In this document: positions 1-64,000 of the stretch, in pieces
How the letters are laid out: each line of letters opens with the position of its first letter
Position numbering within the stretch: the first letter of the stretch is position 1
Source of the DNA: a virus
Lineage: Duplodnaviria > Heunggongvirae > Uroviricota > Caudoviricetes
Virus record (IMG/VR): IMGVR_UViG_3300032323_004296
DNA: 64,000 nucleotides
Reading direction: 5' to 3' (one strand)
Notes under the pieces: generated by a model
What the model was told of the DNA's origin: nothing
Seen by the model: the letters and a program-made list of their open reading frames with translations, nothing else
Database searches by the model: none
Made by a program: the position numbers and the translations under genes

Positions 1-132
1 ACAAAAAAAATAGGCCCTGTAACTGCCGACCATTTGAAAGACAAAGAAAAATTCATGATAATAAACAAAAACGGCAAGTTAATCGGAAAAGGTAAAGAAA
101 TTGTATTAAGCCTATAGTGTTCAAATAACCAT

Positions 133-690
133 ATGAGTAAAAAAGTATACACAAAGACAGGAGACAAAGGGTATACTTCTTTATTAGGTGGAACAAAAGT
201 CCCAAAAAACAATTTAAGAATAGAAGCTTACGGAACCATAGACGAATTGAACTCATTTATTGGGTTACTCTCTGACCATTTATTTTCAGATAAGTCTAAG
301 TTTATGGAACAACAACTACAATTGAATATCATTCAAAATAACCTATTCAAAATAGGTTCTGTAGTTTCTAAAGACCCAAATGCTAAGTTAGGTTTCGAAT
401 TATCGTCAGTTGATTTAGAAGATGTGAAATCTTTAGAAAATTGGATTGATAAAATGGATAATGTTCTTCCTGAATTGAAAAACTTTATACTCCCTGGTGG
501 TCACATATATGTTTCTACTGCTCACGTATGTAGAACTGTTTGTAGAAGAGCTGAGCGACTTTGTGTTTTAGAATCAGTCCCCAACGAAATTTTAATTTAC
601 CTCAATAGATTAAGTGATTATCTATTTGTTCTTTCAAGATACGTTGGATTTGTAATTGGGGTGGAAGAAAAAGTTTGGAAGTCAAACTAA
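133..690 (+). CDS. ATP:cob(I)alamin adenosyltransferase, PduO-type
   Basis: N-terminus MSKKVYTKTGDKGYTSLLGG...RIEAYGTIDELNSFIG matches the PduO/MMAB-type corrinoid adenosyltransferase signature (Y-TRTGDKG-TSL; EAYGT-DELN). Full length of 185 aa is typical for the family. Confidence 0.8.
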   Translation: MSKKVYTKTGDKGYTSLLGGTKVPKNNLRIEAYGTIDELNSFIGLLSDHLFSDKSKFMEQQLQLNIIQNNLFKIGSVVSKDPNAKLGFELSSVDLEDVKSLENWIDKMDNVLPELKNFILPGGHIYVSTAHVCRTVCRRAERLCVLESVPNEILIYLNRLSDYLFVLSRYVGFVIGVEEKVWKSN

Positions 691-1034
691 AAAATATATT
701 CTACCGAATCACCCGGCTCAATACCCACTTCTTCACAAGTACCACCTTCAAGTTCTAAGACAATATTCCCTTTACCACAGTAAGAAGGACAGTCATCACT
801 TTTACATGGAGGACAGTCGTGGTGAATATTAACTATTACGTTATTTTTAATCATTATTATATCCAAGGGTATAATACAGTCTTTCATCCAGAAACATTGT
901 TCTTTTCCACCCATCAGAAAAAGTAACCCATCGAAAGTATTATCAAAACTTTTATTCTGCATTCCAAGGGATTGTGAATTTTCATCAATTAAAGTTTTGA
1001 CCTTGAAGATATTTTCATTTATTTTTACTTTCAT
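687..1034 (-). CDS. hypothetical small Cys-rich protein (CPPC...CPSYC)
   Basis: This is the lower part of the long minus ORF 687..1442. An internal ATG at 1034 gives a 116-aa product that fits the gap between the adenosyltransferase and the NUDIX gene. The upper part overlaps the NUDIX gene and was discarded. Confidence 0.35.
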   Translation of the reverse strand: MKVKINENIFKVKTLIDENSQSLGMQNKSFDNTFDGLLFLMGGKEQCFWMKDCIIPLDIIMIKNNVIVNIHHDCPPCKSDDCPSYCGKGNIVLELEGGTCEEVGIEPGDSVEYIF

Positions 1035-1047
1035 ATATATAAATACG

Positions 1048-1470
1048 ATGGAACAACAAACATATGTAGGAATAATAGTAAAACATAAGGAGAAATGTTT
1101 ATTATGTAAAAGAAATAGTAAAGGTTCATACCCTGGTATGTGGTCTATACCAGCAGGTAAATTAGAAAAAGAAGAAGATACCCTCGAAGGTGCAAAACGA
1201 GAATTTTTCGAAGAAACTAATTTAGACATTTCTGATAAAGAATTAACCTTCACAGGTATTCTTCCAAGACATACGAGAGACGGTAAAAAAGTTAAGGGAA
1301 GAATGTACACATACGTTCTAAACACCGACAAACAAATACACCCTGACTTGGAAAATGCTTCGGATGGTGATGAACATTCTGAGTGTAAATATTTTACAGC
1401 AGAACAAATGGACGAACTTTCTACGGGAACACATTTATACAAATTACTTCAAATTATTTTGGGTAAATAA
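1048..1470 (+). CDS. NUDIX hydrolase
   Basis: Nudix box GAKREFFEETNL (Gx5Ex7REUxEExGU pattern) in ORF 997..1470. The start was moved to the internal Met of MEQQTYVGIIV. Confidence 0.8.
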   Translation: MEQQTYVGIIVKHKEKCLLCKRNSKGSYPGMWSIPAGKLEKEEDTLEGAKREFFEETNLDISDKELTFTGILPRHTRDGKKVKGRMYTYVLNTDKQIHPDLENASDGDEHSECKYFTAEQMDELSTGTHLYKLLQIILGK

Positions 1471-1823
1471 TTGACTTTTCGAAAGTAATGTGATATTTAT
1501 ATATCCACACCTGTAAAAAGGTGAACACCCCACAAAAAAAGTTTCACAGGAAAAAATTTGATGAATTGAGAAATTCTTCTTAACTTTGTGAAACAAACGA
1601 GATGGTCAAACATCTCTCCCCTTAGTCCCACGAATTTGGTAGTTTGAGAAAAGTATCGTAGATTTGTGGGACTTTTTAATCGAATAAAGTTCTTTAACAT
1701 ATTGATTCTACCCATGTACAACCAAAGCATGACTTGGATGGTGACGACGGGGAATGGGTAGAATTTCTATAGAGTCTCATCACTTTATATTTACTCTAAG
1801 ACCCTTCGACTTTATATTATATT

Positions 1824-2189
1824 ATGCCATATAAAGACAAAGACAAACAAAGAGAAAAAAACAGAGAATATCAAAAAAAACATTATTCTCAAAAAAAAGA
1901 ATATTATTATCAGAAAGCGAAGGACTCTAAACTACGAGTGAAGACCGAATATGAAAATTATAAGAGGACTTTGAAATGTGAAATTTGTGGTGAAAATCAT
2001 CCTGCAACTTTGGACTTTCATCATAGAGAACCTGACCAAAAAGAATTTATTGTTTCAGAAACAATTTGGAGGTGGAGTTGGTCGAGGGTGAAAAAAGAAA
2101 TAGATAAATGTGCAGTTCTTTGTTCTAATTGTCATAGGAAGTTACACTATGAAGAAAAAATGGCGGGCGGAGGGCAAGGTGTCCTGTAG
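1824..2189 (+). CDS. HNH endonuclease (small, Lys-rich N-terminus)
   Basis: Motif CEICGENHPATLDFHHREPDQKEF...CAVLCSNCHRKLH is a classical HNH/zinc-finger nuclease signature. The ORF runs into the tRNA-like sequence before reaching a stop, so the true C-terminus may lie earlier. Confidence 0.7.
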   Translation: MPYKDKDKQREKNREYQKKHYSQKKEYYYQKAKDSKLRVKTEYENYKRTLKCEICGENHPATLDFHHREPDQKEFIVSETIWRWSWSRVKKEIDKCAVLCSNCHRKLHYEEKMAGGGQGVL

Positions 2190-2236
2190 GTCTCATAAGC
2201 CTATTCAGCTTGGTTCGATTCCAAGGCGTCGCAACA
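2163..2236 (+). other. tRNA-like element (anticodon-arm CAT; perfect T-arm), acceptor/D-arm non-canonical
   Basis: Perfect T-arm CTTGG-TTCGATT-CCAAG at 2206-2226. Anticodon arm TAGGT-CTCATAA-GCCTA carries anticodon CAT. The 5' acceptor strand does not pair with the 3' strand (GCGTCGC) and U8 is absent. This may be a degenerate tRNA, half of a split or intron-containing tRNA, or a tRNA-like domain of a larger RNA. Confidence 0.3.
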
Positions 2237-3307
2237 AAAAAAAAGTTTTATAAAAATTTGGAAGTATAAAAAACCTTTCTTAATTTTGTAGAACAATTGA
2301 AGGAAACGGGTTGTAAAGGTCCCTGAAAGGTTTCAGGTCGTAAAAATACCTTTTTCCTTCAAACTTGATAGTTCTTTGATTTAAGATATTGGGCGGTCTA
2401 TAGTCCATAAAATAAACTGTGAAAGCAGTATAAAGTGACCTACCTCGGTTGAAGTAGGTTGCGGCTCGATAGGGGTGTCCTCTGTTGAGCTCGAGTAGAC
2501 AAGCGGGATATCATCGTCCCTGAGTAGCTGAGGGTGACACTGTAGGCGAAATGGAATGATGACCAAGCGATGTGGTTCGTTTGGTTGAGGTGGGAACACC
2601 AATTAGAATAACCCGTAGAACTCTTGCAAGAAATATGGTCATCCAACTATATAATTGCGTGATTCAATATCAGAGTTGACTTAAAACCGAAAGGTATGAG
2701 TTCGTACAGGTGGTGCTGTTGTTCTCCTTAACCTTAGTCTACCAAGACATGAGTTATGAAGTTGACTTAAAGTATGGAGGTAGGGATATCTCAGAGAGTA
2801 GTTCAGTATTTCCTCGTTCAAAAGATGGGGAAGCAGGTTGACGGACCGCTACTTTCCAAATCCACAAACCAATTCATTTGTTAATATGGTTTAACAACTA
2901 ATAATTACAAACGGAAAAGTGTCCGTCAGTTGTCAGTGAAAGGTGACTACATAGTCGTGAAGAGTTCACGGCCGTGAAGGGTCCCAAGCCCGACACGATT
3001 TTTGAAAAAGTTCTCTATTCTCGCAAGGAAGTATTGGTGAGGCATCATCGAGGAGTAGCAAGTATCAAGAGAGTATCTGACAACTCAAGGTTTGATTAAC
3101 CTAATTAATCGTCACTGAGGATTACTTCTCAAAAGGAAGTGGAAACGAAGGGAACTCATAATCCTTTTAAAGATTCTCAAAATAAACTTGTATTCTCAAA
3201 GTTTTTTTAACTAATTGACCCCGTTTGTTTCTACAAATGGGGTTTTTTGTTTTTTTTTTTGGTAGATAAAAAAAATTCTTATATTTTCGTGTCCAAAACA
3301 AGAAAAA

Positions 3308-3865
3308 ATGACAAATGAACAAAGTTATTATTTAGAATTAGCAAAACAAAAATTCAATCAGGATAAGGATACAAATTGGAGTGCAAATTTCACAGATTTT
3401 GCTTGTGAATGTTTTGTAAAACTCCCACCATGTTCTTATGGTTCGAGGATTGCTGAATATTTGAGATTGGAATTGGGTGCAGAAAAAGTTTCATCAAGAC
3501 TTGGTATTGGTGACATTTTAGTTTCTAACACATATTATGAGGTAAAGGTTTCTTTTCTTTCAAGTATTTCGAATAAATGGTCCATTACACACATTAGACC
3601 TTGGCAAAAATTCAACAATTTCATTTTTTGTTTTATAGATTGTGAAAATAATTTCGTACCACAATTCTATGTTATAAATAGGAATTCAATTCATAAATTT
3701 AATACCACACCTATGAATGGTACTTCCAAATCTAACTCAGAAAACGGTAATATCGAAATGAGAACTGATATCGAAAAAGGGTCTGATTCTCATAGGCAAT
3801 TAATCAAACTAAATTTACTTAAAAACACAACATTGGAAGAATTACGTAGTTTCATAAATTCTTGA
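3308..3865 (+). CDS. hypothetical protein (possible PD-(D/E)xK-like motif GDIL..YEVK)
   Basis: 185-aa ORF with no overlap. Weak D...EVK nuclease-like motif. Confidence 0.5.
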   Translation: MTNEQSYYLELAKQKFNQDKDTNWSANFTDFACECFVKLPPCSYGSRIAEYLRLELGAEKVSSRLGIGDILVSNTYYEVKVSFLSSISNKWSITHIRPWQKFNNFIFCFIDCENNFVPQFYVINRNSIHKFNTTPMNGTSKSNSENGNIEMRTDIEKGSDSHRQLIKLNLLKNTTLEELRSFINS

Positions 3866-3923
3866 TATTTTTCAAAAAAAAAGATTGTATTGTGAGTAAT
3901 AAAGCCCAATAAAAAAAATACAA

Positions 3924-4253
3924 TTATTTGAATTCGTAAATTAATTCTAAATCTTCTATCTCGACACCAAAGATTGATAAGTTATAGTTTTCATAAGTAT
4001 CTCGTTTGAATTCTTCTTGAAACGAATTTTTACTGAATAAGTACTCGAACGTTGGGTTATCTGGCTCGTCGTTCACTTTTTTATTGAAAACATTGAATTT
4101 AATAGTCATAACCTCAGTTAGCTTTGCACTTTCTATTTTTAGATTGAATGATAATTTAGTTTTTCTTGAATCGTATGGCAGTCTTATGAAGACTGAGACA
4201 TTATGGATTTCTTTACCTGAAATATCATCCAAGTACTTTTTTAAGTTTTTCAT
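3924..4253 (-). CDS. hypothetical protein
   Basis: 109-aa ORF in an otherwise empty interval. Confidence 0.45.
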   Translation of the reverse strand: MKNLKKYLDDISGKEIHNVSVFIRLPYDSRKTKLSFNLKIESAKLTEVMTIKFNVFNKKVNDEPDNPTFEYLFSKNSFQEEFKRDTYENYNLSIFGVEIEDLELIYEFK

Positions 4254-4315
4254 GTATTAATAAATAGAATCAGAAAAAACTTTTTTGTCCTGAAAGGTAT
4301 TTATAAATAAAAAAA

Positions 4316-5440
4316 ATGAAAAATACTATCTTAAATGAAGAGTTAGATAAAATGAAGTTTATGTTTGGGTATCAGAAAGGAAGAGTGATATCTGAACAAT
4401 CTAAATCACCTGAACAAGAAATCTATGATTTGTTATATAAAGGAACCCTAGGACCTGCTGGTGGAGTTATGGGTACAAGCATTGAGAAATTGAAACAGGG
4501 TTTTGGAAAATTCACTGGTCCGAAACAACTATTGGCGGTTGAAAAAATGATGAATGATAAACCGATGGGAACATATAGTAACTTGAGTGCTTTGTTGAGA
4601 GGAGAGTTAGAATTGGACAACTATAAAGATTTCTTAGAAATACAAAAAATGGTTGAACCTAAGGGAATTTATCTCAAATCAGGTCCAGTAGATAAAAGGT
4701 CGGGTCAATGGCCATATAATACTATTACTATTTCTGCACCAACTACTTCTACACCAGCGGAAAAACCGAGAACAACACCGTCAGGATATAACTTACCTCA
4801 ACAACCGAGAACAACACCTTCAGGATATAACTTACCCAAACAAACAAATAATACAAATCAACTTTCTCAAGACCCATTAACCCCTAGAGTTGACAACAAA
4901 CCTAAAGTAACTTTTAAACCAAATGACAACTTTCCAATAAAATTCATGGATAGTGGCGAAAAAGTAAAACAATTACAAACTGCTTTAGGTGTTGTTAATA
5001 AAGCGGGACAACCTAATATTACAGGTAAATTTTATACTTCTACTGAACAAAAATTAGTTAATAAGATGAAAGAATTAGGTTTGACGTATGATAGGAATAA
5101 AGGTGTTGATGAAGAAACATTTAACTTAGTATTGAGTGGACCTAAACCATCAAGACAAATAGAAAAACCAATCGAAATGGATAGAAAGGATGTAAATTTA
5201 AATGTACCGAAGAATAAAATAACAACAAAGGCACCAACAATTAAAACACCTCAAACTGACCTATCACTCGAACAACAATATCAGTTGGCAGATATTGAAT
5301 TCGAAAAGGCTAACGATGCTCTGAAAGCAGCACAAGAAACTGGAGATAGGGCTCAAATAGGTGCTGCGAGAGGAATTCAGCAAGCTGCGAGAATTAAAAG
5401 ACGAGAGTTGGAACGTCAGTTATACCCACCCCAACAGTAG
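4316..5440 (+). CDS. hypothetical protein with tandem 11-aa repeat PRTTPSGYNLP x2, Thr/Pro-rich linker
   Basis: 374-aa ORF followed by a strong terminator. The repeat is visible in both protein and DNA (4771-4840). Confidence 0.6.
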   Translation: MKNTILNEELDKMKFMFGYQKGRVISEQSKSPEQEIYDLLYKGTLGPAGGVMGTSIEKLKQGFGKFTGPKQLLAVEKMMNDKPMGTYSNLSALLRGELELDNYKDFLEIQKMVEPKGIYLKSGPVDKRSGQWPYNTITISAPTTSTPAEKPRTTPSGYNLPQQPRTTPSGYNLPKQTNNTNQLSQDPLTPRVDNKPKVTFKPNDNFPIKFMDSGEKVKQLQTALGVVNKAGQPNITGKFYTSTEQKLVNKMKELGLTYDRNKGVDEETFNLVLSGPKPSRQIEKPIEMDRKDVNLNVPKNKITTKAPTIKTPQTDLSLEQQYQLADIEFEKANDALKAAQETGDRAQIGAARGIQQAARIKRRELERQLYPPQQ

Positions 5441-5460
5441 AAAGTTATAAAATATAAAAA

Positions 5461-5483
5461 CCCTCTAAGTTGAGGGTTTTTTT
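5461..5483 (+). terminator. rho-independent terminator
   Basis: Hairpin CCCTCtaagttGAGGG followed by TTTTTTT. Confidence 0.7.
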
Positions 5484-5484
5484 A

Positions 5485-5757
5485 TTATCTCATCCATGGA
5501 GACTTATCTAGTAAGTCTCGTAGTTTAGTTTTGTAAGTTCCCTTTTTCAAATAATCTTCAAAATATTCAGAAACGTCTCTTGCGTTGTTTCTACCTATCT
5601 CGTACATCAAAATAGTGTAAAGGAAGTTTGGTGTCAATTTATCAAAATTATACGATAACATTTGTTTTTTTACAAAACTCAGTAACATATCGATGAATCC
5701 TTCAGCGAAATTCATTTCTTTAAGAATTTTTTTCAAAACTTCAAAATCTTTTTCCAT
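5485..5757 (-). CDS. hypothetical protein
   Basis: 90-aa ORF on the minus strand. Confidence 0.45.
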   Translation of the reverse strand: MEKDFEVLKKILKEMNFAEGFIDMLLSFVKKQMLSYNFDKLTPNFLYTILMYEIGRNNARDVSEYFEDYLKKGTYKTKLRDLLDKSPWMR

Positions 5758-5794
5758 GGTTTTTATAAATATTTGTGATTTGGATTATTTTAAG

Positions 5795-5802
5795 TAACTT
5801 TG
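5795..5802 (+). promoter_or_regulatory. Bacteroidetes-type -7 promoter element TAACTTTG
   Basis: Matches TAnnTTTG and sits about 20 nt upstream of the ATG at 5822. Confidence 0.45.
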
Positions 5803-5821
5803 TGTTTCAAAATTACATAAA

Positions 5822-6367
5822 ATGTTTGACAAACTCATCGATTTAATCGTAACTTTTATTGGAGATTTTTTACCATTCAAAATTGTGGACCAATGGGAAA
5901 TGGGTGTTCATCTCAGAGTAGGTAAATTCATAAAGGTTGTGGAACCGGGTTTGAATTGGAAAATTCCTTTCTTTGACCAAATAATCACAACTCCTGTAAT
6001 AACTCAGACTGTAAACTTATCACCCCAAACAGTGACTTCTCAAGACGAGAAGAGTGTTGTTCTCACAAGTATTGTTCGATATCACATTCATGACGTTAGA
6101 AAGTTTTTGTTGGGAGTAATGCATGCGAACGATGTCTTGGTTGATACAACACAGGGAATTATTCGTGATATAGTTGAAGGTTGTAAATGGGATGATTTGT
6201 ATGATTTGAGTAGTGTGGTAACACCTGAGATTAACGAACAGGTGGAGAAGTGGGGAATAACTGTGGAACAGGTTAGTTTCCCCGACTTGGGAGAAATACA
6301 AACTTTCAGAATAATGAGTGATTCGGGCAAAAATTTCACTCCAATCGTACAAAACACTCAAGAATAA
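5822..6367 (+). CDS. hypothetical protein
   Basis: 181-aa ORF with an upstream -7 motif. The antisense ORFs 6020..6625 and 6088..6357 were discarded. Confidence 0.6.
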   Translation: MFDKLIDLIVTFIGDFLPFKIVDQWEMGVHLRVGKFIKVVEPGLNWKIPFFDQIITTPVITQTVNLSPQTVTSQDEKSVVLTSIVRYHIHDVRKFLLGVMHANDVLVDTTQGIIRDIVEGCKWDDLYDLSSVVTPEINEQVEKWGITVEQVSFPDLGEIQTFRIMSDSGKNFTPIVQNTQE

Positions 6368-6403
6368 TTTTTTTGGTAATGTTTTTTTCCTTATCTTTGT
6401 AAT

Positions 6404-6688
6404 ATGAATACAATGAGTCACTACAACATCAGGGTTATCAATGAAACCTACGGCACTTTGGTTGATGAAGATTTCGTCAATCCATCTCAATTCAAACTTT
6501 TTTTGAAGATGATTCAAGGTTGTTTGACTATGAAAGAAGACCTTACTTTTTTCAATGGGGTTGACTTCTTGATTCATGTTCCCTACAAGACCCTTGTGGA
6601 GTCCGTAATAACCACTAAAACTCACTATTTAACATTGACTGACCAACTTATCAATAAATCCAAAATAGAGTCACCAGTCTCAAAATAA
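6404..6688 (+). CDS. hypothetical protein
   Basis: 94-aa ORF. TATCTTTG lies at 6392-6399 just upstream. Confidence 0.5.
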   Translation: MNTMSHYNIRVINETYGTLVDEDFVNPSQFKLFLKMIQGCLTMKEDLTFFNGVDFLIHVPYKTLVESVITTKTHYLTLTDQLINKSKIESPVSK

Positions 6689-6694
6689 TAACTT

Positions 6695-6973
6695 ATGATA
6701 ACGATTCAAGACGTAATATCTCTCGCAACTACAAGACCCGATGATGCAAAACAAACAATAATCGAGTCAGACTCATTTATGATTTCTATTGTAGGTGGTA
6801 GACCAGGTTTATATGGTGATTTCGAGAATGATTTCGAAATTGCACTCATAGACAAACAGACAAAAGAATTTGTAACCAAGAAATATTTTCCTGATTTAAA
6901 AGATGATGTGATGGGTTGGGTATCTGCTCAGGAGACAGAAAGAATTATAAACGAGTTGATTTTTCCAAGTTAA
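6695..6973 (+). CDS. hypothetical protein
   Basis: 92-aa ORF tightly packed after the previous gene. Confidence 0.5.
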   Translation: MITIQDVISLATTRPDDAKQTIIESDSFMISIVGGRPGLYGDFENDFEIALIDKQTKEFVTKKYFPDLKDDVMGWVSAQETERIINELIFPS

Positions 6974-7014
6974 ACTTGGTGGTGGAGCGATTGTCCCTTA
7001 TCGGACAGTCCCAA

Positions 7015-7049
7015 TAAAGAGAGACTACGGTCTCTCTTTTTATTTTTTT
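7015..7049. terminator. bidirectional rho-independent terminator
   Basis: Hairpin AGAGAGACtacgGTCTCTCT followed by a T-run. It lies between the convergent genes 6695..6973(+) and 7040..7885(-). Confidence 0.65.
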
Positions 7050-7885
7050 ACATACTTGTGAGGTAATGTCGAGACTATTGGTGATGGAGAAATATTCCAA
7101 TTTATTTTTTCTTCATCGTTAATAGAACCTATGAAATAACAATAATCTTTTTCTTGAACAAATGATTTTGGTTCAAAGGTATCAAACCTTAACCCTAAAT
7201 GAAGTATATTCTCATTCGAAGATATTGAATCAGAAAAGCTCGAATTTTCTCCGATAGGTTTGAATAACTCAGCTCTATCGAATAGATATCGTAATATATT
7301 TTTATCGTAAATTATATAATCGTATAGGTTAAAATTCACTTGTTCAGATTCTAACATTCCTTGTCCACCACATTCGTTACAGGTTAAAACCTTGTCACCA
7401 CCACATTCAGGACAAGTTAACATTGAATCTCCATTACACACCTTACATCTAATTTGACCAGTCCCTCTGCAATTATCACAATCGGCATTTCCGTATTCAC
7501 CTGTCCCATAACATTTGTAACAAAATTGGCTACCCTCACCATCACAATCATCACATTTGACTACACCGAACATGTTACATTCCTTGCATCGGTTTTCACC
7601 TCCTTCACACTTTGGACAATCGATTTCTGCAAAATCATCTGATAAAAAATTGAAGATTGAAACTAACTTGATATTTGGTAAAATTTGTTCAGCCAAATCA
7701 AAACGTCCTGTTTGCTTGAGAGAAAAAATACCATAAACGATTTCAAACTTTTCAGCAGTAGAAAATCTCGAGAAATAGTTAGGTTGTGATTTGAGTTGTT
7801 TTTTCACTTCCATATAAATTCCATTGAGGGATTCAGGACATTCCTCTGATAGTGTTAAACAAATTTTCTTGATTGTATTTTTCAT
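7040..7885 (-). CDS. Cys-rich zinc-ribbon repeat protein (about 8 CxxCxGxG DnaJ-type repeats), paralog of 8561..9475
   Basis: Repeat run CPKCEGGE..CKECNMFG..CDDCDGEG..CYKCYGTG..CDNCRGTG..CKVCNGD..CPECGGD..CNECGGQG. The N-terminal domain is similar to that of 8561..9475. Confidence 0.7.
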   Translation of the reverse strand: MKNTIKKICLTLSEECPESLNGIYMEVKKQLKSQPNYFSRFSTAEKFEIVYGIFSLKQTGRFDLAEQILPNIKLVSIFNFLSDDFAEIDCPKCEGGENRCKECNMFGVVKCDDCDGEGSQFCYKCYGTGEYGNADCDNCRGTGQIRCKVCNGDSMLTCPECGGDKVLTCNECGGQGMLESEQVNFNLYDYIIYDKNILRYLFDRAELFKPIGENSSFSDSISSNENILHLGLRFDTFEPKSFVQEKDYCYFIGSINDEEKINWNISPSPIVSTLPHKYVKK

Positions 7886-7949
7886 TCAAACTATAAATAG
7901 CTTTGGAAAATTGAATTAATTTGATTATGTTTTCAAAAAACTAAATTAT

Positions 7950-8291
7950 ATGTCAATAACTATTAATTTATCTGAAAATGAAATTTTGAATACACCTAAC
8001 GATGCAGAATTGGGTGAAAAAGTAAGAAAAATGTATTGGGAAGAAAAAGAAGAGGAATCTATCCGTGAATATGATGACGAAAAGTTTATGATTATTGCTG
8101 ATGAGGACGGATTGGTTAAGGGAATACATTTACCAAAAAAAGATTCTTATGTAGAAAACGGATATGATAAATGTGTTGTCTGTGGTAAAGTGTCACCTTA
8201 CAAAACCTATACTCATATTCATACAAGAGTTGGGTATGTTGAAGGTGCTGGTCAAGGTTGTTTTCAATCAAACATGTGTAATTATAAATAA
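7950..8291 (+). CDS. hypothetical protein (C-terminal CxxC)
   Basis: 113-aa ORF. Confidence 0.5.
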   Translation: MSITINLSENEILNTPNDAELGEKVRKMYWEEKEEESIREYDDEKFMIIADEDGLVKGIHLPKKDSYVENGYDKCVVCGKVSPYKTYTHIHTRVGYVEGAGQGCFQSNMCNYK

Positions 8292-8296
8292 AAACT

Positions 8297-8572
8297 ATGA
8301 GTTACGAAACTACTGGATTTACTTTTATAAGAACTCTGATTTCACCTGAAGAGTTTACAAAATATGTTGTTTTTGAGTGTGAGAACTTCGTTTATTCTGC
8401 TCGATGTTATCAAAATATCATACAATTTATTCAAGGTCAAAGACACACAGAACTTCTGACAAATGGACAAACTCCAACAGAAGAACAAAATATTCAACAT
8501 GATTTGAGAAGGGAACTTTACAATGGTGACCATCAACCTTTACAGGATTGGATTGATAATCTAAATCAATAA
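8297..8572 (+). CDS. hypothetical protein
   Basis: 91-aa ORF. Confidence 0.45.
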   Translation: MSYETTGFTFIRTLISPEEFTKYVVFECENFVYSARCYQNIIQFIQGQRHTELLTNGQTPTEEQNIQHDLRRELYNGDHQPLQDWIDNLNQ

Positions 8573-9475
8573 AGTATCTGGTTCGTCATTTGCACTAATT
8601 CCCTCTACTGCAACACCTTTTCTTTTGTAGAATAGTCTTGTTGAATTGAATGGGGAGATGTTGAAACAATATTTTTCATATTCTTTAACTGATGGGTCGA
8701 ATTGACCATATTCCCATCTACTGTTGATTAAGAGAACTGTTGGTCTTTCCTTGAACTCGAGGGTATGACCTAAAGGTGTGTTATTTTGCCAATCCCTGTA
8801 CAGACCATCTATAAGGTCATCGTCAAATATTAGATATTCATTTATCATATAATCGAAATCTAAAGTATCTATTTGGCCATCACTATCGCAGTAATCACAA
8901 TTTATTGAACCGTTACCATTACATTCATCACAACTTTCATACCCATCACCACCACAATTACCACAAGTCTTTCTACCACTGGCCCCACAACTATCACACT
9001 CAACTTCACCTTTTCCACTACAATTATCACATGTTTCCCCTTCAATATCACCCTCTCCATCGCATTCACTACATTCTGTTTTACCATCTCCATCGCACAT
9101 ATTACAATCTACTTCACCCTCGCCCTCACAACTGTCACAACTTATCTGTCCATTTCCATCACAATATTGACATGTCTCATTTCCATCACCATCACAATTA
9201 TCGCACTCTTCCTGATGCACGCTCACTTTATTATAATCAAAAAATTGTGCAAGCTGTAACTCAGGGATAATTTTTTCAGCAAAATCGAAACCATCAGTTT
9301 TTTTGAGAGAATAGATATAATATACCAATTTAATTGTATCATTAGCAGTAAAGGTTGGCACAAAATAATCAGGATTTTCTGACTGAAAAGTCAAAACTGA
9401 ACCGTAGATTTTTCTTAAATTATCACTGAATTCATCACTAATAATACTTGCAAGTTTCTTTAACCTATTACTCAT
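8561..9475 (-). CDS. Cys-rich zinc-ribbon repeat protein (about 13 CxxCxGxG repeats), paralog of 7040..7885
   Basis: Repeat run CDNCDGDG..CQYCDGNG..CDSCEGEG..CNMCDGDG..CSECDGEG..CDNCSGKG..CDSCGASG..CGNCGGDG..CDECNGNG..CDYCDSDG. Shares an N-terminal domain with 7040..7885. The antisense His-rich ORF 8905..9270 is a codon-complement artefact. Confidence 0.7.
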   Translation of the reverse strand: MSNRLKKLASIISDEFSDNLRKIYGSVLTFQSENPDYFVPTFTANDTIKLVYYIYSLKKTDGFDFAEKIIPELQLAQFFDYNKVSVHQEECDNCDGDGNETCQYCDGNGQISCDSCEGEGEVDCNMCDGDGKTECSECDGEGDIEGETCDNCSGKGEVECDSCGASGRKTCGNCGGDGYESCDECNGNGSINCDYCDSDGQIDTLDFDYMINEYLIFDDDLIDGLYRDWQNNTPLGHTLEFKERPTVLLINSRWEYGQFDPSVKEYEKYCFNISPFNSTRLFYKRKGVAVEGISANDEPDTLLI

Positions 9476-9586
9476 ACCAATAAATACAACAATTGATTAA
9501 AAATCTACTATTTCCCCCTTAGTGGGAAACATAACTCATTGAAAATCAATACAAAAAAAAGTTTTGGCTGATAATATGGAAAGTCG

Positions 9587-9594
9587 TATCTTTG
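9587..9594 (+). promoter_or_regulatory. -7 promoter element TATCTTTG (within repeat CGTATCTTTGTATTCACAAA)
   Basis: An identical 20-mer also occurs at 10144-10163. It lies 20 nt upstream of the ATG at 9614. Confidence 0.55.
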
Positions 9595-9613
9595 TATTCA
9601 CAAAAAACAACAT

Positions 9614-10087
9614 ATGAACACAATCACTACCACCCCCGCAGTTAAAGTTAGTACAGACCCAGTAATGGCAGGAGACGTTTTCTACGGTTCTTTTGATACC
9701 ACAATCAAGGGCAAGAGAACTTCTATCATGGTTTCTAATCATATTAAAGATGAGAATGGACAATATGAGTTCCGTATCGCCAATAAATGTAAGGCAGGTT
9801 TTGTTAACATTCATGAAATCAAAGGTAACCCTTTGGATGCAATTGGTGGATGGGCTAAAAATGCTCTTGTTACTGTTCAAGTTAAACATACTTACGATAA
9901 CGGTAAGACTCTTTGGTTCAATGTATTTACAACCAAAGGTGGTAAGTGGTATAGTATTGATTTGGGTTTCTTGAAAGTATTGACTGTAGGAAACATGAGA
10001 ACTTCTTTTCCTGATATGTGTGACATGAATCTTTGGGAATTGGTTGGAGCTAAAACTTGGGCAGACAAAGCCTTCACTCAAAACTAA
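9614..10087 (+). CDS. hypothetical protein
   Basis: 157-aa ORF bracketed by a promoter motif and a strong terminator. The antisense ORF 9536..10216 was discarded. Confidence 0.65.
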   Translation: MNTITTTPAVKVSTDPVMAGDVFYGSFDTTIKGKRTSIMVSNHIKDENGQYEFRIANKCKAGFVNIHEIKGNPLDAIGGWAKNALVTVQVKHTYDNGKTLWFNVFTTKGGKWYSIDLGFLKVLTVGNMRTSFPDMCDMNLWELVGAKTWADKAFTQN

Positions 10088-10090
10088 AAT

Positions 10091-10126
10091 AACCCCCCCC
10101 CCAAAATAGGGGGGATTTTTTATTTG
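10091..10126 (+). terminator. rho-independent terminator
   Basis: C10 stem, AAAATA loop, G7 stem, then ATTTTTT. Confidence 0.7.
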
Positions 10127-10146
10127 GCGGAATGAGAAAAAGGGCG

Positions 10147-10154
10147 TATCTTTG
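10147..10154 (+). promoter_or_regulatory. -7 promoter element TATCTTTG (second copy of the 20-mer)
   Basis: Same 20-mer as at 9587, upstream of the ATG at 10175. Confidence 0.55.
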
Positions 10155-10174
10155 TATTCACAAATCACCACTAT

Positions 10175-10915
10175 ATGACAACAATTAACACCGTTAGCAA
10201 AGTAAGAAATTATCAAGGTTCAAACAGTTTTGTTATGAAAATGAAAGAAACAATTTCACGTTACGGAGGTTTGACTCCCGCACAAGAAGCCGCGGTTGAG
10301 AAGTGTTTGAATTCAGAAGTTAAAGTGAACGTTCAGGAGTTACCTGAAGAACTCAAAATTATTGCTGATTACAATGGTCCAAGTGCGTTTGTAGCTGATA
10401 TCAAGAAAAAGTTGATTACTTACGGGACACTCACTAACAAGCAGGTTGAAGCAGCAACCAAAACAATTCAGAAAGAAAAAGACAAGAACGAAACCATCCA
10501 TGTTAAGTGGCCGACACCAGGTGAAACCATTAAAGTGGGAAGAACTGTGGGTCAGGGGTTGAAAGAGAAGTATGGTTTGAAGTTCAATCCAATCCTCCTC
10601 GATATCACAAAGATTTTGGCAATTTCTCCGAAGGCGGTTAAGTTCTCAGGAAAGATGACAGTTAAAAGAGGTGATGTTTGTATGTGTTGTGCTAAAACTT
10701 TGACTGATGAGTTTTCAATGTTGACTCGTATGGGTAAGATTTGTGCTGGTCACATGGGAGTCGAGTATATCACAGACAAGTCCCAAGCGGACAGATTCAG
10801 AGAGGAATACTTGAAAAGAGTTGAAGAGATTGGGGTGATGGAATTTTGGGTCCCAAAGTCCAAAATCATCAAGTGGGATGGTGATATGTCAATGGCGTTA
10901 GATGCGGTAAGTTAA
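10175..10915 (+). CDS. hypothetical protein (Cys cluster VCMCCAKT...CAGH)
   Basis: 246-aa ORF flanked by a promoter and a terminator. Confidence 0.65.
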   Translation: MTTINTVSKVRNYQGSNSFVMKMKETISRYGGLTPAQEAAVEKCLNSEVKVNVQELPEELKIIADYNGPSAFVADIKKKLITYGTLTNKQVEAATKTIQKEKDKNETIHVKWPTPGETIKVGRTVGQGLKEKYGLKFNPILLDITKILAISPKAVKFSGKMTVKRGDVCMCCAKTLTDEFSMLTRMGKICAGHMGVEYITDKSQADRFREEYLKRVEEIGVMEFWVPKSKIIKWDGDMSMALDAVS

Positions 10916-10920
10916 TTAGA

Positions 10921-10939
10921 ACTCCCTTCGGGGAGTTTT
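10921..10939 (+). terminator. rho-independent terminator
   Basis: Hairpin ACTCCCttcgGGGAGT followed by TTTT. Confidence 0.65.
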
Positions 10940-10955
10940 CCTTTAAACCAAAAAT

Positions 10956-11288
10956 ATGAAACGAAAGAAACTCGAGGACATGATTGAAACAGTCATGGAG
11001 CATTTCAATTGGGAAAAAACAGAAAAAACTATGAGATTTTTGAATTGGACATGGGCTGGTGTTCCTGGTCGGGGAGTTCCAAATGTTGACGATTTGAAAA
11101 GTAATGCGAGATATTTGATTGATAATGCGATTAAAGGGGCACTCGAAAGTAAAACTCTGAGACCTTGGGAGTCATTCTTTACCGCAACAGGAGGAATGAA
11201 GGCATCCGTAACAAAAAACAAGTATAATCAAATCAATTACATAAATTTAGAATTCATATTAACATCTTGGAATGATGATGGTGATTAG
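10956..11288 (+). CDS. hypothetical protein
   Basis: 110-aa ORF. Confidence 0.5.
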   Translation: MKRKKLEDMIETVMEHFNWEKTEKTMRFLNWTWAGVPGRGVPNVDDLKSNARYLIDNAIKGALESKTLRPWESFFTATGGMKASVTKNKYNQINYINLEFILTSWNDDGD

Positions 11289-11325
11289 ACTTTACAGGTA
11301 TCTTTTTTTTCTTTAAATTTAATCC

Positions 11326-12573
11326 ATGAAAACAAAAAAACCTACAGCTATTGTTTATGGTTGGGACCGAACAGGTCACCACACATTGACTTCTGATGTA
11401 TATTGGGAGGAAGGGTTACATGAAAGTGTTGAAATCTATTCACTTACCTATGATGGTAATATGGAACTTGATTTCACAAAGTATAAACCTGACTTAATCA
11501 TTTCGTTCGGACTGGATATTCCAATAAACAATTATAGACTACTTAGGATTTTTAGATACTATCAACAACAACTACCTGATAGTGTTTTGGCTAACGATAT
11601 TGTTTGTCAAACAGTGTTTAAATCCTGTGAGGTTATAAGACCAAGGTTCTCGATTTTTACACCTACCTATAATACGGGTGAAAAGATTTATAGAACCTAT
11701 GAAAGTTTAAAAAATCAAATACATAAGAACTGGCAATGGGTGGTTGTGGACGACTCACCCAACGAAGAAACCTTTAAGATTCTTAAGGACATAGAGGCGT
11801 TGGATTACCGTGTCAAGGTGTATAAACTAAACCCAATTACAGGTGGTAATGTTGGATTGGCAAAACACCAAGCGGCTATGTTGTGTGACGGTGATTGGTT
11901 AATTGAACTTGACCACGATGACTGTCTCACTACTAATTGTTTAGTGGTTGCTGATGCTGCAATTTTACAATTTCCTGATGCAGGATTCCTATATTCAGAT
12001 TGTTGTGAGTTATACGATACAGGTGAGTTTAAATATTATGACCACGATTGGACTGGTAATTGGTACGGAAGACATGATAACTTTTTTGATTTTGGTTATG
12101 CCGGACATGAGTGGGAAACTGTTGATGGAAATGAGATATTAGCACACAGATATCCTGATGTTAATCCTCTTTCTATAAGGTTCAACATCAGTATGCCAAA
12201 CCATGTTAGAATGTGGGAAAGAAACCTGTATCATAAAATCGGAGGACACAATAAAAATACACCTGTAGCAGATGATTTGGAAATACTCATCAGAACTTTT
12301 TTGAATACAAGAATGATACATGTGAAAAAGGTTTTATATCTCCAATATAGCAGTAGAAATACCACAACGGATAATAATGCACAGGATATTAACCGAAGGG
12401 CAAGATTGATAAGAGATTACTATGACTTAGCAATTCACGAAAGAATCAGTGAGTTAGGATTCTTCGATTGGAATTGGATTGAGGAACAAGGACACTCTCA
12501 AAAATTTCAGAATAGTATTGCCATAAGAAAGTTTTATGATGAAGAACAAAAAATGAATTATGTATATGAATAA
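11326..12573 (+). CDS. glycosyltransferase family 2
   Basis: FSIFTPTYNTGEKIYRTYESLKNQ...WQWVVVDDSP and a second acidic motif ELDHDD, typical GT2 signatures. Confidence 0.75.
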   Translation: MKTKKPTAIVYGWDRTGHHTLTSDVYWEEGLHESVEIYSLTYDGNMELDFTKYKPDLIISFGLDIPINNYRLLRIFRYYQQQLPDSVLANDIVCQTVFKSCEVIRPRFSIFTPTYNTGEKIYRTYESLKNQIHKNWQWVVVDDSPNEETFKILKDIEALDYRVKVYKLNPITGGNVGLAKHQAAMLCDGDWLIELDHDDCLTTNCLVVADAAILQFPDAGFLYSDCCELYDTGEFKYYDHDWTGNWYGRHDNFFDFGYAGHEWETVDGNEILAHRYPDVNPLSIRFNISMPNHVRMWERNLYHKIGGHNKNTPVADDLEILIRTFLNTRMIHVKKVLYLQYSSRNTTTDNNAQDINRRARLIRDYYDLAIHERISELGFFDWNWIEEQGHSQKFQNSIAIRKFYDEEQKMNYVYE

Positions 12574-13726
12574 AAAAACTAAGATTTGTTTGAATGCGAT
12601 GGTGGGAGATGAGGCTCCAACAATTACAAGAATGTTAGAGTCAGTAGCACCGTATATTGATTATTATGTAATACAATGTAATGGTAAGGGAGATAACACT
12701 AGAGAAATAATAGATACCTTTTTCAAACAGAAAAAGATTCCTGGTCTCACTTATTTTATTGAATGGAACTTTCCTGGTTGGAATAGAAATCATACTTTAC
12801 AAGTTGCATTACAAACTGACCATGGTTGTAATTGGATTTTGAGAATGGATGCAGATGAAACTTTAGAGATTGATAATGATTTTGATTGGAGCATATTAGA
12901 TGATACCAAAGTAGAGAGTTGGAATGTTAATGCGGTCAATGGTGCAACCAGATACATGAGAACATGGATGTGGAATGCTAAATTACCTTGGTTTTTCCAA
13001 TTAGATAAAAGACATGAAACTATTCACTTACCTAATGTAGGAGAAAGTTTCCAAAGGATTACGTTACCACAATCATTCAGACACAGAGTTGCTCAAGATG
13101 GACAAACTTGGCATGTTCCAAGAAAGTTTTTAAGGGATGCCTTAGAATTAGAAATAGATAATATTGTTGGTGATAAAGTTAAAAATGATTTATACCATTT
13201 ATGGTACATTGCTAAAAGTTACATAGATTGTTATGGAAGACCTGATGAGCTTGCTTTCGGTAAACAACACTCGGACGAGTATGCAAGGAGAGGTATATGG
13301 TATTTCGAAAGGTACTTAGAGTTAGTTCACGGATGGACACCTGAAAACCCAATTGCAACATCAAACAATGAAATGGCTTATTTTGCATTAATCTTGATGG
13401 CTCAAGCATACGAGTTCATGGGTGAAAATGATAAAACATTTAAATATTTTGATTTTGCTGAAGATTTTTGTCCTAATAGAAACGAACATTTGTTCCACAA
13501 AGTTGAAATATTGGAAGCTCAAGGTAGATATCAAGAAGCGTTGAACTTAGTAGAATTTATGGCTTCATTCGATAGACCAAATCCATACCCAAACCTTTGT
13601 TTTTTGATTGACGATAGAATTTATCACAACACCGGAACCTTGTTAAATACCTTAAAAGAAACATATACAAATAAATTGTTAAGACCGACTATAAATTTAA
13701 ACAGTTTTTCTTTTAGTTTCTCATGA
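12560..13726 (+). CDS. putative glycosyltransferase (GT2-like N-terminal domain) with C-terminal TPR-like region
   Basis: ICLNAMVGDEAPTITRMLESV...LRMDADETL resembles the GT2 N-terminal domain. The C-terminus (GRYQEALNLVEF) is TPR-like. It overlaps the upstream GT2 gene by 14 nt, which suggests an operon. Confidence 0.55.
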   Translation: MYMNKKTKICLNAMVGDEAPTITRMLESVAPYIDYYVIQCNGKGDNTREIIDTFFKQKKIPGLTYFIEWNFPGWNRNHTLQVALQTDHGCNWILRMDADETLEIDNDFDWSILDDTKVESWNVNAVNGATRYMRTWMWNAKLPWFFQLDKRHETIHLPNVGESFQRITLPQSFRHRVAQDGQTWHVPRKFLRDALELEIDNIVGDKVKNDLYHLWYIAKSYIDCYGRPDELAFGKQHSDEYARRGIWYFERYLELVHGWTPENPIATSNNEMAYFALILMAQAYEFMGENDKTFKYFDFAEDFCPNRNEHLFHKVEILEAQGRYQEALNLVEFMASFDRPNPYPNLCFLIDDRIYHNTGTLLNTLKETYTNKLLRPTINLNSFSFSFS

Positions 13727-14811
13727 TGTATGATTTCCTTGTTGTGGGTTCGGGAATCTTCGGGACTACCTGTGCACATGAATTGACTAAATTGGGATAT
13801 AAATGTTTAGTAATTGACAAAAGAAATGTAATTGGTGGGAACTGTTATACTGAAAACATTAATGATATCCACGTACATAAGCACGGTGCACATATCTTTC
13901 ACACTAATGAAAAATACTTATGGGACTATGTAAATCAATTTGCGGAGTTCAAACAATATACACACAATGTTTTAGCTAACTACAAGGACAAAATATATTC
14001 CTTACCATTTAATTTGTGGACCTTCAATCAAATATGGGGTGTCAACAATGAAAGTGAGGCGAGAAATATTATTGAAAATCAGAAGTATAAAGGTGATATT
14101 GTTAATTTAGAACAACAAGCAAAATCATTAGTTGGTGAAGACATATATAAAATATTAATTAAGGGATATACGGAAAAACAGTGGAATAAGTCCTGTGATG
14201 AGTTGCCCCCATATATTATAAAAAGATTACCAGTAAGATTTACATGGAATAGTAGTTATTTCGATGACAAATACGTTGGAATGCCGATTGGTGGTTATAC
14301 CCAAATATTCGAAAAAATGTTAAATGGGATTGATGTTCAGTTAGGGGTAGACTACTTCGAAAGTAAGGAGAAATATAATTCATTATGTAGTAAAGTGATA
14401 TTCACAGGAGAGATTGACAGATTTTATGACTACAGATTCGGAAAGTTAGAATACAGAAGTTTGAGATGGGAAGAAAAACATATGGAAGATGATAACTTTC
14501 AAGGAGTGCCTGTTATGAACTATACCGACAAAGACATTCCTTACACTAGGATAGTGGAACATAAATGGTTCGATTTCCAACAACAAAAGGGTACGATTGT
14601 TAGTTATGAATATCCGGAAAACTACACAGGATATAACGAACCATACTATCCAGTCAGAGACTCATTGAACAGCTCACTTTTTGAGAAATATTCTGAATTA
14701 TCAAAAAAAGAAAAAAACATTTTCTTTGGAGGTAGATTGGCGAATTATATTTATTACGACATGCACCAAATTATTGCTTCCGCACTAAAATTAGTGGATA
14801 AGATAAAATAG
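13723..14811 (+). CDS. glf: UDP-galactopyranose mutase
   Basis: MMYDFLVVGSGIFGTTCAHEL...VIDKRNVIGGNCYTE...HKHGAHIFHTNEKYLWDYVNQFAEF is a very close match to the canonical Glf/UGM N-terminal FAD-binding and substrate motifs. Length of 362 aa is typical. Confidence 0.9.
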   Translation: MMYDFLVVGSGIFGTTCAHELTKLGYKCLVIDKRNVIGGNCYTENINDIHVHKHGAHIFHTNEKYLWDYVNQFAEFKQYTHNVLANYKDKIYSLPFNLWTFNQIWGVNNESEARNIIENQKYKGDIVNLEQQAKSLVGEDIYKILIKGYTEKQWNKSCDELPPYIIKRLPVRFTWNSSYFDDKYVGMPIGGYTQIFEKMLNGIDVQLGVDYFESKEKYNSLCSKVIFTGEIDRFYDYRFGKLEYRSLRWEEKHMEDDNFQGVPVMNYTDKDIPYTRIVEHKWFDFQQQKGTIVSYEYPENYTGYNEPYYPVRDSLNSSLFEKYSELSKKEKNIFFGGRLANYIYYDMHQIIASALKLVDKIK

Positions 14812-14851
14812 TGTTTTTGAAATTAAACCACAAATATTTGTATTTATATTT

Positions 14852-15256
14852 GTGAAATTACCACTCAAAAACATAAGAAACTTTTTCGACTCGCAAGAAA
14901 CGGAAGTGATAAAAGAGTTTATAGTTTTTCTTCAAAAACAATTACCATTATCACAAGCTGTGAATATACAATTTACGGACAACAGACAATTCAATATGAC
15001 TACAGGTCTGAGAATGAAACCTATGGGGATTGTTGTTTTAGCTAAAGACAGACTTTTAGTAGATATACTTAGAACAATTACTCATGAGTGGGTTCACGAA
15101 TACCAACACCAAAAATTAGGTCTAACTGAGAAGGAAAAAAAACAAAACATTGGTGGTCCTGATGAAAATTTGGCAAACATCTTGAGTGGTATAATGTTCA
15201 AAAAGTTCGAGAAAGAAAATGAAAAATACAAAAAAACTATCTACGGGGAAGATTAA
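14852..15256 (+). CDS. small HExxH metallopeptidase-like protein (HEWVH)
   Basis: Motif ITHEWVHEYQH. GTG start immediately after a TATATTTG element. Member of a dispersed HExxH family in this window. Confidence 0.5.
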   Translation: MKLPLKNIRNFFDSQETEVIKEFIVFLQKQLPLSQAVNIQFTDNRQFNMTTGLRMKPMGIVVLAKDRLLVDILRTITHEWVHEYQHQKLGLTEKEKKQNIGGPDENLANILSGIMFKKFEKENEKYKKTIYGED

Positions 15257-15506
15257 AGGATATTTGGTTCAAGAGGGTTCCTATATCTTCTTCAAACCTA
15301 ACAAAGGGGAAAACTTACCTAACCAAGTTGGATATGTTAAGTATACAAATAAAGTTGATATCAACGTAGATGTTGGATTTATAGATTACTACCCAATTAC
15401 TGAATTTTTACTTTCGAAACTTTTAGAAGAGAATACAATTTGTGAATTAGAAACTAAAGATGGTCAAATAGTTTTACACGATGACAAATTGATTATTATC
15501 ATTTAA
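15219..15506 (+). CDS. hypothetical protein
   Basis: 95-aa ORF that overlaps the previous gene end. Confidence 0.4.
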   Translation: MKNTKKLSTGKIKGYLVQEGSYIFFKPNKGENLPNQVGYVKYTNKVDINVDVGFIDYYPITEFLLSKLLEENTICELETKDGQIVLHDDKLIIII

Positions 15507-15543
15507 ATTTTTATCTTTATATTCATAACAAAACTAAACTCCA

Positions 15544-15735
15544 ATGTTACATCATATAGGAAGACTTATCGTCGGGGTATTGATAATCGTCGGAGCATAT
15601 TTTTTAGTTGGTTGGATTAAAATGGATTGGAGAGACAAAATATTTTGGTGTTTTGCTTTGGTCGTTTCTTATTTCATAGGGTATACTATAGAATTAATGG
15701 TCAACAGGAAGAAAAAGAAAAAAACTTTCTATTGA
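15544..15735 (+). CDS. small membrane protein (2 TM, basic C-terminus)
   Basis: Two hydrophobic helices followed by a KKKKKK tail. Confidence 0.45.
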   Translation: MLHHIGRLIVGVLIIVGAYFLVGWIKMDWRDKIFWCFALVVSYFIGYTIELMVNRKKKKKTFY

Positions 15736-15753
15736 TAAAAGGTATTTATAATC

Positions 15754-16359
15754 ATGTCCAGTCAAAGTTTCAATAATTTAAACGAAGAACCTTTTGGTCT
15801 TTTTTCACCCAACAAAAATTTAGCATCATCCAAAACATGGGTCTCACCTCAGGGTTCTAAAATTGACACCTATTTCGAGACATCACAAGGTTCAAAATAT
15901 CTGAGAACTGAAAAGGGAGAAACAAAAAGATGGAAAAAAGAACACTCCAATGATTGGGATTTCGGACTCAAGGATTGGTTCTCAAACTCTCTATTCGTTC
16001 CAGAATCTGAAGAAAAGTTTGCAAATGCTGGACAGTTTCTTTTTTCGAGAGGATATAAGGTAGCTTTAGCAAATGCAGGTAACAAAAAGGTTTTCGTAAT
16101 ATTTGATGGTGGATGGAGACCTGCAAAATGGAAAGATTCATATCCAACACATGCTCAAAAATTTCCTGAAATGGCGGAAAAAATACTGGGATTTAGTTTT
16201 ATTGAACAACCAAGAAAAGGATACAATGTTGTGGAATATAATTTTAAACCGAACGGCTCACTGCAGAGTTATCATTTCGGAAGTCCTGTAAGTAAGGTTA
16301 TGAAATTTTCCGATTTAGATGACGAAAACTTCAAACTGTTCTTCAAAAAGTTCGATTAA
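15754..16359 (+). CDS. hypothetical protein
   Basis: 201-aa ORF. Confidence 0.55.
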   Translation: MSSQSFNNLNEEPFGLFSPNKNLASSKTWVSPQGSKIDTYFETSQGSKYLRTEKGETKRWKKEHSNDWDFGLKDWFSNSLFVPESEEKFANAGQFLFSRGYKVALANAGNKKVFVIFDGGWRPAKWKDSYPTHAQKFPEMAEKILGFSFIEQPRKGYNVVEYNFKPNGSLQSYHFGSPVSKVMKFSDLDDENFKLFFKKFD

Positions 16360-16578
16360 TGTTTTCTCATTTCCTTTATTGGGTATGGAAACATATTACA
16401 AGAACTTTTACCCTTAGTTAGATTTCTACCATTCTTTTTGTAATTAGTATAATAATCCTTTTTCTTCATTATGAAACATGAAGAAAACAAAGATGTTATT
16501 AACAGGAAAAACAATATTTTCTTTATCATATATCAATATTAAAATTTTAATCAAGCTAGTAAATAAGAATCTTAAATT

Positions 16579-16770
16579 ATGAAGGAAGAAAATAAAAATA
16601 GAGTATCAGGGATATTTGTACCTTTGAATGTTGGAGACATAATTTATACTGGAAAATTTAAAAACAAAAAAACGACAGTAAAAACTATCGGAGTCGATGA
16701 ACATGGGATGCCAACTATCAACGGTAAACGTGCGTGTACATTTAGGTTGGTTCCTAAAGAAAAAAGTTAG
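16579..16770 (+). CDS. hypothetical protein
   Basis: 63-aa ORF. Confidence 0.35.
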   Translation: MKEENKNRVSGIFVPLNVGDIIYTGKFKNKKTTVKTIGVDEHGMPTINGKRACTFRLVPKEKS

Positions 16771-17036
16771 ATTTTATTTATCAGATTGGCTAAGTTATGA
16801 CATTTATCTGAAACTTTATTGGCTTCGTGGTCAAATAATAAAATCTTTACAGAATTGTATTTTACTAACATATCAGGATGATGATTTTCTTTTTCTGCAA
16901 TCGAACCAACTTTATTAACAAATTTTAGAACGTCTTTGTAAGTCTCGAAATTAAATGTTTTTTCCAATTGTCCGTTATTAATTTTCCACCCTTTAACTAA
17001 TCTTTTTTCCTGTTCCTCTGTTATAATGTAATACAT
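16767..17036 (-). CDS. phhB: pterin-4-alpha-carbinolamine dehydratase (PCD/DCoH)
   Basis: Motif KENHHPD plus the W...LEKTF..F....FVNKV pattern and a length of 89 aa are characteristic of PCD. Confidence 0.8.
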   Translation of the reverse strand: MYYIITEEQEKRLVKGWKINNGQLEKTFNFETYKDVLKFVNKVGSIAEKENHHPDMLVKYNSVKILLFDHEANKVSDKCHNLANLINKI

Positions 17037-17056
17037 ACTATTAAATATTTATCAAT

Positions 17057-17410
17057 ATGGATATTGAAATTATTAGAGATGATTTTGGTTTGAATATTTC
17101 TTTGGTCTACGATGGTCAAGAAGTCGGACATATGACGTTAGAAAAAGATGTGAGAGCAAATGAATACACTATAATCGATGCCAACATCATACCGAAATTC
17201 AGGGGAAAAGGTTTATATCAAAAGTTACTTTTGAAACTTTTGGAGGAAATGCCATCAATTAAAATTAACTCGGTCTTCAGAAGTCCTGAGGCTGAGAGAG
17301 CTTGGGTGGCTCTTTTGAAAAAAATGCCCATCGAAGTTGCTGTTGAAACAATTCCACTGAAACGTGAAAAAACAACATTGTATCAACTTTATCTGAGAAG
17401 TTCAAAATAG
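17057..17410 (+). CDS. putative GNAT-family acetyltransferase (small)
   Basis: FRGKGLYQKLL resembles GNAT motif A (R/Q-x-x-G-x-G/A). 117 aa. Confidence 0.4.
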   Translation: MDIEIIRDDFGLNISLVYDGQEVGHMTLEKDVRANEYTIIDANIIPKFRGKGLYQKLLLKLLEEMPSIKINSVFRSPEAERAWVALLKKMPIEVAVETIPLKREKTTLYQLYLRSSK

Positions 17411-17412
17411 TT

Positions 17413-18399
17413 ATGCCGAATTTAATAAAATATAGTACGACGAATGTAAATAAATCAATTAAAAAGGGAAACGTATCGATAGGTGTAAATATTGGTGATT
17501 ACGGACCAACAGATACTACGGGCTTTTGGAATGGTATAACACCAACAACTGGAGGTTATACTGTTTATACATTACCTTCAGGACAAACTACACCAAGTAT
17601 TGTTTGTCCACCTAATGACTCTGAGTTAGTTTATTGGATAAAGTCTTTAGGGGGTAATGTAACAACCGCAACAGAAGCATTGACGTATGTTGGTTCATCA
17701 CTACCAAATGTTTTAGTTGCGAACAGAGATTATCCCAATATTCCCACTAATGGGTTAGTTTCATGTATAGATGGGGGTTATACAGGTTCATACACAAGAC
17801 AAACAGGAGGAATTTCCTACGATTTGTCAGGTAACAACAACAGGGTACAATTAACACTAGCGAATTATGATTCTGCATCAGGGGGCTCAATGCTATTTGG
17901 TCAAAATAAGTTTGGTACTCATACACTCAGTTCCGCCCCATTCAATGGAGATTTTACTTTCAACATAATTTTTAAACATACTAATGCATACCCTTTTGGT
18001 AATTGGGATTTCTTATATACCGTTAATGCTTTCGGGGTGGGATTCACTGTCACAACTTTTCTTGATAAACCTAGAATTAATTATGGTCAATGGTTTACTG
18101 ATGTTTTGGATAGTAGTTCCTTCTCGGCGTTAACTGTTGGGCAAAATTATATGATGACTGTAATAAAAAGTTCAAATGTTTTTTCATGTTATGTGAATGC
18201 AGTATCTTATGGGGTGGGGTCAACAACTGCGACATCAATTACATTAACAAATTTTAGAATAGGTTGTGGACCATCAACAAATGTTGGGGTGGAGTATTGG
18301 GTTGGAAACATTTATGTTATCAACATTTATAATAGAGCAATATCTCAATCAGAGATAACCTCTTTGTATGACGGATATAAAACAATCTATAATATTTAA
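17413..18399 (+). CDS. hypothetical Gly/Thr/Asn-rich protein (possible structural or glycan-binding beta-sandwich)
   Basis: 328 aa with a composition typical of fibre or lectin-like domains. No specific motif recognised. Confidence 0.5.
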   Translation: MPNLIKYSTTNVNKSIKKGNVSIGVNIGDYGPTDTTGFWNGITPTTGGYTVYTLPSGQTTPSIVCPPNDSELVYWIKSLGGNVTTATEALTYVGSSLPNVLVANRDYPNIPTNGLVSCIDGGYTGSYTRQTGGISYDLSGNNNRVQLTLANYDSASGGSMLFGQNKFGTHTLSSAPFNGDFTFNIIFKHTNAYPFGNWDFLYTVNAFGVGFTVTTFLDKPRINYGQWFTDVLDSSSFSALTVGQNYMMTVIKSSNVFSCYVNAVSYGVGSTTATSITLTNFRIGCGPSTNVGVEYWVGNIYVINIYNRAISQSEITSLYDGYKTIYNI

Positions 18400-18409
18400 A
18401 TTTACATAA

Positions 18410-18598
18410 ATGAAATATATTATTCTTAAAGAAATTATTGCAAATGGTCAAGTTGACCATGGAGCTTATTTAGGAAAAGTAAGTACGGATGACCCTTACT
18501 ATATTTATGATACTTTAGAAGAAGCACAAGTTAAAATGCAAGAGTTGATTGATGATGATACAATAGGTAGAGGTTTCAAAATTAATGAAATCCCTTAA
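18410..18598 (+). CDS. hypothetical protein
   Basis: 62 aa. N-terminus MKYIILKE is weakly like leader family B. Confidence 0.35.
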   Translation: MKYIILKEIIANGQVDHGAYLGKVSTDDPYYIYDTLEEAQVKMQELIDDDTIGRGFKINEIP

Positions 18599-18631
18599 TT
18601 GAGTTTGAATTTATTTTAATATATTTGTAAC

Positions 18632-18919
18632 ATGAAACTATTACAATACCTTACACTCAAACTCCTCCTCAAGGACCCAATAATCACTGCAAAAGTTTAC
18701 AAGATATTATTCGAGGACGAATTTTCATATCAAGAACCCAAACAGAATGGACAGAATAAGATAACTGAAGTAAAACCAAAGCCTACAAAAAAACCTGAGA
18801 ACGATTTACAAAGAACTCTGAGAGAACTCAAATCAAAACCAAATAAAAGTAAAAAAGACAAAGAATCTATAGGTATTTTAGAGGCGGTTATCAAAAACGG
18901 GCATGATTCTTTTTCATAA
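18632..18919 (+). CDS. hypothetical Lys-rich protein
   Basis: 95-aa ORF. Confidence 0.4.
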   Translation: MKLLQYLTLKLLLKDPIITAKVYKILFEDEFSYQEPKQNGQNKITEVKPKPTKKPENDLQRTLRELKSKPNKSKKDKESIGILEAVIKNGHDSFS

Positions 18920-18937
18920 TATATCTATTTATAAGAT

Positions 18938-19276
18938 ATGAGAATTATCATCACTGAAGGTCAATCTGATTCATTGATTTATAATATTTTGGCAGATACC
19001 TTTACAGGTTACGAATTGAAGTTCGAAGGTGATGGTAGAAATATCTACGTAGACGGTCAAGTGATGATGACAATTTATCCTAACAGAGTCGTAATCGACA
19101 AAAGTATTATCGACCATATCACAAACACATTTTTCTTTGATGACATCAGAGACTTGAAAAAAATAATCAGAGAATGGGTTGTAGAAAACTTTGGAGTTAA
19201 AAGGGCAAGTCAAACGTTTTTTGGTGTTCAATTCAAAGACCTTTCGGGAAATTCAACTCAAAGATTGGAGAAATAG
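18938..19276 (+). CDS. hypothetical protein (leader MRIIITEGQSDSLIYNIL, family B-like)
   Basis: N-terminus resembles the B leader, including an ITE tripeptide. Confidence 0.45.
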   Translation: MRIIITEGQSDSLIYNILADTFTGYELKFEGDGRNIYVDGQVMMTIYPNRVVIDKSIIDHITNTFFFDDIRDLKKIIREWVVENFGVKRASQTFFGVQFKDLSGNSTQRLEK

Positions 19277-19280
19277 GAAA

Positions 19281-19667
19281 TTAATAAATTGAACGATTAC
19301 CAGGTTCACGAGTAATACCTACTTCATCTATTTCAACATTCAAGTTTTCACTAACCCAATCTGCAATAATATCAATTATTTTACTTTCTCTTACATTAAG
19401 ACTTATTCTTAGGTTGTCGACCAAATTGGAGTCAATGTAAAGACTACCCATACCATTATGTGGATTTCCATCGTCGTCTTCACCAGGGCCGTACCAAAAA
19501 TAACTCATTGGATGTTCTCCATCGTCAGTGTAGATTTCAACTCTCCATACACTACCATCTTCAACATGAGGGTTTTTGTAATTCCTAAAATCTTCTTTTG
19601 AGAAAATTTCCGTAAGGTATCTGTAAACCAAGGAATGAAATTGAGATGGACTTATAATATATCGCAT
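19281..19667 (-). CDS. leader family B protein (MRYIISPSQFHSLVYRYL)
   Basis: N-terminal motif shared with the MKYIITEEQY family. Confidence 0.5.
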   Translation of the reverse strand: MRYIISPSQFHSLVYRYLTEIFSKEDFRNYKNPHVEDGSVWRVEIYTDDGEHPMSYFWYGPGEDDDGNPHNGMGSLYIDSNLVDNLRISLNVRESKIIDIIADWVSENLNVEIDEVGITREPGNRSIY

Positions 19668-19718
19668 TTAGGTTTGTTTAGTAATAAATACAAAGATATT
19701 TATCTTTATAGATACAAT

Positions 19719-20195
19719 ATGAACTTACAAGAAAACATACATAGGATTAGAGAGATGATGGGTATAAGTGAGTCAACCATCCCAAACTCAATTAAAAGGA
19801 GAGCTAATGAGCTGACATTGAAAGAATACATAACCAAAGGAGAATTACAATATCCAACTCTATGTGATGATTTTGAGGATGAATATGAATATGCTGATGC
19901 AGTAATTGATTATGGTCTTGACGAATTTTTATATGAAGTGAACGATGACATCTTCGATGAAGATTATTACAGTGATGTTATGGATTATTTAAGAAACACG
20001 TGCAGAGATTTGTTTGGCCAGTATTTGATTGATATATACAAAACAACTTGTTCTGAATATATGTCAGATTCAGATATGAAAGAAGAACAGAACGAATCAG
20101 AAATTACTGAGAGATGTTGGAAAGGATATACTCAGAAAGGAATGAAAACAATGTTCGGTAAAAGATACCCAAATTGTGTTAAAAAGAAAAAGTAA
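19719..20195 (+). CDS. leader family C protein (MNLQENIHRIREMMGI); body paralogous to 37856..38197
   Basis: Start set at the internal ATG at 19719, which is preceded by TATCTTTATA. Its body ...IPNSIKRRANELTLKEYI...YADAVIDYGLDEF...MDYLRNTCRDLFGQ aligns with 37856..38197. Confidence 0.6.
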   Translation: MNLQENIHRIREMMGISESTIPNSIKRRANELTLKEYITKGELQYPTLCDDFEDEYEYADAVIDYGLDEFLYEVNDDIFDEDYYSDVMDYLRNTCRDLFGQYLIDIYKTTCSEYMSDSDMKEEQNESEITERCWKGYTQKGMKTMFGKRYPNCVKKKK

Positions 20196-20196
20196 T

Positions 20197-21159
20197 ATGA
20201 ACTTACAAGAGAACATACAAAGGATAAAAGAGATGATGGGTATAATTTCTGAAACCACAAAAATGGTTAACAAGATTGAATGGGTCAAACCTGAGTTCCA
20301 AACGGAAGAAAACGAATTTATGAATCATTTTCTTAATTGGTTACAAGACGACGTTCTTCAAGTAAACTTTGAGCATTTTTCAAATAAACAATTAGACAAA
20401 CTTATTGATGATATTCACAGCGCTTATGAAAGGGCTGACGTAAAATCATTAACTGATGAAGAATGGTCAAAGATGGAAAATACAGATAGTTGGACAATAG
20501 AAACATATAAAGATTTGTTCGATATTATACATGGGCAATGGGGTAGGAGTGAGGAAAGGATAATTAAACATTCAATAGAGCCGCTCAAAAATGGTGGAAT
20601 AGTTGAAACACCTATAGTTGCATACGCAGACAACCATCCACCCTATTTAGTTGCGGGAAACACAAGATTGTCCGTTTGTAAACTTTTAGGTATAACTCCA
20701 AAAGTTACCAAAGTTAAAATCAAAATTAATATCAAGGAAGAAAAAAAATCAGGAGAGGAGTGGGTCAAGTGTGTTAATTGCAAAAAGAAGTTTACACAAA
20801 CAATTCATAAAGGAAAAAAGTCTTTACCAATCTGTCCTCATTGTGGTACAAACAATGATTTAGTTAAAGAATCGGTAATTCCTGTTTATCTTAAAAGAAG
20901 ATTGTTCGAGATGTTACCAAATTTCATAAGAAATACCTATGAATGGTTGGCACCATGGTCATTTAATAGTTATGACGAATACATGGAAAGAATTATTTTC
21001 AATGTTGTAAGAGAAATTTCTCTTTCTGCTGGAGAGGAAAACTATGAAGAAATAATGAAAATGAGGGAGAAACTTGCTCCATATATAACCAAATACATCG
21101 AAGATAATTTCTCAGAGGAAATAGAAGAATATTACAACGACAACTCGACACCTGGATAA
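20197..21159 (+). CDS. leader family C protein with ParB/Srx-like motif and C-terminal zinc ribbon
   Basis: Leader MNLQENIQRIKEMMGI. HPPYLVAGNTRLSVCKLLGI resembles the ParB N-terminal / sulfiredoxin fold. Zinc ribbon CVNCKKKF...CPHCG. Confidence 0.55.
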   Translation: MNLQENIQRIKEMMGIISETTKMVNKIEWVKPEFQTEENEFMNHFLNWLQDDVLQVNFEHFSNKQLDKLIDDIHSAYERADVKSLTDEEWSKMENTDSWTIETYKDLFDIIHGQWGRSEERIIKHSIEPLKNGGIVETPIVAYADNHPPYLVAGNTRLSVCKLLGITPKVTKVKIKINIKEEKKSGEEWVKCVNCKKKFTQTIHKGKKSLPICPHCGTNNDLVKESVIPVYLKRRLFEMLPNFIRNTYEWLAPWSFNSYDEYMERIIFNVVREISLSAGEENYEEIMKMREKLAPYITKYIEDNFSEEIEEYYNDNSTPG

Positions 21160-21908
21160 TTTGATTCGAACATCGGAAATACTGCATCCTCAGGTGAAAC
21201 TTCCACAAGTCCAATACCTAAGTAATTAGCGTCCATTCCTTCATATTGGTCAATAAATTCATAGGTCTTCTTGTGATTTTTTTTGACTTCATTCCAAATC
21301 AATCTAGTACTTTCTGAGTTCCTATTACTTATATCGTGAAAGATAATGTATTTCGCACCCAAAATAAGTGCTGTGACATAATCATGTTTGACACAAGGAT
21401 AAGTATGACATCCGTCTATGAATACTAAATCAATTTTCTTTGTTGTAATTCCTAAAGGCATCTGGTCCACCCCTGTGAGGGTATCGAAGAAGGTAGAACT
21501 GTGTGATGGAGTTTGGTGATAATAAAATCTATCCCTCACAAACTCGTGTTGATATGTATGTAATATTTCGGAGGGAGGAATAATATCCACACAATGAGAC
21601 TCCACGTAGTTATTATATCTTTTAAGTAATTCGTTTATCAAAACAAATGTACCACCATACCTTACACCAATTTCTAAGTATGAATTAATTTTCTTCCCTT
21701 TCAAATGACAAAGTAATTTACTAAGTTGGTTTGGGTATTGCCAAAACTTTATTCCCCATCCCATATATTTCGAGAACATAGGGGGTATTTCACTAATGTA
21801 TTCATTGTTCATTCCAAAGGTCGGAAGTATATTTTCAATTTCTTTTTGTGATGCGTTAACAAAATCAAAGTTAACTATTTCGGTTAATGATTGTCTAATT
21901 GTCTTCAT
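21132..21908 (-). CDS. class I SAM-dependent O-methyltransferase (TylF/MycF-like, Methyltransf_24)
   Basis: SYLEIGVRYGGTFVL (SAM motif I) and IDLVFIDGCHTY...IIFHDI, typical of macrocin/sugar O-methyltransferases. Confidence 0.7.
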   Translation of the reverse strand: MKTIRQSLTEIVNFDFVNASQKEIENILPTFGMNNEYISEIPPMFSKYMGWGIKFWQYPNQLSKLLCHLKGKKINSYLEIGVRYGGTFVLINELLKRYNNYVESHCVDIIPPSEILHTYQHEFVRDRFYYHQTPSHSSTFFDTLTGVDQMPLGITTKKIDLVFIDGCHTYPCVKHDYVTALILGAKYIIFHDISNRNSESTRLIWNEVKKNHKKTYEFIDQYEGMDANYLGIGLVEVSPEDAVFPMFESNYPGVELSL

Positions 21909-22148
21909 TCAGGAAATATAACAAAAAAGTTTTGCTTGTCTAATAGTTCAATATCTTTTTATCGTCACAAACTTTTAATATATTTGGGACATGTATACCA
22001 CAGAGAAGGAACTTCAAATCAAGTCAAGGACAACAGGATTTGCATCACCTGCGGAGTCATATGTAGACAATAGTTTATGTCTCAGAAGTTCACGACATCA
22101 TGGGCGGATATACCGTCAGTATTTGTGTGATGTTTATATTTATTTATT

Positions 22149-22862
22149 ATGAAAGAGGGTAATCATTCGAAACTTAAAAAAACAATCGAACAACTACAAA
22201 AATATAAAAAAGTTTTGTTACTTACGTGTTCAAACAGAGGTGCGGAAGTAATAAAAACTCAAACACCCAAGTCAAGTATTCTAGCAAGAGTAATAAATAA
22301 AAATGTAGATAATTCTACCTTGATAGATGTGACCAAACTAAAAATTTATCCTTGTGAAGGTAATGTTTCGAGAATGGAGGGAAATGTCTGTGGAATTAAA
22401 GAAGCTTTATTGGAAGACGAAGAAAAAAATCCTAGTGGTTACCATAGGTGTTGGGCATCTATAAATAATCCTGACGACGAACTTTGGCAAATAAGTAAAG
22501 AACTTTTTGAATCAGACTGTGTAATTTTCTTTGCATCGGTTAGATGGGGTTCTGCAAATATGTTTTATCAAAAATTAATCGAAAGGTTAAATTGGATAAA
22601 TAATAGATATATACCTTACGGAGAATCCAATATAATCAAAGATATTACTTCGGGATTCATAATTGTAGGTCAACACCAATATGCTGACCATATTTGTAAA
22701 CAACAATATAATAACCATACCGATTATGGTTTCAAATCTGACAAAAACCTTTATTGGTATTGGAATGCTGAAGATATCGAATACGATGAAGAAACATTAC
22801 AAGGTTACATCGAAAGTTATCCTGAGTTTTTCGAAGAGTTCAAAATCAGAGTAGTAGAATAA
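22149..22862 (+). CDS. conserved hypothetical (flavodoxin-like fold?) protein, paralog of 58230..58997
   Basis: Extended identity blocks with 58230..58997: LLL(T/A)CSNR..., IYPCEGNVSR(M/A)EGN(V/S)CG, NPSGYHRCWAS, DELW(Q/K)I(S/T)KELF, VRWG(S/Q)ANMFYQKLIERL(N/T)WI. Confidence 0.6.
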   Translation: MKEGNHSKLKKTIEQLQKYKKVLLLTCSNRGAEVIKTQTPKSSILARVINKNVDNSTLIDVTKLKIYPCEGNVSRMEGNVCGIKEALLEDEEKNPSGYHRCWASINNPDDELWQISKELFESDCVIFFASVRWGSANMFYQKLIERLNWINNRYIPYGESNIIKDITSGFIIVGQHQYADHICKQQYNNHTDYGFKSDKNLYWYWNAEDIEYDEETLQGYIESYPEFFEEFKIRVVE

Positions 22863-22915
22863 ATAATCTTTTTACTATTTGCTCGAAATGATGTATTTTT
22901 ACACAAAAGTATATC

Positions 22916-23629
22916 ATGTCATATTTAAACACTCCAATTCCAATTGTAGAGGCATACATCAGAGGAAACTTCCTTAGAAACCAAGAAGATTCTTTTGACA
23001 AAAAATTCCCTTGTTATATTTTCGGAATGTCATCAATACCTGCTCAAGCACCTTTGTTCCATTTCATGATGGAAGATGGTGGAATTTGGTGGAGGATGCC
23101 TATCCACGCTTTTTGTTGGAAAGAAGATGCACCACAACAAGAGTTGGATGAACTTGTATTGTGGGATTCCTTTGCCTACCATGTTGGAGTTACAGCATTT
23201 CCTATTTTGAAGAACAAAACTTGTAAGTTTACGTCGAGAAGAAGAGTTCAATATTCAGGACGTTATTTATTTACCCTGGATTGGGGTAGCTCTGATGACA
23301 TGAGTGATACTGATTTTGGATTAAGTGAGTTTCCATCTCAACACAAGTGTGGACACTTCATCCAAATGGATAATGGTAATTTTGCGATACAACCAAACAA
23401 TCGTTTGATAATCCATGACCCATCATTTACTGTGAAACAGGACATTGTCATCAATAGGAAATATAACACAACTCTGTGGACTGCAGAAAGGAATAGTAGG
23501 TGGGTAACTCCTGATACGGATGTTTTCAATTACGACCATACTGATTTGGAGTCTGGTGAATCCAATAGAGAACGTTCGGAGGAGTACGATAGATTAGATT
23601 TAAAATTCAATAATGAAGATAATATTTGA
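22916..23629 (+). CDS. hypothetical protein
   Basis: 237-aa ORF. Confidence 0.55.
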   Translation: MSYLNTPIPIVEAYIRGNFLRNQEDSFDKKFPCYIFGMSSIPAQAPLFHFMMEDGGIWWRMPIHAFCWKEDAPQQELDELVLWDSFAYHVGVTAFPILKNKTCKFTSRRRVQYSGRYLFTLDWGSSDDMSDTDFGLSEFPSQHKCGHFIQMDNGNFAIQPNNRLIIHDPSFTVKQDIVINRKYNTTLWTAERNSRWVTPDTDVFNYDHTDLESGESNRERSEEYDRLDLKFNNEDNI

Positions 23630-24224
23630 CCACTCGAAGGGTCATATAAAAGATGATAGGATTTTCTGTGAGGTGTTCGCCATTCCTGAGGGAGAAAAAG
23701 AATGTGAACTTTTAGAACTTGGTTTTTTACCATGTCAACCGCCACTTTATTGGTATCAAGCAAGAAGTTGTAGAATAAATAATAATAAAGTTAATTTTTC
23801 ATCCAAAAGAAAAAAAATATTATCTCAATTACAAATACAAATCTTTCCATACAAAGACGTTAAGGAAGATGTTGATAGTTTCTTCGCGAACTATATTCAG
23901 TTCAAGAAATTTGATATGTTAAGTTCATATACAAATAATTCTTCCTTTGATGACCTTAAGGTTATGGAAGTCAAGTACAAAGATAAAGTTGTTGTTTATA
24001 CTAGGTTCAGAGAATTTGAGAAATCATTGTTAGATATAGAAACTGCTATTACTCAAGATATGCCCAAATTTTCATTAGGAAAAGATGCGATTCTTTTATT
24101 AAGTAATTACGGAAAAACAAAAGGTATTAATTATGTGTACCTTTATGAGTCATATGATGATTATTTCCCATATAAACTAGAAATTACAGGTATGGAGTAT
24201 TGGGAAGGTGAAAAATGGATATAA
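23613..24224 (+). CDS. hypothetical protein
   Basis: 203-aa ORF. Confidence 0.55.
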   Translation: MKIIFDHSKGHIKDDRIFCEVFAIPEGEKECELLELGFLPCQPPLYWYQARSCRINNNKVNFSSKRKKILSQLQIQIFPYKDVKEDVDSFFANYIQFKKFDMLSSYTNNSSFDDLKVMEVKYKDKVVVYTRFREFEKSLLDIETAITQDMPKFSLGKDAILLLSNYGKTKGINYVYLYESYDDYFPYKLEITGMEYWEGEKWI

Positions 24225-24230
24225 AGATTA

Positions 24231-24608
24231 CTATAGGTCATCTTCATCATCTTCAAACTCATAATCTTCATCATCTTCGGACTCATCATCCTCATCTTCC
24301 AAATCATGTGGAAACATAGAAATTATGTAATCACCATAATTCTCCTCGATGAATTCCTTCAATTCTTCTTCGTCCAATCCCTCTTGTCCACCTGTCTCCA
24401 TAAAAAGCCTATCTACCACGATATTAATGACAATGTTCAAGAATTCAATTATGTTTGTGAATTCACCACCTCCATCTTTATGTATTTCCGAAATTTCGTC
24501 TTGGATGATTTTCTCGATTGAATTAATTCTTCTTCTAAGAAATGGAGAACTTAAGTCTAACTCTTCTTTAATTAAATTATATTGTCGTTCAGTTACAATG
24601 TATTTCAT
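24231..24608 (-). CDS. leader family B protein with poly-acidic C-terminal tail
   Basis: N-terminus MKYIVTERQYNLIKEEL. The C-terminal 30 aa are almost all D/E with aromatic residues (DLEDEDDESEDDEDYEFEDDEDDL). Confidence 0.55.
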   Translation of the reverse strand: MKYIVTERQYNLIKEELDLSSPFLRRRINSIEKIIQDEISEIHKDGGGEFTNIIEFLNIVINIVVDRLFMETGGQEGLDEEELKEFIEENYGDYIISMFPHDLEDEDDESEDDEDYEFEDDEDDL

Positions 24609-24641
24609 AATATATAATTATTTTTAATTTGATATTTATTC

Positions 24642-25091
24642 ATGATGAATTTACAGGAAAATATACAAAGAATTAAGGGTATGATGGGAATTACAGAAGA
24701 GTCATACGTTAATACCGAGGATGGAACATATGTCACCACCGAAGATGGGGTTCGAGAATTAGAATATATTTTGAATAAAAGAATGCCGAAGATATTCCCA
24801 TGGTGGAAAAAAATTGATTTAGAATACATAGGTCATCATGTTCGATATCCTAATATGAGACTTAAAGGAACGTTGTTTGTAGATAGAGATTGGGCAATCA
24901 ATAGGTTTGAATCACATAATACTTATAGTAAATTTGACGATGATAAAAATCTTTATTTAGGACATTTTTTGGTAACAGATGAGGTAAATGAGATTGAGGA
25001 ATATGTCAAAGAAAATTACTCAATCATTGCTGGGAAAAACCCTATGAGTGTTAAAATGTTCAGGAAAGATATCAAAGTTGTTGCGGTATAA
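24642..25091 (+). CDS. leader family C protein (MMNLQENIQRIKGMMGI)
   Basis: N-terminal motif. Confidence 0.55.
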   Translation: MMNLQENIQRIKGMMGITEESYVNTEDGTYVTTEDGVRELEYILNKRMPKIFPWWKKIDLEYIGHHVRYPNMRLKGTLFVDRDWAINRFESHNTYSKFDDDKNLYLGHFLVTDEVNEIEEYVKENYSIIAGKNPMSVKMFRKDIKVVAV

Positions 25092-25097
25092 TACATA

Positions 25098-25667
25098 CTA
25101 AGTACGTGAATAAGGAACGGGAGCAACAAAAGACATATCATATCCCTCGAGTTTCTTTTTATATTCCAACAAGTCCTCACGAGTGTATATAGGTGAAAAC
25201 TTAGGTCTATCCCTGAATGGCACATTATCACGATTATCCCAATCCTCAAGTTGTTTTTCAATCTGTGATATCACTTGTTTTAGAACTTCATATCTGTTCC
25301 ACTTTTCATAGTCTTCTTCAGAGACGATATAGTTCAATTCACCATAGTTATGTATCTCACCGAGGTCGGGGTTAGTAGAATAAACATCTACAATACCATC
25401 TTCACCATCATACTTATAAAGGAGGTCCTGAAGGGTATGTTTATTTTTAATATCACTTTCTACCCAATTGCGTCCATATGAACGGACCTTACAGATATAC
25501 AAATAGCCGTCTTTATGGTTACTAATTCTGTTCATGATTTCGTGGTTTAATGTAATGAGTTCCTCGATTGTATAATTTGTCAAGTCCATAGTCTTGCAAA
25601 GATAATCAATTATATAATACGAATAAAAAAAAGTTTGACAGTCTATCTTTAAACCTTCAACCTTCAT
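25098..25667 (-). CDS. hypothetical protein
   Basis: 189-aa ORF. Confidence 0.55.
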   Translation of the reverse strand: MKVEGLKIDCQTFFYSYYIIDYLCKTMDLTNYTIEELITLNHEIMNRISNHKDGYLYICKVRSYGRNWVESDIKNKHTLQDLLYKYDGEDGIVDVYSTNPDLGEIHNYGELNYIVSEEDYEKWNRYEVLKQVISQIEKQLEDWDNRDNVPFRDRPKFSPIYTREDLLEYKKKLEGYDMSFVAPVPYSRT

Positions 25668-25715
25668 TTACCAAAACGAAACCCCCCTACCTTCAAATAC
25701 CCGATGTTTTTGGTT

Positions 25716-26567
25716 CTATATTATCTTTTTACCTTTTTTCATATTTTCTACACCCCACAATGGACGAAGATTTGTGTAGTGATTAAGTTTAATAACCTCC
25801 TCCAATGTTTTTGCGGATGATAAAGGAATTATGTGGTCTATGTGCCACCCCGAAAAACAGTAGTTATCCCAAGACATACCATCTTGGAATTGTTTTTCTA
25901 AATGTTCTTTCAGTTCTCGAGGGGTACATCCTATCATATTAAGAGTTTTAAAATGAGGTTTTTTTATTCCTTTATGTTTAAGGTATGCTTTGATTCTACC
26001 CCTTACGTTTTGGGATATTGCAAATAAAGGGTCAATTTTTCTCCTTTCTTTAACATATTTCTTTTGACGTTTCAAAATCATCTCACGATTATTTTTGACA
26101 TATATTTTTTTATGTTCATCAACTTTTTCTTTGTTAGACGAATAATAGTCAGACGAAGCCTTTTTACGACAATCTTTACAAACAGTGTTTAGACCATCAT
26201 TACTTATTCTAAGTTTACCAAAACATTTCATTTCCAAAATTTGATTACATCTATAACAATATTTTTTATTCTGTGATTTCGCTATCTCATAAATTTTTTC
26301 CTCTTCCAAAATAAAATCAACGCTCACCCCCCTCTTCCACGCTCTATGTTTAATGTTTCTTTCAAATTTTTCATTTTCAGTCAAGTTTTTTCTTTTTTCT
26401 TGATTCTTTTTCTTTTGTGCTTCATAAATCTCAGGGTTATTATTCAAATAAATCCTATTCAATTCTGTAGTACATTTTACACAATTAGGTCTTTTACCGC
26501 TTCTTAATTTATGAAAATTAGTAATGGGTTGTTCTATCCCACATCTTTTACATACTTTAGTTTCCAT
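25716..26567 (-). CDS. HNH homing-type endonuclease with N-terminal zinc finger
   Basis: C-terminus GWHIDHIIPLS...LNHYTNLRPLWGVENMKKGKK is the HNH motif. N-terminal CKRCG...CVKC zinc fingers. Confidence 0.75.
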   Translation of the reverse strand: METKVCKRCGIEQPITNFHKLRSGKRPNCVKCTTELNRIYLNNNPEIYEAQKKKNQEKRKNLTENEKFERNIKHRAWKRGVSVDFILEEEKIYEIAKSQNKKYCYRCNQILEMKCFGKLRISNDGLNTVCKDCRKKASSDYYSSNKEKVDEHKKIYVKNNREMILKRQKKYVKERRKIDPLFAISQNVRGRIKAYLKHKGIKKPHFKTLNMIGCTPRELKEHLEKQFQDGMSWDNYCFSGWHIDHIIPLSSAKTLEEVIKLNHYTNLRPLWGVENMKKGKKII

Positions 26568-26696
26568 ACCAAAAAAATAAAAAGAATTTCATTAATAGTG
26601 TAGATTATAGAGTAAGTTAGTTCACTGCAGGACAATACATTCCTCACTCCGTTCGGAAGTCCTTACGTTCACAACCTTACTCTATAATCGTATGTA

Positions 26697-26996
26697 TTAT
26701 TTAGTTTCAGTACTATGAAACTCCACATCATCGAATCGCTGATAGTGCTCAGGTCCGAGTGCATTAAAACAAGTCTCAGTTAATTCAGCCACTTCTTTAA
26801 AATCTTCCGTAATAGTAATATCTCCATCTTCGTCAGGGGTAACATAATAAATGACTATAAATTTTTCAACACCAATCTTTTTTAACCTTCCCATGACGGG
26901 TCTAAAAGTATCTGCCTTTATTTCGAAATCCTGTATAAAAGGGTACTTACCAATTATCAATTTCCTTATCAACTTATCTAACAAAACTTTCATCAT
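26697..26996 (-). CDS. hypothetical protein, tandem paralog 1
   Basis: MMKVLLDKLIRKLIIGKYPFIQDFEIK...ELTETCFNALGPEHYQR is about 65% identical to 27019..27354. Confidence 0.55.
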   Translation of the reverse strand: MMKVLLDKLIRKLIIGKYPFIQDFEIKADTFRPVMGRLKKIGVEKFIVIYYVTPDEDGDITITEDFKEVAELTETCFNALGPEHYQRFDDVEFHSTETK

Positions 26997-27018
26997 ACTT
27001 ACTCTATAATCGTATTAT

Positions 27019-27354
27019 TTAATCCTCATAACCATAAAACTCAACATCTTTAACTCGCTGATAATCCGCAGGTCCTAACGCATTAAAACAAGTCTCAGTC
27101 AATTCTGTTATCTCTTTAAACTCATCATCATAAGGGTACTCTCCATTTTCATCAGGGGTTACATTATAAATAATGGTATATCTCTCAACATCAATCTTTC
27201 TAAACTTTCCTATTTTGGGTTTAAAAGTGTCTAATTTTATTTCAAAATCCTTAATGAAAGGATACTCACTAATTATTAATTTTCTTATCAAACTATCTAA
27301 CAAAACTTTCATCATACTAATAAGTATTTTAGTTGTCAAGTAATTCTTGACCAC
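27019..27354 (-). CDS. hypothetical protein, tandem paralog 2
   Basis: MMKVLLDSLIRKLIISEYPFIKDFEIK...ELTETCFNALGPADYQR. A flanking 18-bp repeat CTTACTCTATAATCGTAT is found 3' of each copy. Confidence 0.55.
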   Translation of the reverse strand: MVKNYLTTKILISMMKVLLDSLIRKLIISEYPFIKDFEIKLDTFKPKIGKFRKIDVERYTIIYNVTPDENGEYPYDDEFKEITELTETCFNALGPADYQRVKDVEFYGYED

Positions 27355-27491
27355 TCGACTTCATTAAATCTTCATGTCGAATATAAAACAATTTTTCGAC
27401 CTAACTCCTACTATCGAACGAGAGAAAAAAATATTTGGTGAAGGTAAAAGAAATAGTATCTTTGTTGCTCACAAAAAAAACAAATACATTT

Positions 27492-27929
27492 ATGAAAAAG
27501 TTGACAACCTTATTTACAATCTTAGCGTTATTGTTTGTCTCCTGTAAAGAAAAATTACCATCCAATATCTCTTCAGCACTTTACAATTATGAAAGACAGG
27601 TCCAATACAATAGAGAAAGTGATAGTATTATTCTTTCACTCACTAAAGAAAGCATAGATAAATTATCTATGGATAGTATAAACATTATTCTTTTCAGAAA
27701 TGCATATGCTTCAGATAGGTATAACGAAGTAGAAAAAAAATTAGATGAATATCTAAAATATAATCCAGAATATTCCGATTACAACGAGATAAAAAGTAAG
27801 GGTTTACCCTACAGGTACACAGACCTTACCAAATTTCATAACAATGTTCGCTACTTAAATGAAATAGAGTTCTATAATCATTCAATCAAGTATGACAAAA
27901 ATACTGAAAAACCTCAGTATGGATTGTAA
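27492..27929 (+). CDS. putative lipoprotein
   Basis: MKKLTTLFTILALLFVSCKEK is a signal peptide with lipobox LFVSC. The start was moved to the internal ATG. Confidence 0.55.
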   Translation: MKKLTTLFTILALLFVSCKEKLPSNISSALYNYERQVQYNRESDSIILSLTKESIDKLSMDSINIILFRNAYASDRYNEVEKKLDEYLKYNPEYSDYNEIKSKGLPYRYTDLTKFHNNVRYLNEIEFYNHSIKYDKNTEKPQYGL

Positions 27930-28746
27930 TAACAACCCAAACTATAACCCTCACTCAATAGTGGGGGTTTTATATAATATACTTTTAGTGGATTAGTAAT
28001 GTGTAGTATAGTTCACTCACTCCGATGACCAATACACCCTCACTATCGTTCGGGGTCACCTCCATTCGTTCTCTAACCACACATTACATTTCCCCCACCA
28101 TATAGTTCGTCCCCCATTTAATGACAGGACATAATGAGATGGTGATATATTGTGTCAAGCTATAACTTAACAAAACATCCCTTCGGGTCAAGCTATAAGT
28201 TTACTTTTGACACATACGAAGGACTATACGCAATTACATATAAAACAATACCTTCGGTAAAAATTATATGTAATAACATATAGTCCCACATATTCCCACC
28301 ATATGAGTTGTCCACTACGAAGGGGACTCGTTTGGTCCATATGAGGGGGTCATATAACCTATCCCTTCGGTCGTTGAAGGGGTTATTTTATAGGTTCTAA
28401 AGTTCACTTCGTTCACTCCCCCGCTATTATACTTAACAGCCCTTTTTTTGCTGGATTCCGAAGGTAGTAAAAAAATGGTCTTCCTGATATCTGCAGAGGG
28501 GAAAAAGTGGTCCTGACACTATCTATAACACAATATCGGTGGTAAAAAGTGGGAATCAGTGGTGGGAGAAAGTGGGGGAAAATGTGACGAGGGGATTATC
28601 CCCATCTCAACGAGTCCCCTGACATTCTGACAATTCCAAATTTTTCCGTATAAAAAGTTATCCACATCCCCTTTTTTAATAGCGTCAGACATAATGTCAG
28701 TGTGGATAATTATTTATTTTTATATGTTCCGTAATACCATTATGAC
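27930..28746. repeat. non-coding repeat-rich region: UUCG-type hairpins, AAAGTGG iteron-like repeats, palindrome GGGGATTATCCCC, convergent DnaA boxes
   Basis: 817 bp without ORFs. CCCTTCGG-type hairpins occur 4 or more times. TCAAGCTATAA occurs twice. (A)AAAGTGG(G) occurs 3-4 times at about 12-nt spacing (28497-28585). TTATCCACA at 28658-28666 and TGTGGATAA at 28701-28709. Confidence 0.45.
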
Positions 28747-29061
28747 ATGAAGACATGGAAAGACATTGTAACCCCAACGATAGAGTCACTTACTGAGGAC
28801 CGAGTGAGAGTAGTATTACAGGTAGAGGGAGTAGAAGTGGGGGTATTATATTTCGAGAAAGCAAAGAAGGGGTGGAACACAAAACCCATCCGACAGAGTG
28901 GATGGGCATGTGTGGAGGCTAAAGTCGAGGGACTATATGTTTATGGTGGGGAGAGTGCAACCCCCAAGGACTTAGTTGCTTGGTGTCAACAACTTATTTC
29001 AACTTCTTCTCAATCAGGGACCATACCCACATCAGGAGATACCCAAGGAACAGTGCTTTAA
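28747..29061 (+). CDS. hypothetical protein (locally GC-rich ORF)
   Basis: 104 aa. Composition is atypical (richer in GC) for this window. Confidence 0.45.
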   Translation: MKTWKDIVTPTIESLTEDRVRVVLQVEGVEVGVLYFEKAKKGWNTKPIRQSGWACVEAKVEGLYVYGGESATPKDLVAWCQQLISTSSQSGTIPTSGDTQGTVL

Positions 29062-29206
29062 GAAACTTTCTCATATTACTTTTTATTTATTGCTCTTACT
29101 AATAGAATGACTACGGTCCCCACAATTATGTACCCAATAAAGTCGGGGATGTTTTGTAACCCCCAAAGGAATAGGAACCCCACTATTAATGCTGACAGTA
29201 TGAATC

Positions 29207-29614
29207 TCATATCAATTGTTTTATTTGTTTGAATGCTTCGGTGTATAACTTCTCACTGTTTCTTGCTTCCACTTCATAGGGGTGGTTATCATATCCAACT
29301 TTCTTATAGAGTTGTATATAGGTATTCATATTCTGAAGGTAGTGAGTATACTCGTGAAGGAGGGTTTGGATAAACAACTTCACATCAGCAGCATATGCTC
29401 TATTCACCACAATCTTATTGGTCCCACAATCAAACATACCATAGAACTTATCATCGGGGTTGTTGATAACGGAAACCTTCGGGACCTTCTTATACTTATG
29501 GACCCCAAACTTGGCAATGGAATACATAAGGGTTAGGGAAGCAATCTCCTTAACCTTCTTCAAAGAAAGGTCCTGTGTATTGGTCTTTAATAATATGGTC
29601 TTGGTCATTTTCAT
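29207..29614 (-). CDS. small HExxH metallopeptidase-like protein (HEYTH...PYEVEA)
   Basis: LLHEYTHYLQ followed by a downstream E-x-E-A, as in 42735..43268. Confidence 0.55.
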   Translation of the reverse strand: MKMTKTILLKTNTQDLSLKKVKEIASLTLMYSIAKFGVHKYKKVPKVSVINNPDDKFYGMFDCGTNKIVVNRAYAADVKLFIQTLLHEYTHYLQNMNTYIQLYKKVGYDNHPYEVEARNSEKLYTEAFKQIKQLI

Positions 29615-29618
29615 ACTA

Positions 29619-29686
29619 CAAAGATACGCCCTTTTTCTGACATGGCCAAAAGAATTTTATATAGGGGGGAATAACCTACAAAGATA
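29619..29686 (-). promoter_or_regulatory. tandem -7 promoter elements (reverse complement of CGTATCTTTGTAG, two copies) for 29207..29614
   Basis: CTACAAAGATACG at 29617-29629 and 29677-29689 is the reverse complement of the 9587/10147 promoter 20-mer core. Confidence 0.5.
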
Positions 29687-29882
29687 CGAAATATTTCCCA
29701 AACTGCCAAATAAAGTTATCCACATATTAAGGTCAAGTTTTTCGAGCAGAAAACTTGACCTTAATAATATTATTAAGCAACCTGCCCCTGATTCAGCTCC
29801 AAGAGGTTCTCTCCAGCCCGTCCTACTTATATTCAGACAAAGCAAAGGTACAATGTATTTATGATATAACAAAAAATAATTT

Positions 29883-30311
29883 ATGTTTGGTAAAATAACA
29901 AGGGAAGAATTCTTGGACAACTATGAATACAAAGTAATAAGAAGATTACTGAAGAAAGAGTTCTCCTTCATTATTGATGTGGTCCCCACCGATAGCTTCG
30001 AAGAATATGCATCGCTCCATTTTGTATTTGTTGTTATTGACCCCAATAAGTTTATAGAAGAACATCCCGAAGCTAAACTATACTCTTACATATCATACCT
30101 TGGTGATACAATCATGCCAGGTTATGTATATGGTATGTCATTCAAGTTCTTCTTCAATTCAGAGGAAGACTTCTATCCAATACAACAAGAAATCAATGAT
30201 ACCATAAAAGGAGTACATAACTCCAACTCAATACCATCGGACCTTAAACTCCCCACCACAATATCTGTATCAGGTTTCTTAGTACCAAAAAAACTTATCC
30301 CCACAACTTAA
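29883..30311 (+). CDS. hypothetical protein
   Basis: 142-aa ORF. Confidence 0.5.
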   Translation: MFGKITREEFLDNYEYKVIRRLLKKEFSFIIDVVPTDSFEEYASLHFVFVVIDPNKFIEEHPEAKLYSYISYLGDTIMPGYVYGMSFKFFFNSEEDFYPIQQEINDTIKGVHNSNSIPSDLKLPTTISVSGFLVPKKLIPTT

Positions 30312-30541
30312 CTATCTTATCCCCCCCGTCATTATGTCTGTTAATAACTAACAGGGGGAGGGGTATAAATTGTGGATAACTCCCCCCCATTATACCCCCC
30401 TCTGGCATGGGGGTACCACCCCCCCCTCCTAGGTATCCCCCCTCCCTATACGTCAAAATGTCAGAATAGGGGGGATAATACCTTAGATTACGCGAAAAAA
30501 ATTTTTGGGAAAATTGGAACCATTTTAGGTATTTATAAACT
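30312..30541. repeat. non-coding region with multiple C/G homopolymer runs and a DnaA box
   Basis: Runs of C6-C8 and G5-G7. TGTGGATAA at 30371-30379. AAAAAAATTTTTGGGAAAATT element at 30495-30516. ORF 30372..30554 (Pro-rich) is an artefact of the C-runs. Confidence 0.45.
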
Positions 30542-30814
30542 ATGGATTATATAGTTAAAGAATCACAACTAACAAATTTTTTGAAGAGGAGGTTTTCTAT
30601 GGAAGACCTTGAACAAATTGTAAATGATGTTAAGGGGAGTATTGAGCAAGGGGAGAATTGGGATACCTCACTATATGATGGAATTAGACAATTAATCAAA
30701 AGTAAAAAATTTAAAGACATTGATGAGTTTGGAAATGATGAGTCATATTGGAATTCATATCTGAAATATGAAAAGGAGTTGTTGGCTTATGTTGTTTCCA
30801 AATTGAATTTATAA
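30542..30814 (+). CDS. hypothetical protein (leader MDYIVKESQLTNFLKRR, family B-like)
   Basis: N-terminus resembles the B family. Confidence 0.45.
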   Translation: MDYIVKESQLTNFLKRRFSMEDLEQIVNDVKGSIEQGENWDTSLYDGIRQLIKSKKFKDIDEFGNDESYWNSYLKYEKELLAYVVSKLNL

Positions 30815-30874
30815 TCCCATATAGTCAAAAAAAATTTTTGGAAAAATTTTGTATTTATGATAAAATAGGGTTAT

Positions 30875-31276
30875 ATGAAAAAGGTTGTAAGATTAACTGA
30901 GTCTGATTTGTCAAAGTTGGTTAAAAGGGTTTTAATTGAACAGGAGAAACAATCATCATTTATGGATAAGTTATCTTCAATAAATTTTGATTTACCAAAT
31001 GCGAAACAGGTTCTCAAGAAAATGGTATTATTTCCTATTGAAATGGTATTGGGAAATCTTCCTCCTGTAATGATGGGGAAGGTTGCATATTTTCTTTTCA
31101 AGAATAAGGATAGTGTTCCTGAGATTTCTGCATGTATTCAACAAACAAGGTTTAGATTTCCAAAATCTTGTGATGGGTCATCAAACTTTCAAAGTGGTCC
31201 ATGTATTAGTTCGTTAAAACAAAATTCATCTCAACTTGGGGATTTATATTCTTGTATAAAGGGAAAGATGAAATAA
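30875..31276 (+). CDS. leader family A protein (MKKVVRLTESDLSKLVKRVLIEQ)
   Basis: Conserved leader with a Cys-containing body. Confidence 0.6.
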   Translation: MKKVVRLTESDLSKLVKRVLIEQEKQSSFMDKLSSINFDLPNAKQVLKKMVLFPIEMVLGNLPPVMMGKVAYFLFKNKDSVPEISACIQQTRFRFPKSCDGSSNFQSGPCISSLKQNSSQLGDLYSCIKGKMK

Positions 31277-31334
31277 ATTAAAATATATCTCCTTCAATTA
31301 TAAGTGGGGGTTTTTATTATAAAGAAGAGACATT

Positions 31335-31682
31335 ATGAAAAAGACTATAAGATTAACTGAATCTGAATTGATTAAATTGGTTAAGAGAGTTGTTAGTGAA
31401 CAATTTAATGATAGATTTGTGGACTATGATTCAACGGATATGGAAAATGATTCAGATAATTGGAAAGATATTGGTGATAAGATGGATATGAGAAATAATG
31501 AAATCACAAAAAATCAACTTAAGGATATTATCATGAATTTTTCTCGAATAGATTGTAGTAATGTTAATGCCTTTGATGGTGAGAACTTGACTAGTGAAAT
31601 TCCTGAACGTGATATAATTTATTGTCAGTACTACAAAGGGAAATCTCGAGCTGATTTAATGAGAAAATATAAGTCTTTATAA
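31335..31682 (+). CDS. leader family A protein (MKKTIRLTESELIKLVKRVVSEQ)
   Basis: Conserved leader. Confidence 0.6.
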   Translation: MKKTIRLTESELIKLVKRVVSEQFNDRFVDYDSTDMENDSDNWKDIGDKMDMRNNEITKNQLKDIIMNFSRIDCSNVNAFDGENLTSEIPERDIIYCQYYKGKSRADLMRKYKSL

Positions 31683-31690
31683 GACAATGA

Positions 31691-31716
31691 CCCCTCCAAT
31701 GAAGAGGGGTTTTTTA
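31691..31716 (+). terminator. rho-independent terminator
   Basis: Hairpin CCCCTCcaatgaaGAGGGG followed by TTTTTT. Confidence 0.65.
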
Positions 31717-31831
31717 TTTCTATAACATGACCCCCCCTTTTATAATTTATCTCCTATTCTCAAAAAAAAATTTTTGGGAAAATTATTATTTTTTGGGTTT
31801 TGTATTTTAGTTTTGGAATTAAACTTATGAT

Positions 31832-32473
31832 ATGTGGAATTCAGATGATATTGTAAATATTTTGGGGAGAAGTGATAACTTGGTTTTATTCGATGTAGGT
31901 GCTGCAGATTTCAGAGATAGTGTTATCATGAGAAATTCTTTTCCTGATTCAACAATATATTCTTTTGAGCCTGACAAAACAAATCTTGAATGGTACGGAA
32001 GTATATCCAAAAATTACAATCTCAACATATTTCCTTTCGGTCTATCGGATGAGAACGGAACATTTAAATTTTATACAAGTGAAACATTGAATGGAGCAAC
32101 GTGGAAATATTCTGGGTCTTTTATGAAACCTGTCGTTAAAGAGGGAACATCTGAAGGACTATTCCATTCAAATTTAATTTATAATATGGAAGGTATAGAA
32201 CTTGAGACCAAAAGATTGGATAGTTTCTGTATGGAAAATGGAATAACACAAATTGATTTCATGCATTTGGATGTACAGGGAGCGGAAACAAAAGTAATTC
32301 ACGGTATGGGTGACCTTAGACCTTATGTAATATTTGCAGAGACATGTGAGTATGAGACTTATGAAACAAATACAAATCTCCAAGAGTTTGATAAACTCAT
32401 GGGGGACCTTGGGTATTCAATCCGACAAAGGTATGAATATGATACTTTGTATGTTCATGAACATGTAATATAA
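31832..32473 (+). CDS. FkbM-family methyltransferase
   Basis: LFDVGAADFRDS...FEPDKTN...IDFMHLDVQGAETKVIHG matches the Methyltransf_21/FkbM domain pattern. Confidence 0.7.
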   Translation: MWNSDDIVNILGRSDNLVLFDVGAADFRDSVIMRNSFPDSTIYSFEPDKTNLEWYGSISKNYNLNIFPFGLSDENGTFKFYTSETLNGATWKYSGSFMKPVVKEGTSEGLFHSNLIYNMEGIELETKRLDSFCMENGITQIDFMHLDVQGAETKVIHGMGDLRPYVIFAETCEYETYETNTNLQEFDKLMGDLGYSIRQRYEYDTLYVHEHVI

Positions 32474-32538
32474 TTGTCAACGGTTTCTAATTCACCGTAA
32501 GTTTTTATCTTCATTTGTATTTATTATAAACAAAAATT

Positions 32539-33132
32539 ATGAAACATTTATTGAATGATTTAACGGAGCAAGAAAAGAATTCTATCCGTGAACAACATAC
32601 AGAGAAAATTAGAATTGATACATCAAAGTTTTCCAAATTGGTTAATACAAAGTCGGGTGATGCAAAACCATTTATTAATGAACAATCCGATGTCTGGTCG
32701 AAATATCCATGTGTCAAAAAAATGAAAGATGGTCTTAGTCCTAATGGTCAGAAATTTAAAACTGATGGGAAGATGCAATATTATTCTAATGGTAGAGCTA
32801 TGGACCCTGTGACAAAGAAAAAGTATAATTATGAATGTGGTGATGGAGATGAAATTCTTACAACAATACAAGAACAATCTGAAGGTCAGAGTCATCAATC
32901 ATCTAATTTTTCTTCAGGTCAAGTTGTTAAAGCAAAAAGGGATAAGGATGGTCAGGTTTATACAATTCAGATTGTTAAATCTGAACCGAAGTTTATTTTG
33001 GGGACAATTACGGGACCAGGTACATATCAGGGTCAGTCATTGAAAAATGGCACACAGGTTGAATTATATTCTTATTCTCCTGGTAAATTATCCGGCAATA
33101 TGGATTTGGGCAATTTTACAGTTGTAAAATAA
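32539..33132 (+). CDS. hypothetical protein
   Basis: 197-aa ORF followed by a terminator at 33155-33181. Confidence 0.55.
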   Translation: MKHLLNDLTEQEKNSIREQHTEKIRIDTSKFSKLVNTKSGDAKPFINEQSDVWSKYPCVKKMKDGLSPNGQKFKTDGKMQYYSNGRAMDPVTKKKYNYECGDGDEILTTIQEQSEGQSHQSSNFSSGQVVKAKRDKDGQVYTIQIVKSEPKFILGTITGPGTYQGQSLKNGTQVELYSYSPGKLSGNMDLGNFTVVK

Positions 33133-33204
33133 TTTCGATATAATGAATTATAAACCCCTTCCTTTATCGGAGGGGTTTTTTGTTTGTGGTTCTATTTATC
33201 TTAT

Positions 33205-33510
33205 ATGAAATATATCATAACGGAAGAACAATATAAAAGAATTGCATACTCTCCTAGTAGGTTATGGATATTGAGGAGATATGATTTGGTTAAAAAATCA
33301 TTTATGGAAACGTTGAAGAATGTTAACCCTTGTACGACAAACTCTTTTGAACAATACGAAAACGAATTTTATCTTACTTTAATGGATGACCTCCATGAGT
33401 TATATTATTTGGTTGATGGTTTTGACTATTTAGGTGTTTTTGAAGAATTGAAGGACCTATTTTATGTTGACCTCACCGAAGAATATTTTGAACGCAAAAG
33501 GGCTTGTTAA
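33205..33510 (+). CDS. leader family B protein (MKYIITEEQYKRI)
   Basis: Start moved to the internal ATG. Confidence 0.55.
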   Translation: MKYIITEEQYKRIAYSPSRLWILRRYDLVKKSFMETLKNVNPCTTNSFEQYENEFYLTLMDDLHELYYLVDGFDYLGVFEELKDLFYVDLTEEYFERKRAC

Positions 33511-33671
33511 TTCTCTGCAGCCGGAAACCGACGACAATCCCCCTACCCCCTTTTTGACCGACGGTCCCCGACCGACTTCGTCGGTTCTTGTTCCTTATAT
33601 AATATCCCCCTTCGTTGAACCCATCTTAAACAATGTGGTCGGATGATATATTTATTTAAAAATAATTTATA

Positions 33672-34172
33672 ATGAAAAAGATAGTTAGACTTACAGAATC
33701 GGAGTTGGTTCGTTTGGTTAATAAAGTTCTTGAAGAACAAAAAGTAACAACAAAGGGTATTTCTTTAACTCCTGATAAGTCAAAAGATAATAAAGGAAAA
33801 TGTAAACCACCATCCTCCCCAGAGGAATTTGAAGACGCAGTTCTTGATAGAGTTGAAACTTGGGATGAGATACACAACGTAATTTATAGTATTAACCCAA
33901 CTCCACTGATTTTATCCAAACTAAAAGGAACAAGATATGGAGGTTTCTCATATGATAAGGCAAGTAATACTATATCATTATATAAATTCACAGGGTATTG
34001 GAGGATGTTTTTTACAGGTGAAAGCTTAGGTGATTTTCTTGTGAAGATAAAGATGCCTATCAATTTATTACCAAAATTACCTAGAGAATACTTTGATGAG
34101 TCAATGTCAATGGTACCCACTTTTGAGATAGAAAGTGGAAAGATAAAATTATTTATGACTGGACTTTGTTAA
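33672..34172 (+). CDS. leader family A protein (MKKIVRLTESELVRLVNKVLEEQ)
   Basis: Leader is nearly identical at DNA level to the copy at 34872. Confidence 0.6.
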   Translation: MKKIVRLTESELVRLVNKVLEEQKVTTKGISLTPDKSKDNKGKCKPPSSPEEFEDAVLDRVETWDEIHNVIYSINPTPLILSKLKGTRYGGFSYDKASNTISLYKFTGYWRMFFTGESLGDFLVKIKMPINLLPKLPREYFDESMSMVPTFEIESGKIKLFMTGLC

Positions 34173-34249
34173 AAATATATCAAAAAAAAATAGATAAGAA
34201 CCTTCACGTATAAGTGAGGGTTTTTTATTTTCTTTTGTATTTATAAGTA

Positions 34250-34789
34250 ATGAAATATCTCATTACAGAAAGACAATATGGTGTATTAATGGAACAACAA
34301 GTTAGAATTCCTATGCCGCTTCAGAATCCGGTTTTCGACAAGGTTATCAAATTAAATAAAAAGGTTTTTGGATTACCTGTTAATCCACAAATTACTCCTG
34401 AATATACAAAAAAAATGAATGATTTATTGAACAAAAAAAATGTTGATACATCACAGAGAACTTTGTTGGGAGCTTTGGTAAACTTCATACCCATATATGA
34501 AACATATTTGGACCTGGAGACACTTATAGATGGAATCACAACGTTAGATAGAGCAAAAATGAATGGTGGATTTATTGCTTTGATTTATCCTTCGTTTTCC
34601 TATAAAGCAATGACAAATTTGTATTCTTGGTTTGTAGAAAAAACGTCGGGTAAGGAACAAGCTGATTATCAGGATAATGCCAGAATTGATTTAGTAAATA
34701 TGACTCAAGTAGATAGAGAAAAATTATTTAAGAAATATGGGTATGGTGGTTATGAAAAGTGGATTAAAGCTGGAAAACCAAAACTGTAA
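34250..34789 (+). CDS. leader family B protein (MKYLITERQYGVLMEQQ)
   Basis: Leader motif. Confidence 0.55.
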   Translation: MKYLITERQYGVLMEQQVRIPMPLQNPVFDKVIKLNKKVFGLPVNPQITPEYTKKMNDLLNKKNVDTSQRTLLGALVNFIPIYETYLDLETLIDGITTLDRAKMNGGFIALIYPSFSYKAMTNLYSWFVEKTSGKEQADYQDNARIDLVNMTQVDREKLFKKYGYGGYEKWIKAGKPKL

Positions 34790-34871
34790 TTTTAAAACTG
34801 TCCGAAACGAGTGAGTCTCATATTTTTCGGCGCAATTGTTATTTTGGGATATTTATTTTAAAAATAATGTT

Positions 34872-35375
34872 ATGAAAAAGATAGTTAGATTATCAGAATC
34901 AGATTTGGTTCGTTTGGTAAATAAAGTTATTAAAGAACAATCTGTATCTCCGATTCCTTCAAAAGGCGCTCAACCAAAATCACCAAATATAGGTACTAAC
35001 ACAAAACAAAACCCGTCACAAATGAGAGGTTCAGTACCGGCACAATCAAGAGCGACGGCTGTGAAGGGTACACCAGCAAAACCTGGTATGTTACCTAATG
35101 TAGATATCTTGAACAGGGACTACAAAGGGAAAAGTTTCAATTGGAATGGTAAGTCTGTACAAATAGATGGTTTTGTTTTGGCAAAAAATCCTCAGACTGG
35201 TGCAATGGAACCTAATTTTCCTGTAGATATGCAAACCTATGTTAATGGAAATGGAATGGATTGGTCATTTGACTGTAAATCTAAAGGTTTTTCAAAGGTG
35301 GGAAACATGCCAAATACGAAATTAACAGGAACAAGAATCGAAACTCAGATTTATCAAAACTATTGTAGAAGATAA
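34872..35375 (+). CDS. leader family A protein (MKKIVRLSESDLVRLVNKVIKEQ)
   Basis: Start moved to the internal ATG. Confidence 0.6.
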   Translation: MKKIVRLSESDLVRLVNKVIKEQSVSPIPSKGAQPKSPNIGTNTKQNPSQMRGSVPAQSRATAVKGTPAKPGMLPNVDILNRDYKGKSFNWNGKSVQIDGFVLAKNPQTGAMEPNFPVDMQTYVNGNGMDWSFDCKSKGFSKVGNMPNTKLTGTRIETQIYQNYCRR

Positions 35376-35491
35376 TTTATCTTTATTAATCTATATGAAC
35401 CCTCTTCAATTATGAAGGGGGTTTATATTATATGGTAACACCCACCTTCGTAAAAACTATCCGTTTGATGTATTTATTATAAAGTAGAATT

Positions 35492-35986
35492 ATGAGTTAT
35501 CAAAAAAAAAATAATATCCGAGAGGTTAATATGAACTTGGAGATAAGATTCTTAAATGAACAAACGGTTGTTCCTCTCATGACCGTTTTGTCAACGCCCA
35601 ATAATGTGGCAGTTAATGCTCAAGACAACACTGACATCATTTTTTTGACTATGAGAGATAAAACAGGAAAAATTGTTCCAAACTCAAAATATTCATATAA
35701 AGTGAGGGGTAAAAAAGGTTTTATTTCCTTCGACCTTACTTTAAGAAAAGTTGAAAGACTCAATAATGGTGATTTAAGTGCAGAGGCTTATCCTAAGAAC
35801 GATATTATGAAAGGACTTTTAAGTTTAATCCCGAGCAAATACAAAACCGCAGATGGTTATGTAAAAATACTCGTTCCTAACGCAAAAATTACTGAGGCGA
35901 TAAAAAAACTACAAGCAAATAAAGGTGTCAATGCAACCGTAGATGCGGGTAATGGAATTGATGTCGTATTCAAATTGATTCAATAA
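35492..35986 (+). CDS. hypothetical protein
   Basis: 164-aa ORF. Confidence 0.5.
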   Translation: MSYQKKNNIREVNMNLEIRFLNEQTVVPLMTVLSTPNNVAVNAQDNTDIIFLTMRDKTGKIVPNSKYSYKVRGKKGFISFDLTLRKVERLNNGDLSAEAYPKNDIMKGLLSLIPSKYKTADGYVKILVPNAKITEAIKKLQANKGVNATVDAGNGIDVVFKLIQ

Positions 35987-35997
35987 TAATTTGATTT

Positions 35998-36570
35998 GTG
36001 AAATATATTATAACAGAAGAACAATATAGTATTTTAAAAGAACAAAATCTTATCAACCGTTATTTGGATAGTAGAGGGGGGATAATTAGGATGTCGAAAT
36101 TAATTGCCGACCAATACTTCAAGTTGATTCATTTTGTTGATGTAACGAAACCCCAAATAGAAGAAATGGGTGAAAAAATATATCCCGCAAATGAAATGGT
36201 ATCCAAAAACCCAAAGTTGAAAGGTACACCTGAATATAGAGAATTAAAAGATAAAGAGGACGCCTATGACCACCAGCTCGCGAGTGCGATTGCATCTTCA
36301 ATCTTCGGACCAGAATTTTCAGAACTATTGGGAAAGGCGAATGAAATAAAAGGTGGGCTTAGAATGTTCTTAAAAGGGTCTCCATCAAAAGGGATTGATA
36401 AATTTGAACAATTTACATCAGGTTGGGAAGAAGACAATGCAAACAATCAAATTGGTATTGAGTTGGGGAAGAAGTATCCGAACAAAAATATACAGTTTTT
36501 TTCAGATTTGGTTGTGAAAAATATAGAAAACAAAAATTACTACGATTCTACGGGAAAAAAGAAAAAGTAA
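35998..36570 (+). CDS. leader family B protein (MKYIITEEQYSILKEQNL)
   Basis: Leader motif. Confidence 0.55.
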   Translation: MKYIITEEQYSILKEQNLINRYLDSRGGIIRMSKLIADQYFKLIHFVDVTKPQIEEMGEKIYPANEMVSKNPKLKGTPEYRELKDKEDAYDHQLASAIASSIFGPEFSELLGKANEIKGGLRMFLKGSPSKGIDKFEQFTSGWEEDNANNQIGIELGKKYPNKNIQFFSDLVVKNIENKNYYDSTGKKKK

Positions 36571-36624
36571 TTCTTTTTTTGGAAAAGTTTTAGAAATGTC
36601 TATCTTTGTAAAAAAGATATAGAC

Positions 36625-36798
36625 ATGAGAAATTATTATGAATATTGGTATAAAAAATTTTTGAAAGATGGTTTAAAGGCCATAAAGATTGTAATTGGTT
36701 TGGGACTCGCTGTTTCTTTGGGTTATTCTGTAAACCTTCCTGTTGGAATTTTGTTTTTTGGTTGGGTATTGATTGAATCTTTAATTGAGAAAAATTAA
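36625..36798 (+). CDS. small membrane protein (57 aa, below ORF-track cutoff)
   Basis: ATG at 36625 with TATCTTTG at 36601-36608. Hydrophobic core VIGLGLAVSLGYSVNLPVGILFFGWVLI. Confidence 0.35.
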   Translation: MRNYYEYWYKKFLKDGLKAIKIVIGLGLAVSLGYSVNLPVGILFFGWVLIESLIEKN

Positions 36799-36803
36799 AA
36801 CAT

Positions 36804-36977
36804 ATGAAAAAGTTTAGTATTAGTGAGTTATTGATATTGATTGTATGTGTCGTTTGTATCTTTGTTAGTGAATATATCTACATTGTACAGGGTAACCCAA
36901 CAAAAGCGATTTTTATTGGTTTGTGGCCTCCAACTATATTGGGTTTGTTGAATTTTGTTAACATAAAAAGAAAATAG
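36804..36977 (+). CDS. small membrane protein (57 aa, below cutoff)
   Basis: MKKFSISELLILIVCVVCIFV... Two hydrophobic segments. Confidence 0.35.
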   Translation: MKKFSISELLILIVCVVCIFVSEYIYIVQGNPTKAIFIGLWPPTILGLLNFVNIKRK

Positions 36978-36979
36978 TA

Positions 36980-37330
36980 ATGCAGAATTTGGATATTATA
37001 GTTTTGACAAGCATTCTGTCAACACTTTTTGTTGTCTTCGGTGTTTTGGTATATAAGGAACTAACAAATCTTGATGAGGATGATTATAAGACTTCTAAAG
37101 CAGGAGGACCAAGAGTTCATTTGTTGAAATTGATGGAAAAGGTGTTTGATAATCGTTCCATTCCCGTTGAAGAAAAGAAAATGATTTATAAAGCTGTGAA
37201 ACGAACTATATCTGATATGGAATCTGATGGAATGTATTTTCCTGATGATGTTAAGGAGAAGTTAAAAGAATATAGGGACGAGTTGTTATGTGAGTATAGT
37301 GGTTTACCTTCTCCAAAATCTTATGAATAA
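36980..37330 (+). CDS. membrane-anchored hypothetical protein
   Basis: N-terminal TM LDIIVLTSILSTLFVVFGVLVY. Confidence 0.5.
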   Translation: MQNLDIIVLTSILSTLFVVFGVLVYKELTNLDEDDYKTSKAGGPRVHLLKLMEKVFDNRSIPVEEKKMIYKAVKRTISDMESDGMYFPDDVKEKLKEYRDELLCEYSGLPSPKSYE

Positions 37331-37336
37331 TATTTT

Positions 37337-37447
37337 ATGACATTATTAGTTGTTCTTTTATGCTCCGTTGTATTGTCTGTCGGGGCTATGTATTTGGGTT
37401 ATAAGTATGTTTTCATCAAAGAGGATGATGAACCATTTTTCTTTTAA
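37337..37447 (+). CDS. small membrane peptide (36 aa)
   Basis: MTLLVVLLCSVVLSVGAMYLGYKYVFIKEDDEPFFF. Confidence 0.3.
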   Translation: MTLLVVLLCSVVLSVGAMYLGYKYVFIKEDDEPFFF

Positions 37448-37466
37448 GATGGGGTATTTATTGTTA

Positions 37467-37841
37467 ATGAAATACATTATATCTGAAGAACAATACCAAA
37501 AGGTGATTTGGCAAGACCAATCTTCCGACACGTCTATCGAAGAAATTCGTGGAATGAAGGAATATATCGAAAGTTTTTTACCAAAAATTTTGAAATATTT
37601 TAAGTCTAAGTATAAGAACGATTTGGTTAAAATTGACGTAGAAACAAAAAATGTACTTTTTGGTTATGAAGATTTTGTCATGGAAATACCATTAATCACC
37701 TTTTATTTTTCCGAGTCCGTAATAAACAGGACTGAAGAAATCTTCAATGATTTAAAAAATATTTTTGATATAAACATGAAAAGTTATGGTGTCCCTTTGA
37801 GTATTAGGATATACGAACAAACATGGAAACGTGTTTATTGA
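37467..37841 (+). CDS. leader family B protein (MKYIISEEQYQKVIWQ)
   Basis: Start moved to the internal ATG. Confidence 0.55.
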   Translation: MKYIISEEQYQKVIWQDQSSDTSIEEIRGMKEYIESFLPKILKYFKSKYKNDLVKIDVETKNVLFGYEDFVMEIPLITFYFSESVINRTEEIFNDLKNIFDINMKSYGVPLSIRIYEQTWKRVY

Positions 37842-37855
37842 TAAAATCAAACACC

Positions 37856-38197
37856 ATGAAATACATTATTTCCGAATCTCAGTACAAAACATTGTTGGAA
37901 CAAAATGTTCCGAATTCAATCAAAAGAAGAGCCAATAAAAAAACATTGGATAAGTATATCTCGTTATCGAAAAGAAATAACCCACCTTATTGTCAGGAAC
38001 ACGAAGATGGGTACGATTATGCTGATGAAGTGATATACTATGCCATTGATTATTTTTTTACTGAAGTTGGTCCTCAAGTAGAATATATAGATGATTATAC
38101 TGATATTATGAATTATCTTAGAAACATGTGTAGAGAATTGTTTGGTGAATCTTTGGTCTATCATTATGAAAATAATTGTATTCCTGATGAAAGTTAA
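37856..38197 (+). CDS. leader family B protein (MKYIISESQYKTLLEQNV); body paralogous to 19719..20195
   Basis: Body VPNSIKRRANKKTLDKYI...YADEVIYYAIDYF...MNYLRNMCRELFGE aligns with the family-C-led 19719..20195. Confidence 0.6.
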   Translation: MKYIISESQYKTLLEQNVPNSIKRRANKKTLDKYISLSKRNNPPYCQEHEDGYDYADEVIYYAIDYFFTEVGPQVEYIDDYTDIMNYLRNMCRELFGESLVYHYENNCIPDES

Positions 38198-38218
38198 TTT
38201 ATATAATAAAAACTTCGA

Positions 38219-38503
38219 ATGAACTACGAAATAAGTGAAAATAGGTTAAAATATTTGATAATGACGATAATCCGAAATCTCGATATTTACGGATTATATC
38301 GAGTTCAAATTAATTTACCGGTAGGTAAAAGTGGATATGTTGTAGCTCTTTTCATGGATAAGGTTATGATGAGTGAGAAACAACTTGATATTAAAAATGA
38401 AGTTGAAATTGCTTTGAAGAGTATTTTGAACTTTGATGGTATTGTAATCATCATACCTTTCAGTGAAGCAAAATATCATTTAAGGGAACCAAAAAATATT
38501 TAA
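38219..38503 (+). CDS. hypothetical protein
   Basis: 94 aa. Confidence 0.45.
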   Translation: MNYEISENRLKYLIMTIIRNLDIYGLYRVQINLPVGKSGYVVALFMDKVMMSEKQLDIKNEVEIALKSILNFDGIVIIIPFSEAKYHLREPKNI

Positions 38504-38506
38504 AGT

Positions 38507-38830
38507 ATGACTACTTTTCAACTATCGAAAGCTCTATCTATAGTATTCAACAACCTCGCAAATGATTGGATTAAAGAACATTTGGACCAAGAACCTTTTT
38601 TATTCAGAACTTTGGTCAGAAAACCAGGTCACGATGAAGAGGAATTAGGAGATTTTATTGTTGAAGTGTACACTGATAGATTTATACCAAGAACGATGAC
38701 TTACACCAAAGACGGTAAGAAGAAAAAAGTAACTCCTGAATTTTTGAGGAAAAAACTCATCGCACTTTCAAAATATATTGAACCCACAAAATCCATCGAA
38801 ATTAAATTGATGGACATAGATTACAAGTAA
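38507..38830 (+). CDS. hypothetical protein
   Basis: 107 aa. Confidence 0.45.
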   Translation: MTTFQLSKALSIVFNNLANDWIKEHLDQEPFLFRTLVRKPGHDEEELGDFIVEVYTDRFIPRTMTYTKDGKKKKVTPEFLRKKLIALSKYIEPTKSIEIKLMDIDYK

Positions 38831-38866
38831 ATTTTTATCGCATTTTTTGTTATATTTGCTCTCATT

Positions 38867-39394
38867 ATGAGACGTAAAATTATTTTTATTGATATTGATG
38901 GACCATTAGCTTGGGGAACTTGGGGTGATGGGAGAATCGACATAGATTTAGGTAATAAATCTTTTAAGATTCCTTATCCATGGGTTAAAGAGGATTGTGA
39001 TGCACTCAAAACCATTCTAAACAAAACTAACGCAATGATGGTTTTGAGTTCAGATTGGAGAGGTCATTTTAGTATCAATCAAATGAGAGCAATTTTCGAA
39101 CACTACGGTATACATGGTCATAATTTGATAGACATTACAACTCATCAATCTCTTTGGAATAAGATGAGCAGACCTTCGATTGATTGGGAAAGAGCAACAC
39201 AGATTGTGAAGTGGGTGAGAGATAACAAAATTTCTAATTGGGTTGCAATTGACGACTTGAATTTGAAAGGACAATTCAAGTGGATGAAACCCCGTGTTCC
39301 AATGTGGAGACATGTCCAAGTGGATGGAGATTTTGGTCAGGGGGGTAGGCTTAGGGATAAAATTGATGAGTGTATTACCAAATTGAATAAGTAA
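38867..39394 (+). CDS. putative HAD-superfamily hydrolase
   Basis: Motif I FIDIDGPL (DxDG), motif II VLSSD, motif IV WVAIDDL. Confidence 0.5.
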   Translation: MRRKIIFIDIDGPLAWGTWGDGRIDIDLGNKSFKIPYPWVKEDCDALKTILNKTNAMMVLSSDWRGHFSINQMRAIFEHYGIHGHNLIDITTHQSLWNKMSRPSIDWERATQIVKWVRDNKISNWVAIDDLNLKGQFKWMKPRVPMWRHVQVDGDFGQGGRLRDKIDECITKLNK

Positions 39395-39424
39395 TTCAAT
39401 TACTTCATTCGAGTATTTATCAGT

Positions 39425-39736
39425 ATGTTTTCTTCTGAGTATACATGGGTGATGATTTTGGGTATATTTACCGCCCTTATGTTTATTATGGGTAGTACTT
39501 ACTTTGTTTACCAAATGTTTGCTAAAAGTACCAAAGAAATTTTAGTAAGGTTCATTTTAGTAATTTTTACTTCACTCGTTGCCCTTTATATTGTTGACAA
39601 AACAATTGCTTGGAAGGTTAATTTAATTAGTCCCGAACAAAATGAACAATTATTTGATTTAATTAGGACATTGGTACTTATGATTTTTTCTTATTATTTC
39701 GGAACCAAGGATTCAAAAAAAGAACAAGATGAATAA
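39425..39736 (+). CDS. membrane protein (3 TM)
   Basis: Hydrophobic segments. Preceded by GTATTTAT. Confidence 0.5.
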   Translation: MFSSEYTWVMILGIFTALMFIMGSTYFVYQMFAKSTKEILVRFILVIFTSLVALYIVDKTIAWKVNLISPEQNEQLFDLIRTLVLMIFSYYFGTKDSKKEQDE

Positions 39737-39995
39737 AGAAATAAAATATTTTAAAAAACAATTTGGAAAATACATCGAGAGTGTTATTTTACCCTCTTAT
39801 CCCCAAATTGTTGACTATAGAATAGAAGAATGGTTTCCTGATTCACAAAACTTGAATTTTGAATTTTATTTTTATTACGATTCATATCCTGATGTCCGTG
39901 TAGATAATTCAATAGAAGACTCCGTTCGTGAAATGATTAATTCATTTTCTATTGAAGAAATCGTATATGGAATTAACTTTAAAATAAAAGAATAA
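39729..39995 (+). CDS. hypothetical protein
   Basis: 88 aa. Confidence 0.45.
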   Translation: MNKEIKYFKKQFGKYIESVILPSYPQIVDYRIEEWFPDSQNLNFEFYFYYDSYPDVRVDNSIEDSVREMINSFSIEEIVYGINFKIKE

Positions 39996-40142
39996 CTTAT
40001 GGGAAGTGCCGCAAAAAAACCAAGACCAATGAAAAGTAGAAAAAGTGGTCTCAAAACAAAAAAAAGAATTGACAGTAATCATTTGGTAATTAAAAAACTT
40101 GAGTCTCGGAAAAATCAATAAACTAAATAAAAAATAAAAATC

Positions 40143-40928
40143 ATGAAAAGAAAATTATTCGTTTTAGTATTAGGATTAGCCGCTATCGTAAGTAGTTGTA
40201 CCGTTGTAAGACAAGGAGAAGTTGGTGTAAAAAGAACCATTGGTAAAATTCAGCAGAAACCGTTAATGGAAGGTGCCAGACTTTTCAACCCTTTTGTTAC
40301 CACAATTATTAAACTTCCAACAAGAACCGTAAACATGGAGGTAAGATTACCTCTACCTTCGAAAGAGGGTTTGACAGTTCAATCTGAAATTTCAATATTG
40401 TATAGATTAGATGGACAATCTGCACCAAGTGTAATTGAAAAACTTGGAACGAATTATGAGCAGGTGGTAATTCTACCTGTATTCCGTTCAGCAGCTGCTG
40501 ACATATCTTCACAATATTTCGCAAAAGATATGCATACAGGACAAAGAGCAGTAATCGAAAAGGATATAAAAAAGTTGATGGAATCACAACTGAAAGATAG
40601 AGGATTTACTATCGAATCAGTATTATTGAAGAGTATCGTTCTACCAACAGGTTTGGCCAAAGCAATTGAAGAAAAATTAGAGGCCGAACAAGATGCACAA
40701 AGAATGGAATTTACACTAAATAAAGAACGCCAAGAGGCTACAAGAAGAATTATAGAAGCTGAAGGTATTCGAAATTCACAAAAAATAATTTCTGAGGGAT
40801 TGACACCGATGTTGTTACAGTTTAAAAGTATAGAGGCTTTCTTGAAACTTTCAACATCACCAAATTCAAAGGTTATTATAACAAGTGGTAGTCAACCATT
40901 TGTAATTAATCCAGATAATCAAAAATAA
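40143..40928 (+). CDS. SPFH/band-7 (prohibitin/HflKC-like) lipoprotein
   Basis: Lipobox signal MKRKLFVLVLGLAAIVSSC. The SPFH core VGVKRTIGKIQQKPLMEGARLFNPF... is followed by a coiled-coil region. Confidence 0.8.
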   Translation: MKRKLFVLVLGLAAIVSSCTVVRQGEVGVKRTIGKIQQKPLMEGARLFNPFVTTIIKLPTRTVNMEVRLPLPSKEGLTVQSEISILYRLDGQSAPSVIEKLGTNYEQVVILPVFRSAAADISSQYFAKDMHTGQRAVIEKDIKKLMESQLKDRGFTIESVLLKSIVLPTGLAKAIEEKLEAEQDAQRMEFTLNKERQEATRRIIEAEGIRNSQKIISEGLTPMLLQFKSIEAFLKLSTSPNSKVIITSGSQPFVINPDNQK

Positions 40929-40931
40929 TTT

Positions 40932-41801
40932 ATGAAAAAGTTAATTTTCCTATTATTTTTTCCAATTTTAGTTTTTTCTCAGTCTGAAAGAGCACAAAAA
41001 GCTGAAGTAAGAAGTTTCGGAACCTATGGTCCATCAACTTCTTCACAATTCAGAACAGAATCTTTTAATAGACCATCAACTAACGAGTTCCAACAGAAAC
41101 AAAGTGCAAGAAACCGACGTTCTGAGTATTATGCCCCTCAAAACAACCGACCAGGTAGATACTTTGGTTACGACCCATGGATGGATTGGGGTTGGGGATT
41201 CAATAGGTGGTCTCCTATGTGGGGATGGAATACTTTTACACCTTTTTTTTGGTATGATAGTTGGGGATATAGGAATCCAGGAAGGGTATACATGTACGAT
41301 GACGGAAAAAGAGATACAATCCGATTGAAACCAGTTCATGGTTCAATCGGATTGTCCTATAATTTAAATTCTGAGTTTGGTGTTTGGGGAACTTTGGGTC
41401 GTGAAATATATGTAATCGCAGAGTTCTCTAAAAATAACCCAAGAGATATATCAGTTTTTTATCCACAACTAACTTTAGACAAAGTTATCCCTTGGGAAGA
41501 CAGAAAACTTTCTAATTATCAACAACAATCTACTTTTTCGATTGGTTTGGGAAAAAAATTAAATAAATTTGCAGGCGTTCACATGATGGTAGGGTTCGGA
41601 AGAGAAAAAAACAACTTTAGATATTTCGATGAATTATTTATATTGTCCAATAATGGAGAATATAGTTTTCCTAACTTTAGAACCAACATAACAACGTTCA
41701 AAATTGGTACACTTTTGAATTTGTCAAATAAATTCAATTCCAAAATAGATTACGACTTAGGTGTACGTCACATATCTTGGGGTTTGGGTGTAAAACTTTA
41801 A
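40932..41801 (+). CDS. secreted Trp/aromatic-rich protein (possible outer-membrane beta-barrel)
   Basis: Signal peptide MKKLIFLLFFPILVFSQ. C-terminal half has alternating hydrophobic residues typical of beta strands. Confidence 0.55.
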   Translation: MKKLIFLLFFPILVFSQSERAQKAEVRSFGTYGPSTSSQFRTESFNRPSTNEFQQKQSARNRRSEYYAPQNNRPGRYFGYDPWMDWGWGFNRWSPMWGWNTFTPFFWYDSWGYRNPGRVYMYDDGKRDTIRLKPVHGSIGLSYNLNSEFGVWGTLGREIYVIAEFSKNNPRDISVFYPQLTLDKVIPWEDRKLSNYQQQSTFSIGLGKKLNKFAGVHMMVGFGREKNNFRYFDELFILSNNGEYSFPNFRTNITTFKIGTLLNLSNKFNSKIDYDLGVRHISWGLGVKL

Positions 41802-41811
41802 AAAAAAACAT

Positions 41812-42006
41812 ATGAATCTTACAAATCAACAGAAAGCAGCCCTCTACGATGAGGGTATTAGGAGATATAATTTAGTGGATGAAGAAATTAGACAAATAAA
41901 GGCAAAAAATTTTGAAGTTTCTGATTCTGATAGACAAATTATAGAAAGATTGGAAAGAAAAAAGAAAGAAATTTTTAACAAAACACAAACATTACACGCA
42001 AAATAG
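41812..42006 (+). CDS. hypothetical protein
   Basis: 64 aa. Confidence 0.4.
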   Translation: MNLTNQQKAALYDEGIRRYNLVDEEIRQIKAKNFEVSDSDRQIIERLERKKKEIFNKTQTLHAK

Positions 42007-42014
42007 AATTTTAT

Positions 42015-42263
42015 ATGTTCAATAATTTAACTGTAGGTAAAGTTTACGAAATAAGTGAAATTTCTTCAGGAACTCCCTGTTTAAATTGTAATTCTTGTAT
42101 AAGAATGAGACTGATGGAAATGGGATTAACTGAAGGTGAGAAAATTCGTGTCGAAGGTAAATCACACGGGTTGTACAGATTGAGTATTTTATCTAAAAAA
42201 GAGAATTTATTTACAACTTTAGCTCTGAGAGAAGAAGAAATGGAAAGAATTTGTGTTTTGTAA
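42015..42263 (+). CDS. FeoA-like domain protein
   Basis: GKVYEISEI...RLMEMGLTEGEKIRVEGKSHGLYRL matches the FeoA/SH3-like pattern (RL.ELGL.PG..I.V). Confidence 0.55.
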   Translation: MFNNLTVGKVYEISEISSGTPCLNCNSCIRMRLMEMGLTEGEKIRVEGKSHGLYRLSILSKKENLFTTLALREEEMERICVL

Positions 42264-42293
42264 AAAAAATTCATACCTTTACAAAAAAAAGAT

Positions 42294-42725
42294 ATGACTA
42301 AAGTAAAAATCTCAACAGAACAAGGGGATATGATTGCAGAATTGTATGATGATGCGACTCCCAAAACAGTAAAAAACTTTGTAGACCTGATTCAAAAAGG
42401 GTTTTATAATGGACTAAACTTCCATAGAGTAATTCCGAACTTTGTTATTCAAGGGGGTTGTCCAAATGGAATTGGTAATGGTGGTCCTGGTTATACAATC
42501 GAATGTGAGGTAAACTCTCCTCAACAATATCACGACAGAGGTGTATTATCCATGGCTCACGCAGGCAGAAATACAGGTGGTTCTCAGTTTTTTATCTGTC
42601 ACGGTAGGACAAATACACAACATCTTGATGGAAACCATACTTGTTTCGGTAAAGTTGTTGAAGGGCTTGATGTTATCGACAAAATTTCGCAGGGTAACAA
42701 AATTAATTCTATCGCAATCATTTAA
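42294..42725 (+). CDS. cyclophilin-type peptidyl-prolyl cis-trans isomerase
   Basis: KTVKNFVDL...FHRVIPNFVIQGGCPNGIGNGGPGYTIECE...GVLSMAHAGRNTGGSQFFICH...HLDGNHTCFGKVVEGLDVIDKI are canonical cyclophilin motifs. Confidence 0.9.
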   Translation: MTKVKISTEQGDMIAELYDDATPKTVKNFVDLIQKGFYNGLNFHRVIPNFVIQGGCPNGIGNGGPGYTIECEVNSPQQYHDRGVLSMAHAGRNTGGSQFFICHGRTNTQHLDGNHTCFGKVVEGLDVIDKISQGNKINSIAII

Positions 42726-42734
42726 TTTCTAAAA

Positions 42735-43268
42735 ATGAAAAATAATAAACTTTTAATTTTAGTGGGATTAGTTATTTTGGGTTTGGGTTTTTTTATTATC
42801 TATGATTCACAAACAAAAGAAGAACCTTCTTTCAAACCTGTAGAATTAAAACAACAAAATTCCGTAATCAATGGTTCTCTTCCTTCTTACTATGATACAA
42901 TAGTAAAGGTTGGTTTAGAATTGACGGGTATTGAAGGTGTTACCGTAACTATTGAAGAACTTCCTGAAGAGGTTAAAAAAACCTTTGATGGTGAATTGAA
43001 TGCCCATGTCAGATACTTGGATGGTCGTTTCTACTTGTTTATTGACCCTCTAAATAAAAGAAAGGCTATTACTGTCATCTCACACGAAATTGTTCACATG
43101 AAACAATATTTGGATGGAACATTTAAATATGATGATGGTAAGATAACTTGGAATGGTCAGCCCTATTTATTAGAAGATATTACCTATGATGATAGACCTT
43201 GGGAAACCGAAGCATTTCAAATAGAAGGTCAATTGGCTTCTCAAATATCTGAAGTAGTATATCAATAA
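42735..43268 (+). CDS. membrane-anchored HExxH metallopeptidase-like protein (HEIVH...PWETEA)
   Basis: N-terminal TM followed by ISHEIVHMKQ and a downstream ETEA. Confidence 0.55.
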   Translation: MKNNKLLILVGLVILGLGFFIIYDSQTKEEPSFKPVELKQQNSVINGSLPSYYDTIVKVGLELTGIEGVTVTIEELPEEVKKTFDGELNAHVRYLDGRFYLFIDPLNKRKAITVISHEIVHMKQYLDGTFKYDDGKITWNGQPYLLEDITYDDRPWETEAFQIEGQLASQISEVVYQ

Positions 43269-43285
43269 AACCAAAAACAAAAAAA

Positions 43286-43756
43286 ATGCCTACGTCTATT
43301 TTAGTTTTAGTCGGTTTGGGAATTTTGTTCGGAGCTCTTGCTTTTTTTACTCTCAAAAAAGATAAAAAAGTTGTATCCCCTACTTATGAAGAAATTCCGA
43401 CACCACGTTTGAGCTTTGACCCTTCTATTAAAGAACCTGAACCAACTCCTGTTCCTCAAGAACCTGAAGTTGTTTCAGTTCCTCCTGTTGTTGACCCAAT
43501 CCACCAACTATGTTGGGGACATCGTGTCAGTGTTTCTAACGGTATTGAAACAATCTGTCAGAGTCAAGAAGAGATTACTGTTTATACTTGTGTTGAATCT
43601 TTATTTGAATCAACCCAATTATTTATGAGTGAAGAAGCTTGTAAATTTGACAGACCAAATTGGTCTGAGCAGTATAATCACGTAAAATCCTCAGGAAAGT
43701 ATTGTTCTGTGGATACTGAAGGACGAGTCCTTGGTTTCCTTGATTGTATCGAGTAA
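43286..43756 (+). CDS. membrane-anchored Pro-rich protein with Cys-rich C-terminal domain
   Basis: TM ILVLVGLGILFGALAFF followed by a PxP-rich linker. Confidence 0.5.
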   Translation: MPTSILVLVGLGILFGALAFFTLKKDKKVVSPTYEEIPTPRLSFDPSIKEPEPTPVPQEPEVVSVPPVVDPIHQLCWGHRVSVSNGIETICQSQEEITVYTCVESLFESTQLFMSEEACKFDRPNWSEQYNHVKSSGKYCSVDTEGRVLGFLDCIE

Positions 43757-43798
43757 AAAAAATCCCACAAATTGTGGGATTTTTTGTATCTTTGTATT

Positions 43799-44098
43799 AT
43801 GAACTACGAAAAAATGAAATTATCTGAGTTGAAAGTCTTGGCAGACCTTCATGAAATTCCTACAAACCTTACTAAAGACCAAATTATTAAAAACTTAAAA
43901 CTCGTGGAACAAGATAAGTACATCAAACCAACCACTTGTGAAAAATATGATAAGGATTCTTATTTGGTTGGAGTTGATTTGAAAAACCAACAAAAATTGG
44001 TGTCCTGTGGTAAATTTATTGAAAATGGTGAAATGAAAAAGTCTATGATGTATAGTTCAGACAGAGTATACTTCATTTCTTCATTCAGAATGATGTAA
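43799..44098 (+). CDS. hypothetical protein with SAP/Rho-N-like motif
   Basis: MKLSELKVLADLHEIPTNLTKDQIIKNL resembles the SAP helix-extension-helix motif. TATCTTTG at 43787-43794. Confidence 0.4.
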   Translation: MNYEKMKLSELKVLADLHEIPTNLTKDQIIKNLKLVEQDKYIKPTTCEKYDKDSYLVGVDLKNQQKLVSCGKFIENGEMKKSMMYSSDRVYFISSFRMM

Positions 44099-44762
44099 AC
44101 AAAGAACTAAAGTTATTTCCTACTTTTTTATTAAACTGTTCTAAGGTCACTTTTTCATCTTCTAATCCATTAGGTTTATCTTTTGTATTTTTAAAGATAT
44201 AATATTCGTATTTGTTCTGTGATTTGATGTAAATAACTTTCCAGCAAAGTTCAGGAACTGATACTTGACCGATTTTTTTCATTTCTCCTACGTTTCCGCA
44301 CCATACTCTTACAGAATCAAATTTTTTGGACAATTCTCTTGTCTCCATTTCCAATTTTTTCCAATCTCCAGCATTTAATGAATGATATTGTGGGGACATA
44401 TTAGTAAAATAGAAACTTTCGTTCAAAACATCTTTGCCTGAACATTGATTATCCGCAGCAGGACTCATATGTCCTCTATCAAAACCACTTTTGGTGTAAG
44501 AATCTTGTAAATTAGTTTGTTCCTTCAATGAAGGGTCAGGTAAAAATTTATCTGACCTTGGGATAGGGTTTGTACAAGTAACTTTTTGTTTTGTAACCCA
44601 CCACTCAACCAAAACAGGATATTTTTTACTTTTAGAAAATACTGTAGTATAATTTTTATGAATTAATCTCACAGTATCTTGAGAAAAAACGATTTTTCCG
44701 ATGAAACATAACAAAAAAAACAGAATAAACTTTTTCATGTATATAAATAGAGAAATAAACAA
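44085..44762 (-). CDS. secreted DNA/RNA non-specific endonuclease (Serratia nuclease family)
   Basis: Signal peptide and active-site motif FDRGHMSPAADN (DRGH). Confidence 0.8.
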   Translation of the reverse strand: MFISLFIYMKKFILFFLLCFIGKIVFSQDTVRLIHKNYTTVFSKSKKYPVLVEWWVTKQKVTCTNPIPRSDKFLPDPSLKEQTNLQDSYTKSGFDRGHMSPAADNQCSGKDVLNESFYFTNMSPQYHSLNAGDWKKLEMETRELSKKFDSVRVWCGNVGEMKKIGQVSVPELCWKVIYIKSQNKYEYYIFKNTKDKPNGLEDEKVTLEQFNKKVGNNFSSLFTSF

Positions 44763-44788
44763 TTACAAAAAACAAAATATTTAAAAGT

Positions 44789-45286
44789 ATGGAAAGAAGA
44801 TTTATTTTAACAGAAGAAGAAAAGAAAAATATTAGAAAACAATATTTTTTCGAACAATCTACAGAAAAAACTGAAAAAAGGTTTTGTCACAAGGGTAATA
44901 CTAAGTCTTTAGAAGACATCATGGGTCCTGAAGATGCTGAAGATTATATTGAAGGTGTCAGATTGAGAAATTCAGGTGTTCGTGGATTGACAGATACTCT
45001 CGAATTACTCAAAACAATTCATCTACATCCGAATATTTCGGATGGTGGAATGGATTTAGCTAACAAACTTGTCAGCAATCTTCAAACTTACAAACCTTAC
45101 AACTATTTTGACGAAACTAAGAAAGAATGTAATAGAGCAATGGATAAAATTATTGAACTCTATAAAGAAAACGAACACGGTGAAGAATTAGTTAAAGATA
45201 TTGAAAAAGTATATCAAATAAAAGATGTTTCAGACAGAGCTAAAGAATATATCAAACACGGACTAGCTATCATAAAGGGTGAATAA
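44789..45286 (+). CDS. hypothetical protein
   Basis: 165 aa. Terminator follows at 45278-45310. Confidence 0.5.
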   Translation: MERRFILTEEEKKNIRKQYFFEQSTEKTEKRFCHKGNTKSLEDIMGPEDAEDYIEGVRLRNSGVRGLTDTLELLKTIHLHPNISDGGMDLANKLVSNLQTYKPYNYFDETKKECNRAMDKIIELYKENEHGEELVKDIEKVYQIKDVSDRAKEYIKHGLAIIKGE

Positions 45287-45321
45287 TTGAATTCACCCTT
45301 TTTTATTTTTATTATTGTTCC

Positions 45322-45702
45322 GTGAGCACACAATCCCATATAGATAAAGTAAATTTAAAGCCAAATACCCTCCCATACCCACACCATGTAGGTGCACCTA
45401 AAATAGAACCAGTTGATGTAACATTTTTCAAACAGAATGGTACTCGAAAAGTTAATAGGGTTCTACAGAGAAGGTATGACGAGTTGTTGCAAGAGGCAGA
45501 AACACTCCAAAATTCGTATTTAACTAATCAGGAGGTCTATGACTCACATTACAAATTCGAACCCGTTATCGGGGAGATATATCACTTATACGAGGATTTA
45601 GATGGTATAAAGACACTCTCGTTAATTTCACCCAGAGAATGGGGAAAAAAACATTTGTATTCTGTTGTTTTAAATTCTGATTTAACATGGACAAAAGTTT
45701 GA
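45322..45702 (+). CDS. hypothetical protein
   Basis: 126 aa. Confidence 0.5.
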   Translation: MSTQSHIDKVNLKPNTLPYPHHVGAPKIEPVDVTFFKQNGTRKVNRVLQRRYDELLQEAETLQNSYLTNQEVYDSHYKFEPVIGEIYHLYEDLDGIKTLSLISPREWGKKHLYSVVLNSDLTWTKV

Positions 45703-45929
45703 TGAAAATAGTTGTCAAAGTTTTAGAAATCAATTATGAAAATTTAATTATAGAGTCTTGTGAAAAGGTAAAAACCTTTGCCTATGATGAGAAATCAGAA
45801 AATTGGTTACCTGACGATTTTACTCTTTTTATCAAAGTAAAAAATAAAACTCACGACATATGGAATTCTACCGATGTTGAACGTTGTTTATTTGAACATT
45901 TAGGTGTAACTTCCGTAATAACTGTGTGA
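45687..45929 (+). CDS. hypothetical protein
   Basis: 80 aa. Confidence 0.4.
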   Translation: MDKSLMKIVVKVLEINYENLIIESCEKVKTFAYDEKSENWLPDDFTLFIKVKNKTHDIWNSTDVERCLFEHLGVTSVITV

Positions 45930-45978
45930 CAATTTAATAAAGACCATCATATTTATTAGGTATATTAAATTTAATTAA

Positions 45979-46278
45979 ATGGCAGAATCACCGATTTGGA
46001 CGGTTTTTGTTACCGCAATAACAGTTTTAGGTTCCGCAAGTGCGTGGAGATATTGGGAAAGAAGGGCAATGAAAAAAGAAAAAGATGAGGATTTCATGAA
46101 AAGCGACTGTAGAGATAGAATTTCTAAATTAGAAGCACTATTATCTGAAAGTAGTAGAGAAAAAGATGAAATGAGAGAACTGATTTTATCTTTGACTGAG
46201 AAAGTTGCTGCACTTTCTGTCAAGGTTGAATATTTACAGAAGGAGAACCATGAACTTCAGAATAGAATAGTAAATTAA
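45979..46278 (+). CDS. TM + coiled-coil protein (spanin-like architecture)
   Basis: N-terminal TM IWTVFVTAITVLGSASAW followed by a heptad-rich helix to the C-terminus. Confidence 0.45.
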   Translation: MAESPIWTVFVTAITVLGSASAWRYWERRAMKKEKDEDFMKSDCRDRISKLEALLSESSREKDEMRELILSLTEKVAALSVKVEYLQKENHELQNRIVN

Positions 46279-46283
46279 AAGTT

Positions 46284-47402
46284 ATGAGAAGGATTATAAG
46301 ATTAAATGAAAATGATTTAGAATCAATTATACAAAAAGTTATTTTAGAGCAAGGAAGTATGTTTGGAACTGCGGGGACAAACCTACCTGGATATAGAAGA
46401 GACGACCCAAGAAACACTCAACCAAAAGTTGTTACTCCAAGGGTTGAGGATATTAATCCTAAGAAATTGAAAATGGGTGATGGAGGTAGAAAAAATCCAA
46501 AACAAGAAGAGGATGTAAAAATTTTACAAAGAAAATTAATGAAGTTAGGTCATCTTGTAATTAAAGAACCTACAGGATATTTTGGTTCATTAACTCAAAA
46601 GGCTTTGGACAATTATTACAATTCAGGAAAAACAAGTGGAACTGAAAAAAAGAAAACAACAACCACAACTACGACTAAACCAACAGAAAATGTTAAATAT
46701 TCAAAACAAGTTCAGGACCAATTGAATTATATGAAAAATTCAGGAATATTGAAAAATGAAAAATTTACAATACTTGATGACAAAAATTCAATAGTTTATG
46801 CTTTCTTACCTGAATACAAATTCTACAAATTATATTATGTTATCACAGGGAAAAACAGAGGGGATGCTCTCAAAACTAAAAGTATGACAGATTGGATTTG
46901 GGAAAATTGGCGTCAAGTTGGTTCATATATTTGGAAACAAGTAAAAGGTGTTGGAAAATGGAGTGACATCACCAGTTTACCTGATAGAGTTGCTGATTAC
47001 ATTGATGGTTGTTATTTTAATTCTGGTGATTGGGTAATTAAAAACACACCCTCAGGAGTATTTAAAAGAGCGGGTACTATTTCAAACTATATGAATGATT
47101 TATTATTAACTACGTTTATAAGTGAAGATTATGGGGATAGGTTTATATCTTGGGACACTTGTGAAGGAAAAACCATACCTTTCGGATTTCACGGAACAGG
47201 AAGTGCAGATAGATTGGAGGTTCTAAACAATGCCAATCCTGAGAAAGTTTCTTGCCAAAGGCGTAAAATGTCTTTCGGATGTATAAATTTCAACCAAAAG
47301 GATGTTAATAATATCAATAACTTTATCAGTGCAGGTCAATTGACTATTTGGTTACCTGATAAAACTAATGATATTGTAGAAATTCCACAAAACTGTTTGT
47401 AA
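46284..47402 (+). CDS. leader family A + peptidoglycan-binding domain + L,D-transpeptidase (YkuD)-like catalytic domain
   Basis: Leader MRRIIRLNENDLESIIQKVILEQ. The PG_binding_1-like segment is DVKILQRKLMKLGHLVIKEPTGYFGSLTQKAL. The YkuD signature HGTGS...SFGCINF has the His and Ser-x-Gly-Cys spacing of L,D-transpeptidase. Confidence 0.65.
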   Translation: MRRIIRLNENDLESIIQKVILEQGSMFGTAGTNLPGYRRDDPRNTQPKVVTPRVEDINPKKLKMGDGGRKNPKQEEDVKILQRKLMKLGHLVIKEPTGYFGSLTQKALDNYYNSGKTSGTEKKKTTTTTTTKPTENVKYSKQVQDQLNYMKNSGILKNEKFTILDDKNSIVYAFLPEYKFYKLYYVITGKNRGDALKTKSMTDWIWENWRQVGSYIWKQVKGVGKWSDITSLPDRVADYIDGCYFNSGDWVIKNTPSGVFKRAGTISNYMNDLLLTTFISEDYGDRFISWDTCEGKTIPFGFHGTGSADRLEVLNNANPEKVSCQRRKMSFGCINFNQKDVNNINNFISAGQLTIWLPDKTNDIVEIPQNCL

Positions 47403-47407
47403 TCAAA

Positions 47408-47845
47408 TTAGTTGTTATAATTCTTTTTATAACCTCTAGTGTCGATGTGTATCATTCTTCTTGTGAAGAAACCTTTATTTGTGTAAGTACCTAAAGCACC
47501 CCTCAAATGAGGAAATTCATTTTCAACATAATCATTAGCTGATTTGAAAATTTGAATGTCTTTTTTATCGAACTTATTATTACCGTCGATATCAATTACC
47601 CAAATATCTATTGCATCACCATTCAAATGATGAGAATTTTTTGCTGCGTTGGATAAAATACTGTTATACCATCTATGTCTTTTTCTACTTATTACAAACC
47701 AATTTGTATTGTAACCTCTCTTAGAAATCTCATTTTCTATCATTTCTAATTTAGTAGTCACTTTCTGATTTGATGGATAGAAGAAAACCAACTTTACAAC
47801 AATCAAAATTGATACAACCAATAAAACTTTTTTGAACTTACTCAT
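47408..47845 (-). CDS. peptidase M15-family (D-Ala-D-Ala carboxypeptidase/endolysin-like) with N-terminal signal-anchor
   Basis: SHHLNGDAIDI...HIDTR matches the SxHxxGxAxD...H zinc-binding pattern of M15. N-terminal TM. Confidence 0.55.
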   Translation of the reverse strand: MSKFKKVLLVVSILIVVKLVFFYPSNQKVTTKLEMIENEISKRGYNTNWFVISRKRHRWYNSILSNAAKNSHHLNGDAIDIWVIDIDGNNKFDKKDIQIFKSANDYVENEFPHLRGALGTYTNKGFFTRRMIHIDTRGYKKNYNN

Positions 47846-47890
47846 ATCTTTTTTTTTTCAAAGGTAAAGAAACTTTACAAATAAAAAAAA

Positions 47891-48175
47891 TTAACTTTCC
47901 CAACTTATCATCACTTTTATGTGTTGTTCGGGATAGATTGGTTCAATAGTTTCTCTAATTAATAAATCGCACATTTCATTTTCCATAACTTCTTCAGAAA
48001 TTACTTCACCAAGTTCTATTTTGACTTCAACTAATATTAAATTGTTAGATAACGAATAGGAAAGGTTTTTTACCTTAATTTTTGTTCCAGTACCATAAAA
48101 GGAGTCTATAGTATCTTGGCAACTTTCAGCAAGATACCTATTCATAATTTTGATTATACTTCTTTTACTAGCCAC
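47891..48175 (-). CDS. hypothetical protein
   Basis: 94 aa. Confidence 0.45.
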   Translation of the reverse strand: MASKRSIIKIMNRYLAESCQDTIDSFYGTGTKIKVKNLSYSLSNNLILVEVKIELGEVISEEVMENEMCDLLIRETIEPIYPEQHIKVMISWES

Positions 48176-48346
48176 TAATAAAAATATAATCGACTATTAA
48201 ATTAAAGGGAACTTCATCTACCTTGTCCTCTATAATTCTTCTCAGAAGAGTCATGTTTGTTGTAAGATTTTTGGTGTTTTCCTTTCTTTCTTTTTCCAAA
48301 TGTTAGCTTCCTCGAGTCTCCACTTTTTGAACCTTTTGATTTTGTC

Positions 48347-48679
48347 ATGTATTATGATTTGACAATAAATATTGATATATTTATTTATATGTTATTAACA
48401 GAACAAGAAAAAGAAGAAATAAAGAAAAAATACGAGGACAACATATCAAAAGAGGTCTTGGCTCATTTGAAAAGATATTATCCTATTTATGAATTCAATA
48501 TGAAATTTATGGATTCTCCTGTCAAACAGATTTTAGTGGATGATAAACTATATATGCTTTCTCAAAATAAAAAGTATCTAGTTAATAAGATATCTTCCAT
48601 TATAGAAGAAACATTTACGTCAGTAGAAAAACCCTTTCTCAGAAGAACTGTAAAATTTTATTTAGATATGTTGAAATAA
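48347..48679 (+). CDS. hypothetical protein
   Basis: 110 aa. Confidence 0.45.
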   Translation: MYYDLTINIDIFIYMLLTEQEKEEIKKKYEDNISKEVLAHLKRYYPIYEFNMKFMDSPVKQILVDDKLYMLSQNKKYLVNKISSIIEETFTSVEKPFLRRTVKFYLDMLK

Positions 48680-48705
48680 AATTTGATTGGTTCGAAAATA
48701 CTTCA

Positions 48706-48713
48706 TACCTTTG
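48706..48713 (+). promoter_or_regulatory. -7 promoter element TACCTTTG upstream of tRNA-Phe
   Basis: TAnnTTTG lies 60 nt upstream of the tRNA. Confidence 0.4.
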
Positions 48714-48773
48714 TAAAGGATTTGAAACCCATAGGTGATGAAAGATACTCAGGTAATTCAAATTCAGTTCTTT

Positions 48774-48849
48774 GGTAGCGGTAGCTCAGTTCCGGTAGAG
48801 CAACATCCTGAACAGATGTGTGCCAGAGGTTCGATTCCTCTCCCTACCA
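48774..48849 (+). tRNA. tRNA-Phe (anticodon GAA)
   Basis: D-arm TAGCTCAGTTCCGGTAGAGC. Anticodon arm ACATC-CTGAACA-GATGT. T-arm AGAGG-TTCGATT-CCTCT. Acceptor GGTAGCG/CCCTACC with one mismatch and one extra nt before U8, so needs tRNAscan confirmation. Confidence 0.6.
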
Positions 48850-49207
48850 CGAAATCTTCGGAATTTTTTCTGAACTTTCATCAAAAGATTTGGTTGTTTG
48901 TAAAAACTTACTTATCTTTGAAATAACAGGACAGCGGAATGTTTATTATAGGTGGTTCCCCATACTCACCTTACCCATATTCTTCTCCGCTTTATAAATT
49001 AGAAACTAATGGTTAAATAAACACGGGCAGTTTGTGAGAGTGGTCATCTCGGTCTTACTGTAAAAGACAAAACTCACCAAGTCTCTTTTTTCACTCTGGT
49101 TCGTTTTCACAGACTTAAAACAAGAAAACAGAAGTACGTCCTACTTCACGGGTTTCAGAGATTGACCCACCACAAAACAACTCAAAACTTGTCCTGACGG
49201 GGACTTC

Positions 49208-49233
49208 GGGGAGACGACGGTCTCCCCTTTTTG
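49208..49233 (+). terminator. rho-independent terminator
   Basis: Hairpin GGGGAGACgacgGTCTCCCC followed by TTTTT. It ends a 300-bp ORF-free stretch downstream of the tRNA. Confidence 0.65.
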
Positions 49234-49264
49234 TTATATTTATTGGTAAGTAAATTACCAATAT

Positions 49265-49525
49265 ATGAAAAAATTTTTTAAATCACTTTTCAGTGATGAC
49301 AACAACATCAATGAAAAAGCAGTAATCGGTTTCGGAGCATTTGTTATGATGGTTGTATTCGCAATTGCGGATATTATCACAGGAAGTATGGGGAAAGAAT
49401 TGATAATTCAAGAATTCATCTTCAATTCCTTCTTAATCATGACTTTGGGTTGTTTCGGCATTGCCTCTGTCGACAAGTACATGAACAAAAAGTTTGGAGA
49501 CAAAGAAGAAGAAATTTCCGAGTAA
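49265..49525 (+). CDS. small membrane protein (2 TM)
   Basis: 86 aa. Terminator at 49532-49557. Confidence 0.5.
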   Translation: MKKFFKSLFSDDNNINEKAVIGFGAFVMMVVFAIADIITGSMGKELIIQEFIFNSFLIMTLGCFGIASVDKYMNKKFGDKEEEISE

Positions 49526-49580
49526 AATTAGTCCCCTCCTTCGAGAGGGGATTTTAATTTATTTTTGTATTTATAGAAAT

Positions 49581-50552
49581 ATGAATGTTATTGTATCACA
49601 GGACCAAATAGAAAGGGTAATCCCAAACGAAGACATCGAATTTGTCAGGAAATATAGGGAGATGTATGGTAATTACCCAACATTTAGGGGACTACAACAG
49701 GGTAAACATACTGTTGGTGAAGTTCATCCTAATCACTCAAAAAAAGATTTGAAATGGAAAACTTATGTTGATGGTTTAGGTAAACTTTTCTCACTGATTG
49801 TTATGATAGTTTCTAAAGGAAAAGGTGAAGAATTGGCAGATATCAAAAAGACCGGAAAGAGACTTCAGAGCTTAGATAAGAAACATCTTTTTGTTAGTAA
49901 GTTAGAGGCATTTACGTACAACATATTTCTTTTAGAAAATGTTGCACAAGAAATGGAATTGGAACCGAAAAAATTCTTACGTACCTGTAATAAGATACCT
50001 GATTTTCTTTGGGAAAATAAAAAGTTGGTTATTGAGGTTGCTGGCATGGAATCTGAAAAATATATCAACAAGTTAGAAGACGCTAAAAAATGTTTTTCAG
50101 ATTTGGGTTATAATGTAATAACTTTGGATGCAAGAAAATTCGAAAGAGCTAATAAATTTATAGAATATTACCTCTATGTGTGTAATATTTTTGGTTTTAA
50201 ACCTAAAAAAGAAGTTTTGGGTTCTCCATACAAATATTTGGGATTTACGCAATTGCAACGTCAAGATTTACAAAAATATATCGATGACAATATCAACAAG
50301 TATAATGAACTTGACAGGAAAGGTCAGTATACATTAAACAAATATGTTCAGGAGCTCCATGGTATGAATGTCAGACAATATAAAAATAAAATAGGACTTC
50401 CAAGATATTCAAACTCAGTTTCAAAACAAAAAATAATTGACTACAAAAAAGAAAATCCTACAATGTCCAATCAGGAAATTGCGGATTACTTTGGAGTTAG
50501 TAAAAATACAATACAGGGAGCAACTTCAGGTATGGTTGGTAGAAACAATTAA
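49581..50552 (+). CDS. hypothetical protein with C-terminal HTH-like segment
   Basis: Start at the ATG that follows TTTGTATTTATAG. C-terminus SNQEIADYFGVSKNTIQ is HTH-like. Confidence 0.55.
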   Translation: MNVIVSQDQIERVIPNEDIEFVRKYREMYGNYPTFRGLQQGKHTVGEVHPNHSKKDLKWKTYVDGLGKLFSLIVMIVSKGKGEELADIKKTGKRLQSLDKKHLFVSKLEAFTYNIFLLENVAQEMELEPKKFLRTCNKIPDFLWENKKLVIEVAGMESEKYINKLEDAKKCFSDLGYNVITLDARKFERANKFIEYYLYVCNIFGFKPKKEVLGSPYKYLGFTQLQRQDLQKYIDDNINKYNELDRKGQYTLNKYVQELHGMNVRQYKNKIGLPRYSNSVSKQKIIDYKKENPTMSNQEIADYFGVSKNTIQGATSGMVGRNN

Positions 50553-50569
50553 ATTTGTATTTATTCAAT

Positions 50570-51862
50570 ATGGAAAAAATTAGAAAACAAATAAAAAAGT
50601 TTTTAAATGAGATAGTTTCTGAAAAGAATGAAACAGAATTTAATTATGATTTATTCATTGAAAATATTTTGACTGAAGAAACTGAAAGGATTGATGTTGA
50701 GAAAAGATTGAAGAGTTACACAGGGGACATAAAAATTCTGAGTGATTTGCACCAAAAATTACAAAAAGGTGTATCTTTGTCTGACGAAGAAATAAAAGTT
50801 GCAAAAAAAGAACTTGAAATTTTTCAAAAACAAAAAAATACCATGACCAATACACCGAACATTTCTAAATTTATAAAGTCAAACAGAGAGTTACAATCGA
50901 AAGTTAAGAGTTTAGGGATAAAAACATATAAGGATTTAATAAGAACAGATAAAAAAATTCTGTTAAATACTCTACTCGAAAATACAAAGTTCAGAATAGA
51001 TTCACCTAACAAAGGTTGGTATCAAAGAAACATCGATGATTTAGAAATTCTTAGAAGTAGATTTAAATCTACTGTAGGTAATATTAGATGGTCGGATGGG
51101 TCAATTTCCACATTCGATGAAAAAATAACCGAAATGATTAATAAATGCGAAAATAAAGATTTTTTTGGTATTTTGGAGAAAGATGGGGATAACGACGTTT
51201 GGAGTATCACAAACAAATTAGATACCAATTATAGTAATTGGGCTGAAATGATTGAAGAAAAACAAAAAGAAGGTTCAATATCTGGTTCAGATTATGACGC
51301 TCTTGTCTTAGACTATTTCAAACAAAGACCAATTGATGAAGCAATTACTGACAATGAACTGAGAGACAAAATAAAAGACATCGAGAAAAAGAAAAATATT
51401 TCAATCAATACATTCAGTTTTGCTGAATCTGATATTATCGAGGCATTCCAAGACGAATCAAGTCCAAAATTGAAAAACATATTTGACAGGTTATCAAGTA
51501 CAACAAAAGAAGGTGATTATGTTGAAGAAAATTTCAAAAAATTAATTACCTCTTTTCCAAAATATGTTGAAGATTTACATGATTTTTCAAGTTGGGGTAA
51601 TATTGTTGATATGGTTTTTGGTATTGATTTAATTGTGAAATTGAATGGGACTGAATATGCCGTTCAGGTCAAAAAAGACCAAAGACATGCCGAAAAGGCT
51701 TTCATAAGAAAATTGGGGATAAATTATGTTGTAATCTATCCTTCAGGTAAAGGTAAGTATTACTTCGGTTATATTTCACCGAAACAACCAGGTGGAGATT
51801 TTACAGAAGATTTTAGGAAACTCGTCCAACGAGAGAAGGGAGAAAATAAAAAAGGGGGATAA
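50570..51862 (+). CDS. hypothetical protein
   Basis: 431 aa from the ATG that follows TTTGTATTTATTC. Terminator at 51853-51878. Confidence 0.55.
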   Translation: MEKIRKQIKKFLNEIVSEKNETEFNYDLFIENILTEETERIDVEKRLKSYTGDIKILSDLHQKLQKGVSLSDEEIKVAKKELEIFQKQKNTMTNTPNISKFIKSNRELQSKVKSLGIKTYKDLIRTDKKILLNTLLENTKFRIDSPNKGWYQRNIDDLEILRSRFKSTVGNIRWSDGSISTFDEKITEMINKCENKDFFGILEKDGDNDVWSITNKLDTNYSNWAEMIEEKQKEGSISGSDYDALVLDYFKQRPIDEAITDNELRDKIKDIEKKKNISINTFSFAESDIIEAFQDESSPKLKNIFDRLSSTTKEGDYVEENFKKLITSFPKYVEDLHDFSSWGNIVDMVFGIDLIVKLNGTEYAVQVKKDQRHAEKAFIRKLGINYVVIYPSGKGKYYFGYISPKQPGGDFTEDFRKLVQREKGENKKGG

Positions 51863-51874
51863 TTTCCCCCTTTT

Positions 51875-52252
51875 TTAATAATTTAACTTCTTCTCAAAAT
51901 TATTCAAAAGAAATTTAATATTATCACTCCCAACAGGATTGGCAGAATGTATGTTCCATTTAGGTAATGGAATCCCATTAGTCCAACAATAATCACATAA
52001 CCACTTTGCAGCGTCATATCCGGTCCTTTCTTTGAATTCAACACCTAATGGGTCAGGTGGATTATCATGTCCCCCATTATCAAAATAATACTTTGTGTGT
52101 TCTCTTGATAAGTCGTGGTCAAAAGATACTTCTTCAGGTACTCCATTTTGTTCAATATAATTCACAAAATCATCGTAACTACGAACGATGTCCCATCCCT
52201 CAGTTTTTGGAGTTCTTATGTCGTCTAAATATAACTTCTTTAATTGGTTCAT
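51875..52252 (-). CDS. hypothetical protein
   Basis: 125 aa. Confidence 0.5.
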   Translation of the reverse strand: MNQLKKLYLDDIRTPKTEGWDIVRSYDDFVNYIEQNGVPEEVSFDHDLSREHTKYYFDNGGHDNPPDPLGVEFKERTGYDAAKWLCDYCWTNGIPLPKWNIHSANPVGSDNIKFLLNNFEKKLNY

Positions 52253-52454
52253 TTTTTTCTTTTTTTAATGATTCGTTACCAACTTCTTGGTAGGCGTCCC
52301 ATAGTTGTCCTAAAGCGTACTCTAATTTAAATTTTATTTCTTTATTTTTTTTGGAGACAGGATGTTTTACACAATGTTCATCTAAAGTACACATTAGTAC
52401 ATGTAGTCTATCCATTAATTCCAAATAGTGACCATCATTTATTTTATTTTTCAT
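52200..52454 (-). CDS. hypothetical protein
   Basis: 84 aa. Confidence 0.4.
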   Translation of the reverse strand: MKNKINDGHYLELMDRLHVLMCTLDEHCVKHPVSKKNKEIKFKLEYALGQLWDAYQEVGNESLKKEKNEPIKEVIFRRHKNSKN

Positions 52455-53125
52455 GGGTAATCAATTTGTTTTGTTTCAACATCGAAATCAACAACTATAG
52501 GTTTGTTATGATGTTGATATTGTTCGTCTAAAACTGAAGCGTTTAAGAATTCAACACCATTAAAATACTTTTGTCCATATGCACAATGGATATGACCGCA
52601 AACATGAATTTTTGGTTTGATTTCCATTATTTTATAAAATAAATCTTGACATCCGGCTTGAGTTCCATTTGGAAGCCAATCGAGCATTCCATGAGCTGGA
52701 CCATGAGTAATTAATACATCAGTATCATTTGGTATTAAAGCCCACTTTTCAGCGAGTTTTTCCCCTCTTGGTAGGTTAAATGCCCAATTATAAAATTCTG
52801 GTTGCCATGGACTACCATAGAACTTAACACCATCAATTACAATCTCACTATCAAAAAGATAGTGAACGCCTTTTTCTTTGTATTCAGATGCAATATCATT
52901 ATGGAGTTCGAAACCCCAATCATGATTACCTGCAATGAATATTTTGTGAGTAAACTCAGTATTTGAGAACCAATCCAAAAAGTTTTCGATTTCGTGGGTT
53001 TTACCCATACCTGTACAGTCACCGGCATGAACTAATACATCACCACTTCCAAGTATGTTATTATAAGTTTTGCTTGTAAGATGCTTGTGTTTGTTGTGGG
53101 TGTCGCTTATAAATGTAATTTTCAT
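52451..53125 (-). CDS. calcineurin-like metallophosphoesterase
   Basis: Motifs ISDTHNKH, GD..GMG, GNHD, then GH.H. Confidence 0.75.
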   Translation of the reverse strand: MKITFISDTHNKHKHLTSKTYNNILGSGDVLVHAGDCTGMGKTHEIENFLDWFSNTEFTHKIFIAGNHDWGFELHNDIASEYKEKGVHYLFDSEIVIDGVKFYGSPWQPEFYNWAFNLPRGEKLAEKWALIPNDTDVLITHGPAHGMLDWLPNGTQAGCQDLFYKIMEIKPKIHVCGHIHCAYGQKYFNGVEFLNASVLDEQYQHHNKPIVVDFDVETKQIDYP

Positions 53126-53310
53126 AATATTTGTTCTTTATCTTGTTCATCAATGTCCCAATTCAAAAAATCTTCTCCTTTGTAGTTGGGATGAAACTTT
53201 TGCATGTAATCAATTCCTCCTAACCATAACCATGCAACAGTTCCACTGAGCGCTAAGATAAGTATAATAACTCCAATCATAAAATGTTTTTTAATAATTA
53301 GTCCCACCAA
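53122..53310 (-). CDS. small membrane protein
   Basis: 62 aa with TM GVIILILALSGTVAWLWLGG. Confidence 0.4.
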   Translation of the reverse strand: MVGLIIKKHFMIGVIILILALSGTVAWLWLGGIDYMQKFHPNYKGEDFLNWDIDEQDKEQIL

Positions 53311-53930
53311 TGTTTCATACCACTCCCGTCATACCATTCGAGCCACAAATTTCCCTTTTTTTTATCATCAGTGAGAGAATTGAATAATTTTCTATATTCC
53401 TCTATGTCCTGACCCTTCAAAATTGTAAAAAGTTCATCCCACTCTTGAGCTTCAATTTCATCGGCTAATTTGTAAACTTTTCTGTTGTGTTCGTTTTCTT
53501 CTTGGTTATTGGTATCAATTAATTGGTATAGCTCGGGATTATCTTGAGCGGGTTCAAAGTCCCAATCAAAGTGTTTTAATTCACCGAGTTTCTTTTCAGC
53601 CATTTCAATGTAAGAATCTGTACGAATGTTATCAATTAACTGAATAACTCGTTTTATTTTTTCAACTTTCTTCAATCTTGTAGTATCAACCTCGAAACCA
53701 TGGAATTCAATTGTTTTAACGGTCTTTTCTAAAGAACGTGCGAAAATTTGTAGGTTAAAAGAATAATCCCATGACCTGAACTCCCAAAGTTGTTTTCTAA
53801 AAAACCATAGGTTTTTGAAGAACTGTGGAAGTTTGTATCTAAACAATTCGTAGAATTTGTAGATAGGATGTTGATGCCAAATCAATCTCTTCAAAGACTT
53901 GTGAAAACTGTCAGCAAATTTTATTTCCAT
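53298..53930 (-). CDS. hypothetical protein
   Basis: 210 aa. Confidence 0.5.
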   Translation of the reverse strand: MEIKFADSFHKSLKRLIWHQHPIYKFYELFRYKLPQFFKNLWFFRKQLWEFRSWDYSFNLQIFARSLEKTVKTIEFHGFEVDTTRLKKVEKIKRVIQLIDNIRTDSYIEMAEKKLGELKHFDWDFEPAQDNPELYQLIDTNNQEENEHNRKVYKLADEIEAQEWDELFTILKGQDIEEYRKLFNSLTDDKKKGNLWLEWYDGSGMKHWWD

Positions 53931-54201
53931 GGGTTCAATTTTTTTAATAAGTCATTGAATGTTTTTTCTTTTACGATAACATTATGATTTTCATCAAGTA
54001 ATGGTGCTCGCCAAACTTCATACCATAACCACAATATGGTTATTACAATGCTCAAAATATAAAGATAGATAAATTCCATATCACAAATATAGGAAAAAAA
54101 AATGACCCGTCAAAAAAATGACGGGTCTTTAAAACTTATATAGAAAACACTCCGAGTGATACCAATAAATACTACTTTTTTTTAAGAAAGTCAACTTGGC
54201 G

Positions 54202-54618
54202 CTATCTTGAGAAGTAATTTTTTAACTTTTCAACTCTTTTTTCATCGAATTTGGTCTTATGTCTGTCTTCATAGTTTTTTTGTAACAATTCGACAGCATC
54301 ATCTTTTCCTTTACTTCTTAGTAAAATATAAGCTCCTAAATCTGCATCTATTTCATCATCATCGTTCCTATCTTTATCGTGTCCTAAAATTATATGAGCC
54401 ACTTCATGAGCCTCGATAAATTTTAAAAAAGATGGGTCATAGTTCTGAAGTAAAATTTCTCCATTTATGACAATTAGATTTTGATTTGGAACCATAAATC
54501 CATATCCGTATTTATTGAACAAAGGTAGTAATTCTTTATACTTCTTGTCTTCAGAAAAGACAACAGCGATGTTTACACCCTCTAAAAATTCACTTTCGTA
54601 GGTTAGTCTTGTTGACAT
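54202..54618 (-). CDS. ImmA/IrrE-like HExxH metallopeptidase
   Basis: FIEAHEVAHIILGHDKD is similar to the ImmA/IrrE zinc-peptidase motif. Confidence 0.5.
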   Translation of the reverse strand: MSTRLTYESEFLEGVNIAVVFSEDKKYKELLPLFNKYGYGFMVPNQNLIVINGEILLQNYDPSFLKFIEAHEVAHIILGHDKDRNDDDEIDADLGAYILLRSKGKDDAVELLQKNYEDRHKTKFDEKRVEKLKNYFSR

Positions 54619-54623
54619 TTAAA

Positions 54624-55433
54624 TTATTTAAGTAGGTTATAATATTCTTTAAAGTGTTTTTTTCTGTCTTCTAATCCTATTGTTCCACCATTTACACATT
54701 TAGTAACAGATGTTACTGCGGCATCAGATTCGTCCACACACTTACTTAAACAATTTTTACTGAAAAACCAAGCGGCAGATAATAATGGATATTTCGTAGA
54801 AACCAAATCAGGATTTGAAACGACATCTTCATTAATCGCTTTACCAAAAGCCGTATAGTTGTCTTTACCGGTCAATTGAATAAATCCGCGGCCACGAAAT
54901 TTGAAACCTTCTTTGGTCTCTTCTACACCATTACCCATTCTTCCACCATAAACTCTTGATGCAATCTTTTCGGGTTGTCTTGCATAAGATTCTGAAAGAG
55001 TTCCGGGAAAATACTTAGGAAATATTTTTTTGAGACCGTCAGAAGAGTAATTTAGATTTTCATTCACAACTTTGAATCCTCCTGATTCATGTCCACATTG
55101 TGCTAAGAAGTGAGCTAACTTAAGTGGAGTATCAATTTTGAATTTGGCTGCAGTATCAGGTATCTGTGCAATCACAGAATCAGGAATATGACCCTTCAGT
55201 TTATCAAGTTTAAGACCACCAACTTGAGGGGCGACTTGAGGAGTGACTGACTCATTCATAATCTTACTCCAAGTGTTATCACCTACAATACCGTCAGGTG
55301 TTAACGAATTTTTAGTTTGAAAATTTTTAACGGATTCTTCAGTTTTTTTACCGAAGTCACCATCACCAGATAATCCAAGTTTTAATTGTAATTTTTTTAC
55401 ATCTTCTCCTTTGGACCCTAATTTTAATAGCAT
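54624..55433 (-). CDS. endolysin: N-terminal peptidoglycan-binding domain + glycoside hydrolase family 19 (chitinase/lysozyme-like) domain
   Basis: PG_binding_1 segment is LKLGSKGEDVKKLQLKLGLSGDGDFGKKTEESVKNFQ. GH19-like catalytic region is LAHFLAQCGHESGGFKVVNENLNYS...GRGFIQLTGKDNY. Confidence 0.8.
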   Translation of the reverse strand: MLLKLGSKGEDVKKLQLKLGLSGDGDFGKKTEESVKNFQTKNSLTPDGIVGDNTWSKIMNESVTPQVAPQVGGLKLDKLKGHIPDSVIAQIPDTAAKFKIDTPLKLAHFLAQCGHESGGFKVVNENLNYSSDGLKKIFPKYFPGTLSESYARQPEKIASRVYGGRMGNGVEETKEGFKFRGRGFIQLTGKDNYTAFGKAINEDVVSNPDLVSTKYPLLSAAWFFSKNCLSKCVDESDAAVTSVTKCVNGGTIGLEDRKKHFKEYYNLLK

Positions 55434-55492
55434 AAAAAAAATATTTATAAGGTTTATTACCCTATAAATATTTTTATTTTGATAACTTTACT

Positions 55493-55768
55493 TTAGTGAG
55501 ATAAACTATCTACGGAAACTGATAAAGTATCCACAACATTTACTAAAGTGTCTACAGGTAAAATAACACTGTCCTTCGCAGTTGATACAAAAATACCATC
55601 AACCTGATTAATAATCAAATGGAAATCAACCATATCTTCAGTAATATAACCGTACTTAACACCTAACAATGAAAGTCCGATTACAACTAAAGACACAACA
55701 ATCACCATAGGTCTTTTACCTTTGAGAATAGAAATGAGAGGTAAAAATTTTTCTTGAAGTTTTTTCAT
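55493..55768 (-). CDS. small single-TM protein (holin candidate)
   Basis: 91 aa with TM MVIVVSLVVIGLSLLGV. Sits immediately upstream of the endolysin. Confidence 0.4.
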   Translation of the reverse strand: MKKLQEKFLPLISILKGKRPMVIVVSLVVIGLSLLGVKYGYITEDMVDFHLIINQVDGIFVSTAKDSVILPVDTLVNVVDTLSVSVDSLSH

Positions 55769-55785
55769 AGTTTTTTAATTTAATT

Positions 55786-56901
55786 TTATTTTTTTTCTTT
55801 ACCACCTTCTTGTGTGGCATATTTTATACCCATAATTGTTCCTACTATTGAGAATGCGTTTGTCAATAATACACTAAACATGTTACTCCAAGTCGAGCCA
55901 ATAATCTGTGTATCCTTACCAGTAATGATTGCCATCCAATACAATATAGTTGTTACAACACCTACCCCGACAATAACAGCTAGTGCAACTTTTACGATTA
56001 CCTTAATTAACTCAGATTGACTTTTTTTCATTACCACATCCAAATCATTCAACGCAGCGTTCTTCTCTCTTTCAATTGAGTCTTTGAGTTTTTCCGATTC
56101 CTTTAACTGTAGTTGCAAATCTTTTGATAATAAATCAATTTCCTTTTTATTATTTACTGCTTCGGTAACATCAGTGGCAATTTTAATTACACTTGTAACG
56201 TTTCCTTTACTGTCAAAGACAGGATTATAAGTTGCCTGTAGATAGATAGTAGACCCATCTACTTTTTTTCTTTCGAATATCCCATCTAAAAACTTACCAT
56301 TATTTAAGTTCTTCCAAAACTTAGAATACTCATCAGATTTTGAATACTCATAACTAACAAAAATACTATGATGCTTTCCAACAACTTGATTTTTTTCGTT
56401 TGGTTTAAAACCCATTGTTTCTAAGAAAATTTCATTAGCATCCAAAATAAAACCCTTCATGTCAAAAGTAATAGTGGCGGTACTTTTGTTAATTGCATCT
56501 ATTTGTTTTTTACTATCAACAATTGCAGTAATGTCAGTAGCAACTTTCATTATTTTAGTAATCGTACCAGTTTCATCAAAAATAGGGTTGTAGGTTGCTT
56601 GTAAGTTGATAAGATTACCGTCTCTTTTTCTTCTTTCAAATTCCCCTTTATAGTACTTACCACTTCTTAAGATATCCCAAAACTTTTCGTACTCTAACGA
56701 CCTTGCATAATCTTCACATACAAAAATACTATGGTGTTTACCAACAATTTCCGCGTGCTCATCCTCCCCATATCCCATTGCCTTCAAAAAAATAGCATTA
56801 ACACCTAAAATTTTTCCGGTTAGGTCAAAATAAATAAGAGCGTTACTCCTATTTATCGCCTCCATCCTGCTGAGTAACTCTTCCTTTGATAGGTTCTTCA
56901 C
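55786..56901 (-). CDS. tandem PAS-domain protein with C-terminal coiled-coil and TM anchor
   Basis: Two repeats of about 120 aa matching the PAS_3 pattern (GKHHSIFV..Y.....KFW..L..GK...G.FERKK.DG..I.LQATYNP.FD..G....I.K.ATD.T). C-terminal TM IVKVALAVIVGVGVV... Confidence 0.7.
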   Translation of the reverse strand: MKNLSKEELLSRMEAINRSNALIYFDLTGKILGVNAIFLKAMGYGEDEHAEIVGKHHSIFVCEDYARSLEYEKFWDILRSGKYYKGEFERRKRDGNLINLQATYNPIFDETGTITKIMKVATDITAIVDSKKQIDAINKSTATITFDMKGFILDANEIFLETMGFKPNEKNQVVGKHHSIFVSYEYSKSDEYSKFWKNLNNGKFLDGIFERKKVDGSTIYLQATYNPVFDSKGNVTSVIKIATDVTEAVNNKKEIDLLSKDLQLQLKESEKLKDSIEREKNAALNDLDVVMKKSQSELIKVIVKVALAVIVGVGVVTTILYWMAIITGKDTQIIGSTWSNMFSVLLTNAFSIVGTIMGIKYATQEGGKEKK

Positions 56902-57335
56902 GGTTTTGTATATTTTTTATTAATACCGAAAAAGCAACCCAAAAGTTTAGAAAAAACTTTTAGATAGTATCTTGGTTACTATAAATATATAAATTGTTAG
57001 TATCTTTATTAAGAAAATATAAAATTTACTTAAATCGATTATGTAGAATCAACTAAGATTTATTAAACGTAAATTATGTTATGAAATTAATCTTCTTTTA
57101 TTTCTGTAACGATTATATTATTAATTTGGCTTGAGAACCAAGTGTCCAAAATAATCAAAATTAAATGTGTTTGTATTTCTTCTATGGGATGAGGGACTGT
57201 GGCAATCAAATTTATTACCAACCAAGAAATGACCTTTATTCCTAAATAAATTCTTACTAATGTTATTAAAACAGCAAAGATTGTCTGTAATCTCATAATA
57301 CAAAAACTAAAACTATTTATTAGAAAAATCAAGTT

Positions 57336-57962
57336 ATGGGTAACCTCAGAGAATTAATAGAAGAGGCTTTAGACAGTTATAAAGAGCCTAGTTTAATACT
57401 TAATCAAGACGTTAAAGTTTCAGATGAATTAAAATATCATATTGAAAACGATATTACATTAACAAATAATGTTTTTAGATATTATAGTCAAAAATATTTT
57501 GATTTGATTAACGAAGTTAGGTCACTCTATGAAAACGGTATGATTCAATTAAATGAAGAAGACCTGTTGATGGTAGAATCAGATACTGGAAAAACTGTTG
57601 AGGTTGATGGTGAAATAATTTATTTAGATACCCCGTATTTACTCGAAGATAATGACGAACATCAAGATTTGATGGAAGCAAAACACAGAGGAAAAAATGT
57701 TAAATTGGGGAAACCATTTAGAACTTCAGGAGGACCTAAAAAATTCGCTGTGTATGTAAAAAGTAAATCGGGTGGCGTCAAAAAAGTAAGTTTTGGAGAC
57801 CCTGGTTTGAAGGTTAAAAATAGTAATAAAAAGGCTGCAAAGTCTTTCAGAGCAAGACATAGATGTGACCAAAAGAAAGATAGAACCACTGCAGGATATT
57901 GGAGTTGTAATGTTGGTAGATATGCCAAGCAATTAGGTTTGTCCTCATCAAATAGATGGTAA
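57336..57962 (+). CDS. hypothetical basic protein
   Basis: 208 aa with a Lys-rich C-terminal half. Confidence 0.5.
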   Translation: MGNLRELIEEALDSYKEPSLILNQDVKVSDELKYHIENDITLTNNVFRYYSQKYFDLINEVRSLYENGMIQLNEEDLLMVESDTGKTVEVDGEIIYLDTPYLLEDNDEHQDLMEAKHRGKNVKLGKPFRTSGGPKKFAVYVKSKSGGVKKVSFGDPGLKVKNSNKKAAKSFRARHRCDQKKDRTTAGYWSCNVGRYAKQLGLSSSNRW

Positions 57963-57965
57963 TTT

Positions 57966-58238
57966 ATGCAAGAGCTCCCTTTTGAACAAGAAATTGAAGA
58001 TAACAAGTTAATCAGGACATTTCTACCATCCGTTGATTCTGAAGAATTAAAATGGCATCAAGATGATAAAGATAGAATTGTGACAGTAATAGAAGACGGA
58101 GGTTGGATGTTTCAAAAAGAGGATATGTTGCCAAACAAATTGTCAAAAAATCAAAAACTACAGATACCAAAATTTGTTTGGCATAGAGTTATAAAAGGAA
58201 ACGATAAACTTGTGGTAGAAATTGAAGAATTAGAATAA
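57966..58238 (+). CDS. hypothetical protein
   Basis: 90 aa. Confidence 0.45.
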   Translation: MQELPFEQEIEDNKLIRTFLPSVDSEELKWHQDDKDRIVTVIEDGGWMFQKEDMLPNKLSKNQKLQIPKFVWHRVIKGNDKLVVEIEELE

Positions 58239-58997
58239 ATCTTCAATTTTGAATTTATCAATGAACGTAGGAAAAGCTTCCTTGTATGACTTTTGAGTTT
58301 CGTCAGACATTTTGTTTGTGTATTGCCAATTCCAATAGAAATCATCATTAGTTTTGAAACCGTAGAACGTGTGAACTTTTTTTTGTGTGTCAACAACATC
58401 CATACCTTTCCAGTTTTGACCAACACAGATAAAACCAGATTGTATATTTTCAACTAAATTCGACTCACCTAATGTTGAGTGTCTATTTTGAATCCATGTA
58501 AGCCTTTCGATAAGTTTTTGATAAAACATGTTAGCTTGTCCCCATCTTACAGAACTAAAAAATATAACGGCATTAGAATCAAAAAGTTCTTTTGTAATTT
58601 TCCAAAGCTCATCATCTTTTTCATTAAAAGATGCCCAACATCTGTGATACCCTGATGGATTTTTTGTATCACTTTTAAGTAACGATTTTTTTACACCACA
58701 ACTATTACCCTCAGCTCTCGATACATTTCCTTCACAGGGGTAAATCTTGAGTTCAGGCACATCAATCAAAACTGCTTTGTCACCCAAGTATTCTTGAATA
58801 ACCATTGCAAGGATAGTCGATTTTGGAATATCAATTTTATTAGGGTCCCAATTATACCTATTGGAGCAAGCCAATAATAATACTTTATCCAACTTATCTA
58901 ATTCAAGAATAGTGTTCTTGAATTTTTTATAGTTACCTGTTGAATTGTTTTTTTCTGTGACGTTATACTTGTCGAAAAGTTCGTCTAATCTTTGCAT
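58230..58997 (-). CDS. conserved hypothetical (flavodoxin-like fold?) protein, paralog of 22149..22862
   Basis: Shares the identity blocks listed for 22149..22862. Confidence 0.6.
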   Translation of the reverse strand: MQRLDELFDKYNVTEKNNSTGNYKKFKNTILELDKLDKVLLLACSNRYNWDPNKIDIPKSTILAMVIQEYLGDKAVLIDVPELKIYPCEGNVSRAEGNSCGVKKSLLKSDTKNPSGYHRCWASFNEKDDELWKITKELFDSNAVIFFSSVRWGQANMFYQKLIERLTWIQNRHSTLGESNLVENIQSGFICVGQNWKGMDVVDTQKKVHTFYGFKTNDDFYWNWQYTNKMSDETQKSYKEAFPTFIDKFKIEDLF

Positions 58998-59056
58998 ACC
59001 AATATAAATATGTTAAGATATAATTATAAACCCCACTTTCAGGTGGGGTTATTTAT

Positions 59057-60058
59057 TTATGCTCTCATTGTTGGTGGTGCTTCTGGAATTTCCATAAGAC
59101 TTCTTGCATGATATTCAGCTAACTCCTGAGCTTCTTGGGATATATTAGCAAATCTATCGTTCAAAGTAACAATATCAAGTGTGGGTTCATTCAATCTAAC
59201 AGATATACTATTTTTATCATCATCCATCAGTCTAAATAGTGAATTACATTCTTCAGCCACTTTGAATAATTTATCAGAAGTGAGGAACGATGAGTTAGTT
59301 TTATTTTGTGATATTATTCTTTTTATGACAGGTAGTAAATATTCGTCGATATCGACTTCAAAGAAGTCACACCTGTTATCTTGTTGGTTCCAAAATGAGA
59401 TATCTATTAATTTTTCATTAGAACATTCTCCATACAAAGCTACCTTATATCCCGATTCTTTGTTTATGAAATAAACTAAAGTTCCTTTGTAGAAATATTT
59501 GAAAAAATAATCCTTTTCTCTTTTGAATGTCGTACACCACTTTGTTGCTGCTCCGTATCTTGATGAAGATTGAAAACTTAGTGGTCTAACGAGTAACCAT
59601 TTATCATCTTCAAATTCTTTGATGACCTCGTTTTCTAATTCCTTTTCGATTTGTTTGATTTCACAGAGAGAAACTGCACCCATTAAATCATCAATCGTAG
59701 AATACTTTGTTAAGTCAGAGTTTTGAATTAGTCCACGTTCATTGAATTCTTTAAACTGAGTAAATGTGTTTAAATCACTTGGATTATAAAAATTCTCTAT
59801 TATCCTGAACTTAATATATTTTAAATTTATTGGCTCTTTGATATCAATATTGAAAAAAGATAGTTTGTCATCAATCTCGCTTATGAAACTATTTCTATCT
59901 AAAGTATTTTTTATTTCGAAATTATGAGAGTTTGATAAAACCTTACATAAGAGTTGGAGGTACTTGTGACTTTTAGTACCATCGAGTTCTGAAAGAACGT
60001 CGAGTAATGAAATATCGAGGTGAGGAAATTGTTTTTTTAATGTTTCTATCCTAGACAT
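59057..60058 (-). CDS. hypothetical protein
   Basis: 333 aa. A terminator-like hairpin at 59031-59053 separates it from the downstream gene. Confidence 0.55.
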   Translation of the reverse strand: MSRIETLKKQFPHLDISLLDVLSELDGTKSHKYLQLLCKVLSNSHNFEIKNTLDRNSFISEIDDKLSFFNIDIKEPINLKYIKFRIIENFYNPSDLNTFTQFKEFNERGLIQNSDLTKYSTIDDLMGAVSLCEIKQIEKELENEVIKEFEDDKWLLVRPLSFQSSSRYGAATKWCTTFKREKDYFFKYFYKGTLVYFINKESGYKVALYGECSNEKLIDISFWNQQDNRCDFFEVDIDEYLLPVIKRIISQNKTNSSFLTSDKLFKVAEECNSLFRLMDDDKNSISVRLNEPTLDIVTLNDRFANISQEAQELAEYHARSLMEIPEAPPTMRA

Positions 60059-60104
60059 ATATTTTTTTTAGAATTCTAAACAAAATTTATTTTCTTGTCA
60101 AAAG

Positions 60105-60261
60105 CTGTAAGGGGAGGATTCGAACCTCCACACTGAGATTCAGTAATGAACAAATATGCTGCAGCTTGTGGTCAACCCATATTCATCACCTATTTCTTTG
60201 TCAGTGCCCCCGTGACTGGAGGGTGTGTCTGCCTTGGAGCTACCCATTTCACCACCTTACA
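60105..60261 (-). ncRNA. 157-nt tRNA-like RNA (7-bp acceptor stem + canonical T-arm, non-canonical interior)
   Basis: Minus-strand 5' TGTAAGG pairs with 3' CCTTACA. T-arm GGAGG-TTCGAAT-CCTCC. No standard anticodon arm abuts the T-arm and the interior is about 80 nt too long. Confidence 0.35.
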
Positions 60262-60350
60262 ATAAAAGAGAAGCAGGATTTACATTTTAGACAGAGGTCA
60301 TTATGTGTAAAAAAACCTACTACCGAATGACTTGCGGTTACTTCTCAGAG

Positions 60351-60438
60351 CGGAGAGAGTAGGATTCGAACCCACGGACCCCTTGCGAGGTCTTCAGATT
60401 TCAAGTCTGACGCGATAGACCAACTCTGCCATCTCTCC
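60351..60438 (-). tRNA. tRNA-Ser (anticodon TGA), type II with long variable arm
   Basis: Perfect 7-bp acceptor GGAGAGA/TCTCTCC, discriminator G. Anticodon arm CAGAC-TTGAAAT-CTGAA region with anticodon TGA. Variable arm ACCTCGCAAGGGGTCC. T-arm GTGGG-TTCGAAT-CCTAC. Confidence 0.8.
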
Positions 60439-60444
60439 GTACAA

Positions 60445-60669
60445 TTATAAAGAACTATTTCTTCTTCTTGCTTCTTCACTTTCTTTGTAGATTCTAATCC
60501 ACGTCAAACTAACATCGACGACCATCATTACGGGGGCCATCACAATAATTGCCAAAGTTTCTAAACCTGGTGATGAACCTATAACGTTATTACCGTGACT
60601 TTTCATGTAACTCCTTGTCATTCTGTATACACAATATACAAGTGACACTAAATAAAATACTAAAAACAT
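60445..60669 (-). CDS. small membrane protein (2 TM)
   Basis: 74 aa. Confidence 0.4.
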   Translation of the reverse strand: MFLVFYLVSLVYCVYRMTRSYMKSHGNNVIGSSPGLETLAIIVMAPVMMVVDVSLTWIRIYKESEEARRRNSSL

Positions 60670-60707
60670 AATTTGTTATTTAGATACAAAGTTAGTAATT
60701 TTGTTTA

Positions 60708-61148
60708 ATGAAAACAACTATTTTAATTTTATTTACGTTTTTTTGTTTGTCCTCTTATTCACAGACAAGTGATATTCTTTGGGTGCCTGACCAAAAATCG
60801 TTAGTAGCGTCTATGAGACCTTATCACTCACCCCTTGGTCTATATGTTGGAGGGTATTATACCAAAAAATTCCCATCCCCTTACATCTACACAACACCTA
60901 TATCTATCATCAATAGAGCGGGTATAAACTTTGTAGGACCAAAGCAACAATGGGGTATCATGGGTGGCGTATATTTCGAAAACACTGAAGATTATAAGAA
61001 TTTGAAACCAGACCTTTGGATTAAATTTTACCCGTTGAAAATGATTACCGGTGCTACAACAGGTTTTGACTTTTCTATTGGTTTGAATTACATGGATGGG
61101 GTTAGGTACGGTATTGGTATTTCTATCCCTACAATCGGTGGGTATTGA
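60708..61148 (+). CDS. secreted protein (possible small outer-membrane beta-barrel)
   Basis: Signal peptide MKTTILILFTFFCLSSYSQ. Gly/aromatic-rich with a C-terminal aromatic residue. Confidence 0.5.
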   Translation: MKTTILILFTFFCLSSYSQTSDILWVPDQKSLVASMRPYHSPLGLYVGGYYTKKFPSPYIYTTPISIINRAGINFVGPKQQWGIMGGVYFENTEDYKNLKPDLWIKFYPLKMITGATTGFDFSIGLNYMDGVRYGIGISIPTIGGY

Positions 61149-61190
61149 TTATTACAATCCCATAGTATTTATAGTTAGAAACAACTACAA

Positions 61191-61853
61191 ATGGAAAAAA
61201 AAGTCATCATTGAATCAAAACATGACACTTTAATTAATTTTATTGTTAAAGATATATTAAAGCAATTGAAAAGATTTTCAGTATCTGATTCTGATGAAGA
61301 TGAATTGGACTTACCTGAAGAAGATGATTACTACCACACTCCGTTTATTTATGGTGAAAGTTTCCCCTTCTACATAGAACTTTTTTTATTCAAGACAGAC
61401 CAAAAAAATTACAAAATCGATGCTGATGCGCCAATTGATATGGATGAGAATAATATTGCGATAGCGATTTATTTCAATCCAAAAAATCTGAAAAATCAAA
61501 TCGAAGAGATTAAGAATAATCTTATCTACACGTTGAGACACGAATACGAACATCTTCTACAAACAATACAGGACTACGAAAATGTTACATACCCAAAAAC
61601 ACATAAGTATAGAAACGACAGCTTGAAAAATTTACTTAAGAGACAAGAAATAGAACCTCAATTAAGAGGGTATTTTTTACAATCAAAAAAGGAAAGAAAA
61701 CCTTTTGATACGGTGATTAAAAATCACTTGGATAAATTGGAAAAAAACGGACAAATTAATTTTTTAGGACCTGAAAGAAAACAAATCGTTGTCGACGTGT
61801 TAGTAAATTATGCCAAAGAAATAAAACTTCCAATAAAGTTATCAAATGGTTAA
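61191..61853 (+). CDS. HExxH metallopeptidase-like protein (HEYEH)
   Basis: Motif YTLRHEYEHLLQ. Confidence 0.5.
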   Translation: MEKKVIIESKHDTLINFIVKDILKQLKRFSVSDSDEDELDLPEEDDYYHTPFIYGESFPFYIELFLFKTDQKNYKIDADAPIDMDENNIAIAIYFNPKNLKNQIEEIKNNLIYTLRHEYEHLLQTIQDYENVTYPKTHKYRNDSLKNLLKRQEIEPQLRGYFLQSKKERKPFDTVIKNHLDKLEKNGQINFLGPERKQIVVDVLVNYAKEIKLPIKLSNG

Positions 61854-62232
61854 CGGACAAGTCTTAGAAGTATCAATAGAAAAACTTAAGTATATTTTCA
61901 ACTTGAATGCAAAAGGGTTCGAAATTACTAATATTGAAATAGACCCTAGTATCTCTAATAGTACTGGAAAACTGCACATGTACAACGTGCATTTTAATTT
62001 GAAATTAAATTCGGATAATGGACTTTCTTCATTACAACATAACTTGAATAAAGTTTCAAATATATTAGAGGATTTATTAAACGAGTATTCTCTTTCTGAA
62101 AAAGGAAAATTGGTTTTCACTCCTTTTAAAGATATTATGGTAAATGAACCATATATTCTCAGTGTAAATTCAGAACCTTGGTCAAACCAAACGGAAATTG
62201 TTCTATTTTTTACAGTCGATGTTTATGGATAA
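61846..62232 (+). CDS. hypothetical protein
   Basis: 128 aa. Confidence 0.45.
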   Translation: MVNGQVLEVSIEKLKYIFNLNAKGFEITNIEIDPSISNSTGKLHMYNVHFNLKLNSDNGLSSLQHNLNKVSNILEDLLNEYSLSEKGKLVFTPFKDIMVNEPYILSVNSEPWSNQTEIVLFFTVDVYG

Positions 62233-62234
62233 CA

Positions 62235-62864
62235 TCATTTCTTGAACCTTTTTAAAATTTTACTTATAACATCAATTAGGATTTGACCTGCAACAAGAAC
62301 AACTCCTGAAGTTAGTAATCTTTCAACAATAATTTTGGAGGCATTAGCGATACTTGTTGCTCCATGAGCGACTAGTTGTAAGTCGTTGATAATTGGTATT
62401 AGAAATGAATAATGAATCATTTCAACAGTTGTGCCCAACGTAAGATTCAAACTTTCCATAAAACTAACAAACGAATCTTTGAGTTGTTTACTCTTCAATA
62501 ACATTTCTTCAAAAAAACTAACTAACCCTTCTTTTTCAATTTGTTCGTAAAGTTTTTTTGTTTCTTTTTTATTTTGATAAAAATAAGTACAGGCAATACC
62601 CAATGTGATTAGGATTATTGAATCTTCAGAAAATTCTAAATAATTGTCTCGGATATATTTGTCTAAAGGGCCAACAAAACCACCAATAACAGGACCCCAA
62701 GTAACCAAAAATTTGAAGTTGAGACCAAATATCCTTTTAGCTTTATTAATTAAGTTTACAGTAAATGAATTCAGTTGTTTCATGTTACGGGTAAACTTTT
62801 CAGTGTTCTCTGACTCTACTAAAAAATTGAGTTGCGATTCATTAATAAGAAAATCCATACACAT
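62235..62864 (-). CDS. membrane protein
   Basis: 209 aa with several hydrophobic helices. Confidence 0.5.
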   Translation of the reverse strand: MCMDFLINESQLNFLVESENTEKFTRNMKQLNSFTVNLINKAKRIFGLNFKFLVTWGPVIGGFVGPLDKYIRDNYLEFSEDSIILITLGIACTYFYQNKKETKKLYEQIEKEGLVSFFEEMLLKSKQLKDSFVSFMESLNLTLGTTVEMIHYSFLIPIINDLQLVAHGATSIANASKIIVERLLTSGVVLVAGQILIDVISKILKRFKK

Positions 62865-62893
62865 AAATACTTAGTGATTATATATTTATTTCT

Positions 62894-63511
62894 ATGATGA
62901 ATCCCAAATTAGAACCTGGCGATAAAATAATTTTATATCATATGGATGGTGAGGTCAACCTCCCACCAGGAACTGTCGGTATAGTAGACAGGATAATTGA
63001 AGACCCCTTTGATAGAAATGAACAAATCATTTATGTGAATTGGGAAACTGGTAGTAATCTATCTCTATTATCTGGTCAAGATTCTTGGAAAAAAATTAAA
63101 AAAGACGTTATCGACGAATCTACAGAACATTTTATTGACCCAAAAATTGACCCTCATGGCAGTTGGATAGAAAAGAATATCAATGTTAGAAGAGCATTCA
63201 ATATAGAATACCTAATGGAATATATGTTGTTATTGAAAGAATCAGGAATTGTCAATATGTGGGGGTCAGCACCCTTTCTTTATTCTGGTCCTGACCATAT
63301 AGAAAGGTATTATGGTGAAGGTAGAGAAGATGATGAAACTTTCCAAAAACTTTTGGAAGAATCTGACAAAGCAAAAAATGTTTTTATTGCTGGTTTACTC
63401 AAATGGATGGATTTAGAGAATTTAGAAGTAGATGACATGAGTAAAGTCAACAGATATGCAGATAGGATATCTAAAAGTCTAGTTCAGTATTACATACTTT
63501 TTCATCCTTAA
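62894..63511 (+). CDS. hypothetical protein
   Basis: 205 aa. Confidence 0.5.
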   Translation: MMNPKLEPGDKIILYHMDGEVNLPPGTVGIVDRIIEDPFDRNEQIIYVNWETGSNLSLLSGQDSWKKIKKDVIDESTEHFIDPKIDPHGSWIEKNINVRRAFNIEYLMEYMLLLKESGIVNMWGSAPFLYSGPDHIERYYGEGREDDETFQKLLEESDKAKNVFIAGLLKWMDLENLEVDDMSKVNRYADRISKSLVQYYILFHP

Positions 63512-63987
63512 TTAGACAATGGCGCTTTGATTTTTGGATGTGATTGATAATCTATCAACTCAAAACAATCAGGTCTATAGCTTAGTATTTTTTCACTGAA
63601 TGTTTTTTCCCCCAAGTGTTTCTTGACTGATTCGTGCATGTACCAGTTTCTTTCAGTAATTTGAACTTTAGGTAATTCGTATGGGGTTCTGAGAATTTGT
63701 TCTTTTGCTTGTTCGACATGATTCGAATATAAATGAACATCCCCCAAGTTTCCAATCAATTCATCAGGAACCATTTCCACCTCCTTTGCAATGATTTCTA
63801 ACAACAAACCATATGATGCTATGTTGAATGGCAAACCAAGAAATGTATCTACTGAACGTTGATTCCACATTAGAGATATTGCTCTTCTTGGAATGTTTCG
63901 TTGTTCTAAACGATTTATAGCTACATTATGTAAACCATCTGGCGGCCAGTCATATTTGGCAATGCTATACCTTTCTTTTAAACTCAA
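63508..63987 (-). CDS. thymidylate synthase (ThyA)-like protein, C-terminal part (N-terminus beyond window)
   Basis: QRSVDTFLGLPFNIASYGLL...GDVHLYSNH...HPKIKAPLSN matches the ThyA C-terminal half. Where the PPCH catalytic motif is expected, the sequence reads PPDGLH. Confidence 0.7.
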   Translation of the reverse strand: MSLKERYSIAKYDWPPDGLHNVAINRLEQRNIPRRAISLMWNQRSVDTFLGLPFNIASYGLLLEIIAKEVEMVPDELIGNLGDVHLYSNHVEQAKEQILRTPYELPKVQITERNWYMHESVKKHLGEKTFSEKILSYRPDCFELIDYQSHPKIKAPLSN

Positions 63988-64000
63988 CTTTCTCGTATAA

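Follow-up and report, generated by a model that had tools for sequence, protein, structure and literature searches.

GOLLD RNAs are among the largest bacterial and phage RNAs without a known function, and they were recently shown to form RNA-only cages. The class trait is a closed, homo-oligomeric, self-assembled cage, with 10- to 14-mers in the solved members. One of these, env-38, comes from a marine metagenome, was resolved by cryo-EM as a 14-mer cage (PDB 9MEE), and sits downstream of a Met-tRNA (Kretsch et al. 2025, PMC12286853). The loops that form its intermolecular contacts have been described (PMC12286853). The co-occurrence of GOLLD, tRNA arrays, and HNH genes is also documented (PMC6582537). 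In Mycobacterium tRNA arrays of phage origin the same trio is found as at the locus described here, namely GOLLD, tRNA genes, and an HNH homing endonuclease (PMC6582537). As far as the account of Morgado et al. (2020) cited in PMC12286853 goes, the Mycobacterium copies belong to arrays with about 30 tRNAs, and a (pseudo-)tRNA is found in the linker of some of these copies. Both the RNA class and this type of neighbourhood are therefore already known.

The locus examined here lies in a 64,000-nt stretch of uncultured phage DNA, which is called the window below. Megablast of 24.7 kb of the window found no near-identical known phage. The region is very probably a non-coding RNA locus of two plus-strand units, with GOLLD, a tRNA-Met-type gene, and an HNH insertion. 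Its DUF192-NUDIX-(leader)-tRNA-Met-GOLLD synteny is shared across many viral contigs, some of which are cited below by locus number (L012, L046, and so on). With the promoter motif as the sole basis for the assignment, the host of this phage would probably belong to Bacteroidota. The features of the locus are as follows.

1557-1588, plus strand: promoter-like site of Bacteroidota type, TTTG-N20-TAACTTTG, conserved in relatives
1624-1673, plus strand: inverted repeat (hairpin) followed by UUUUU, with the 8-bp stem AGTCCCAC/GTGGGACT
1635-1666, plus strand: second promoter-like site, enclosed by the hairpin 1624-1673
1689-1699, plus strand: boxA-like element GTTCTTTAACA, an exact match to GYTCTTTAANA
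1705-1764, plus strand: motif A, a conserved hairpin RNA motif of about 60 nt, closing stem 1705-1715/1754-1764
1719-1743, plus strand: near-invariant core of motif A, CAACCAAAGCATGACTTGGATGGTG
1768-2227, plus strand: replaced segment, which stands for about 83 nt (a short spacer and a canonical tRNA-Met) in L046 and L050 by blastn and alignment
1824-2189, plus strand: free-standing HNH endonuclease gene, 121 aa, whose last ~10 codons overlap the tRNA-like gene
2163-2233, plus strand: tRNA-Met(CAT)-like gene; D, anticodon, and T arms intact, acceptor irregular (6 bp with a bulged G2228)
2257-2288, plus strand: promoter-like site for the GOLLD transcript, TTTG-N20-TAATTTTG, conserved upstream of GOLLD in relatives
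2297-2362, plus strand: leader hairpin, inverted repeat GAAGGAAA.../...TTTTCCTTC, fold z = -2.1
2371-2379, plus strand: boxA-like element GTTCTTTGA, 20 nt before GOLLD
2391-2793, plus strand: GOLLD RNA 5' domain, which aligns to residues 1 to ~420 of env-38 and to six further loci
2794-3206, plus strand: GOLLD RNA 3' domain (Rfam RF02032), including a variable A/U-rich linker at ~2870-2917
3217-3255, plus strand: intrinsic terminator, a 12-bp stem followed by a T run

The first unit (~1557-2240, plus strand) would run from promoter(s) through a leader hairpin, boxA, and motif A to the tRNA-Met-type gene. The second (~2257-3255, plus strand) would run from a promoter through a leader hairpin and boxA to an 816-nt GOLLD and the intrinsic terminator.

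A full-length GOLLD RNA

The sequence-only reading of this DNA had called attention to 1.8 kb that is poor in ORFs and rich in stems. The ORF count stands, as in 1471-3300 the sole ORF longer than 77 aa is the 121-aa ORF at 1824-2189. As the third of its guesses it had proposed a large phage ncRNA of the GOLLD or HEARO kind near tRNAs and HNH genes, to be checked with Rfam covariance models, and this guess was right. The Rfam scan matched RF02032 at 2794-3202 with 313 bits, over model positions 1-416 of 416; the gathering threshold of this family is 150 bits and its model covers the conserved 3' domain. The 5' half agrees with this identity, being homologous to the 5' domain of env-38, and the full GOLLD spans 816 nt (2391-3206). 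The same check gave no Rfam match for group I introns, group II introns, HEARO, or ROOL at E <= 1 in 1400-3400, nor did any of them reach its gathering threshold in the whole window, and the intron, HEARO, and ROOL identities were rejected on this ground. The phage and tRNA context is that of the class, since the tRNA-like gene lies 157 nt upstream of GOLLD and the relatives are viral contigs in which GOLLD lies near tRNA-Met or tRNA arrays.

Other parts of the structured-RNA claim were narrowed. It holds for 2391-3206 and not for the whole 1.8 kb, and the long stems at 1600-1770 are elements separate from GOLLD. The GC-enriched core was borne out, with G+C of 0.40-0.44 over 2251-3150 against ~0.26-0.35 in the flanks (0.415 in the GOLLD stretch, 0.327 in the whole window). 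The motif GGTCTATAGTCC, which had been likened to group I intron S elements, is present at 2395-2406; the likeness did not survive, as the motif is one strand of the helix that closes the GOLLD 5' domain.

The fold of the 5' domain is strongly backed by covariation. A seven-sequence alignment gave a consensus fold of 123 pairs, 72 of which show two-sided changes by RNAalifold (73 by a separate pair count). In this fold 94.8% of cells are paired, compared with 38-42% in slid controls, and the same level was reached in 0 of 500 shuffles. Few non-standard pairs arise when the 3' domain is placed on the Rfam structure. The linker of this domain (~2870-2917) is A/U-rich and cannot be aligned among relatives, and no tRNA was called inside it.

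Aligned end to end with env-38, the window GOLLD is identical at 505 of 789 aligned positions (~64%). The env-38 sequence compared was 815 nt long rather than 833 nt, which puts residue numbering off by 2-18 nt; for this reason the positions of the contact residues were taken from the local context instead of from the numbering. By this context the contact loops of env-38 are retained: the GAAA loop (2419-2426), the GGAA loop (2589-2600), the partners AUCC (2641-2644) and GGGAU (2783-2787), and the loops CAAAAG (2819-2824), CGCAA (3021-3026), and GGCA (3041-3044). The GGGAU loop reads GGGAG in many relatives, so the exact pairing of this kissing contact is not uniformly kept. The two RNAs are thus alike in their two domains with a variable linker, their contact loops, and the Met tRNA-type gene upstream. 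They differ in the GAAA-loop hairpin P11a, which is much shorter in the window and in six relatives (CCGAAAGG, 2687-2694). A window-specific deletion of the env-38 hairpin GGGGAAACCCC was considered and rejected, as 6/6 relatives have the short CCGAAAGG with the GAAA loop kept. A further difference is that the upstream tRNA-like gene of the window has an irregular acceptor stem and an adjoining HNH gene. By homology with env-38, the window GOLLD would fold into two domains and its copies would join into a closed multimeric cage. Compared with the Mycobacterium copies, the window has a single upstream tRNA-like gene and none in the linker, and its lineage appears to infect Bacteroidota.

The tRNA-Met slot and the HNH gene

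The HNH ORF matches PHROG 3106 (1.1e-28) and PHROG 2255 (1.7e-28), and Pfam PF01844 with 20.7 bits, slightly under the cut-off of 21.4; the HNH/CxxC zinc-finger motif is visible in its translation as CEIC...HH...CSNCH. Homologs were found at 28 viral loci, several of them between tRNA genes. Comparison with relatives that lack the HNH gene, a course the sequence-only reading had suggested, bears on its status. L046 and L050 are 96-97% identical to the window and have a plain, canonical tRNA-Met in place of 1768-2227, that is, instead of the HNH gene and the odd tRNA. Since an intact tRNA-Met stands there in these near-identical relatives, the HNH gene was inserted, or replaced other sequence, as a free-standing gene and is not the passenger of an intron. 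Where the closest relatives have their canonical tRNA-Met, the HNH homing-endonuclease gene and a variant tRNA-like gene have together taken its place. As the HNH gene has taken the place of tRNA-Met in the first unit, its mRNA would ride on the tRNA promoter. This arrangement resembles the free-standing HNH homing endonucleases of phage tRNA clusters, which are likewise small ORFs between or abutting tRNA genes and are present or absent between close relatives (PMC6582537). The difference is that here the HNH gene is accompanied by a different tRNA allele and replaces the resident tRNA-Met.

The adjoining tRNA-like element was called as tRNA-Met(CAT) at 2160-2233 by ARAGORN, and scored 21.7 bits with the Rfam tRNA model, below its threshold of 29. 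Its D, anticodon, and T arms and its CUCAUAA loop are canonical. The acceptor stem that had been described as not closing is indeed unusual, having only 6 bp with a bulged G rather than a 7-bp stem. Seven distinct variants with covarying stems and the same odd acceptor occur in other phages, and in L056, L135, L146, L200, and L203 this gene lies directly 3' of motif A without an HNH gene. A search of viral contigs with the tRNA anticodon-arm pattern returned unrelated normal tRNAs only.

Three other accounts of this segment can be weighed against the replacement of one tRNA-Met allele by another. An intron, or the remnant of one, of group I or group II that carries the HNH endonuclease would explain an HNH ORF set in ORF-poor, stem-rich sequence; this is extremely improbable, given that no intron family appeared in the E <= 1 scan of 1400-3400, that the structured part is already accounted for by GOLLD at 313 bits, that relatives 96% identical to the window and lacking the HNH gene have a plain tRNA-Met with no exon-like flanks, and that the HNH relatives are free-standing between tRNA genes. 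The same near-identical relatives, whose tRNA-Met is intact where the window has the HNH gene and the odd tRNA, tell against a split or intron-containing tRNA with its 5' acceptor strand upstream of the HNH gene. That reading draws on the lack of canonical closure and on GUGACG at 1741-1746, which could pair with CGUCGC at the 3' end of the tRNA. However, GUGAC belongs to the invariant core of motif A, which adjoins many different tRNAs, and the copies without an HNH gene (L056, L135, L146, L200, and L203) have an equally irregular acceptor, so that a split tRNA is very improbable. That the tRNA-like gene is a functionless, decaying pseudogene, damaged when the HNH gene arrived next door, deserves more weight but is still unlikely. 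The low Rfam score (21.7 bits, under 29), the HNH stop codon inside the tRNA-like gene, and the failure of ARAGORN to call the copies in L056 and L082 all speak for decay. Against it, compensatory changes have preserved the D, anticodon, and T stems of the seven variants, which come from different phage lineages. The CUCAUAA loop is likewise conserved among them, as is the irregular acceptor, where one change (G.U to A-U in L146) is compensated; this is the pattern of purifying selection. Most of these copies lack an adjoining HNH gene, and the occurrence of the same odd gene without HNH in other phages weakens the idea that HNH insertion damaged the tRNA 5' end. The variant gene can be read as a second, conserved allele of the tRNA-Met slot, which may be functional.

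Leaders, boxA-like elements, and a conserved hairpin

The pattern TTTG-N19-21-TANNTTTG matches the window 18 times, against 2.4 +/- 1.6 expected. Downstream of the first promoter-like site, the 8-bp stem AGTCCCAC/GTGGGACT picked out in the sequence-only reading is real and forms the base of an 11-of-12 repeat (1624-1635/1662-1673). The fold of 1595-1685 has z = -5.3, and the outer stem of this hairpin is conserved in L012 and L013. It may serve as a boxB-like leader hairpin, an attenuator, or an operator. In the hairpin at 2297-2362, the stem sequence varies among relatives yet complementarity is kept.

Each of the two boxA-like elements has a hairpin before it. The first matches the published boxA consensus GYTCTTTAANA (PMC5725501), and is conserved just upstream of motif A or a tRNA in relatives. 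The second, read over 2371-2381, matches at 9/11 positions of GYTCTTTAANA; at position 8 it departs from the gamma-proteobacterial consensus. Published boxA calls in Bacteroidetes, AGTTCTTTGACATGTTGAAA among them, share the form of GTTCTTTGA (PMC7665894 supplement). In 50/51 distinct loci a boxA-like element lies within the 130 nt that precede the 5' end of GOLLD. The 9-mer GYTCTTTRA is not enriched across the window (7 occurrences, 4.4 expected), and it is the constancy of its position from locus to locus that speaks for boxA. The leaders of rRNA operons and CRISPR arrays have the same order of a hairpin followed by a GYTCTTTAANA-like boxA (PMC5725501, PMC7665894); as in those leaders, the elements of the window lie just 3' of a promoter and 5' of a long untranslated RNA. 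In the literature searched, no report of a hairpin-boxA leader was found for GOLLD or for phage tRNA leaders. The boxA-like elements would recruit the host NusB/NusE antitermination complex, which would protect the long untranslated RNAs from Rho termination and allow them to fold during transcription, as ribosomal RNA does.

Between the first boxA-like element and the tRNA slot lies motif A. The perfect 11-bp inverted repeat noted there at the outset (1705-1715/1754-1764) is real and closes a hairpin of about 60 nt; the fold of 1700-1770 has z = -2.6. It is not part of the HNH insertion, as L046, L048, L056, L076, and L082 have the hairpin without an HNH gene. The core pattern was found in 101 viral-contig stretches, often within tRNA arrays or upstream of tRNA-Met and GOLLD. 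The architecture consists of a variable, covarying closing helix around a near-invariant 25-nt apical domain, CAACCAGNGCAUGACNUGGAU(A)GGUG. Covariation supports both the helices of the motif and its closing helix, and a covariance model scores 54 bits at 1712-1750. Searches for known counterparts gave no Rfam 15 match at E <= 10, chance partial matches only in 50,697 GenBank phage records, and, in 185,579 species genomes, 15 matches, equal to chance expectation, one of which is real and lies on a phage-like contig. Nothing on the core sequence was found in the literature searched (full text). Pairing of the core UUGGAUG with the GOLLD loop CAUCCAA was also considered. It was dropped because, across 33 loci, the GOLLD loop did not covary with the one position of motif A that varies.

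Phage T4 encodes small stable non-tRNA RNAs, 'species 1 and 2', inside its tRNA cluster. Motif A is similar to these in filling tRNA-sized slots of tRNA arrays, and would be freed when the neighbouring tRNAs are processed. To our knowledge, there is no sequence relationship between motif A and the species 1 and 2 RNAs; motif A differs from them in its near-invariant 25-nt core and in being found only in uncultured viral contigs.

Both the boxA assignment and the RNA nature of motif A have competitors. The GTTCTTTRA elements could mark something else in the leader, for instance a processing site or a promoter-proximal element, instead of a Nus-factor boxA. The lack of overall enrichment of the 9-mer in the window fits this. 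We regard it as a possible reading and the less probable one, in view of the exact GYTCTTTAANA match at 1689-1699, the shape of the second element, which is that of published Bacteroidetes boxA calls, the hairpin-then-boxA order of rRNA operon leaders, and the retention of the element in 50/51 loci while the flanks vary. It is quite unlikely that motif A acts as a DNA element, such as a site of recombination or the target of a homing endonuclease. Such a role would suit a 25-nt core that is near invariant across diverse contigs and the mobile ORFs found directly after the motif (HNH in the window, a small ORF in L082 and L198). It accords poorly with stems that covary around fixed loops, with G.U pairs on the plus strand only, with an orientation that is always that of the flanking tRNAs and GOLLD, and with the way the motif fills tRNA-sized slots in tRNA arrays. 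On balance, we lean towards motif A representing a new, previously undescribed class of phage small RNAs and, with the boxA leaders, being a companion to Nus-assisted production of GOLLD.

Significance for GOLLD biology

The locus adds a full-length, env-38-like GOLLD. Its lineage has many relatives with the same synteny, which is useful for comparative work. It also supplies three leads. The rRNA-style boxA leaders on the GOLLD genes of this clade point to Nus-factor-assisted transcription and folding. GOLLD is linked to a tRNA-Met slot with two alleles, one of which has a conserved non-canonical acceptor stem. It is also often accompanied by a previously undescribed, highly conserved hairpin RNA. 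If the proposed role of motif A and the boxA leaders is true, GOLLD would be made within an rRNA-like, Nus-assisted ncRNA production line with a dedicated small-RNA companion. Any of the three leads could help to find the targets of the GOLLD cage.

A GOLLD RNA with a covarying 5' domain

Searching the whole window with Rfam at curated thresholds gave a single strong non-tRNA match. This was GOLLD (RF02032) at 2794-3202 on the plus strand, which scored 313 bits (threshold 150) and spanned model positions 1-416 of 416. The sequence-only reading of 1471-3300 had listed a large phage ncRNA of the GOLLD kind among its possibilities, and the Rfam check bears this out; no intron, HEARO, or ROOL family was found at E ≤ 1 in 1400-3400. 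The same reading described the region as ORF-poor with a GC-enriched core. Indeed, besides a 121-aa ORF (1824-2189) all ORFs are ≤77 aa, and G+C is 0.40-0.44 across 2251-3150 vs roughly 0.26-0.35 in the surroundings.

The Rfam model spans the conserved 3' half of GOLLD only. Env-38, a marine-metagenome GOLLD member with a cryo-EM structure (PMC12286853; sequence from Supplementary Table 4, Kretsch et al., 2025), can be aligned to window positions 2391 to about 3206, with identity at 505 of 789 aligned positions. Because this alignment starts at 2391, the GOLLD 5' domain is also present (2391-2793). Aligning the window, env-38, and five viral contigs (seven sequences) produced a 5' domain consensus fold of 123 pairs, 72 of which carry two-sided changes according to RNAalifold (73 by a separate pair count). 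In this fold 94.8% of cells are paired, compared to 38-42% with partners slid, and none of 500 shuffles attains the observed values. The motif GGTCTATAGTCC (2395-2406), previously likened to a group I intron S element, turns out to form one side of the helix that closes this domain, in which GTCTAT (2396-2401) pairs with GTAGAC (2495-2500).

Several env-38 loops form intermolecular contacts within its cage (PMC12286853), and these contact loops are kept in the window. They were placed by sequence context; the env-38 sequence taken from the PDF is 815 nt, not 833, making direct transfer of residue numbers impossible and the numbering uncertain.

Contact loops placed by sequence context against env-38
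2419-2426: GAAA contact loop
2589-2600: GGAA contact loop
2641-2644 with 2783-2787: AUCC with GGGAU contact
2819-2824: CAAAAG contact loop
3021-3026: CGCAA contact loop
3041-3044: GGCA contact loop
from 3141: GGAAAC contact loop

Env-38 is the closest solved relative of the window GOLLD and likewise lies downstream of a Met tRNA. By homology, the RNA described here would fold into two domains and then multimerise into a cage.

Allele replacement in a syntenic tRNA-Met slot

Related viral contigs (L-numbers) were retrieved with a GOLLD-derived DNA pattern and the adjoining DUF192 protein. Many share a module composed of DUF192 (minus strand), NUDIX (plus strand), leader, tRNA-Met, and GOLLD. 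Genes at 133-1470 of the window encode a PduO-type cobalamin adenosyltransferase (Pfam, 2.9e-55), DUF192 (minus strand), and a NUDIX hydrolase; dozens of contigs have the latter two in synteny with the RNA locus. The DUF192-NUDIX-tRNA/GOLLD module was also found in jumbo/huge phage contigs, namely L056-L063, L097, and L121 (317-326 kb), as well as LR745206.1 (634 kb). In L121 an HNH homologue (63% identity) adjoins NUDIX, and GOLLD and tRNA were not detected at that place. In L007 (1240-5672)/L009, GOLLD lies within a 23-tRNA array and the next tRNA begins 19 nt past its 3' end. In three viral contigs that bear GOLLD, a tmRNA gene lies roughly 1-1.5 kb away from it.

tmRNA in GOLLD contigs (Rfam)
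L002, 4608-5023
L005, 1671-2066
L008, 1668-2064 (minus strand)

The product of the 121-aa ORF matches PHROG HNH families (1e-28). ARAGORN calls a tRNA-Met(CAT) at 2160-2233, which falls below the cut-off of the Rfam tRNA model (21.7 bits vs 29); as had been noticed from the sequence, its acceptor does not close, having only 6 bp and a bulged G. Comparison with HNH-less relatives, as the sequence-only reading had proposed, found a canonical tRNA-Met in that slot in L046 and L050. These contigs (108 and 112 kb) share 96-97% identity with the window over a stretch reaching from the cobalamin adenosyltransferase gene through GOLLD. Window segment 1768-2227, containing the HNH ORF and the odd tRNA-like gene, corresponds in them to about 83 nt consisting of a spacer and the canonical tRNA-Met, which has a C1xA72 mismatch. 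HNH relatives in other viral contigs are located between tRNA genes and sometimes overlap the next tRNA, as in the window, a placement that is a habit of free-standing homing endonucleases. The combination of GOLLD, tRNA arrays, and HNH genes has already been described (PMC6582537).

The odd tRNA-like gene is not confined to the window: seven distinct variants were found in other contigs, most of them without an HNH gene. They show compensatory changes in the D, anticodon, and T stems, an invariant CUCAUAA loop, and the same irregular acceptor (5' GCGGGC / 3' GC-G-UCGC), including one G.U to A-U change. Since the compensated stems, loop, and odd acceptor are all kept, a conserved non-canonical tRNA-like RNA is favoured over a fresh pseudogene, though not conclusively.

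The motif A hairpin

Both long stems reported earlier are present. One is an 11-bp inverted repeat without mismatches at 1705-1715/1754-1764; the other is an 11-of-12 repeat at 1624-1635/1662-1673, with the AGTCCCAC/GTGGGACT stem at its base. The 11-bp stem closes a hairpin at 1705-1764, here called motif A, which is a separate, conserved RNA motif. It is present without the HNH gene in L046, L048, L056, L076, and L082, where the core is invariant and the outer stems vary yet remain complementary. Scanning IMG/VR for the core CAACCANNGCATGACNTGGAT returned 101 stretches, giving 60 distinct neighbourhoods. In a 26-sequence alignment the two proposed apical helices are 91.9% paired vs 16-44% in slid controls. 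Neither the variable pair within the core (A-U 12, C-G 12, U-A 2) nor the first pair of the flanking helix (U-A 19, G-C 4, A-U 2, C-G 1) is ever broken, although closely related sequences are included and cell counts therefore exceed the number of independent events. The closing helix averages -15.4 kcal/mol with native flanks vs -9.7 with mismatched flank combinations, and the G.U pairs are on the plus strand.

A tRNA-Met starts 30-44 nt past the core in 28 of the 60 neighbourhoods. Other copies in tRNA arrays lie 8-29 nt past one tRNA and 27-38 nt ahead of the next, a spacing that is a tRNA-sized slot for motif A. GOLLD follows on the same strand at a distance of 0.6-1.0 kb in 19 of 29 distinct loci with sufficient downstream sequence, and in three further loci motif A comes just after GOLLD. 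Motif A has no Rfam match even at E ≤ 10, was absent from 50,697 GenBank phage records, and its core was not found in a full-text literature search. Applied to the window, a covariance model derived from the alignment locates exactly one copy. The pattern search of 185,579 species genomes gave 15 matches, as many as expected by chance, and only one of them, on a phage-like contig, is real. Pairing between motif A and a GOLLD loop was tested and dropped.

Because a T run follows the 3' arm in about half of lineages, motif A may also end transcripts in some contexts. In L128 and L157 an unassignable ARAGORN 'tRNA-???' lies about 8-9 nt upstream of the core; its 3' end abuts the closing helix, so there motif A in effect forms the 3' trailer to a tRNA-like element. 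In L082 and L198 a conserved 67-71-aa ORF (…FKDLNEVKNQIDYWEKHEGVNWLGKWARSIRLERLY…) sits between motif A and the tRNA-like gene. It shares the slot of the window HNH gene, which suggests that the slot is an insertion hot spot.

Leaders and a proposed working of the locus

Putative expression signals
1557-1588, 1635-1666, and 2257-2288: Bacteroidota-type promoter-like sites (pattern match)
1689-1699: boxA-like element GTTCTTTAACA, just upstream of the hairpin/tRNA unit
2371-2379: boxA-like element GTTCTTTGA, 20 nt upstream of GOLLD
3217-3255: intrinsic terminator, 12-bp stem then T run

Matches to the promoter pattern TTTG-N19-21-TANNTTTG number 18 across the window vs 2.4 ± 1.6 expected, and solely from this motif a host in Bacteroidota is proposed. 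Several matches (e.g., 10123, 29619, 29679) share an extended form, TTTGG..(T/A)TGAGAAA..TATCTTTG. Such sites (48682-48713 and 48889-48920) also flank tRNA-Phe (48774-48850). TTGACT-N17-TATATT/TATTTA at 1471-1505 resembles a sigma-70 promoter. In an alignment, L012 and L013 keep it at the same spot directly behind NUDIX, alongside the Bacteroidota-type promoters.

The element at 1689-1699 matches the boxA consensus GYTCTTTAANA exactly (Baniulyte et al., 2017; PMC5725501). The form at 2371-2379 has likewise been called boxA ahead of CRISPR arrays, with AGTTCTTTGACATGTTGAAA in Bacteroidetes among the examples (Stringer et al., 2020; PMC7665894 supplement). A hairpin stands ahead of each element (at 1624-1673 and at 2297-2362), the same order as in rRNA leaders. 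On its own, the 9-mer shows no window-wide enrichment (7 vs 4.4 expected). The conserved feature is placement: among 51 distinct loci, 50 carry a GTTCTTTGA-type element no more than 130 nt ahead of the GOLLD 5' end, placed at -19/-20 or, with one exception, 57-94 nt upstream with an extra hairpin between. This extra hairpin (…TATTATCCGTTCAGGATGTTGATGATGAGACCTTCGGGTTGATTCTGAGATAACTGATAAAGATA…) is conserved, ~60 nt long, and present between boxA and GOLLD in many relatives (L048, L052, L056, L065, L103, and others). The window lacks it, and it could represent an optional extension of GOLLD at its 5' end.

From this arrangement we infer two transcription units. The first would be driven by the promoter(s) at 1557-1666 and cross boxA and then motif A to reach the HNH mRNA and tRNA-like RNA; motif A and the tRNA-like RNA would receive their ends from the tRNA-processing nucleases. 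The second would start from 2257-2288, cross a leader hairpin and then boxA, continue through GOLLD, and stop at 3217-3255. The leaders would recruit NusB/NusE, allowing the untranslated tRNA and 0.8-kb GOLLD RNA to escape Rho and fold co-transcriptionally.

GOLLD beside a tRNA and an HNH gene is an already known kind of arrangement. The boxA leaders ahead of GOLLD, the two-allele tRNA-Met slot with its conserved irregular acceptor, and motif A seem to be undescribed in the literature searched, and, as read from sequence, these three features would lift the locus above routine annotation.

Follow-up and report, generated by a model that had tools for sequence, protein, structure and literature searches.

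The two genes and their common body

The window, by which we mean the whole stretch of 64,000 nucleotides analysed here, contains on its plus strand two genes, 19719-20195 (+) and 37856-38197 (+), whose products share a body and differ in their N-termini. The first gene opens with an ATG at 19719 and closes with a stop codon at 20193-20195, giving a product of 158 aa, and the second runs from an ATG at 37856 to a stop codon at 38195-38197, giving a product of 113 aa. We set the start of the former at 19719 and not at 19635, because the longer frame overlaps the divergent gene 19281-19667 and because the homologues begin with MNLQENI. BLASTP aligned residues 18-111 of the 19719 product with residues 15-108 of the 37856 product without gaps (45/94 identities, 48%, E 5e-29), so that the claim of an earlier note on this DNA that the two bodies align stands, and the spurious low-complexity matching against which it had warned is ruled out. 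The N-termini, MNLQENIHRIREMMGISE in the 19719 product and MKYIISESQYKTLLE in the 37856 product, are unalignable. An alignment of the two genes at the nucleotide level, which the same note had proposed, is likewise uninformative for the 5' ends that encode the leaders, and shows about 75% identity only from the codons of I/V-P-N-S-I-K-R-R onward, at 19779 and 37907 respectively. As the protein similarity begins directly after the leaders, both junctions do fall at the leader/body boundary.

The 19719 protein can be divided into a leader, M1-E18 (19719..19772, +), ending in the triplet I-S-E; an acidic helical body, S19-C111 (19773..20051, +), which is paralogous to 37901-38194; an acidic low-confidence linker of residues 112-131 (20052..20111, +; pLDDT 48-67) that ends in a conserved I-T-E; and a basic C-terminal tail, RCWKGYTQKGMKTMFGKRYPNCVKKKK, which together with the stop codon occupies 20112..20195 (+) and is predicted by AF2 to form a beta hairpin. 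In the 37856 protein a leader, M1-E15 (37856..37900, +), ending in the triplet L-L-E, is followed by the body, Q16-S113, which with the stop codon spans 37901..38197 (+) and lacks a tail, as judged from BLASTP, the DNA alignment, AF2 and the HMM. AF2 gives both proteins one and the same body of four helices, modelled with confidence, and ahead of it an N-terminal helix of lower confidence. The leader helix of the 19719 protein covers residues 3-13 (pLDDT 54-69) and is joined to the body by a linker with values below 50, and downstream of the body the floppy acidic linker leads into the hairpin; the leader of the 37856 protein is modelled at pLDDT 70-77, under the value of its body. The 19719 body is strongly acidic (pI 4.05, charge -15.5), with basic charge confined to the tail (+9.7). 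An HMM of the body recovers the window pair with E-values of 3e-48 (19719) and 5e-37 (37856). Three other segments with a common 'RRR' start, in 24231-24608, 33205-33510 and the C-terminus of 20197-21159, were considered as further paralogues of the body and rejected, being undetected by this HMM.

A basic C-terminal tail module

The tail of the 19719 protein, CWKGYTQKGMKTMFGKRYPNCVKKKK, is a third module that the earlier note had overlooked, and the 37856 protein is without it. Its consensus, CWxGYxxKGMKTMFGKRYPNCVKK, describes a basic, mobile mini-module with two cysteines, found in 284 phage records, nearly all of them T4-like cyanomyoviruses, with up to 84% identity to the tail of the distant phage represented by the window. 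The tail alone, and neither the leaders nor the body, is matched by PHROGs, all of them of unknown function. Among homologues of the 19719 protein it is preceded by a conserved [IL]TE, and the linker/tail context E[IL]TE[RK]CW is kept. In cyanophage S-SCSM1 the tail lies inside the CDS SSCSM1_29 (locus L283), annotated as 'virion protein', and the virion proteins of this phage were identified by mass spectrometry (PMC9602691). The S-SCSM1 protein is a mosaic of several small basic Cys modules resembling the tail, and modules of this kind are also seen in window 57336-57962 and in L116 18953-19648. In T4, Alt is processed at its C-terminus as well as at its N-terminus (PMC9026906).

Leader families in the window

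A census of the window by regular-expression search and, separately, blind clustering of N-terminal 14-mers both yielded three leader families, with 5 genes for leader A, about 11 for leader B and 3 for leader C. These make up about 19 of the roughly 96 ORFs (some 20%) in the 64 kb. The blind clustering recovers the families, and the earlier assignment of the pair to different ones, 19719 to C and 37856 to B, is borne out. Besides gene 19719, leader C (MNLQENIQRIKEMMGI) begins a gene with a zinc-ribbon segment (20197..21159, +) and the gene 24645..25091 (+). Leader B, with the pattern MKYIITE-Q-Y, is found on a pterin-4a-carbinolamine dehydratase (16767..17036, -; Pfam PF01329, E 5e-21), on 18938..19276 (+), on the divergent neighbour of gene 19719 (19281..19667, -), on 24231..24608 (-), 33205..33510 (+) and 34250..34789 (+), on a gene with a GTG start (35998..36570, +) and on the gene directly upstream of gene 37856 (37467..37841, +); B-like versions open 30542..30814 (+; MDYIVKESQ) and 62235..62858 (-; MDFLINESQ). 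Leader A (MKKIVRLTESDLVRLVNKVLEEQ) is carried by 30875..31276 (+; here in the form MKKVVRLTESDLSKLVKRVLIEQ), 31335..31682 (+), 33672..34172 (+), 34872..35375 (+) and 46284..47402 (+). The last has a peptidoglycan-binding domain (Pfam PG_binding_1, E 8e-06); an L,D-transpeptidase domain considered for the same protein gained no support from Pfam.

Several further N-termini deserve mention. Possible extra leader families occur at window positions 4316-5440, 32539-33132, 44789-45286 and 48347-48679; one of the candidates is E-like (MKNTILNEELDKMKFMFGY) and another is an 'LTEQEKxxI(R/K)xQ(Y/H)' type present on three genes. The tandem paralogues 26697-26996 and 27019-27354 (-) have a common N-terminus, MKVLLD-LIRKLII, and similar bodies, and look like a local duplication and not a leader family. 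In locus L116 the ORF 20546-21289 (-), directly upstream of a normal leader-A gene, has a leader-A-like sequence, NYIKLKESDLNRLVKKIISEQ, in mid-ORF (at about residue 117 of 247 aa), which may reflect a gene fusion or a missed start codon.

Genomic context and the phage clade

The window is an accessory region of 32% GC with three tRNAs, an endolysin-like GH19 protein and glycosyltransferases, and a Pfam survey of 75 of its proteins revealed accessory functions only and no head genes in the 64 kb. On a related contig the sequence past the 3' end of the window contains thymidylate synthase, a 435-aa ORF, 2OG-oxygenase-like genes and phosphoesterases, again with no head genes. Head genes are encountered in other related contigs, which range from about 100 kb to 326 kb. 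In locus L067 the large terminase and the portal adjoin leader genes, and this portal matches 2589 T4-type phages, the best matches being Microcystis phage Mel-JY01, Flavobacterium phage immuto and Rhodothermus phage RM378. The 97.7-kb contig from which L075 and L116 derive encodes A and B leader genes together with a terminase, a portal, a Peptidase_S77 protein of the gp21 family (L116 13320-14039), an acidic protein resembling a scaffold (L116 14350-15882) and a capsid protein of the Gp23 family. Seven proteins are common to the window and this contig, with 44-81% identity, and the tie of the window to the S77 protease runs only through such related contigs. A 321-kb contig combines a capsid protein 71% identical to the gp23-like protein of L116 with a homologue of the 19719 protein that has leader, body and tail. 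Judged from the genes of these relatives, the clade is one of T4-like myoviruses. Leader genes are rare near the head gene cluster, with 4 within 10 kb over about 850 kb covered.

Some neighbouring genes are unusual in their own right. A 666-aa ClpA/B-like ATPase (PHROG 4871, E 6e-239; e.g. L067 5965-7965, -) is encoded in L056, L067, L077 and L081, and in several contigs of the clade its gene lies a few kb from those for the terminase, the portal and the leader proteins. The window genes 7040-7885 and 8561-9475 (-) are two paralogues with long runs of CxxC/DnaJ-like cysteine-rich repeats, and many related contigs encode homologues that are 25-39% identical. At the edge of the window, the thymidylate synthase (63508-63987, -) reaches 432 aa in a related contig (L163 10615-11913), an exceptional length that suggests an insertion in mid-protein. 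The gene 55786-56901 (-) encodes a membrane-anchored double PAS-domain protein, and Pfam also reported a cREC_REC receiver-like domain and an HAD_SAK_2 domain in the window, which we tentatively place on 51875-52252 (-) and 38867-39394 (+); all three are unusual accessory functions in a phage.

A TATTTAT motif at 19697..19703 (+), read from the sequence, precedes gene 19719 as a candidate promoter or initiation element. In the 50 nt ahead of the start codon it is present for 57% of leader genes and, among the remaining ORFs, for 32% of those with 200 aa or more, compared with 2% of random 50-mers; it is mostly spaced 10-14 nt, or less often 20-24 nt, from the start codon. The motif is probably a promoter or initiation element specific to the clade, and since it lies so near the ATG the transcripts may be nearly leaderless. 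It is present also before head genes, namely those for the portal, the protease and the scaffold in L116. A sigma-70 promoter scan showed no enrichment over shuffles, and the T4 late promoter (TATAAATA) was found upstream of 6% of leader genes versus 4% of others, which is not a meaningful enrichment.

Exchange of leaders among homologues

The 19719 protein had 2527 matches in a database search, and we examined 122 sequences, comprising 120 from the database and the two window proteins. The body was present in 110 of the 122. It is combined with leader B in 46 homologues without the tail and 4 with it, with leader C in 25 with the tail and 6 without it, with leader D (MRQLIKKILKEE) in 7 with the tail and 2 without it, and with leader E (MSLLNEEITKIQLMMGLIE) in 2 that have the tail, the remaining body-containing sequences being truncated gene calls. 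Leaders C, D and E form a continuum, as is seen from hybrids like MSLRETIKRILKEE. Bodies under different leaders reach identities of 76-83%. The 19719 body itself is 76% identical to a B-led body of another genome as against 48% to its paralogue in the window; hence the window pair reflects an old split and not a recent recombination. On a neighbour-joining tree of 92 bodies, Fitch parsimony required about 4-5 leader changes, compared with 35.6 for shuffled labels, and 8 gains or losses of the tail.

The further cases that the earlier note had hoped to see in related phages are thus found among the homologues of this body, and they extend to other cargo. We surveyed 79 related IMG/VR loci, which yielded 332 leader-bearing ORFs (248 unique) in 143 body clusters; the loci were recruited through the 19719 protein, so the leader counts are biased. 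Among the 32 cargo clusters with more than one member, 28 keep a single leader family and 4 mix families. The pterin-4a dehydratase has leader B in window 16767-17036 versus leader C and the tail in locus L014, the cargo of window gene 30542 has a B-like leader versus leader C and the tail on its L014 homologue, and a family of PG-binding-like cargo mixes B and C leaders. The few changes on the body tree and the single leader family of 28 of the 32 clusters indicate that leader exchange is real but infrequent. The earlier note's view of the leaders as exchangeable modules accordingly stands insofar as B, C, D and E leaders occur on the same body and other cargo families are mixed, and has to be modified in that swaps are rare and its own example is no recent recombinant. 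These comparisons support the leaders being portable modules of a system that extends across the clade. The two genes are best explained as ancient paralogues that encode a small helical domain of acidic character in an aquatic T4-like myovirus of an uncultured clade, each assembled from independent modules, namely a leader of 11-23 residues, a body and, in the 19719 protein only, a basic C-terminal hairpin.

Distribution and novelty of the leaders

The leaders are 11-23 aa long, and their cores lie at the start codon in 209 of 215 occurrences. In the clade they are attached to about 140 unrelated cargo families (the 143 body clusters of the 79 related loci). About ten of the 143 cargo representatives have Pfam domains, among them Pterin_4a, NUDIX, P-loop kinases, ART-PolyVal, GIY-YIG, HD and PG_binding_1, and some of these (the pterin-4a dehydratase, NUDIX and P-loop kinase proteins) look metabolic. 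The 248 unique leader-bearing proteins have a median pI of 5.4. Neither the leaders nor the body is covered by any Pfam, PHROG or NCBIfam model. In 50,697 records of cultured phages, tblastn found no match for leaders A and C, and megablast of a 20-kb part of the window against this collection was likewise negative. N-terminal families of this kind are also missing from the first 50 kb of a cultured relative, Flavobacterium phage immuto. A search of the accessible literature for the tail string CWKGY and for one string each of leaders A (in two spellings), B and C found none of them.

A conserved triplet and the possible role of the leaders

A triplet of the form [LI]xE is near-invariant in every leader family. 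With the triplet wild-carded in the search patterns, it is present in 55/55 occurrences of A, 87/97 of B, 43/44 of C and 19/19 of D (204/215 overall), against a background in which 31% of non-leader ORFs have an [LI]xE within their first 12 residues, and over residues 1-30 it is 4-7 times as dense as over residues 31-60. Homologues of the 19719/37856 body show an [LI]xE-S junction with both B and C leaders, and in the window the junctions read ISE18|S (19719) and LLE15|Q (37856). In leaders B and C the invariant triplet lies within the peptide (at residue 7 and residue 5, respectively) and not at its end, and cutting once at that site would leave the greater part of the leader in place. The capsid protein of the clade has a 59-residue N-terminal segment ending in LINE|ASST, an end that aligns with the propeptide boundary of T4 gp23.

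In T4 the internal proteins and Alt have N-terminal propeptides of 7-19 residues that bind the scaffolding core and are removed after Glu by gp21; processing of the IPIII targeting sequence, MKTYQEFIAE, depends on I8 and E10, and among T-even phages the cargo behind the targeting sequence varies widely (PMC9026906, PMC3012670, PMC8442874, PMC5694885). By analogy, the leaders could well be T4-style capsid-targeting propeptides that load cargo into the capsid, a proposal that we rank first among the explanations and to which we give even odds. Capsid targeting with proteolytic removal is favoured by the [LI]xE triplets and junctions, by the end of the capsid propeptide and by the occurrence of the tail in an annotated virion protein. 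That the leaders are targeting peptides of some sort, as the earlier note supposed, is plausible given the T4-type head protease of the clade, the [LI]xE at the junctions and the strict N-terminal position. Under the capsid proposal the amphipathic leader would dock the cargo onto the scaffolding core of the prohead, a gp21-type prohead protease would cut at [LI]-x-E (I-S-E18|S and L-L-E15|Q in the window pair), and the mature cargo would remain in the head and then pass into the host along with the DNA. In the course of evolution, the flexible junctions would now and then have recombined, giving cargo genes another leader, or adding or removing the tail. Speaking against this proposal are the many tagged genes (about 19 in the 64 kb, versus the handful of T4), the metabolic-looking cargos, the acidity of the 19719/37856 cargo, the lack of head genes in the window, whose tie to an S77 protease runs through related contigs, the internal position of the invariant triplet in B and C, the frequency of [LI]xE in other N-termini, the scarcity of leader genes near the head gene cluster and the dissimilarity of the leaders to the T4 targeting sequence.

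The same strict N-terminal position, amphipathic helices and conservation at the protein level would suit any system of peptide recognition, and the leaders might instead be docking tags, cleaved or not, for some other phage partner such as a Clp-type unfoldase, a chaperonin, a membrane surface or a multiprotein hub. A 666-aa ATPase of the ATP-dependent protease type is indeed encoded beside leader genes in L056, L067 and L077, and a good number of the cargos are small enzymes for which a role within the cell is easier to understand. Such tags are the main alternative, to which we attach a rather low probability, and would leave unexplained why [LI]xE is kept across unrelated leader families, why the junction [LI]xE-S is found in both the B and the C versions of the body, and why the tail lies within a protein annotated as a virion protein. 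The peptidoglycan-binding domain behind a leader A and the resemblance to PG-binding proteins of a cargo family with mixed B and C leaders could point to a non-classical signal for export or injection, for instance to the periplasm or the cell wall. This is unlikely because the leaders are hydrophilic amphipathic helices, acidic to neutral with a net charge of about -1, in which a search for Sec, Tat and lipoprotein features found neither a hydrophobic core nor a twin-arginine motif; moreover, the genuine exported proteins of the window use ordinary signal or lipoprotein peptides (e.g. 40143 and 40932), and most cargos have no envelope-related domain.

It could also be argued that what is shared is not the peptide at all and that the 5' ends are DNA or RNA elements, either an expression cassette or a homology handle that mobilises cassettes, with a functionless translation. 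T4-type phages reportedly shuffle genes through repeated regulatory cassettes, the PeSL elements ascribed to Arbiol et al. in 2010, and TATTTAT is more frequent before leader genes (57%) than before others (32%), though this latter share also means that the motif is not specific to them. The codons speak otherwise: conserved residues, such as Leu7, Thr8, Ser10 and Arg14 of leader A, are written with up to four synonymous codons, and the codon identity of leaders within one genome (0.57-0.69) is barely above that between genomes (0.56-0.61). Hence selection acts on the peptide and not on the DNA, and a DNA or RNA cassette, which we regard as highly improbable, is largely excluded. Still closer to nil is the chance that the body similarity is spurious or that the leaders belong to one ancestral domain, with no modular exchange, a reading refuted by the gapless BLASTP alignment and the HMM matches, by the identical predicted helix topology of both bodies and by the presence of the same leaders on the unrelated domains Pterin_4a, NUDIX, GIY-YIG, HD and PG_binding_1.

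Returning to capsid targeting, the sequences also admit a more elaborate scheme, which we offer tentatively and think rather less probable than not: the clade, an abundant one, may use a combinatorial addressing code, in which at least three unrelated leader superfamilies and the basic C-terminal hairpin load dozens of small proteins, encoded by about a fifth of the genes of the accessory region, into the virion. In such a code different leaders might specify different sites, stoichiometries or orders of release.

Comparison with known systems

The closest known analogue of the leaders is the T4 capsid targeting sequence (CTS) of IPI, IPII, IPIII and Alt. Both are short N-terminal peptides (10-19 aa in T4, 11-23 in the leaders) on otherwise unrelated proteins, and both have [LI]-x-E at or near the peptide end, a likeness which for the leaders is one of sequence and in which the invariant triplet of B and C is internal. 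The T4-type portal, gp21-family protease and gp23-family capsid protein have their counterparts on contigs related to the window. As in T4, the genes for the cargo are found away from the head gene cluster and differ from one related phage to the next (PMC9026906, PMC3012670). The differences are considerable: beyond M-K and a downstream I-x-E in leader B, the leaders bear no similarity to MKTYQEFIAE; a single genome contains at least three leader superfamilies that are unrelated, whereas T4 has one; dozens of genes are tagged, compared with four or five in T4; the 19719/37856 cargo is acidic (body pI 4.05), unlike the basic internal proteins of T4; and an additional C-terminal module, the basic tail, is present.

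The giant phages phiKZ, 201phi2-1 and SPN3US have many head-internal proteins processed after Glu by a gp21-related protease, and resemble the present clade in having paralogous cargos with conserved N-termini (e.g. SPN3US gp53/gp54) and several cleavage motifs per propeptide (PMC5694885). Some of the related contigs, at up to 326 kb, are likewise of jumbo size. However, the propeptides of these giant phages are mostly longer than 100 residues with the motif A/S/G-x-E, in contrast to the short leaders in discrete families, and beyond the head core the phages themselves do not resemble T4. Polymorphic and polyvalent proteins such as the MuF-type toxins likewise join one constant address label to payloads that can be interchanged; the polyvalent proteins delivered by phages, reportedly described by Iyer et al. 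in 2017, are said to join a conserved trafficking part to variable effectors. One leader-bearing representative matched the ART-PolyVal domain. Polyvalent proteins differ in having large folded N-terminal domains or being long multidomain proteins, whereas the leaders have about 15 residues, and no MuF or other trafficking domain was detected here. The cargo-loading peptides of encapsulins, too, are short terminal peptides that send diverse cargo into an HK97-fold shell, but they are usually C-terminal and uncleaved and bind the shell protein, not a scaffold, and no encapsulin is present here.

Implications

Even if the target should not be the capsid, a strictly N-terminal peptide code conserved at the protein level on about 140 cargo families constitutes a recognisable sorting system for which Pfam, PHROG and NCBIfam have no model. 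If capsid targeting is true, sequence alone would flag which proteins of uncultured phages travel with the DNA into the host, and would bring into view a great many unexplored candidates for early effectors, for example anti-defence proteins, DNA mimics, ADP-ribosyltransferases and nucleases. The principle of T4 targeting would, moreover, have branched into several leader classes in parallel, and foreign proteins could be packaged into phage heads by means of new short tags. Should the addressing code also prove true, this would be by far the largest arsenal of phage-delivered effectors described, and a natural toolkit of orthogonal capsid-loading tags.

Follow-up and report, generated by a model that had tools for sequence, protein, structure and literature searches.

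We consider it probable that the locus at 27930 to 30541 of the 64,000-nucleotide phage DNA analysed here (the window) combines two superimposed conserved systems, a large structured RNA and two inverted DNA modules carrying DnaA boxes. A sequence-only reading had described the stretch as a candidate replication origin and regulatory hub. The region is indeed a conserved non-coding hub, and every motif listed in that reading is present where it had been placed; these features split into two things, the structured RNA and the DNA modules with DnaA boxes. The local GC-richness is also real, with 41% GC at 28001–29000 against about 32% elsewhere. Where two small ORFs had been counted amid the non-coding stretches there are three conserved ones, at 28747–29061(+), 29207–29614(−) and 29883–30311(+).

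On the plus strand, positions ~27996–28604 specify what is, judged from the sequences, a large (~600 nt) structured RNA that was previously undescribed. The structure and the strand are established by the comparisons below, and we infer that the RNA is transcribed. Its ends are estimates placed from conservation alone; in the window sequence there is no canonical terminator after 28604 and no clear promoter before 27996. The parts of the RNA are the following.

27996–28087, plus strand: 5′ domain, with the closing stem 27996–28004:28079–28087.
28089–28150, plus strand: C-rich 5′ core strand, conserved in the family alignments, with UUUCCCCCACC, GUCCCCCAU, AAUGACAGGAC and AUGAGAUGGUGAU.
28127–28130 (GGAC):28310–28313 (GUCC), plus strand: helix H2, from pair counts and the own-versus-cross duplex test.
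28151–28283, plus strand: two variable, UUCG-capped peripheral hairpins, the first holding the GTCAAGCTATAA duplication.
28284–28289:28549–28554 and 28296–28300:28538–28542, plus strand: long-range helix H1, from RNAalifold on the core columns.
28322–28325:28418–28421, plus strand: GGGG:CCCC helix, enclosing the CCCUUCGG hairpin 28361–28383 and the hairpin 28402–28416.
28441–28478, plus strand: 3′-domain hairpin (CC/GG, U5/A5, CUG/UAG) containing the conserved AUAGUAAAAA.
28479–28500, plus strand: 3′-domain hairpin (UCUUC/GAGGG), rich in G·U.
28555–28590, plus strand: G-rich "iteron-like" strand CAGUGGUGGGAGAAAGUGGGGGAAAAUG, pairing with the C-rich 5′ strand.
28591–28603, plus strand: GGGGAUUAUCCCC hairpin (palindrome GGGGATTATCCCC), an RNA 3′ element or the element that opens the left DNA module.

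The RNA family comprises at least 140 contigs, 22 from IMG/VR and at least 120 from metagenomes, mostly of lakes; most members were retrieved with a pattern fixing two motifs. The conserved cores keep a fixed spacing even in lineages whose ORF104, the protein encoded downstream, is only ~55% identical, and peripheral hairpins are exchanged for different hairpins in relatives, those at 28151–28283 for unrelated ones at the same position. Compared with one relative (L012), the non-coding parts of the RNA locus are 82% identical and the adjoining ORFs 69–75%. Among 87 representatives, the plus strand carries the motif C(UNCG)G 89 times and the minus strand 3 times. The fold z-score of the RNA region is −4.5.

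Within the stem of the 5′ domain lie an internal loop that is conserved, UCACUCACUCC ... AUUCGUUC, and a GC hairpin that is variable. This domain is 88% identical in L018 and precedes the core in many members of the family. Seven of nine relatives reach the same fold architecture through stems of different sequence (z-scores −2.9 to −7.6). With three relatives (L001, L005 and L012) conservation begins at 28086.

The GTCAAGCTATAA duplication at 28154 and 28187, the UUCG-type hairpins of the form A(T/C)CCTTCGG (three copies, at 28177, 28248 and 28361) and the palindrome GGGGATTATCCCC at 28591–28603 are all present. The palindrome probably belongs to the RNA structure. The GGGGAUUAUCCCC hairpin lies 117–118 nt after TAGTAAAAA in nine lineages that were found independently via ORF104; its invariance in the pattern-derived sequence set holds by construction.

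Thirty-five pairs were tested. They were paired in 87.3% of the cells, compared with 52–64% in slid controls, and none of 500 shuffles matched the observed value on any of five measures, a significance that the shuffle controls overstate because the family sequences are phylogenetically related. The helices tolerate G·U, which makes up ~12% of the paired cells, and many pairs alternate between U·G and C-G or U-A. The pair 28482–28497 is UA 42 times and UG 35 times, and the pair 28479–28500 is UG 71 times. Hairpin 28402–28416 shows A-U/G-C and C-G/U-A swaps among relatives.

The long-range helices H1 and H2 co-evolve. H1 is 84–85% paired; in 10 of its 11 pairs both sides have changed, and the own-versus-cross duplex test yields p=6e-5. 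For H2 the own duplex beats cross-sequence duplexes in 64 of 77 (p=7.7e-9). H2 crosses H1, thereby forming a pseudoknot. The strand 28555–28590 complements the C-rich 5′ strand; the duplex has a mean of −19.2 kcal/mol versus −14.0 kcal/mol after shuffling and is the more stable one in 70 of 77 sequences. The conserved core shows modest covariation, and several pairings of G runs with C runs are ambiguous.

This structure accounts for the repeats that had been taken as iterons. Copies of the AAAGTGG type are present, but their spacings are 42, 23 and 12 nt instead of a regular 12 nt. The first copies are the 3′ strands of H1, 28538–28554 pairing with 28284–28300. The copies are short, they are missing in diverged relatives, and a search of relatives, which the same reading had proposed, found that they are not conserved in the L026 clade. 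The iteron interpretation is not supported.

Two further helices were considered and dropped. The helix 28135–28147:28597–28609, derived from an inverted repeat, failed the pairing test. The helix 28322–28332:28609–28619 is conserved only in its GGGG/CCCC part, and so it is indistinguishable from the alternative 28322–28325:28418–28421. Raw MAFFT alignments, whether of the full region or of the 5′ domain, yielded hardly any structure in RNAalifold, since they are spoiled by the hairpin swaps and three chance hits (L133, L134 and L141); simple mutual information chiefly reflected phylogeny and the ambiguity of G runs and C runs.

The covariance models of Rfam 15 gave no match above chance in 27700–30700 with E up to 10, and eight relatives had no Rfam match at gathering score. 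A nucleotide search of 27500–31000 against 50,697 phage records and an exact 24-mer scan of IMG/VR returned nothing. A host assignment from MAG matches was rejected: of the five matches four were due to chance, and the remaining one is to a contig of 1.4 kb that had been binned with a Betaproteobacteria MAG.

The second system is made of DNA. Positions 28589–28717 and, inverted, 30312–30480 are diverged copies of one module, CTGACAnnnTGAC followed by AAAGTTATCCACA boxes, and the two copies bracket three small genes at a distance of ~1.8 kb. The elements from the left module to the start of the next gene are the following.

28619–28631, plus strand: CTGACATTCTGAC, a TGACA direct repeat conserved family-wide, its second copy doubling as a −35-like hexamer.
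28654–28666, plus strand: DnaA box 1, AAAGTTATCCACA with a conserved AAAG flank, from enrichment, family alignment and position matrix.
28685–28700, no strand assigned: near-palindrome TCAGACATAATGTCAG, family consensus CTGACATAGTGTCA.
28701–28709, minus strand: DnaA box 2, TGTGGATAA on the plus strand; relatives have one or two reverse boxes here.
28747–29061, plus strand: ORF104, a small alpha/beta protein and the constant neighbour on the downstream side of the RNA.
29207–29614, minus strand: ORF135, an HExxH protein with weak SprT/zincin-like similarity.
29616–29766, no strand assigned: left half of the divergent intergenic region, with two 42-nt direct repeats, AAAGTTATCCACAT (29712–29725) and a perfect 17-bp hairpin (29725–29766).
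29767–29882, plus strand: ~80-nt conserved element upstream of ORF142, CUGAUUMAGCUCCAAGAGGUGUUCACUCCAGCCCGUCC..., ~82% identical across many loci.
29883–30311, plus strand: ORF142, a conserved alpha/beta protein.
30312–30480, minus strand: right module, inverted diverged copy of 28589–28717, from family profile matches.
30496–30541, plus strand: A-tract followed by TTTTTGGGAAAA, early-promoter-like, starting the next gene.

The perfect DnaA boxes TTATCCACA reported at 28658(+), 28701(−), 29716(+) and 30371(−) are confirmed, and a fifth copy lies at 41459. Five copies compare with 1.04 +/- 1.0 expected per 64 kb, a number reached by none of 100 shuffles. Four of the five fall within 28658–30379, where ~0.03 would be expected in 1.72 kb, so that the cluster is far above chance. 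The boxes are also non-random in that their positions are fixed across a large phage family. The forward box is perfect in 44 of 76 representatives and has at most one mismatch in 59. Counted from the palindrome, the family has the forward box at +52 and reverse boxes at +95 and +110/111; in the window the boxes are single.

The position matrix of the box across the family is AAAG-TT[A/T]T[C/T][C/A]ACA. Variation is found mostly at positions 3, 5 and 6, of which 3 and 5 are degenerate in the DnaA consensus, and the pattern TT[A/T]T[C/T][C/A]ACA resembles known DnaA-box degeneracy. The clustered boxes at the locus satisfy TT(A/T)TNCACA. Forward and reverse boxes vary independently and thus do not form an RNA stem; a pairing of box 1 with box 2 was rejected on this ground. 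In the L026 clade box 1 is missing, and a stem takes its place.

The exact CTGACAnnnTGAC occurs only at 28619(+) and, inverted, at 30452–30464(−). In one relative (L034), TTGACA-18-TAAAGT was flagged as promoter-like. After the last box, directly before the ORF104 start codon, comes a conserved AT-rich tract, CTTTATTTTTATATGTTCC (28710–28740), in which neither a 13-mer nor DnaA-trio repeats are visible.

Read on the minus strand, the right module consists of ATTATCCCCCC, CTGACATTTTGAC (30464–30452), G runs, AGTTATCCACA (30381–30371) and CAGACATAATGAC (30340–30328). With nhmmer, the family profile of 30312–30480 matches 28633–28589(−) at E=0.004 and 28715–28652(−) at E=0.07. The module is conserved in 67 loci, with its hairpin arms TATCCCCCC and GGGGGGATA fixed in length. 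The C runs and G runs noticed earlier do lie within 30312–30480. Their lengths are mostly constant (C6 at 30437 in 63 of 64 sequences, C6 at 30398 in 55 of 64), which argues against the phase variation suggested for them.

Among the bracketed genes, ORF104 is linked to the RNA, downstream on the same strand, in 95 of 114 loci; in the most diverged clades the RNA is kept and ORF104 is not detectable. ORF135 diverges like an ordinary gene and is missing in some relatives, and a protein-pattern scan of IMG/VR for it found nothing. Searches of Pfam, PHROGs and PDB gave no Rep-like match for ORF104, ORF135 or ORF142, and these show no helicase-loader-like similarity. No known phage has proteins closely related to those of the window. 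The hairpin 29725–29766 is swapped for a different one in L003 and L004. The ~80-nt element before ORF142 is probably a structured leader; it shows a compensatory GAG/CUC to GGU/ACC change and ends in AAAGTTATCCACAT in most relatives. The TTTTTGGGAAAA element recurs at 30832 and 31768, and in relatives.

The modules have their closest known analogue in the two inverted DnaA-box repeats of the pre-early region of phage T5. The untranslated repeats of the T5 first-step-transfer DNA are arranged as IRC-spacer-IRD and IRD′-spacer-IRC′, hold ~8 DnaA boxes, and have been proposed to be an injection stop signal (Davison, bioRxiv 10.1101/866236). Both systems have several long stretches of untranslated DNA interspersed with small early ORFs, and in both these stretches are better conserved than the ORFs themselves. 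Both have two mutually inverted DnaA-box modules (~1.8 kb apart here, 1.85–4.3 kb in T5-like phages), and TTATCCACA is shared together with the variant boxes TTATCAACA, TTATTAACA and TTATCCCCA. The T5 modules adjoin strong sigma-70-type early promoters, the present ones promoter-like sites. However, neither the RNA nor the modules have sequence homology to T5, including its left terminal repeat. The T5 boxes are paired, 3 bp apart, and a spacer of 52 bp separates the repeat arms, whereas here one forward box is followed by one or two reverse boxes 43 and ~58 bp downstream. The TGACA repeats and the G/C runs are specific to the present family, the T5 modules have no adjoining UNCG-biased structured RNA, and neither a terminal repeat nor the genes A1, A2 and dmp could be detected within the 64-kb window.

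For the RNA, comparison is at hand in the same window, which carries a bona fide GOLLD RNA (RF02032) at 2794–3202. The present RNA resembles GOLLD, ROOL and OLE in being several hundred nucleotides long and phage-carried, with conserved cores, variable peripheral hairpins and long-range pseudoknotted helices. It differs from them in matching no covariance model, even with E up to 10, and in its setting: it does not lie beside tRNA genes, and its linkage to a small protein gene and to the DnaA-box modules is tight.

An origin at the locus, with a phage initiator on the AAAGTGG repeats, DnaA on the boxes and melting of 28710–28740, would agree with the four perfect boxes within 1.7 kb, with their conservation across the family and with the conserved AT-rich tract behind them. 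Iteron theta origins (P1 oriR, pSC101, F, RK2) and oriC likewise have clustered consensus boxes in both orientations beside an AT-rich tract, and in bipartite oriC regions two box clusters flank genes, as the clusters here flank a small gene cassette. Such origins have regular 17–22 bp iterons, an adjacent rep/dnaA gene and a skew switch, which are not found here. The repeat copies, of 7–12 nt and irregular spacing, are strands of conserved RNA helices and are lost in diverged relatives. The three ORFs show no Rep or helicase-loader similarity, no replication genes lie within the 64-kb window, and the analogous T5 boxes are far from the mapped T5 origins. The GC skew, a check proposed with the origin claim, shows no switch at the locus, being positive on both sides; the cumulative skew dips only over minus-strand genes at 25–27 kb. 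Skew is a weak test of an origin, because phage skew mainly follows transcription. The boxes are thus real and conserved, but iterons, Rep gene and skew switch are lacking, and we hold this origin to be unlikely. An origin primed by RNA, as with RNA II of ColE1 or the R-loops of T4, in which the transcript extends into the DNA with the boxes and the AT-rich tract, stays hybridised there via its G runs and primes DNA synthesis, is less probable still and would be surprising. In ColE1, RNA II is ~555 nt and the origin has a DnaA box. The geometry is similar, for here too a structured RNA of ~0.6 kb, rich in G runs and C runs, ends directly upstream of DnaA boxes and the AT-rich tract. Against it, neither an antisense regulator equivalent to RNA I nor an RNase H-type site is identifiable, the conserved pseudoknotted core with its A-rich junctions is far more elaborate than priming needs, and the objections from skew and gene context apply equally.

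The view that 27996–28746 is a single structured 5′ leader controlling ORF104 in cis, as an attenuator or riboswitch-like sensor, draws on the same-strand linkage in 95 of 114 loci and on the lack of a canonical terminator between the RNA and ORF104, and the inverted repeat 28650–28717 followed by a U-rich tract could be an attenuator hairpin. We find it doubtful. A leader of 750 nt would be extraordinary for a 104-aa protein, a conserved TTGACA-N16-18-TAnnnT promoter-like site separates the RNA core from ORF104, the box arms vary without compensation, and the most diverged clades retain the RNA without detectable ORF104. A signal acting in DNA and not as RNA, such as a T5-like injection-stop or packaging signal built of hairpins and repeats, is favoured by the clearly DNA-level character of 28589–28717. 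We hold this reading to be very unlikely. The UNCG motifs are extremely strand-asymmetric, a bias that T5 non-coding regions do not have, and the G·U pairs correspond to A·C mismatches on the other strand, which are not tolerated in double-stranded DNA signals.

Under the reading that we prefer, of two superimposed systems, ~27996–28604 would be transcribed into a ~600-nt non-coding RNA. It would have a stem-closed 5′ domain, a core shut by long-range pseudoknotted helices between C-rich 5′ and G-rich 3′ strands, a periphery of swappable UNCG-capped hairpins, and conserved A-rich joining segments. The RNA may act with its constant neighbour ORF104, as an RNA-protein particle or as the structured leader of that gene, and like GOLLD it may be a structural or catalytic RNA of a stage of infection. 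The modules 28589–28717 and 30312–30480 would work as double-stranded DNA around the three-gene cassette, each combining TGACA repeats with 13-nt AAAGTTATCCACA sites. Host DnaA would bind the AAAGTTATCCACA sites and a second factor the TGACA repeats. Since box 1 abuts the promoter-like site, the most likely effect would be DnaA-dependent control or tethering of the early cassette, as was proposed for the inverted DnaA-box repeats of T5. It is not likely that the modules initiate replication. The fuller picture, a new class of ornate, pseudoknotted ~600-nt RNA, common among uncultured freshwater phages, that forms a particle with ORF104 while T5-like modules couple its expression or action to host DnaA, is put forward tentatively; early phage development would then be tied directly to the replication-initiation state of the host.

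To our knowledge, only a handful of large structured bacterial or phage RNAs are known (GOLLD, ROOL, OLE, HEARO and raiA), and each of them opened structural and functional research. With at least 140 diverse natural sequences, the present family is large enough for rigorous covariation modelling and cryo-EM; it also comes with a constant protein partner and in a genome that encodes GOLLD as well. The locus also cautions that repeats together with DnaA boxes are insufficient evidence for an origin. The modules give a second system, besides T5, for probing what such modules do. Their occurrence in unrelated uncultured phages suggests that recruitment of host DnaA to early non-coding DNA may be a general phage strategy rather than a peculiarity of T5.

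The ORF104 protein occurs in exact form on 16 contigs. They share window 28086 to ~30530 at roughly 90% identity, and the DNA upstream of this block is unrelated among them. A lake-metagenome scaffold is identical to the window, and no nucleotide relatives were found among 50,697 deposited phages. The non-coding stretches were thought in the sequence-only reading to surround two ORFs; three conserved ORFs lie among them:

28747-29061, + strand, ORF104
29207-29614, - strand, ORF135
29883-30311, + strand, ORF142

Close relatives align as a mosaic over the non-coding DNA, perfectly conserved cores being interspersed with segments of hairpin-for-hairpin replacement. ORF104 changes are exclusively synonymous, and ORF135 divergence is normal; the constraint on ORF104 is very strong. 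Distant ORF104 homologs (identity down to 54%) are always preceded by a gene-free gap of 700-870 nt, which keeps colinear similarity patches with identical inter-motif spacing. The spacing-tolerant pattern TAGTAAAAA-N108-128-GGGGATTRTCCCC matched 22 contigs in IMG/VR (8-195 kb) and at least 120 in metagenomes, mainly from lakes. These yielded 123 full-length copies and, at below 95% identity, 87 representatives; a few chance hits among them were then taken out. Because the search fixed the two pattern motifs, they are necessarily invariant in this set; nine lineages found via ORF104 carry both independently. The sole true member among species-representative genomes is L174 (RFVZ01000507.1, 1381 bp), a contig binned in a Betaproteobacteria MAG; as a pointer to the host this is weak at best.

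Sequence comparison indicates that ~27996-28604 encodes a structured RNA, which would be transcribed from the + strand. Across the 87 representatives, C(UNCG)G was counted 89 times on + versus 3 times on -, with equal G and C contents. The variable segments invariably fold as hairpins, often with UUCG, UACG or UGCG loops. Pairing was assessed at 35 base pairs of seven helices in 84 sequences, the controls being 3′ partners slid by 1-3 columns. The pairs were formed in 87.3% of cases versus 52-64% in the slid controls, 0/500 shuffles matched the observed values, and both-sided changes occurred at 21 pairs. G·U accounts for ~12% of paired cells, which on the opposite strand would be A·C mismatches. 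Two helices are long-range:

28284-28289:28549-28554 plus 28296-28300:28538-28542, + strand, helix H1
28127-28130:28310-28313, + strand, helix H2

Both co-evolve, since the two strands of one sequence pair better than strands combined from different members (p=6e-5 for H1, p=7.7e-9 for H2). They cross, and therefore would form a pseudoknot. The C-rich 5′ strand 28089-28120 has its complement in 28555-28590 in 70/77 sequences. A stem-closed domain precedes the core in many members, the window among them (27996-28087), and its internal loops are conserved in sequence, UCACUCACUCC / AUUCGUUC; the same fold is found in 7/9 examples despite entirely different closing stems. The + strand fold z-score is -4.5. 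Within the 5′ domain, GGGUCACCUCCAU at 28056-28066 matches UCACCUCC, the anti-Shine-Dalgarno end of 16S rRNA; the match is probably coincidental because relatives do not share it. The RNA matches no Rfam 15 family even at E up to 10, and eight relatives gave no match at gathering score. The elements described in a large phage survey of structured RNAs average 67 nt, so that it may hold fragments of this RNA, not the whole (PMC10690425).

The locus had been proposed as an iteron-type replication origin, and all motifs listed for it were found in place. Most of the defining features of such an origin fail. The AAAGTGG-type repeats, described as spaced at ~12 nt, lie at irregular spacings of 42, 23 and 12 nt, and the diverged L026 clade does not conserve them. 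Instead of iterons they are G-rich 3′ strands of the RNA, 28538-28554 pairing with 28284-28300. The CCCTTCGG hairpins are present, as peripheral stem-loops of the RNA rather than origin features. No regular iterons occur at the locus, no Rep-like neighbour was found near it, GC skew does not switch there, and no replication genes were found in the 64-kb window. The DnaA boxes do exceed chance, as claimed: TTATCCACA occurs five times (1.04 expected for the whole window; 0/100 shuffles reached five), four of them within 28658-30379. The fifth is probably a chance occurrence:

41459-41467, + strand, perfect TTATCCACA inside ORF 40932-41801

A classical origin is unlikely, and we likewise give little credence to one primed by the RNA.

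Two of the boxes belong to a DNA-level module, the 3′ flank of the RNA (left module, 28589-28717). Following the GGGGATTATCCCC hairpin, its order is kept family-wide: CTGACATTYTGACA, CCAAATTTTT, AAAGTTATCCACA, ~20 nt, CTGACATAGTGTCA, one or two TGTGGATAA boxes, and CTTTATTTTTATATGTTCC. The forward box is perfect in 44/76 representatives and has at most one mismatch in 59/76. The window's two left-module boxes can pair as a hairpin. As an RNA stem this pairing was rejected, because the arms vary independently across the family, TTATCAACA for example being paired with TTATCCACA. The family position matrix is AAAG-TT[A/T]T[C/T][C/A]ACA; variation falls where DnaA boxes are known to be degenerate, with a C6-to-A variant in addition, which is the behaviour of protein-binding sites. 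The second TGACA of the module with a TAnnnT hexamer 16-18 bp downstream is a predicted sigma-70-like promoter, its -10 abutting box 1.

The third non-coding stretch is a diverged copy of the left module, inverted. The profile of 30312-30480 (64 relatives) matches 28633-28589 and 28715-28652 on the opposite strand; the motifs ATTATCCCC, CTGACATTYTGAC, AGTTATCCACA, CAGACATAATG follow in the same order in both modules, and the only exact copies of CTGACAnnnTGAC in the window are at 28619 (+) and 30452 (-). The right module has G/C-run insertions that form hairpin arms; their lengths are mostly fixed in relatives, which argues against phase variation by slippage. Between the modules lie:

29615-29882, middle stretch with two 42-nt repeats and a third AAAGTTATCCACAT
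29767-29882, + strand, ~80-nt conserved non-coding element upstream of ORF142 (CUGAUUMAGCUCCAAGAGGUGUUCACUCCAGCCCGUCC...)

The perfect hairpin of the middle stretch is exchanged for another in the related loci L003 and L004. In the ORF142-upstream element a GAG/CUC to GGU/ACC change is compensatory, and most relatives have a further DnaA box at its end. The element has no Rfam match and may be a small structured leader in its own right. Hairpins of the type GTCAAGTTT-N8-10-AAACTTGAC recur at differing non-coding sites in related phages, once in the window (29732-29759; 0.04 expected) and 5′ of the RNA in L012, L014 and L018, and may represent either a family of terminators or a small mobile hairpin. 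AAAAAATTTTTGG(G/A)AAAA recurs at 30499-30513, 30832-30846 and 31768-31782, and in L003, L004 and L026. Downstream of it are TTGGAA-17-TAAAAT-type sigma-70 hexamers before successive small genes, near which no Shine-Dalgarno is visible; together they resemble strong early promoters of one family, equipped with A-tract UP elements.

In phage T5, three untranslated repeat regions lie in the pre-early region and are better conserved than the surrounding ORFs. Two are mutually inverted modules, IRC-spacer-IRD / IRD'-spacer-IRC', 1.85-4.3 kb apart, jointly with ~8 DnaA boxes including the variants TTATCAACA, TTATTAACA and TTATCCCCA; far from the mapped T5 origins, they were proposed to be an injection stop signal through binding of membrane-associated DnaA (Davison, bioRxiv 10.1101/866236). 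Inspection of the T5 sequence reveals the same design as in the window, and the three variants are found in the window's family too. However, the sequences differ and no homology was found; the 3-bp box pairing and 52-bp spacer of T5 are not in the window's modules, and T5 lacks the UNCG bias of the RNA.

The window is AT-rich (32% GC) and carries accessory or early-type genes, namely glycosyltransferases, UDP-galactopyranose mutase, a PAS protein, an SPFH protein and methyltransferases. The protein of 55786-56901 (-) has two PAS domains (PAS_3 5e-24; PAS_9 7e-21), a sensory module that is unusual cargo for a phage. Just upstream of the locus, the adjacent paralogous ORFs 26697-26996 (-) and 27019-27354 (-), with the common sequence MMKVLLD.LIRKLII..YPFI.DFEIK, are a tandem duplication of an ORFan. 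An endonuclease VII/HNH-like gene (25716-26567, -) lies 1.4 kb upstream of the locus, and the variable region 5′ of the RNA in several relatives (L001, L026, L029) contains Y-family DNA polymerase (IMS/UmuC-like) and HNH genes. The conserved block therefore has a recombination hotspot at its left border (28086 or 27996).

An ORF104 homolog follows the RNA on the same strand in 95/114 independently found loci. A giant cis-leader could occupy such a position, and we consider it rather doubtful; this linkage and the strength of the ORF104 constraint argue for a stand-alone or ORF104-associated RNA. We favour a structural or catalytic RNA that would be expressed early, alone or with ORF104, beside a cassette controlled or tethered through putative DnaA binding. 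The window has another large RNA, with a tRNA close upstream as is typical of GOLLD:

2160-2233, tRNA-Met, just upstream of the GOLLD RNA
2794-3202, + strand, GOLLD RNA, full-length Rfam match (313 bits vs gathering score 150, E=1e-88)

Together with the ~600-nt RNA, this bona fide GOLLD would bring the phage's large ornate RNAs to two.
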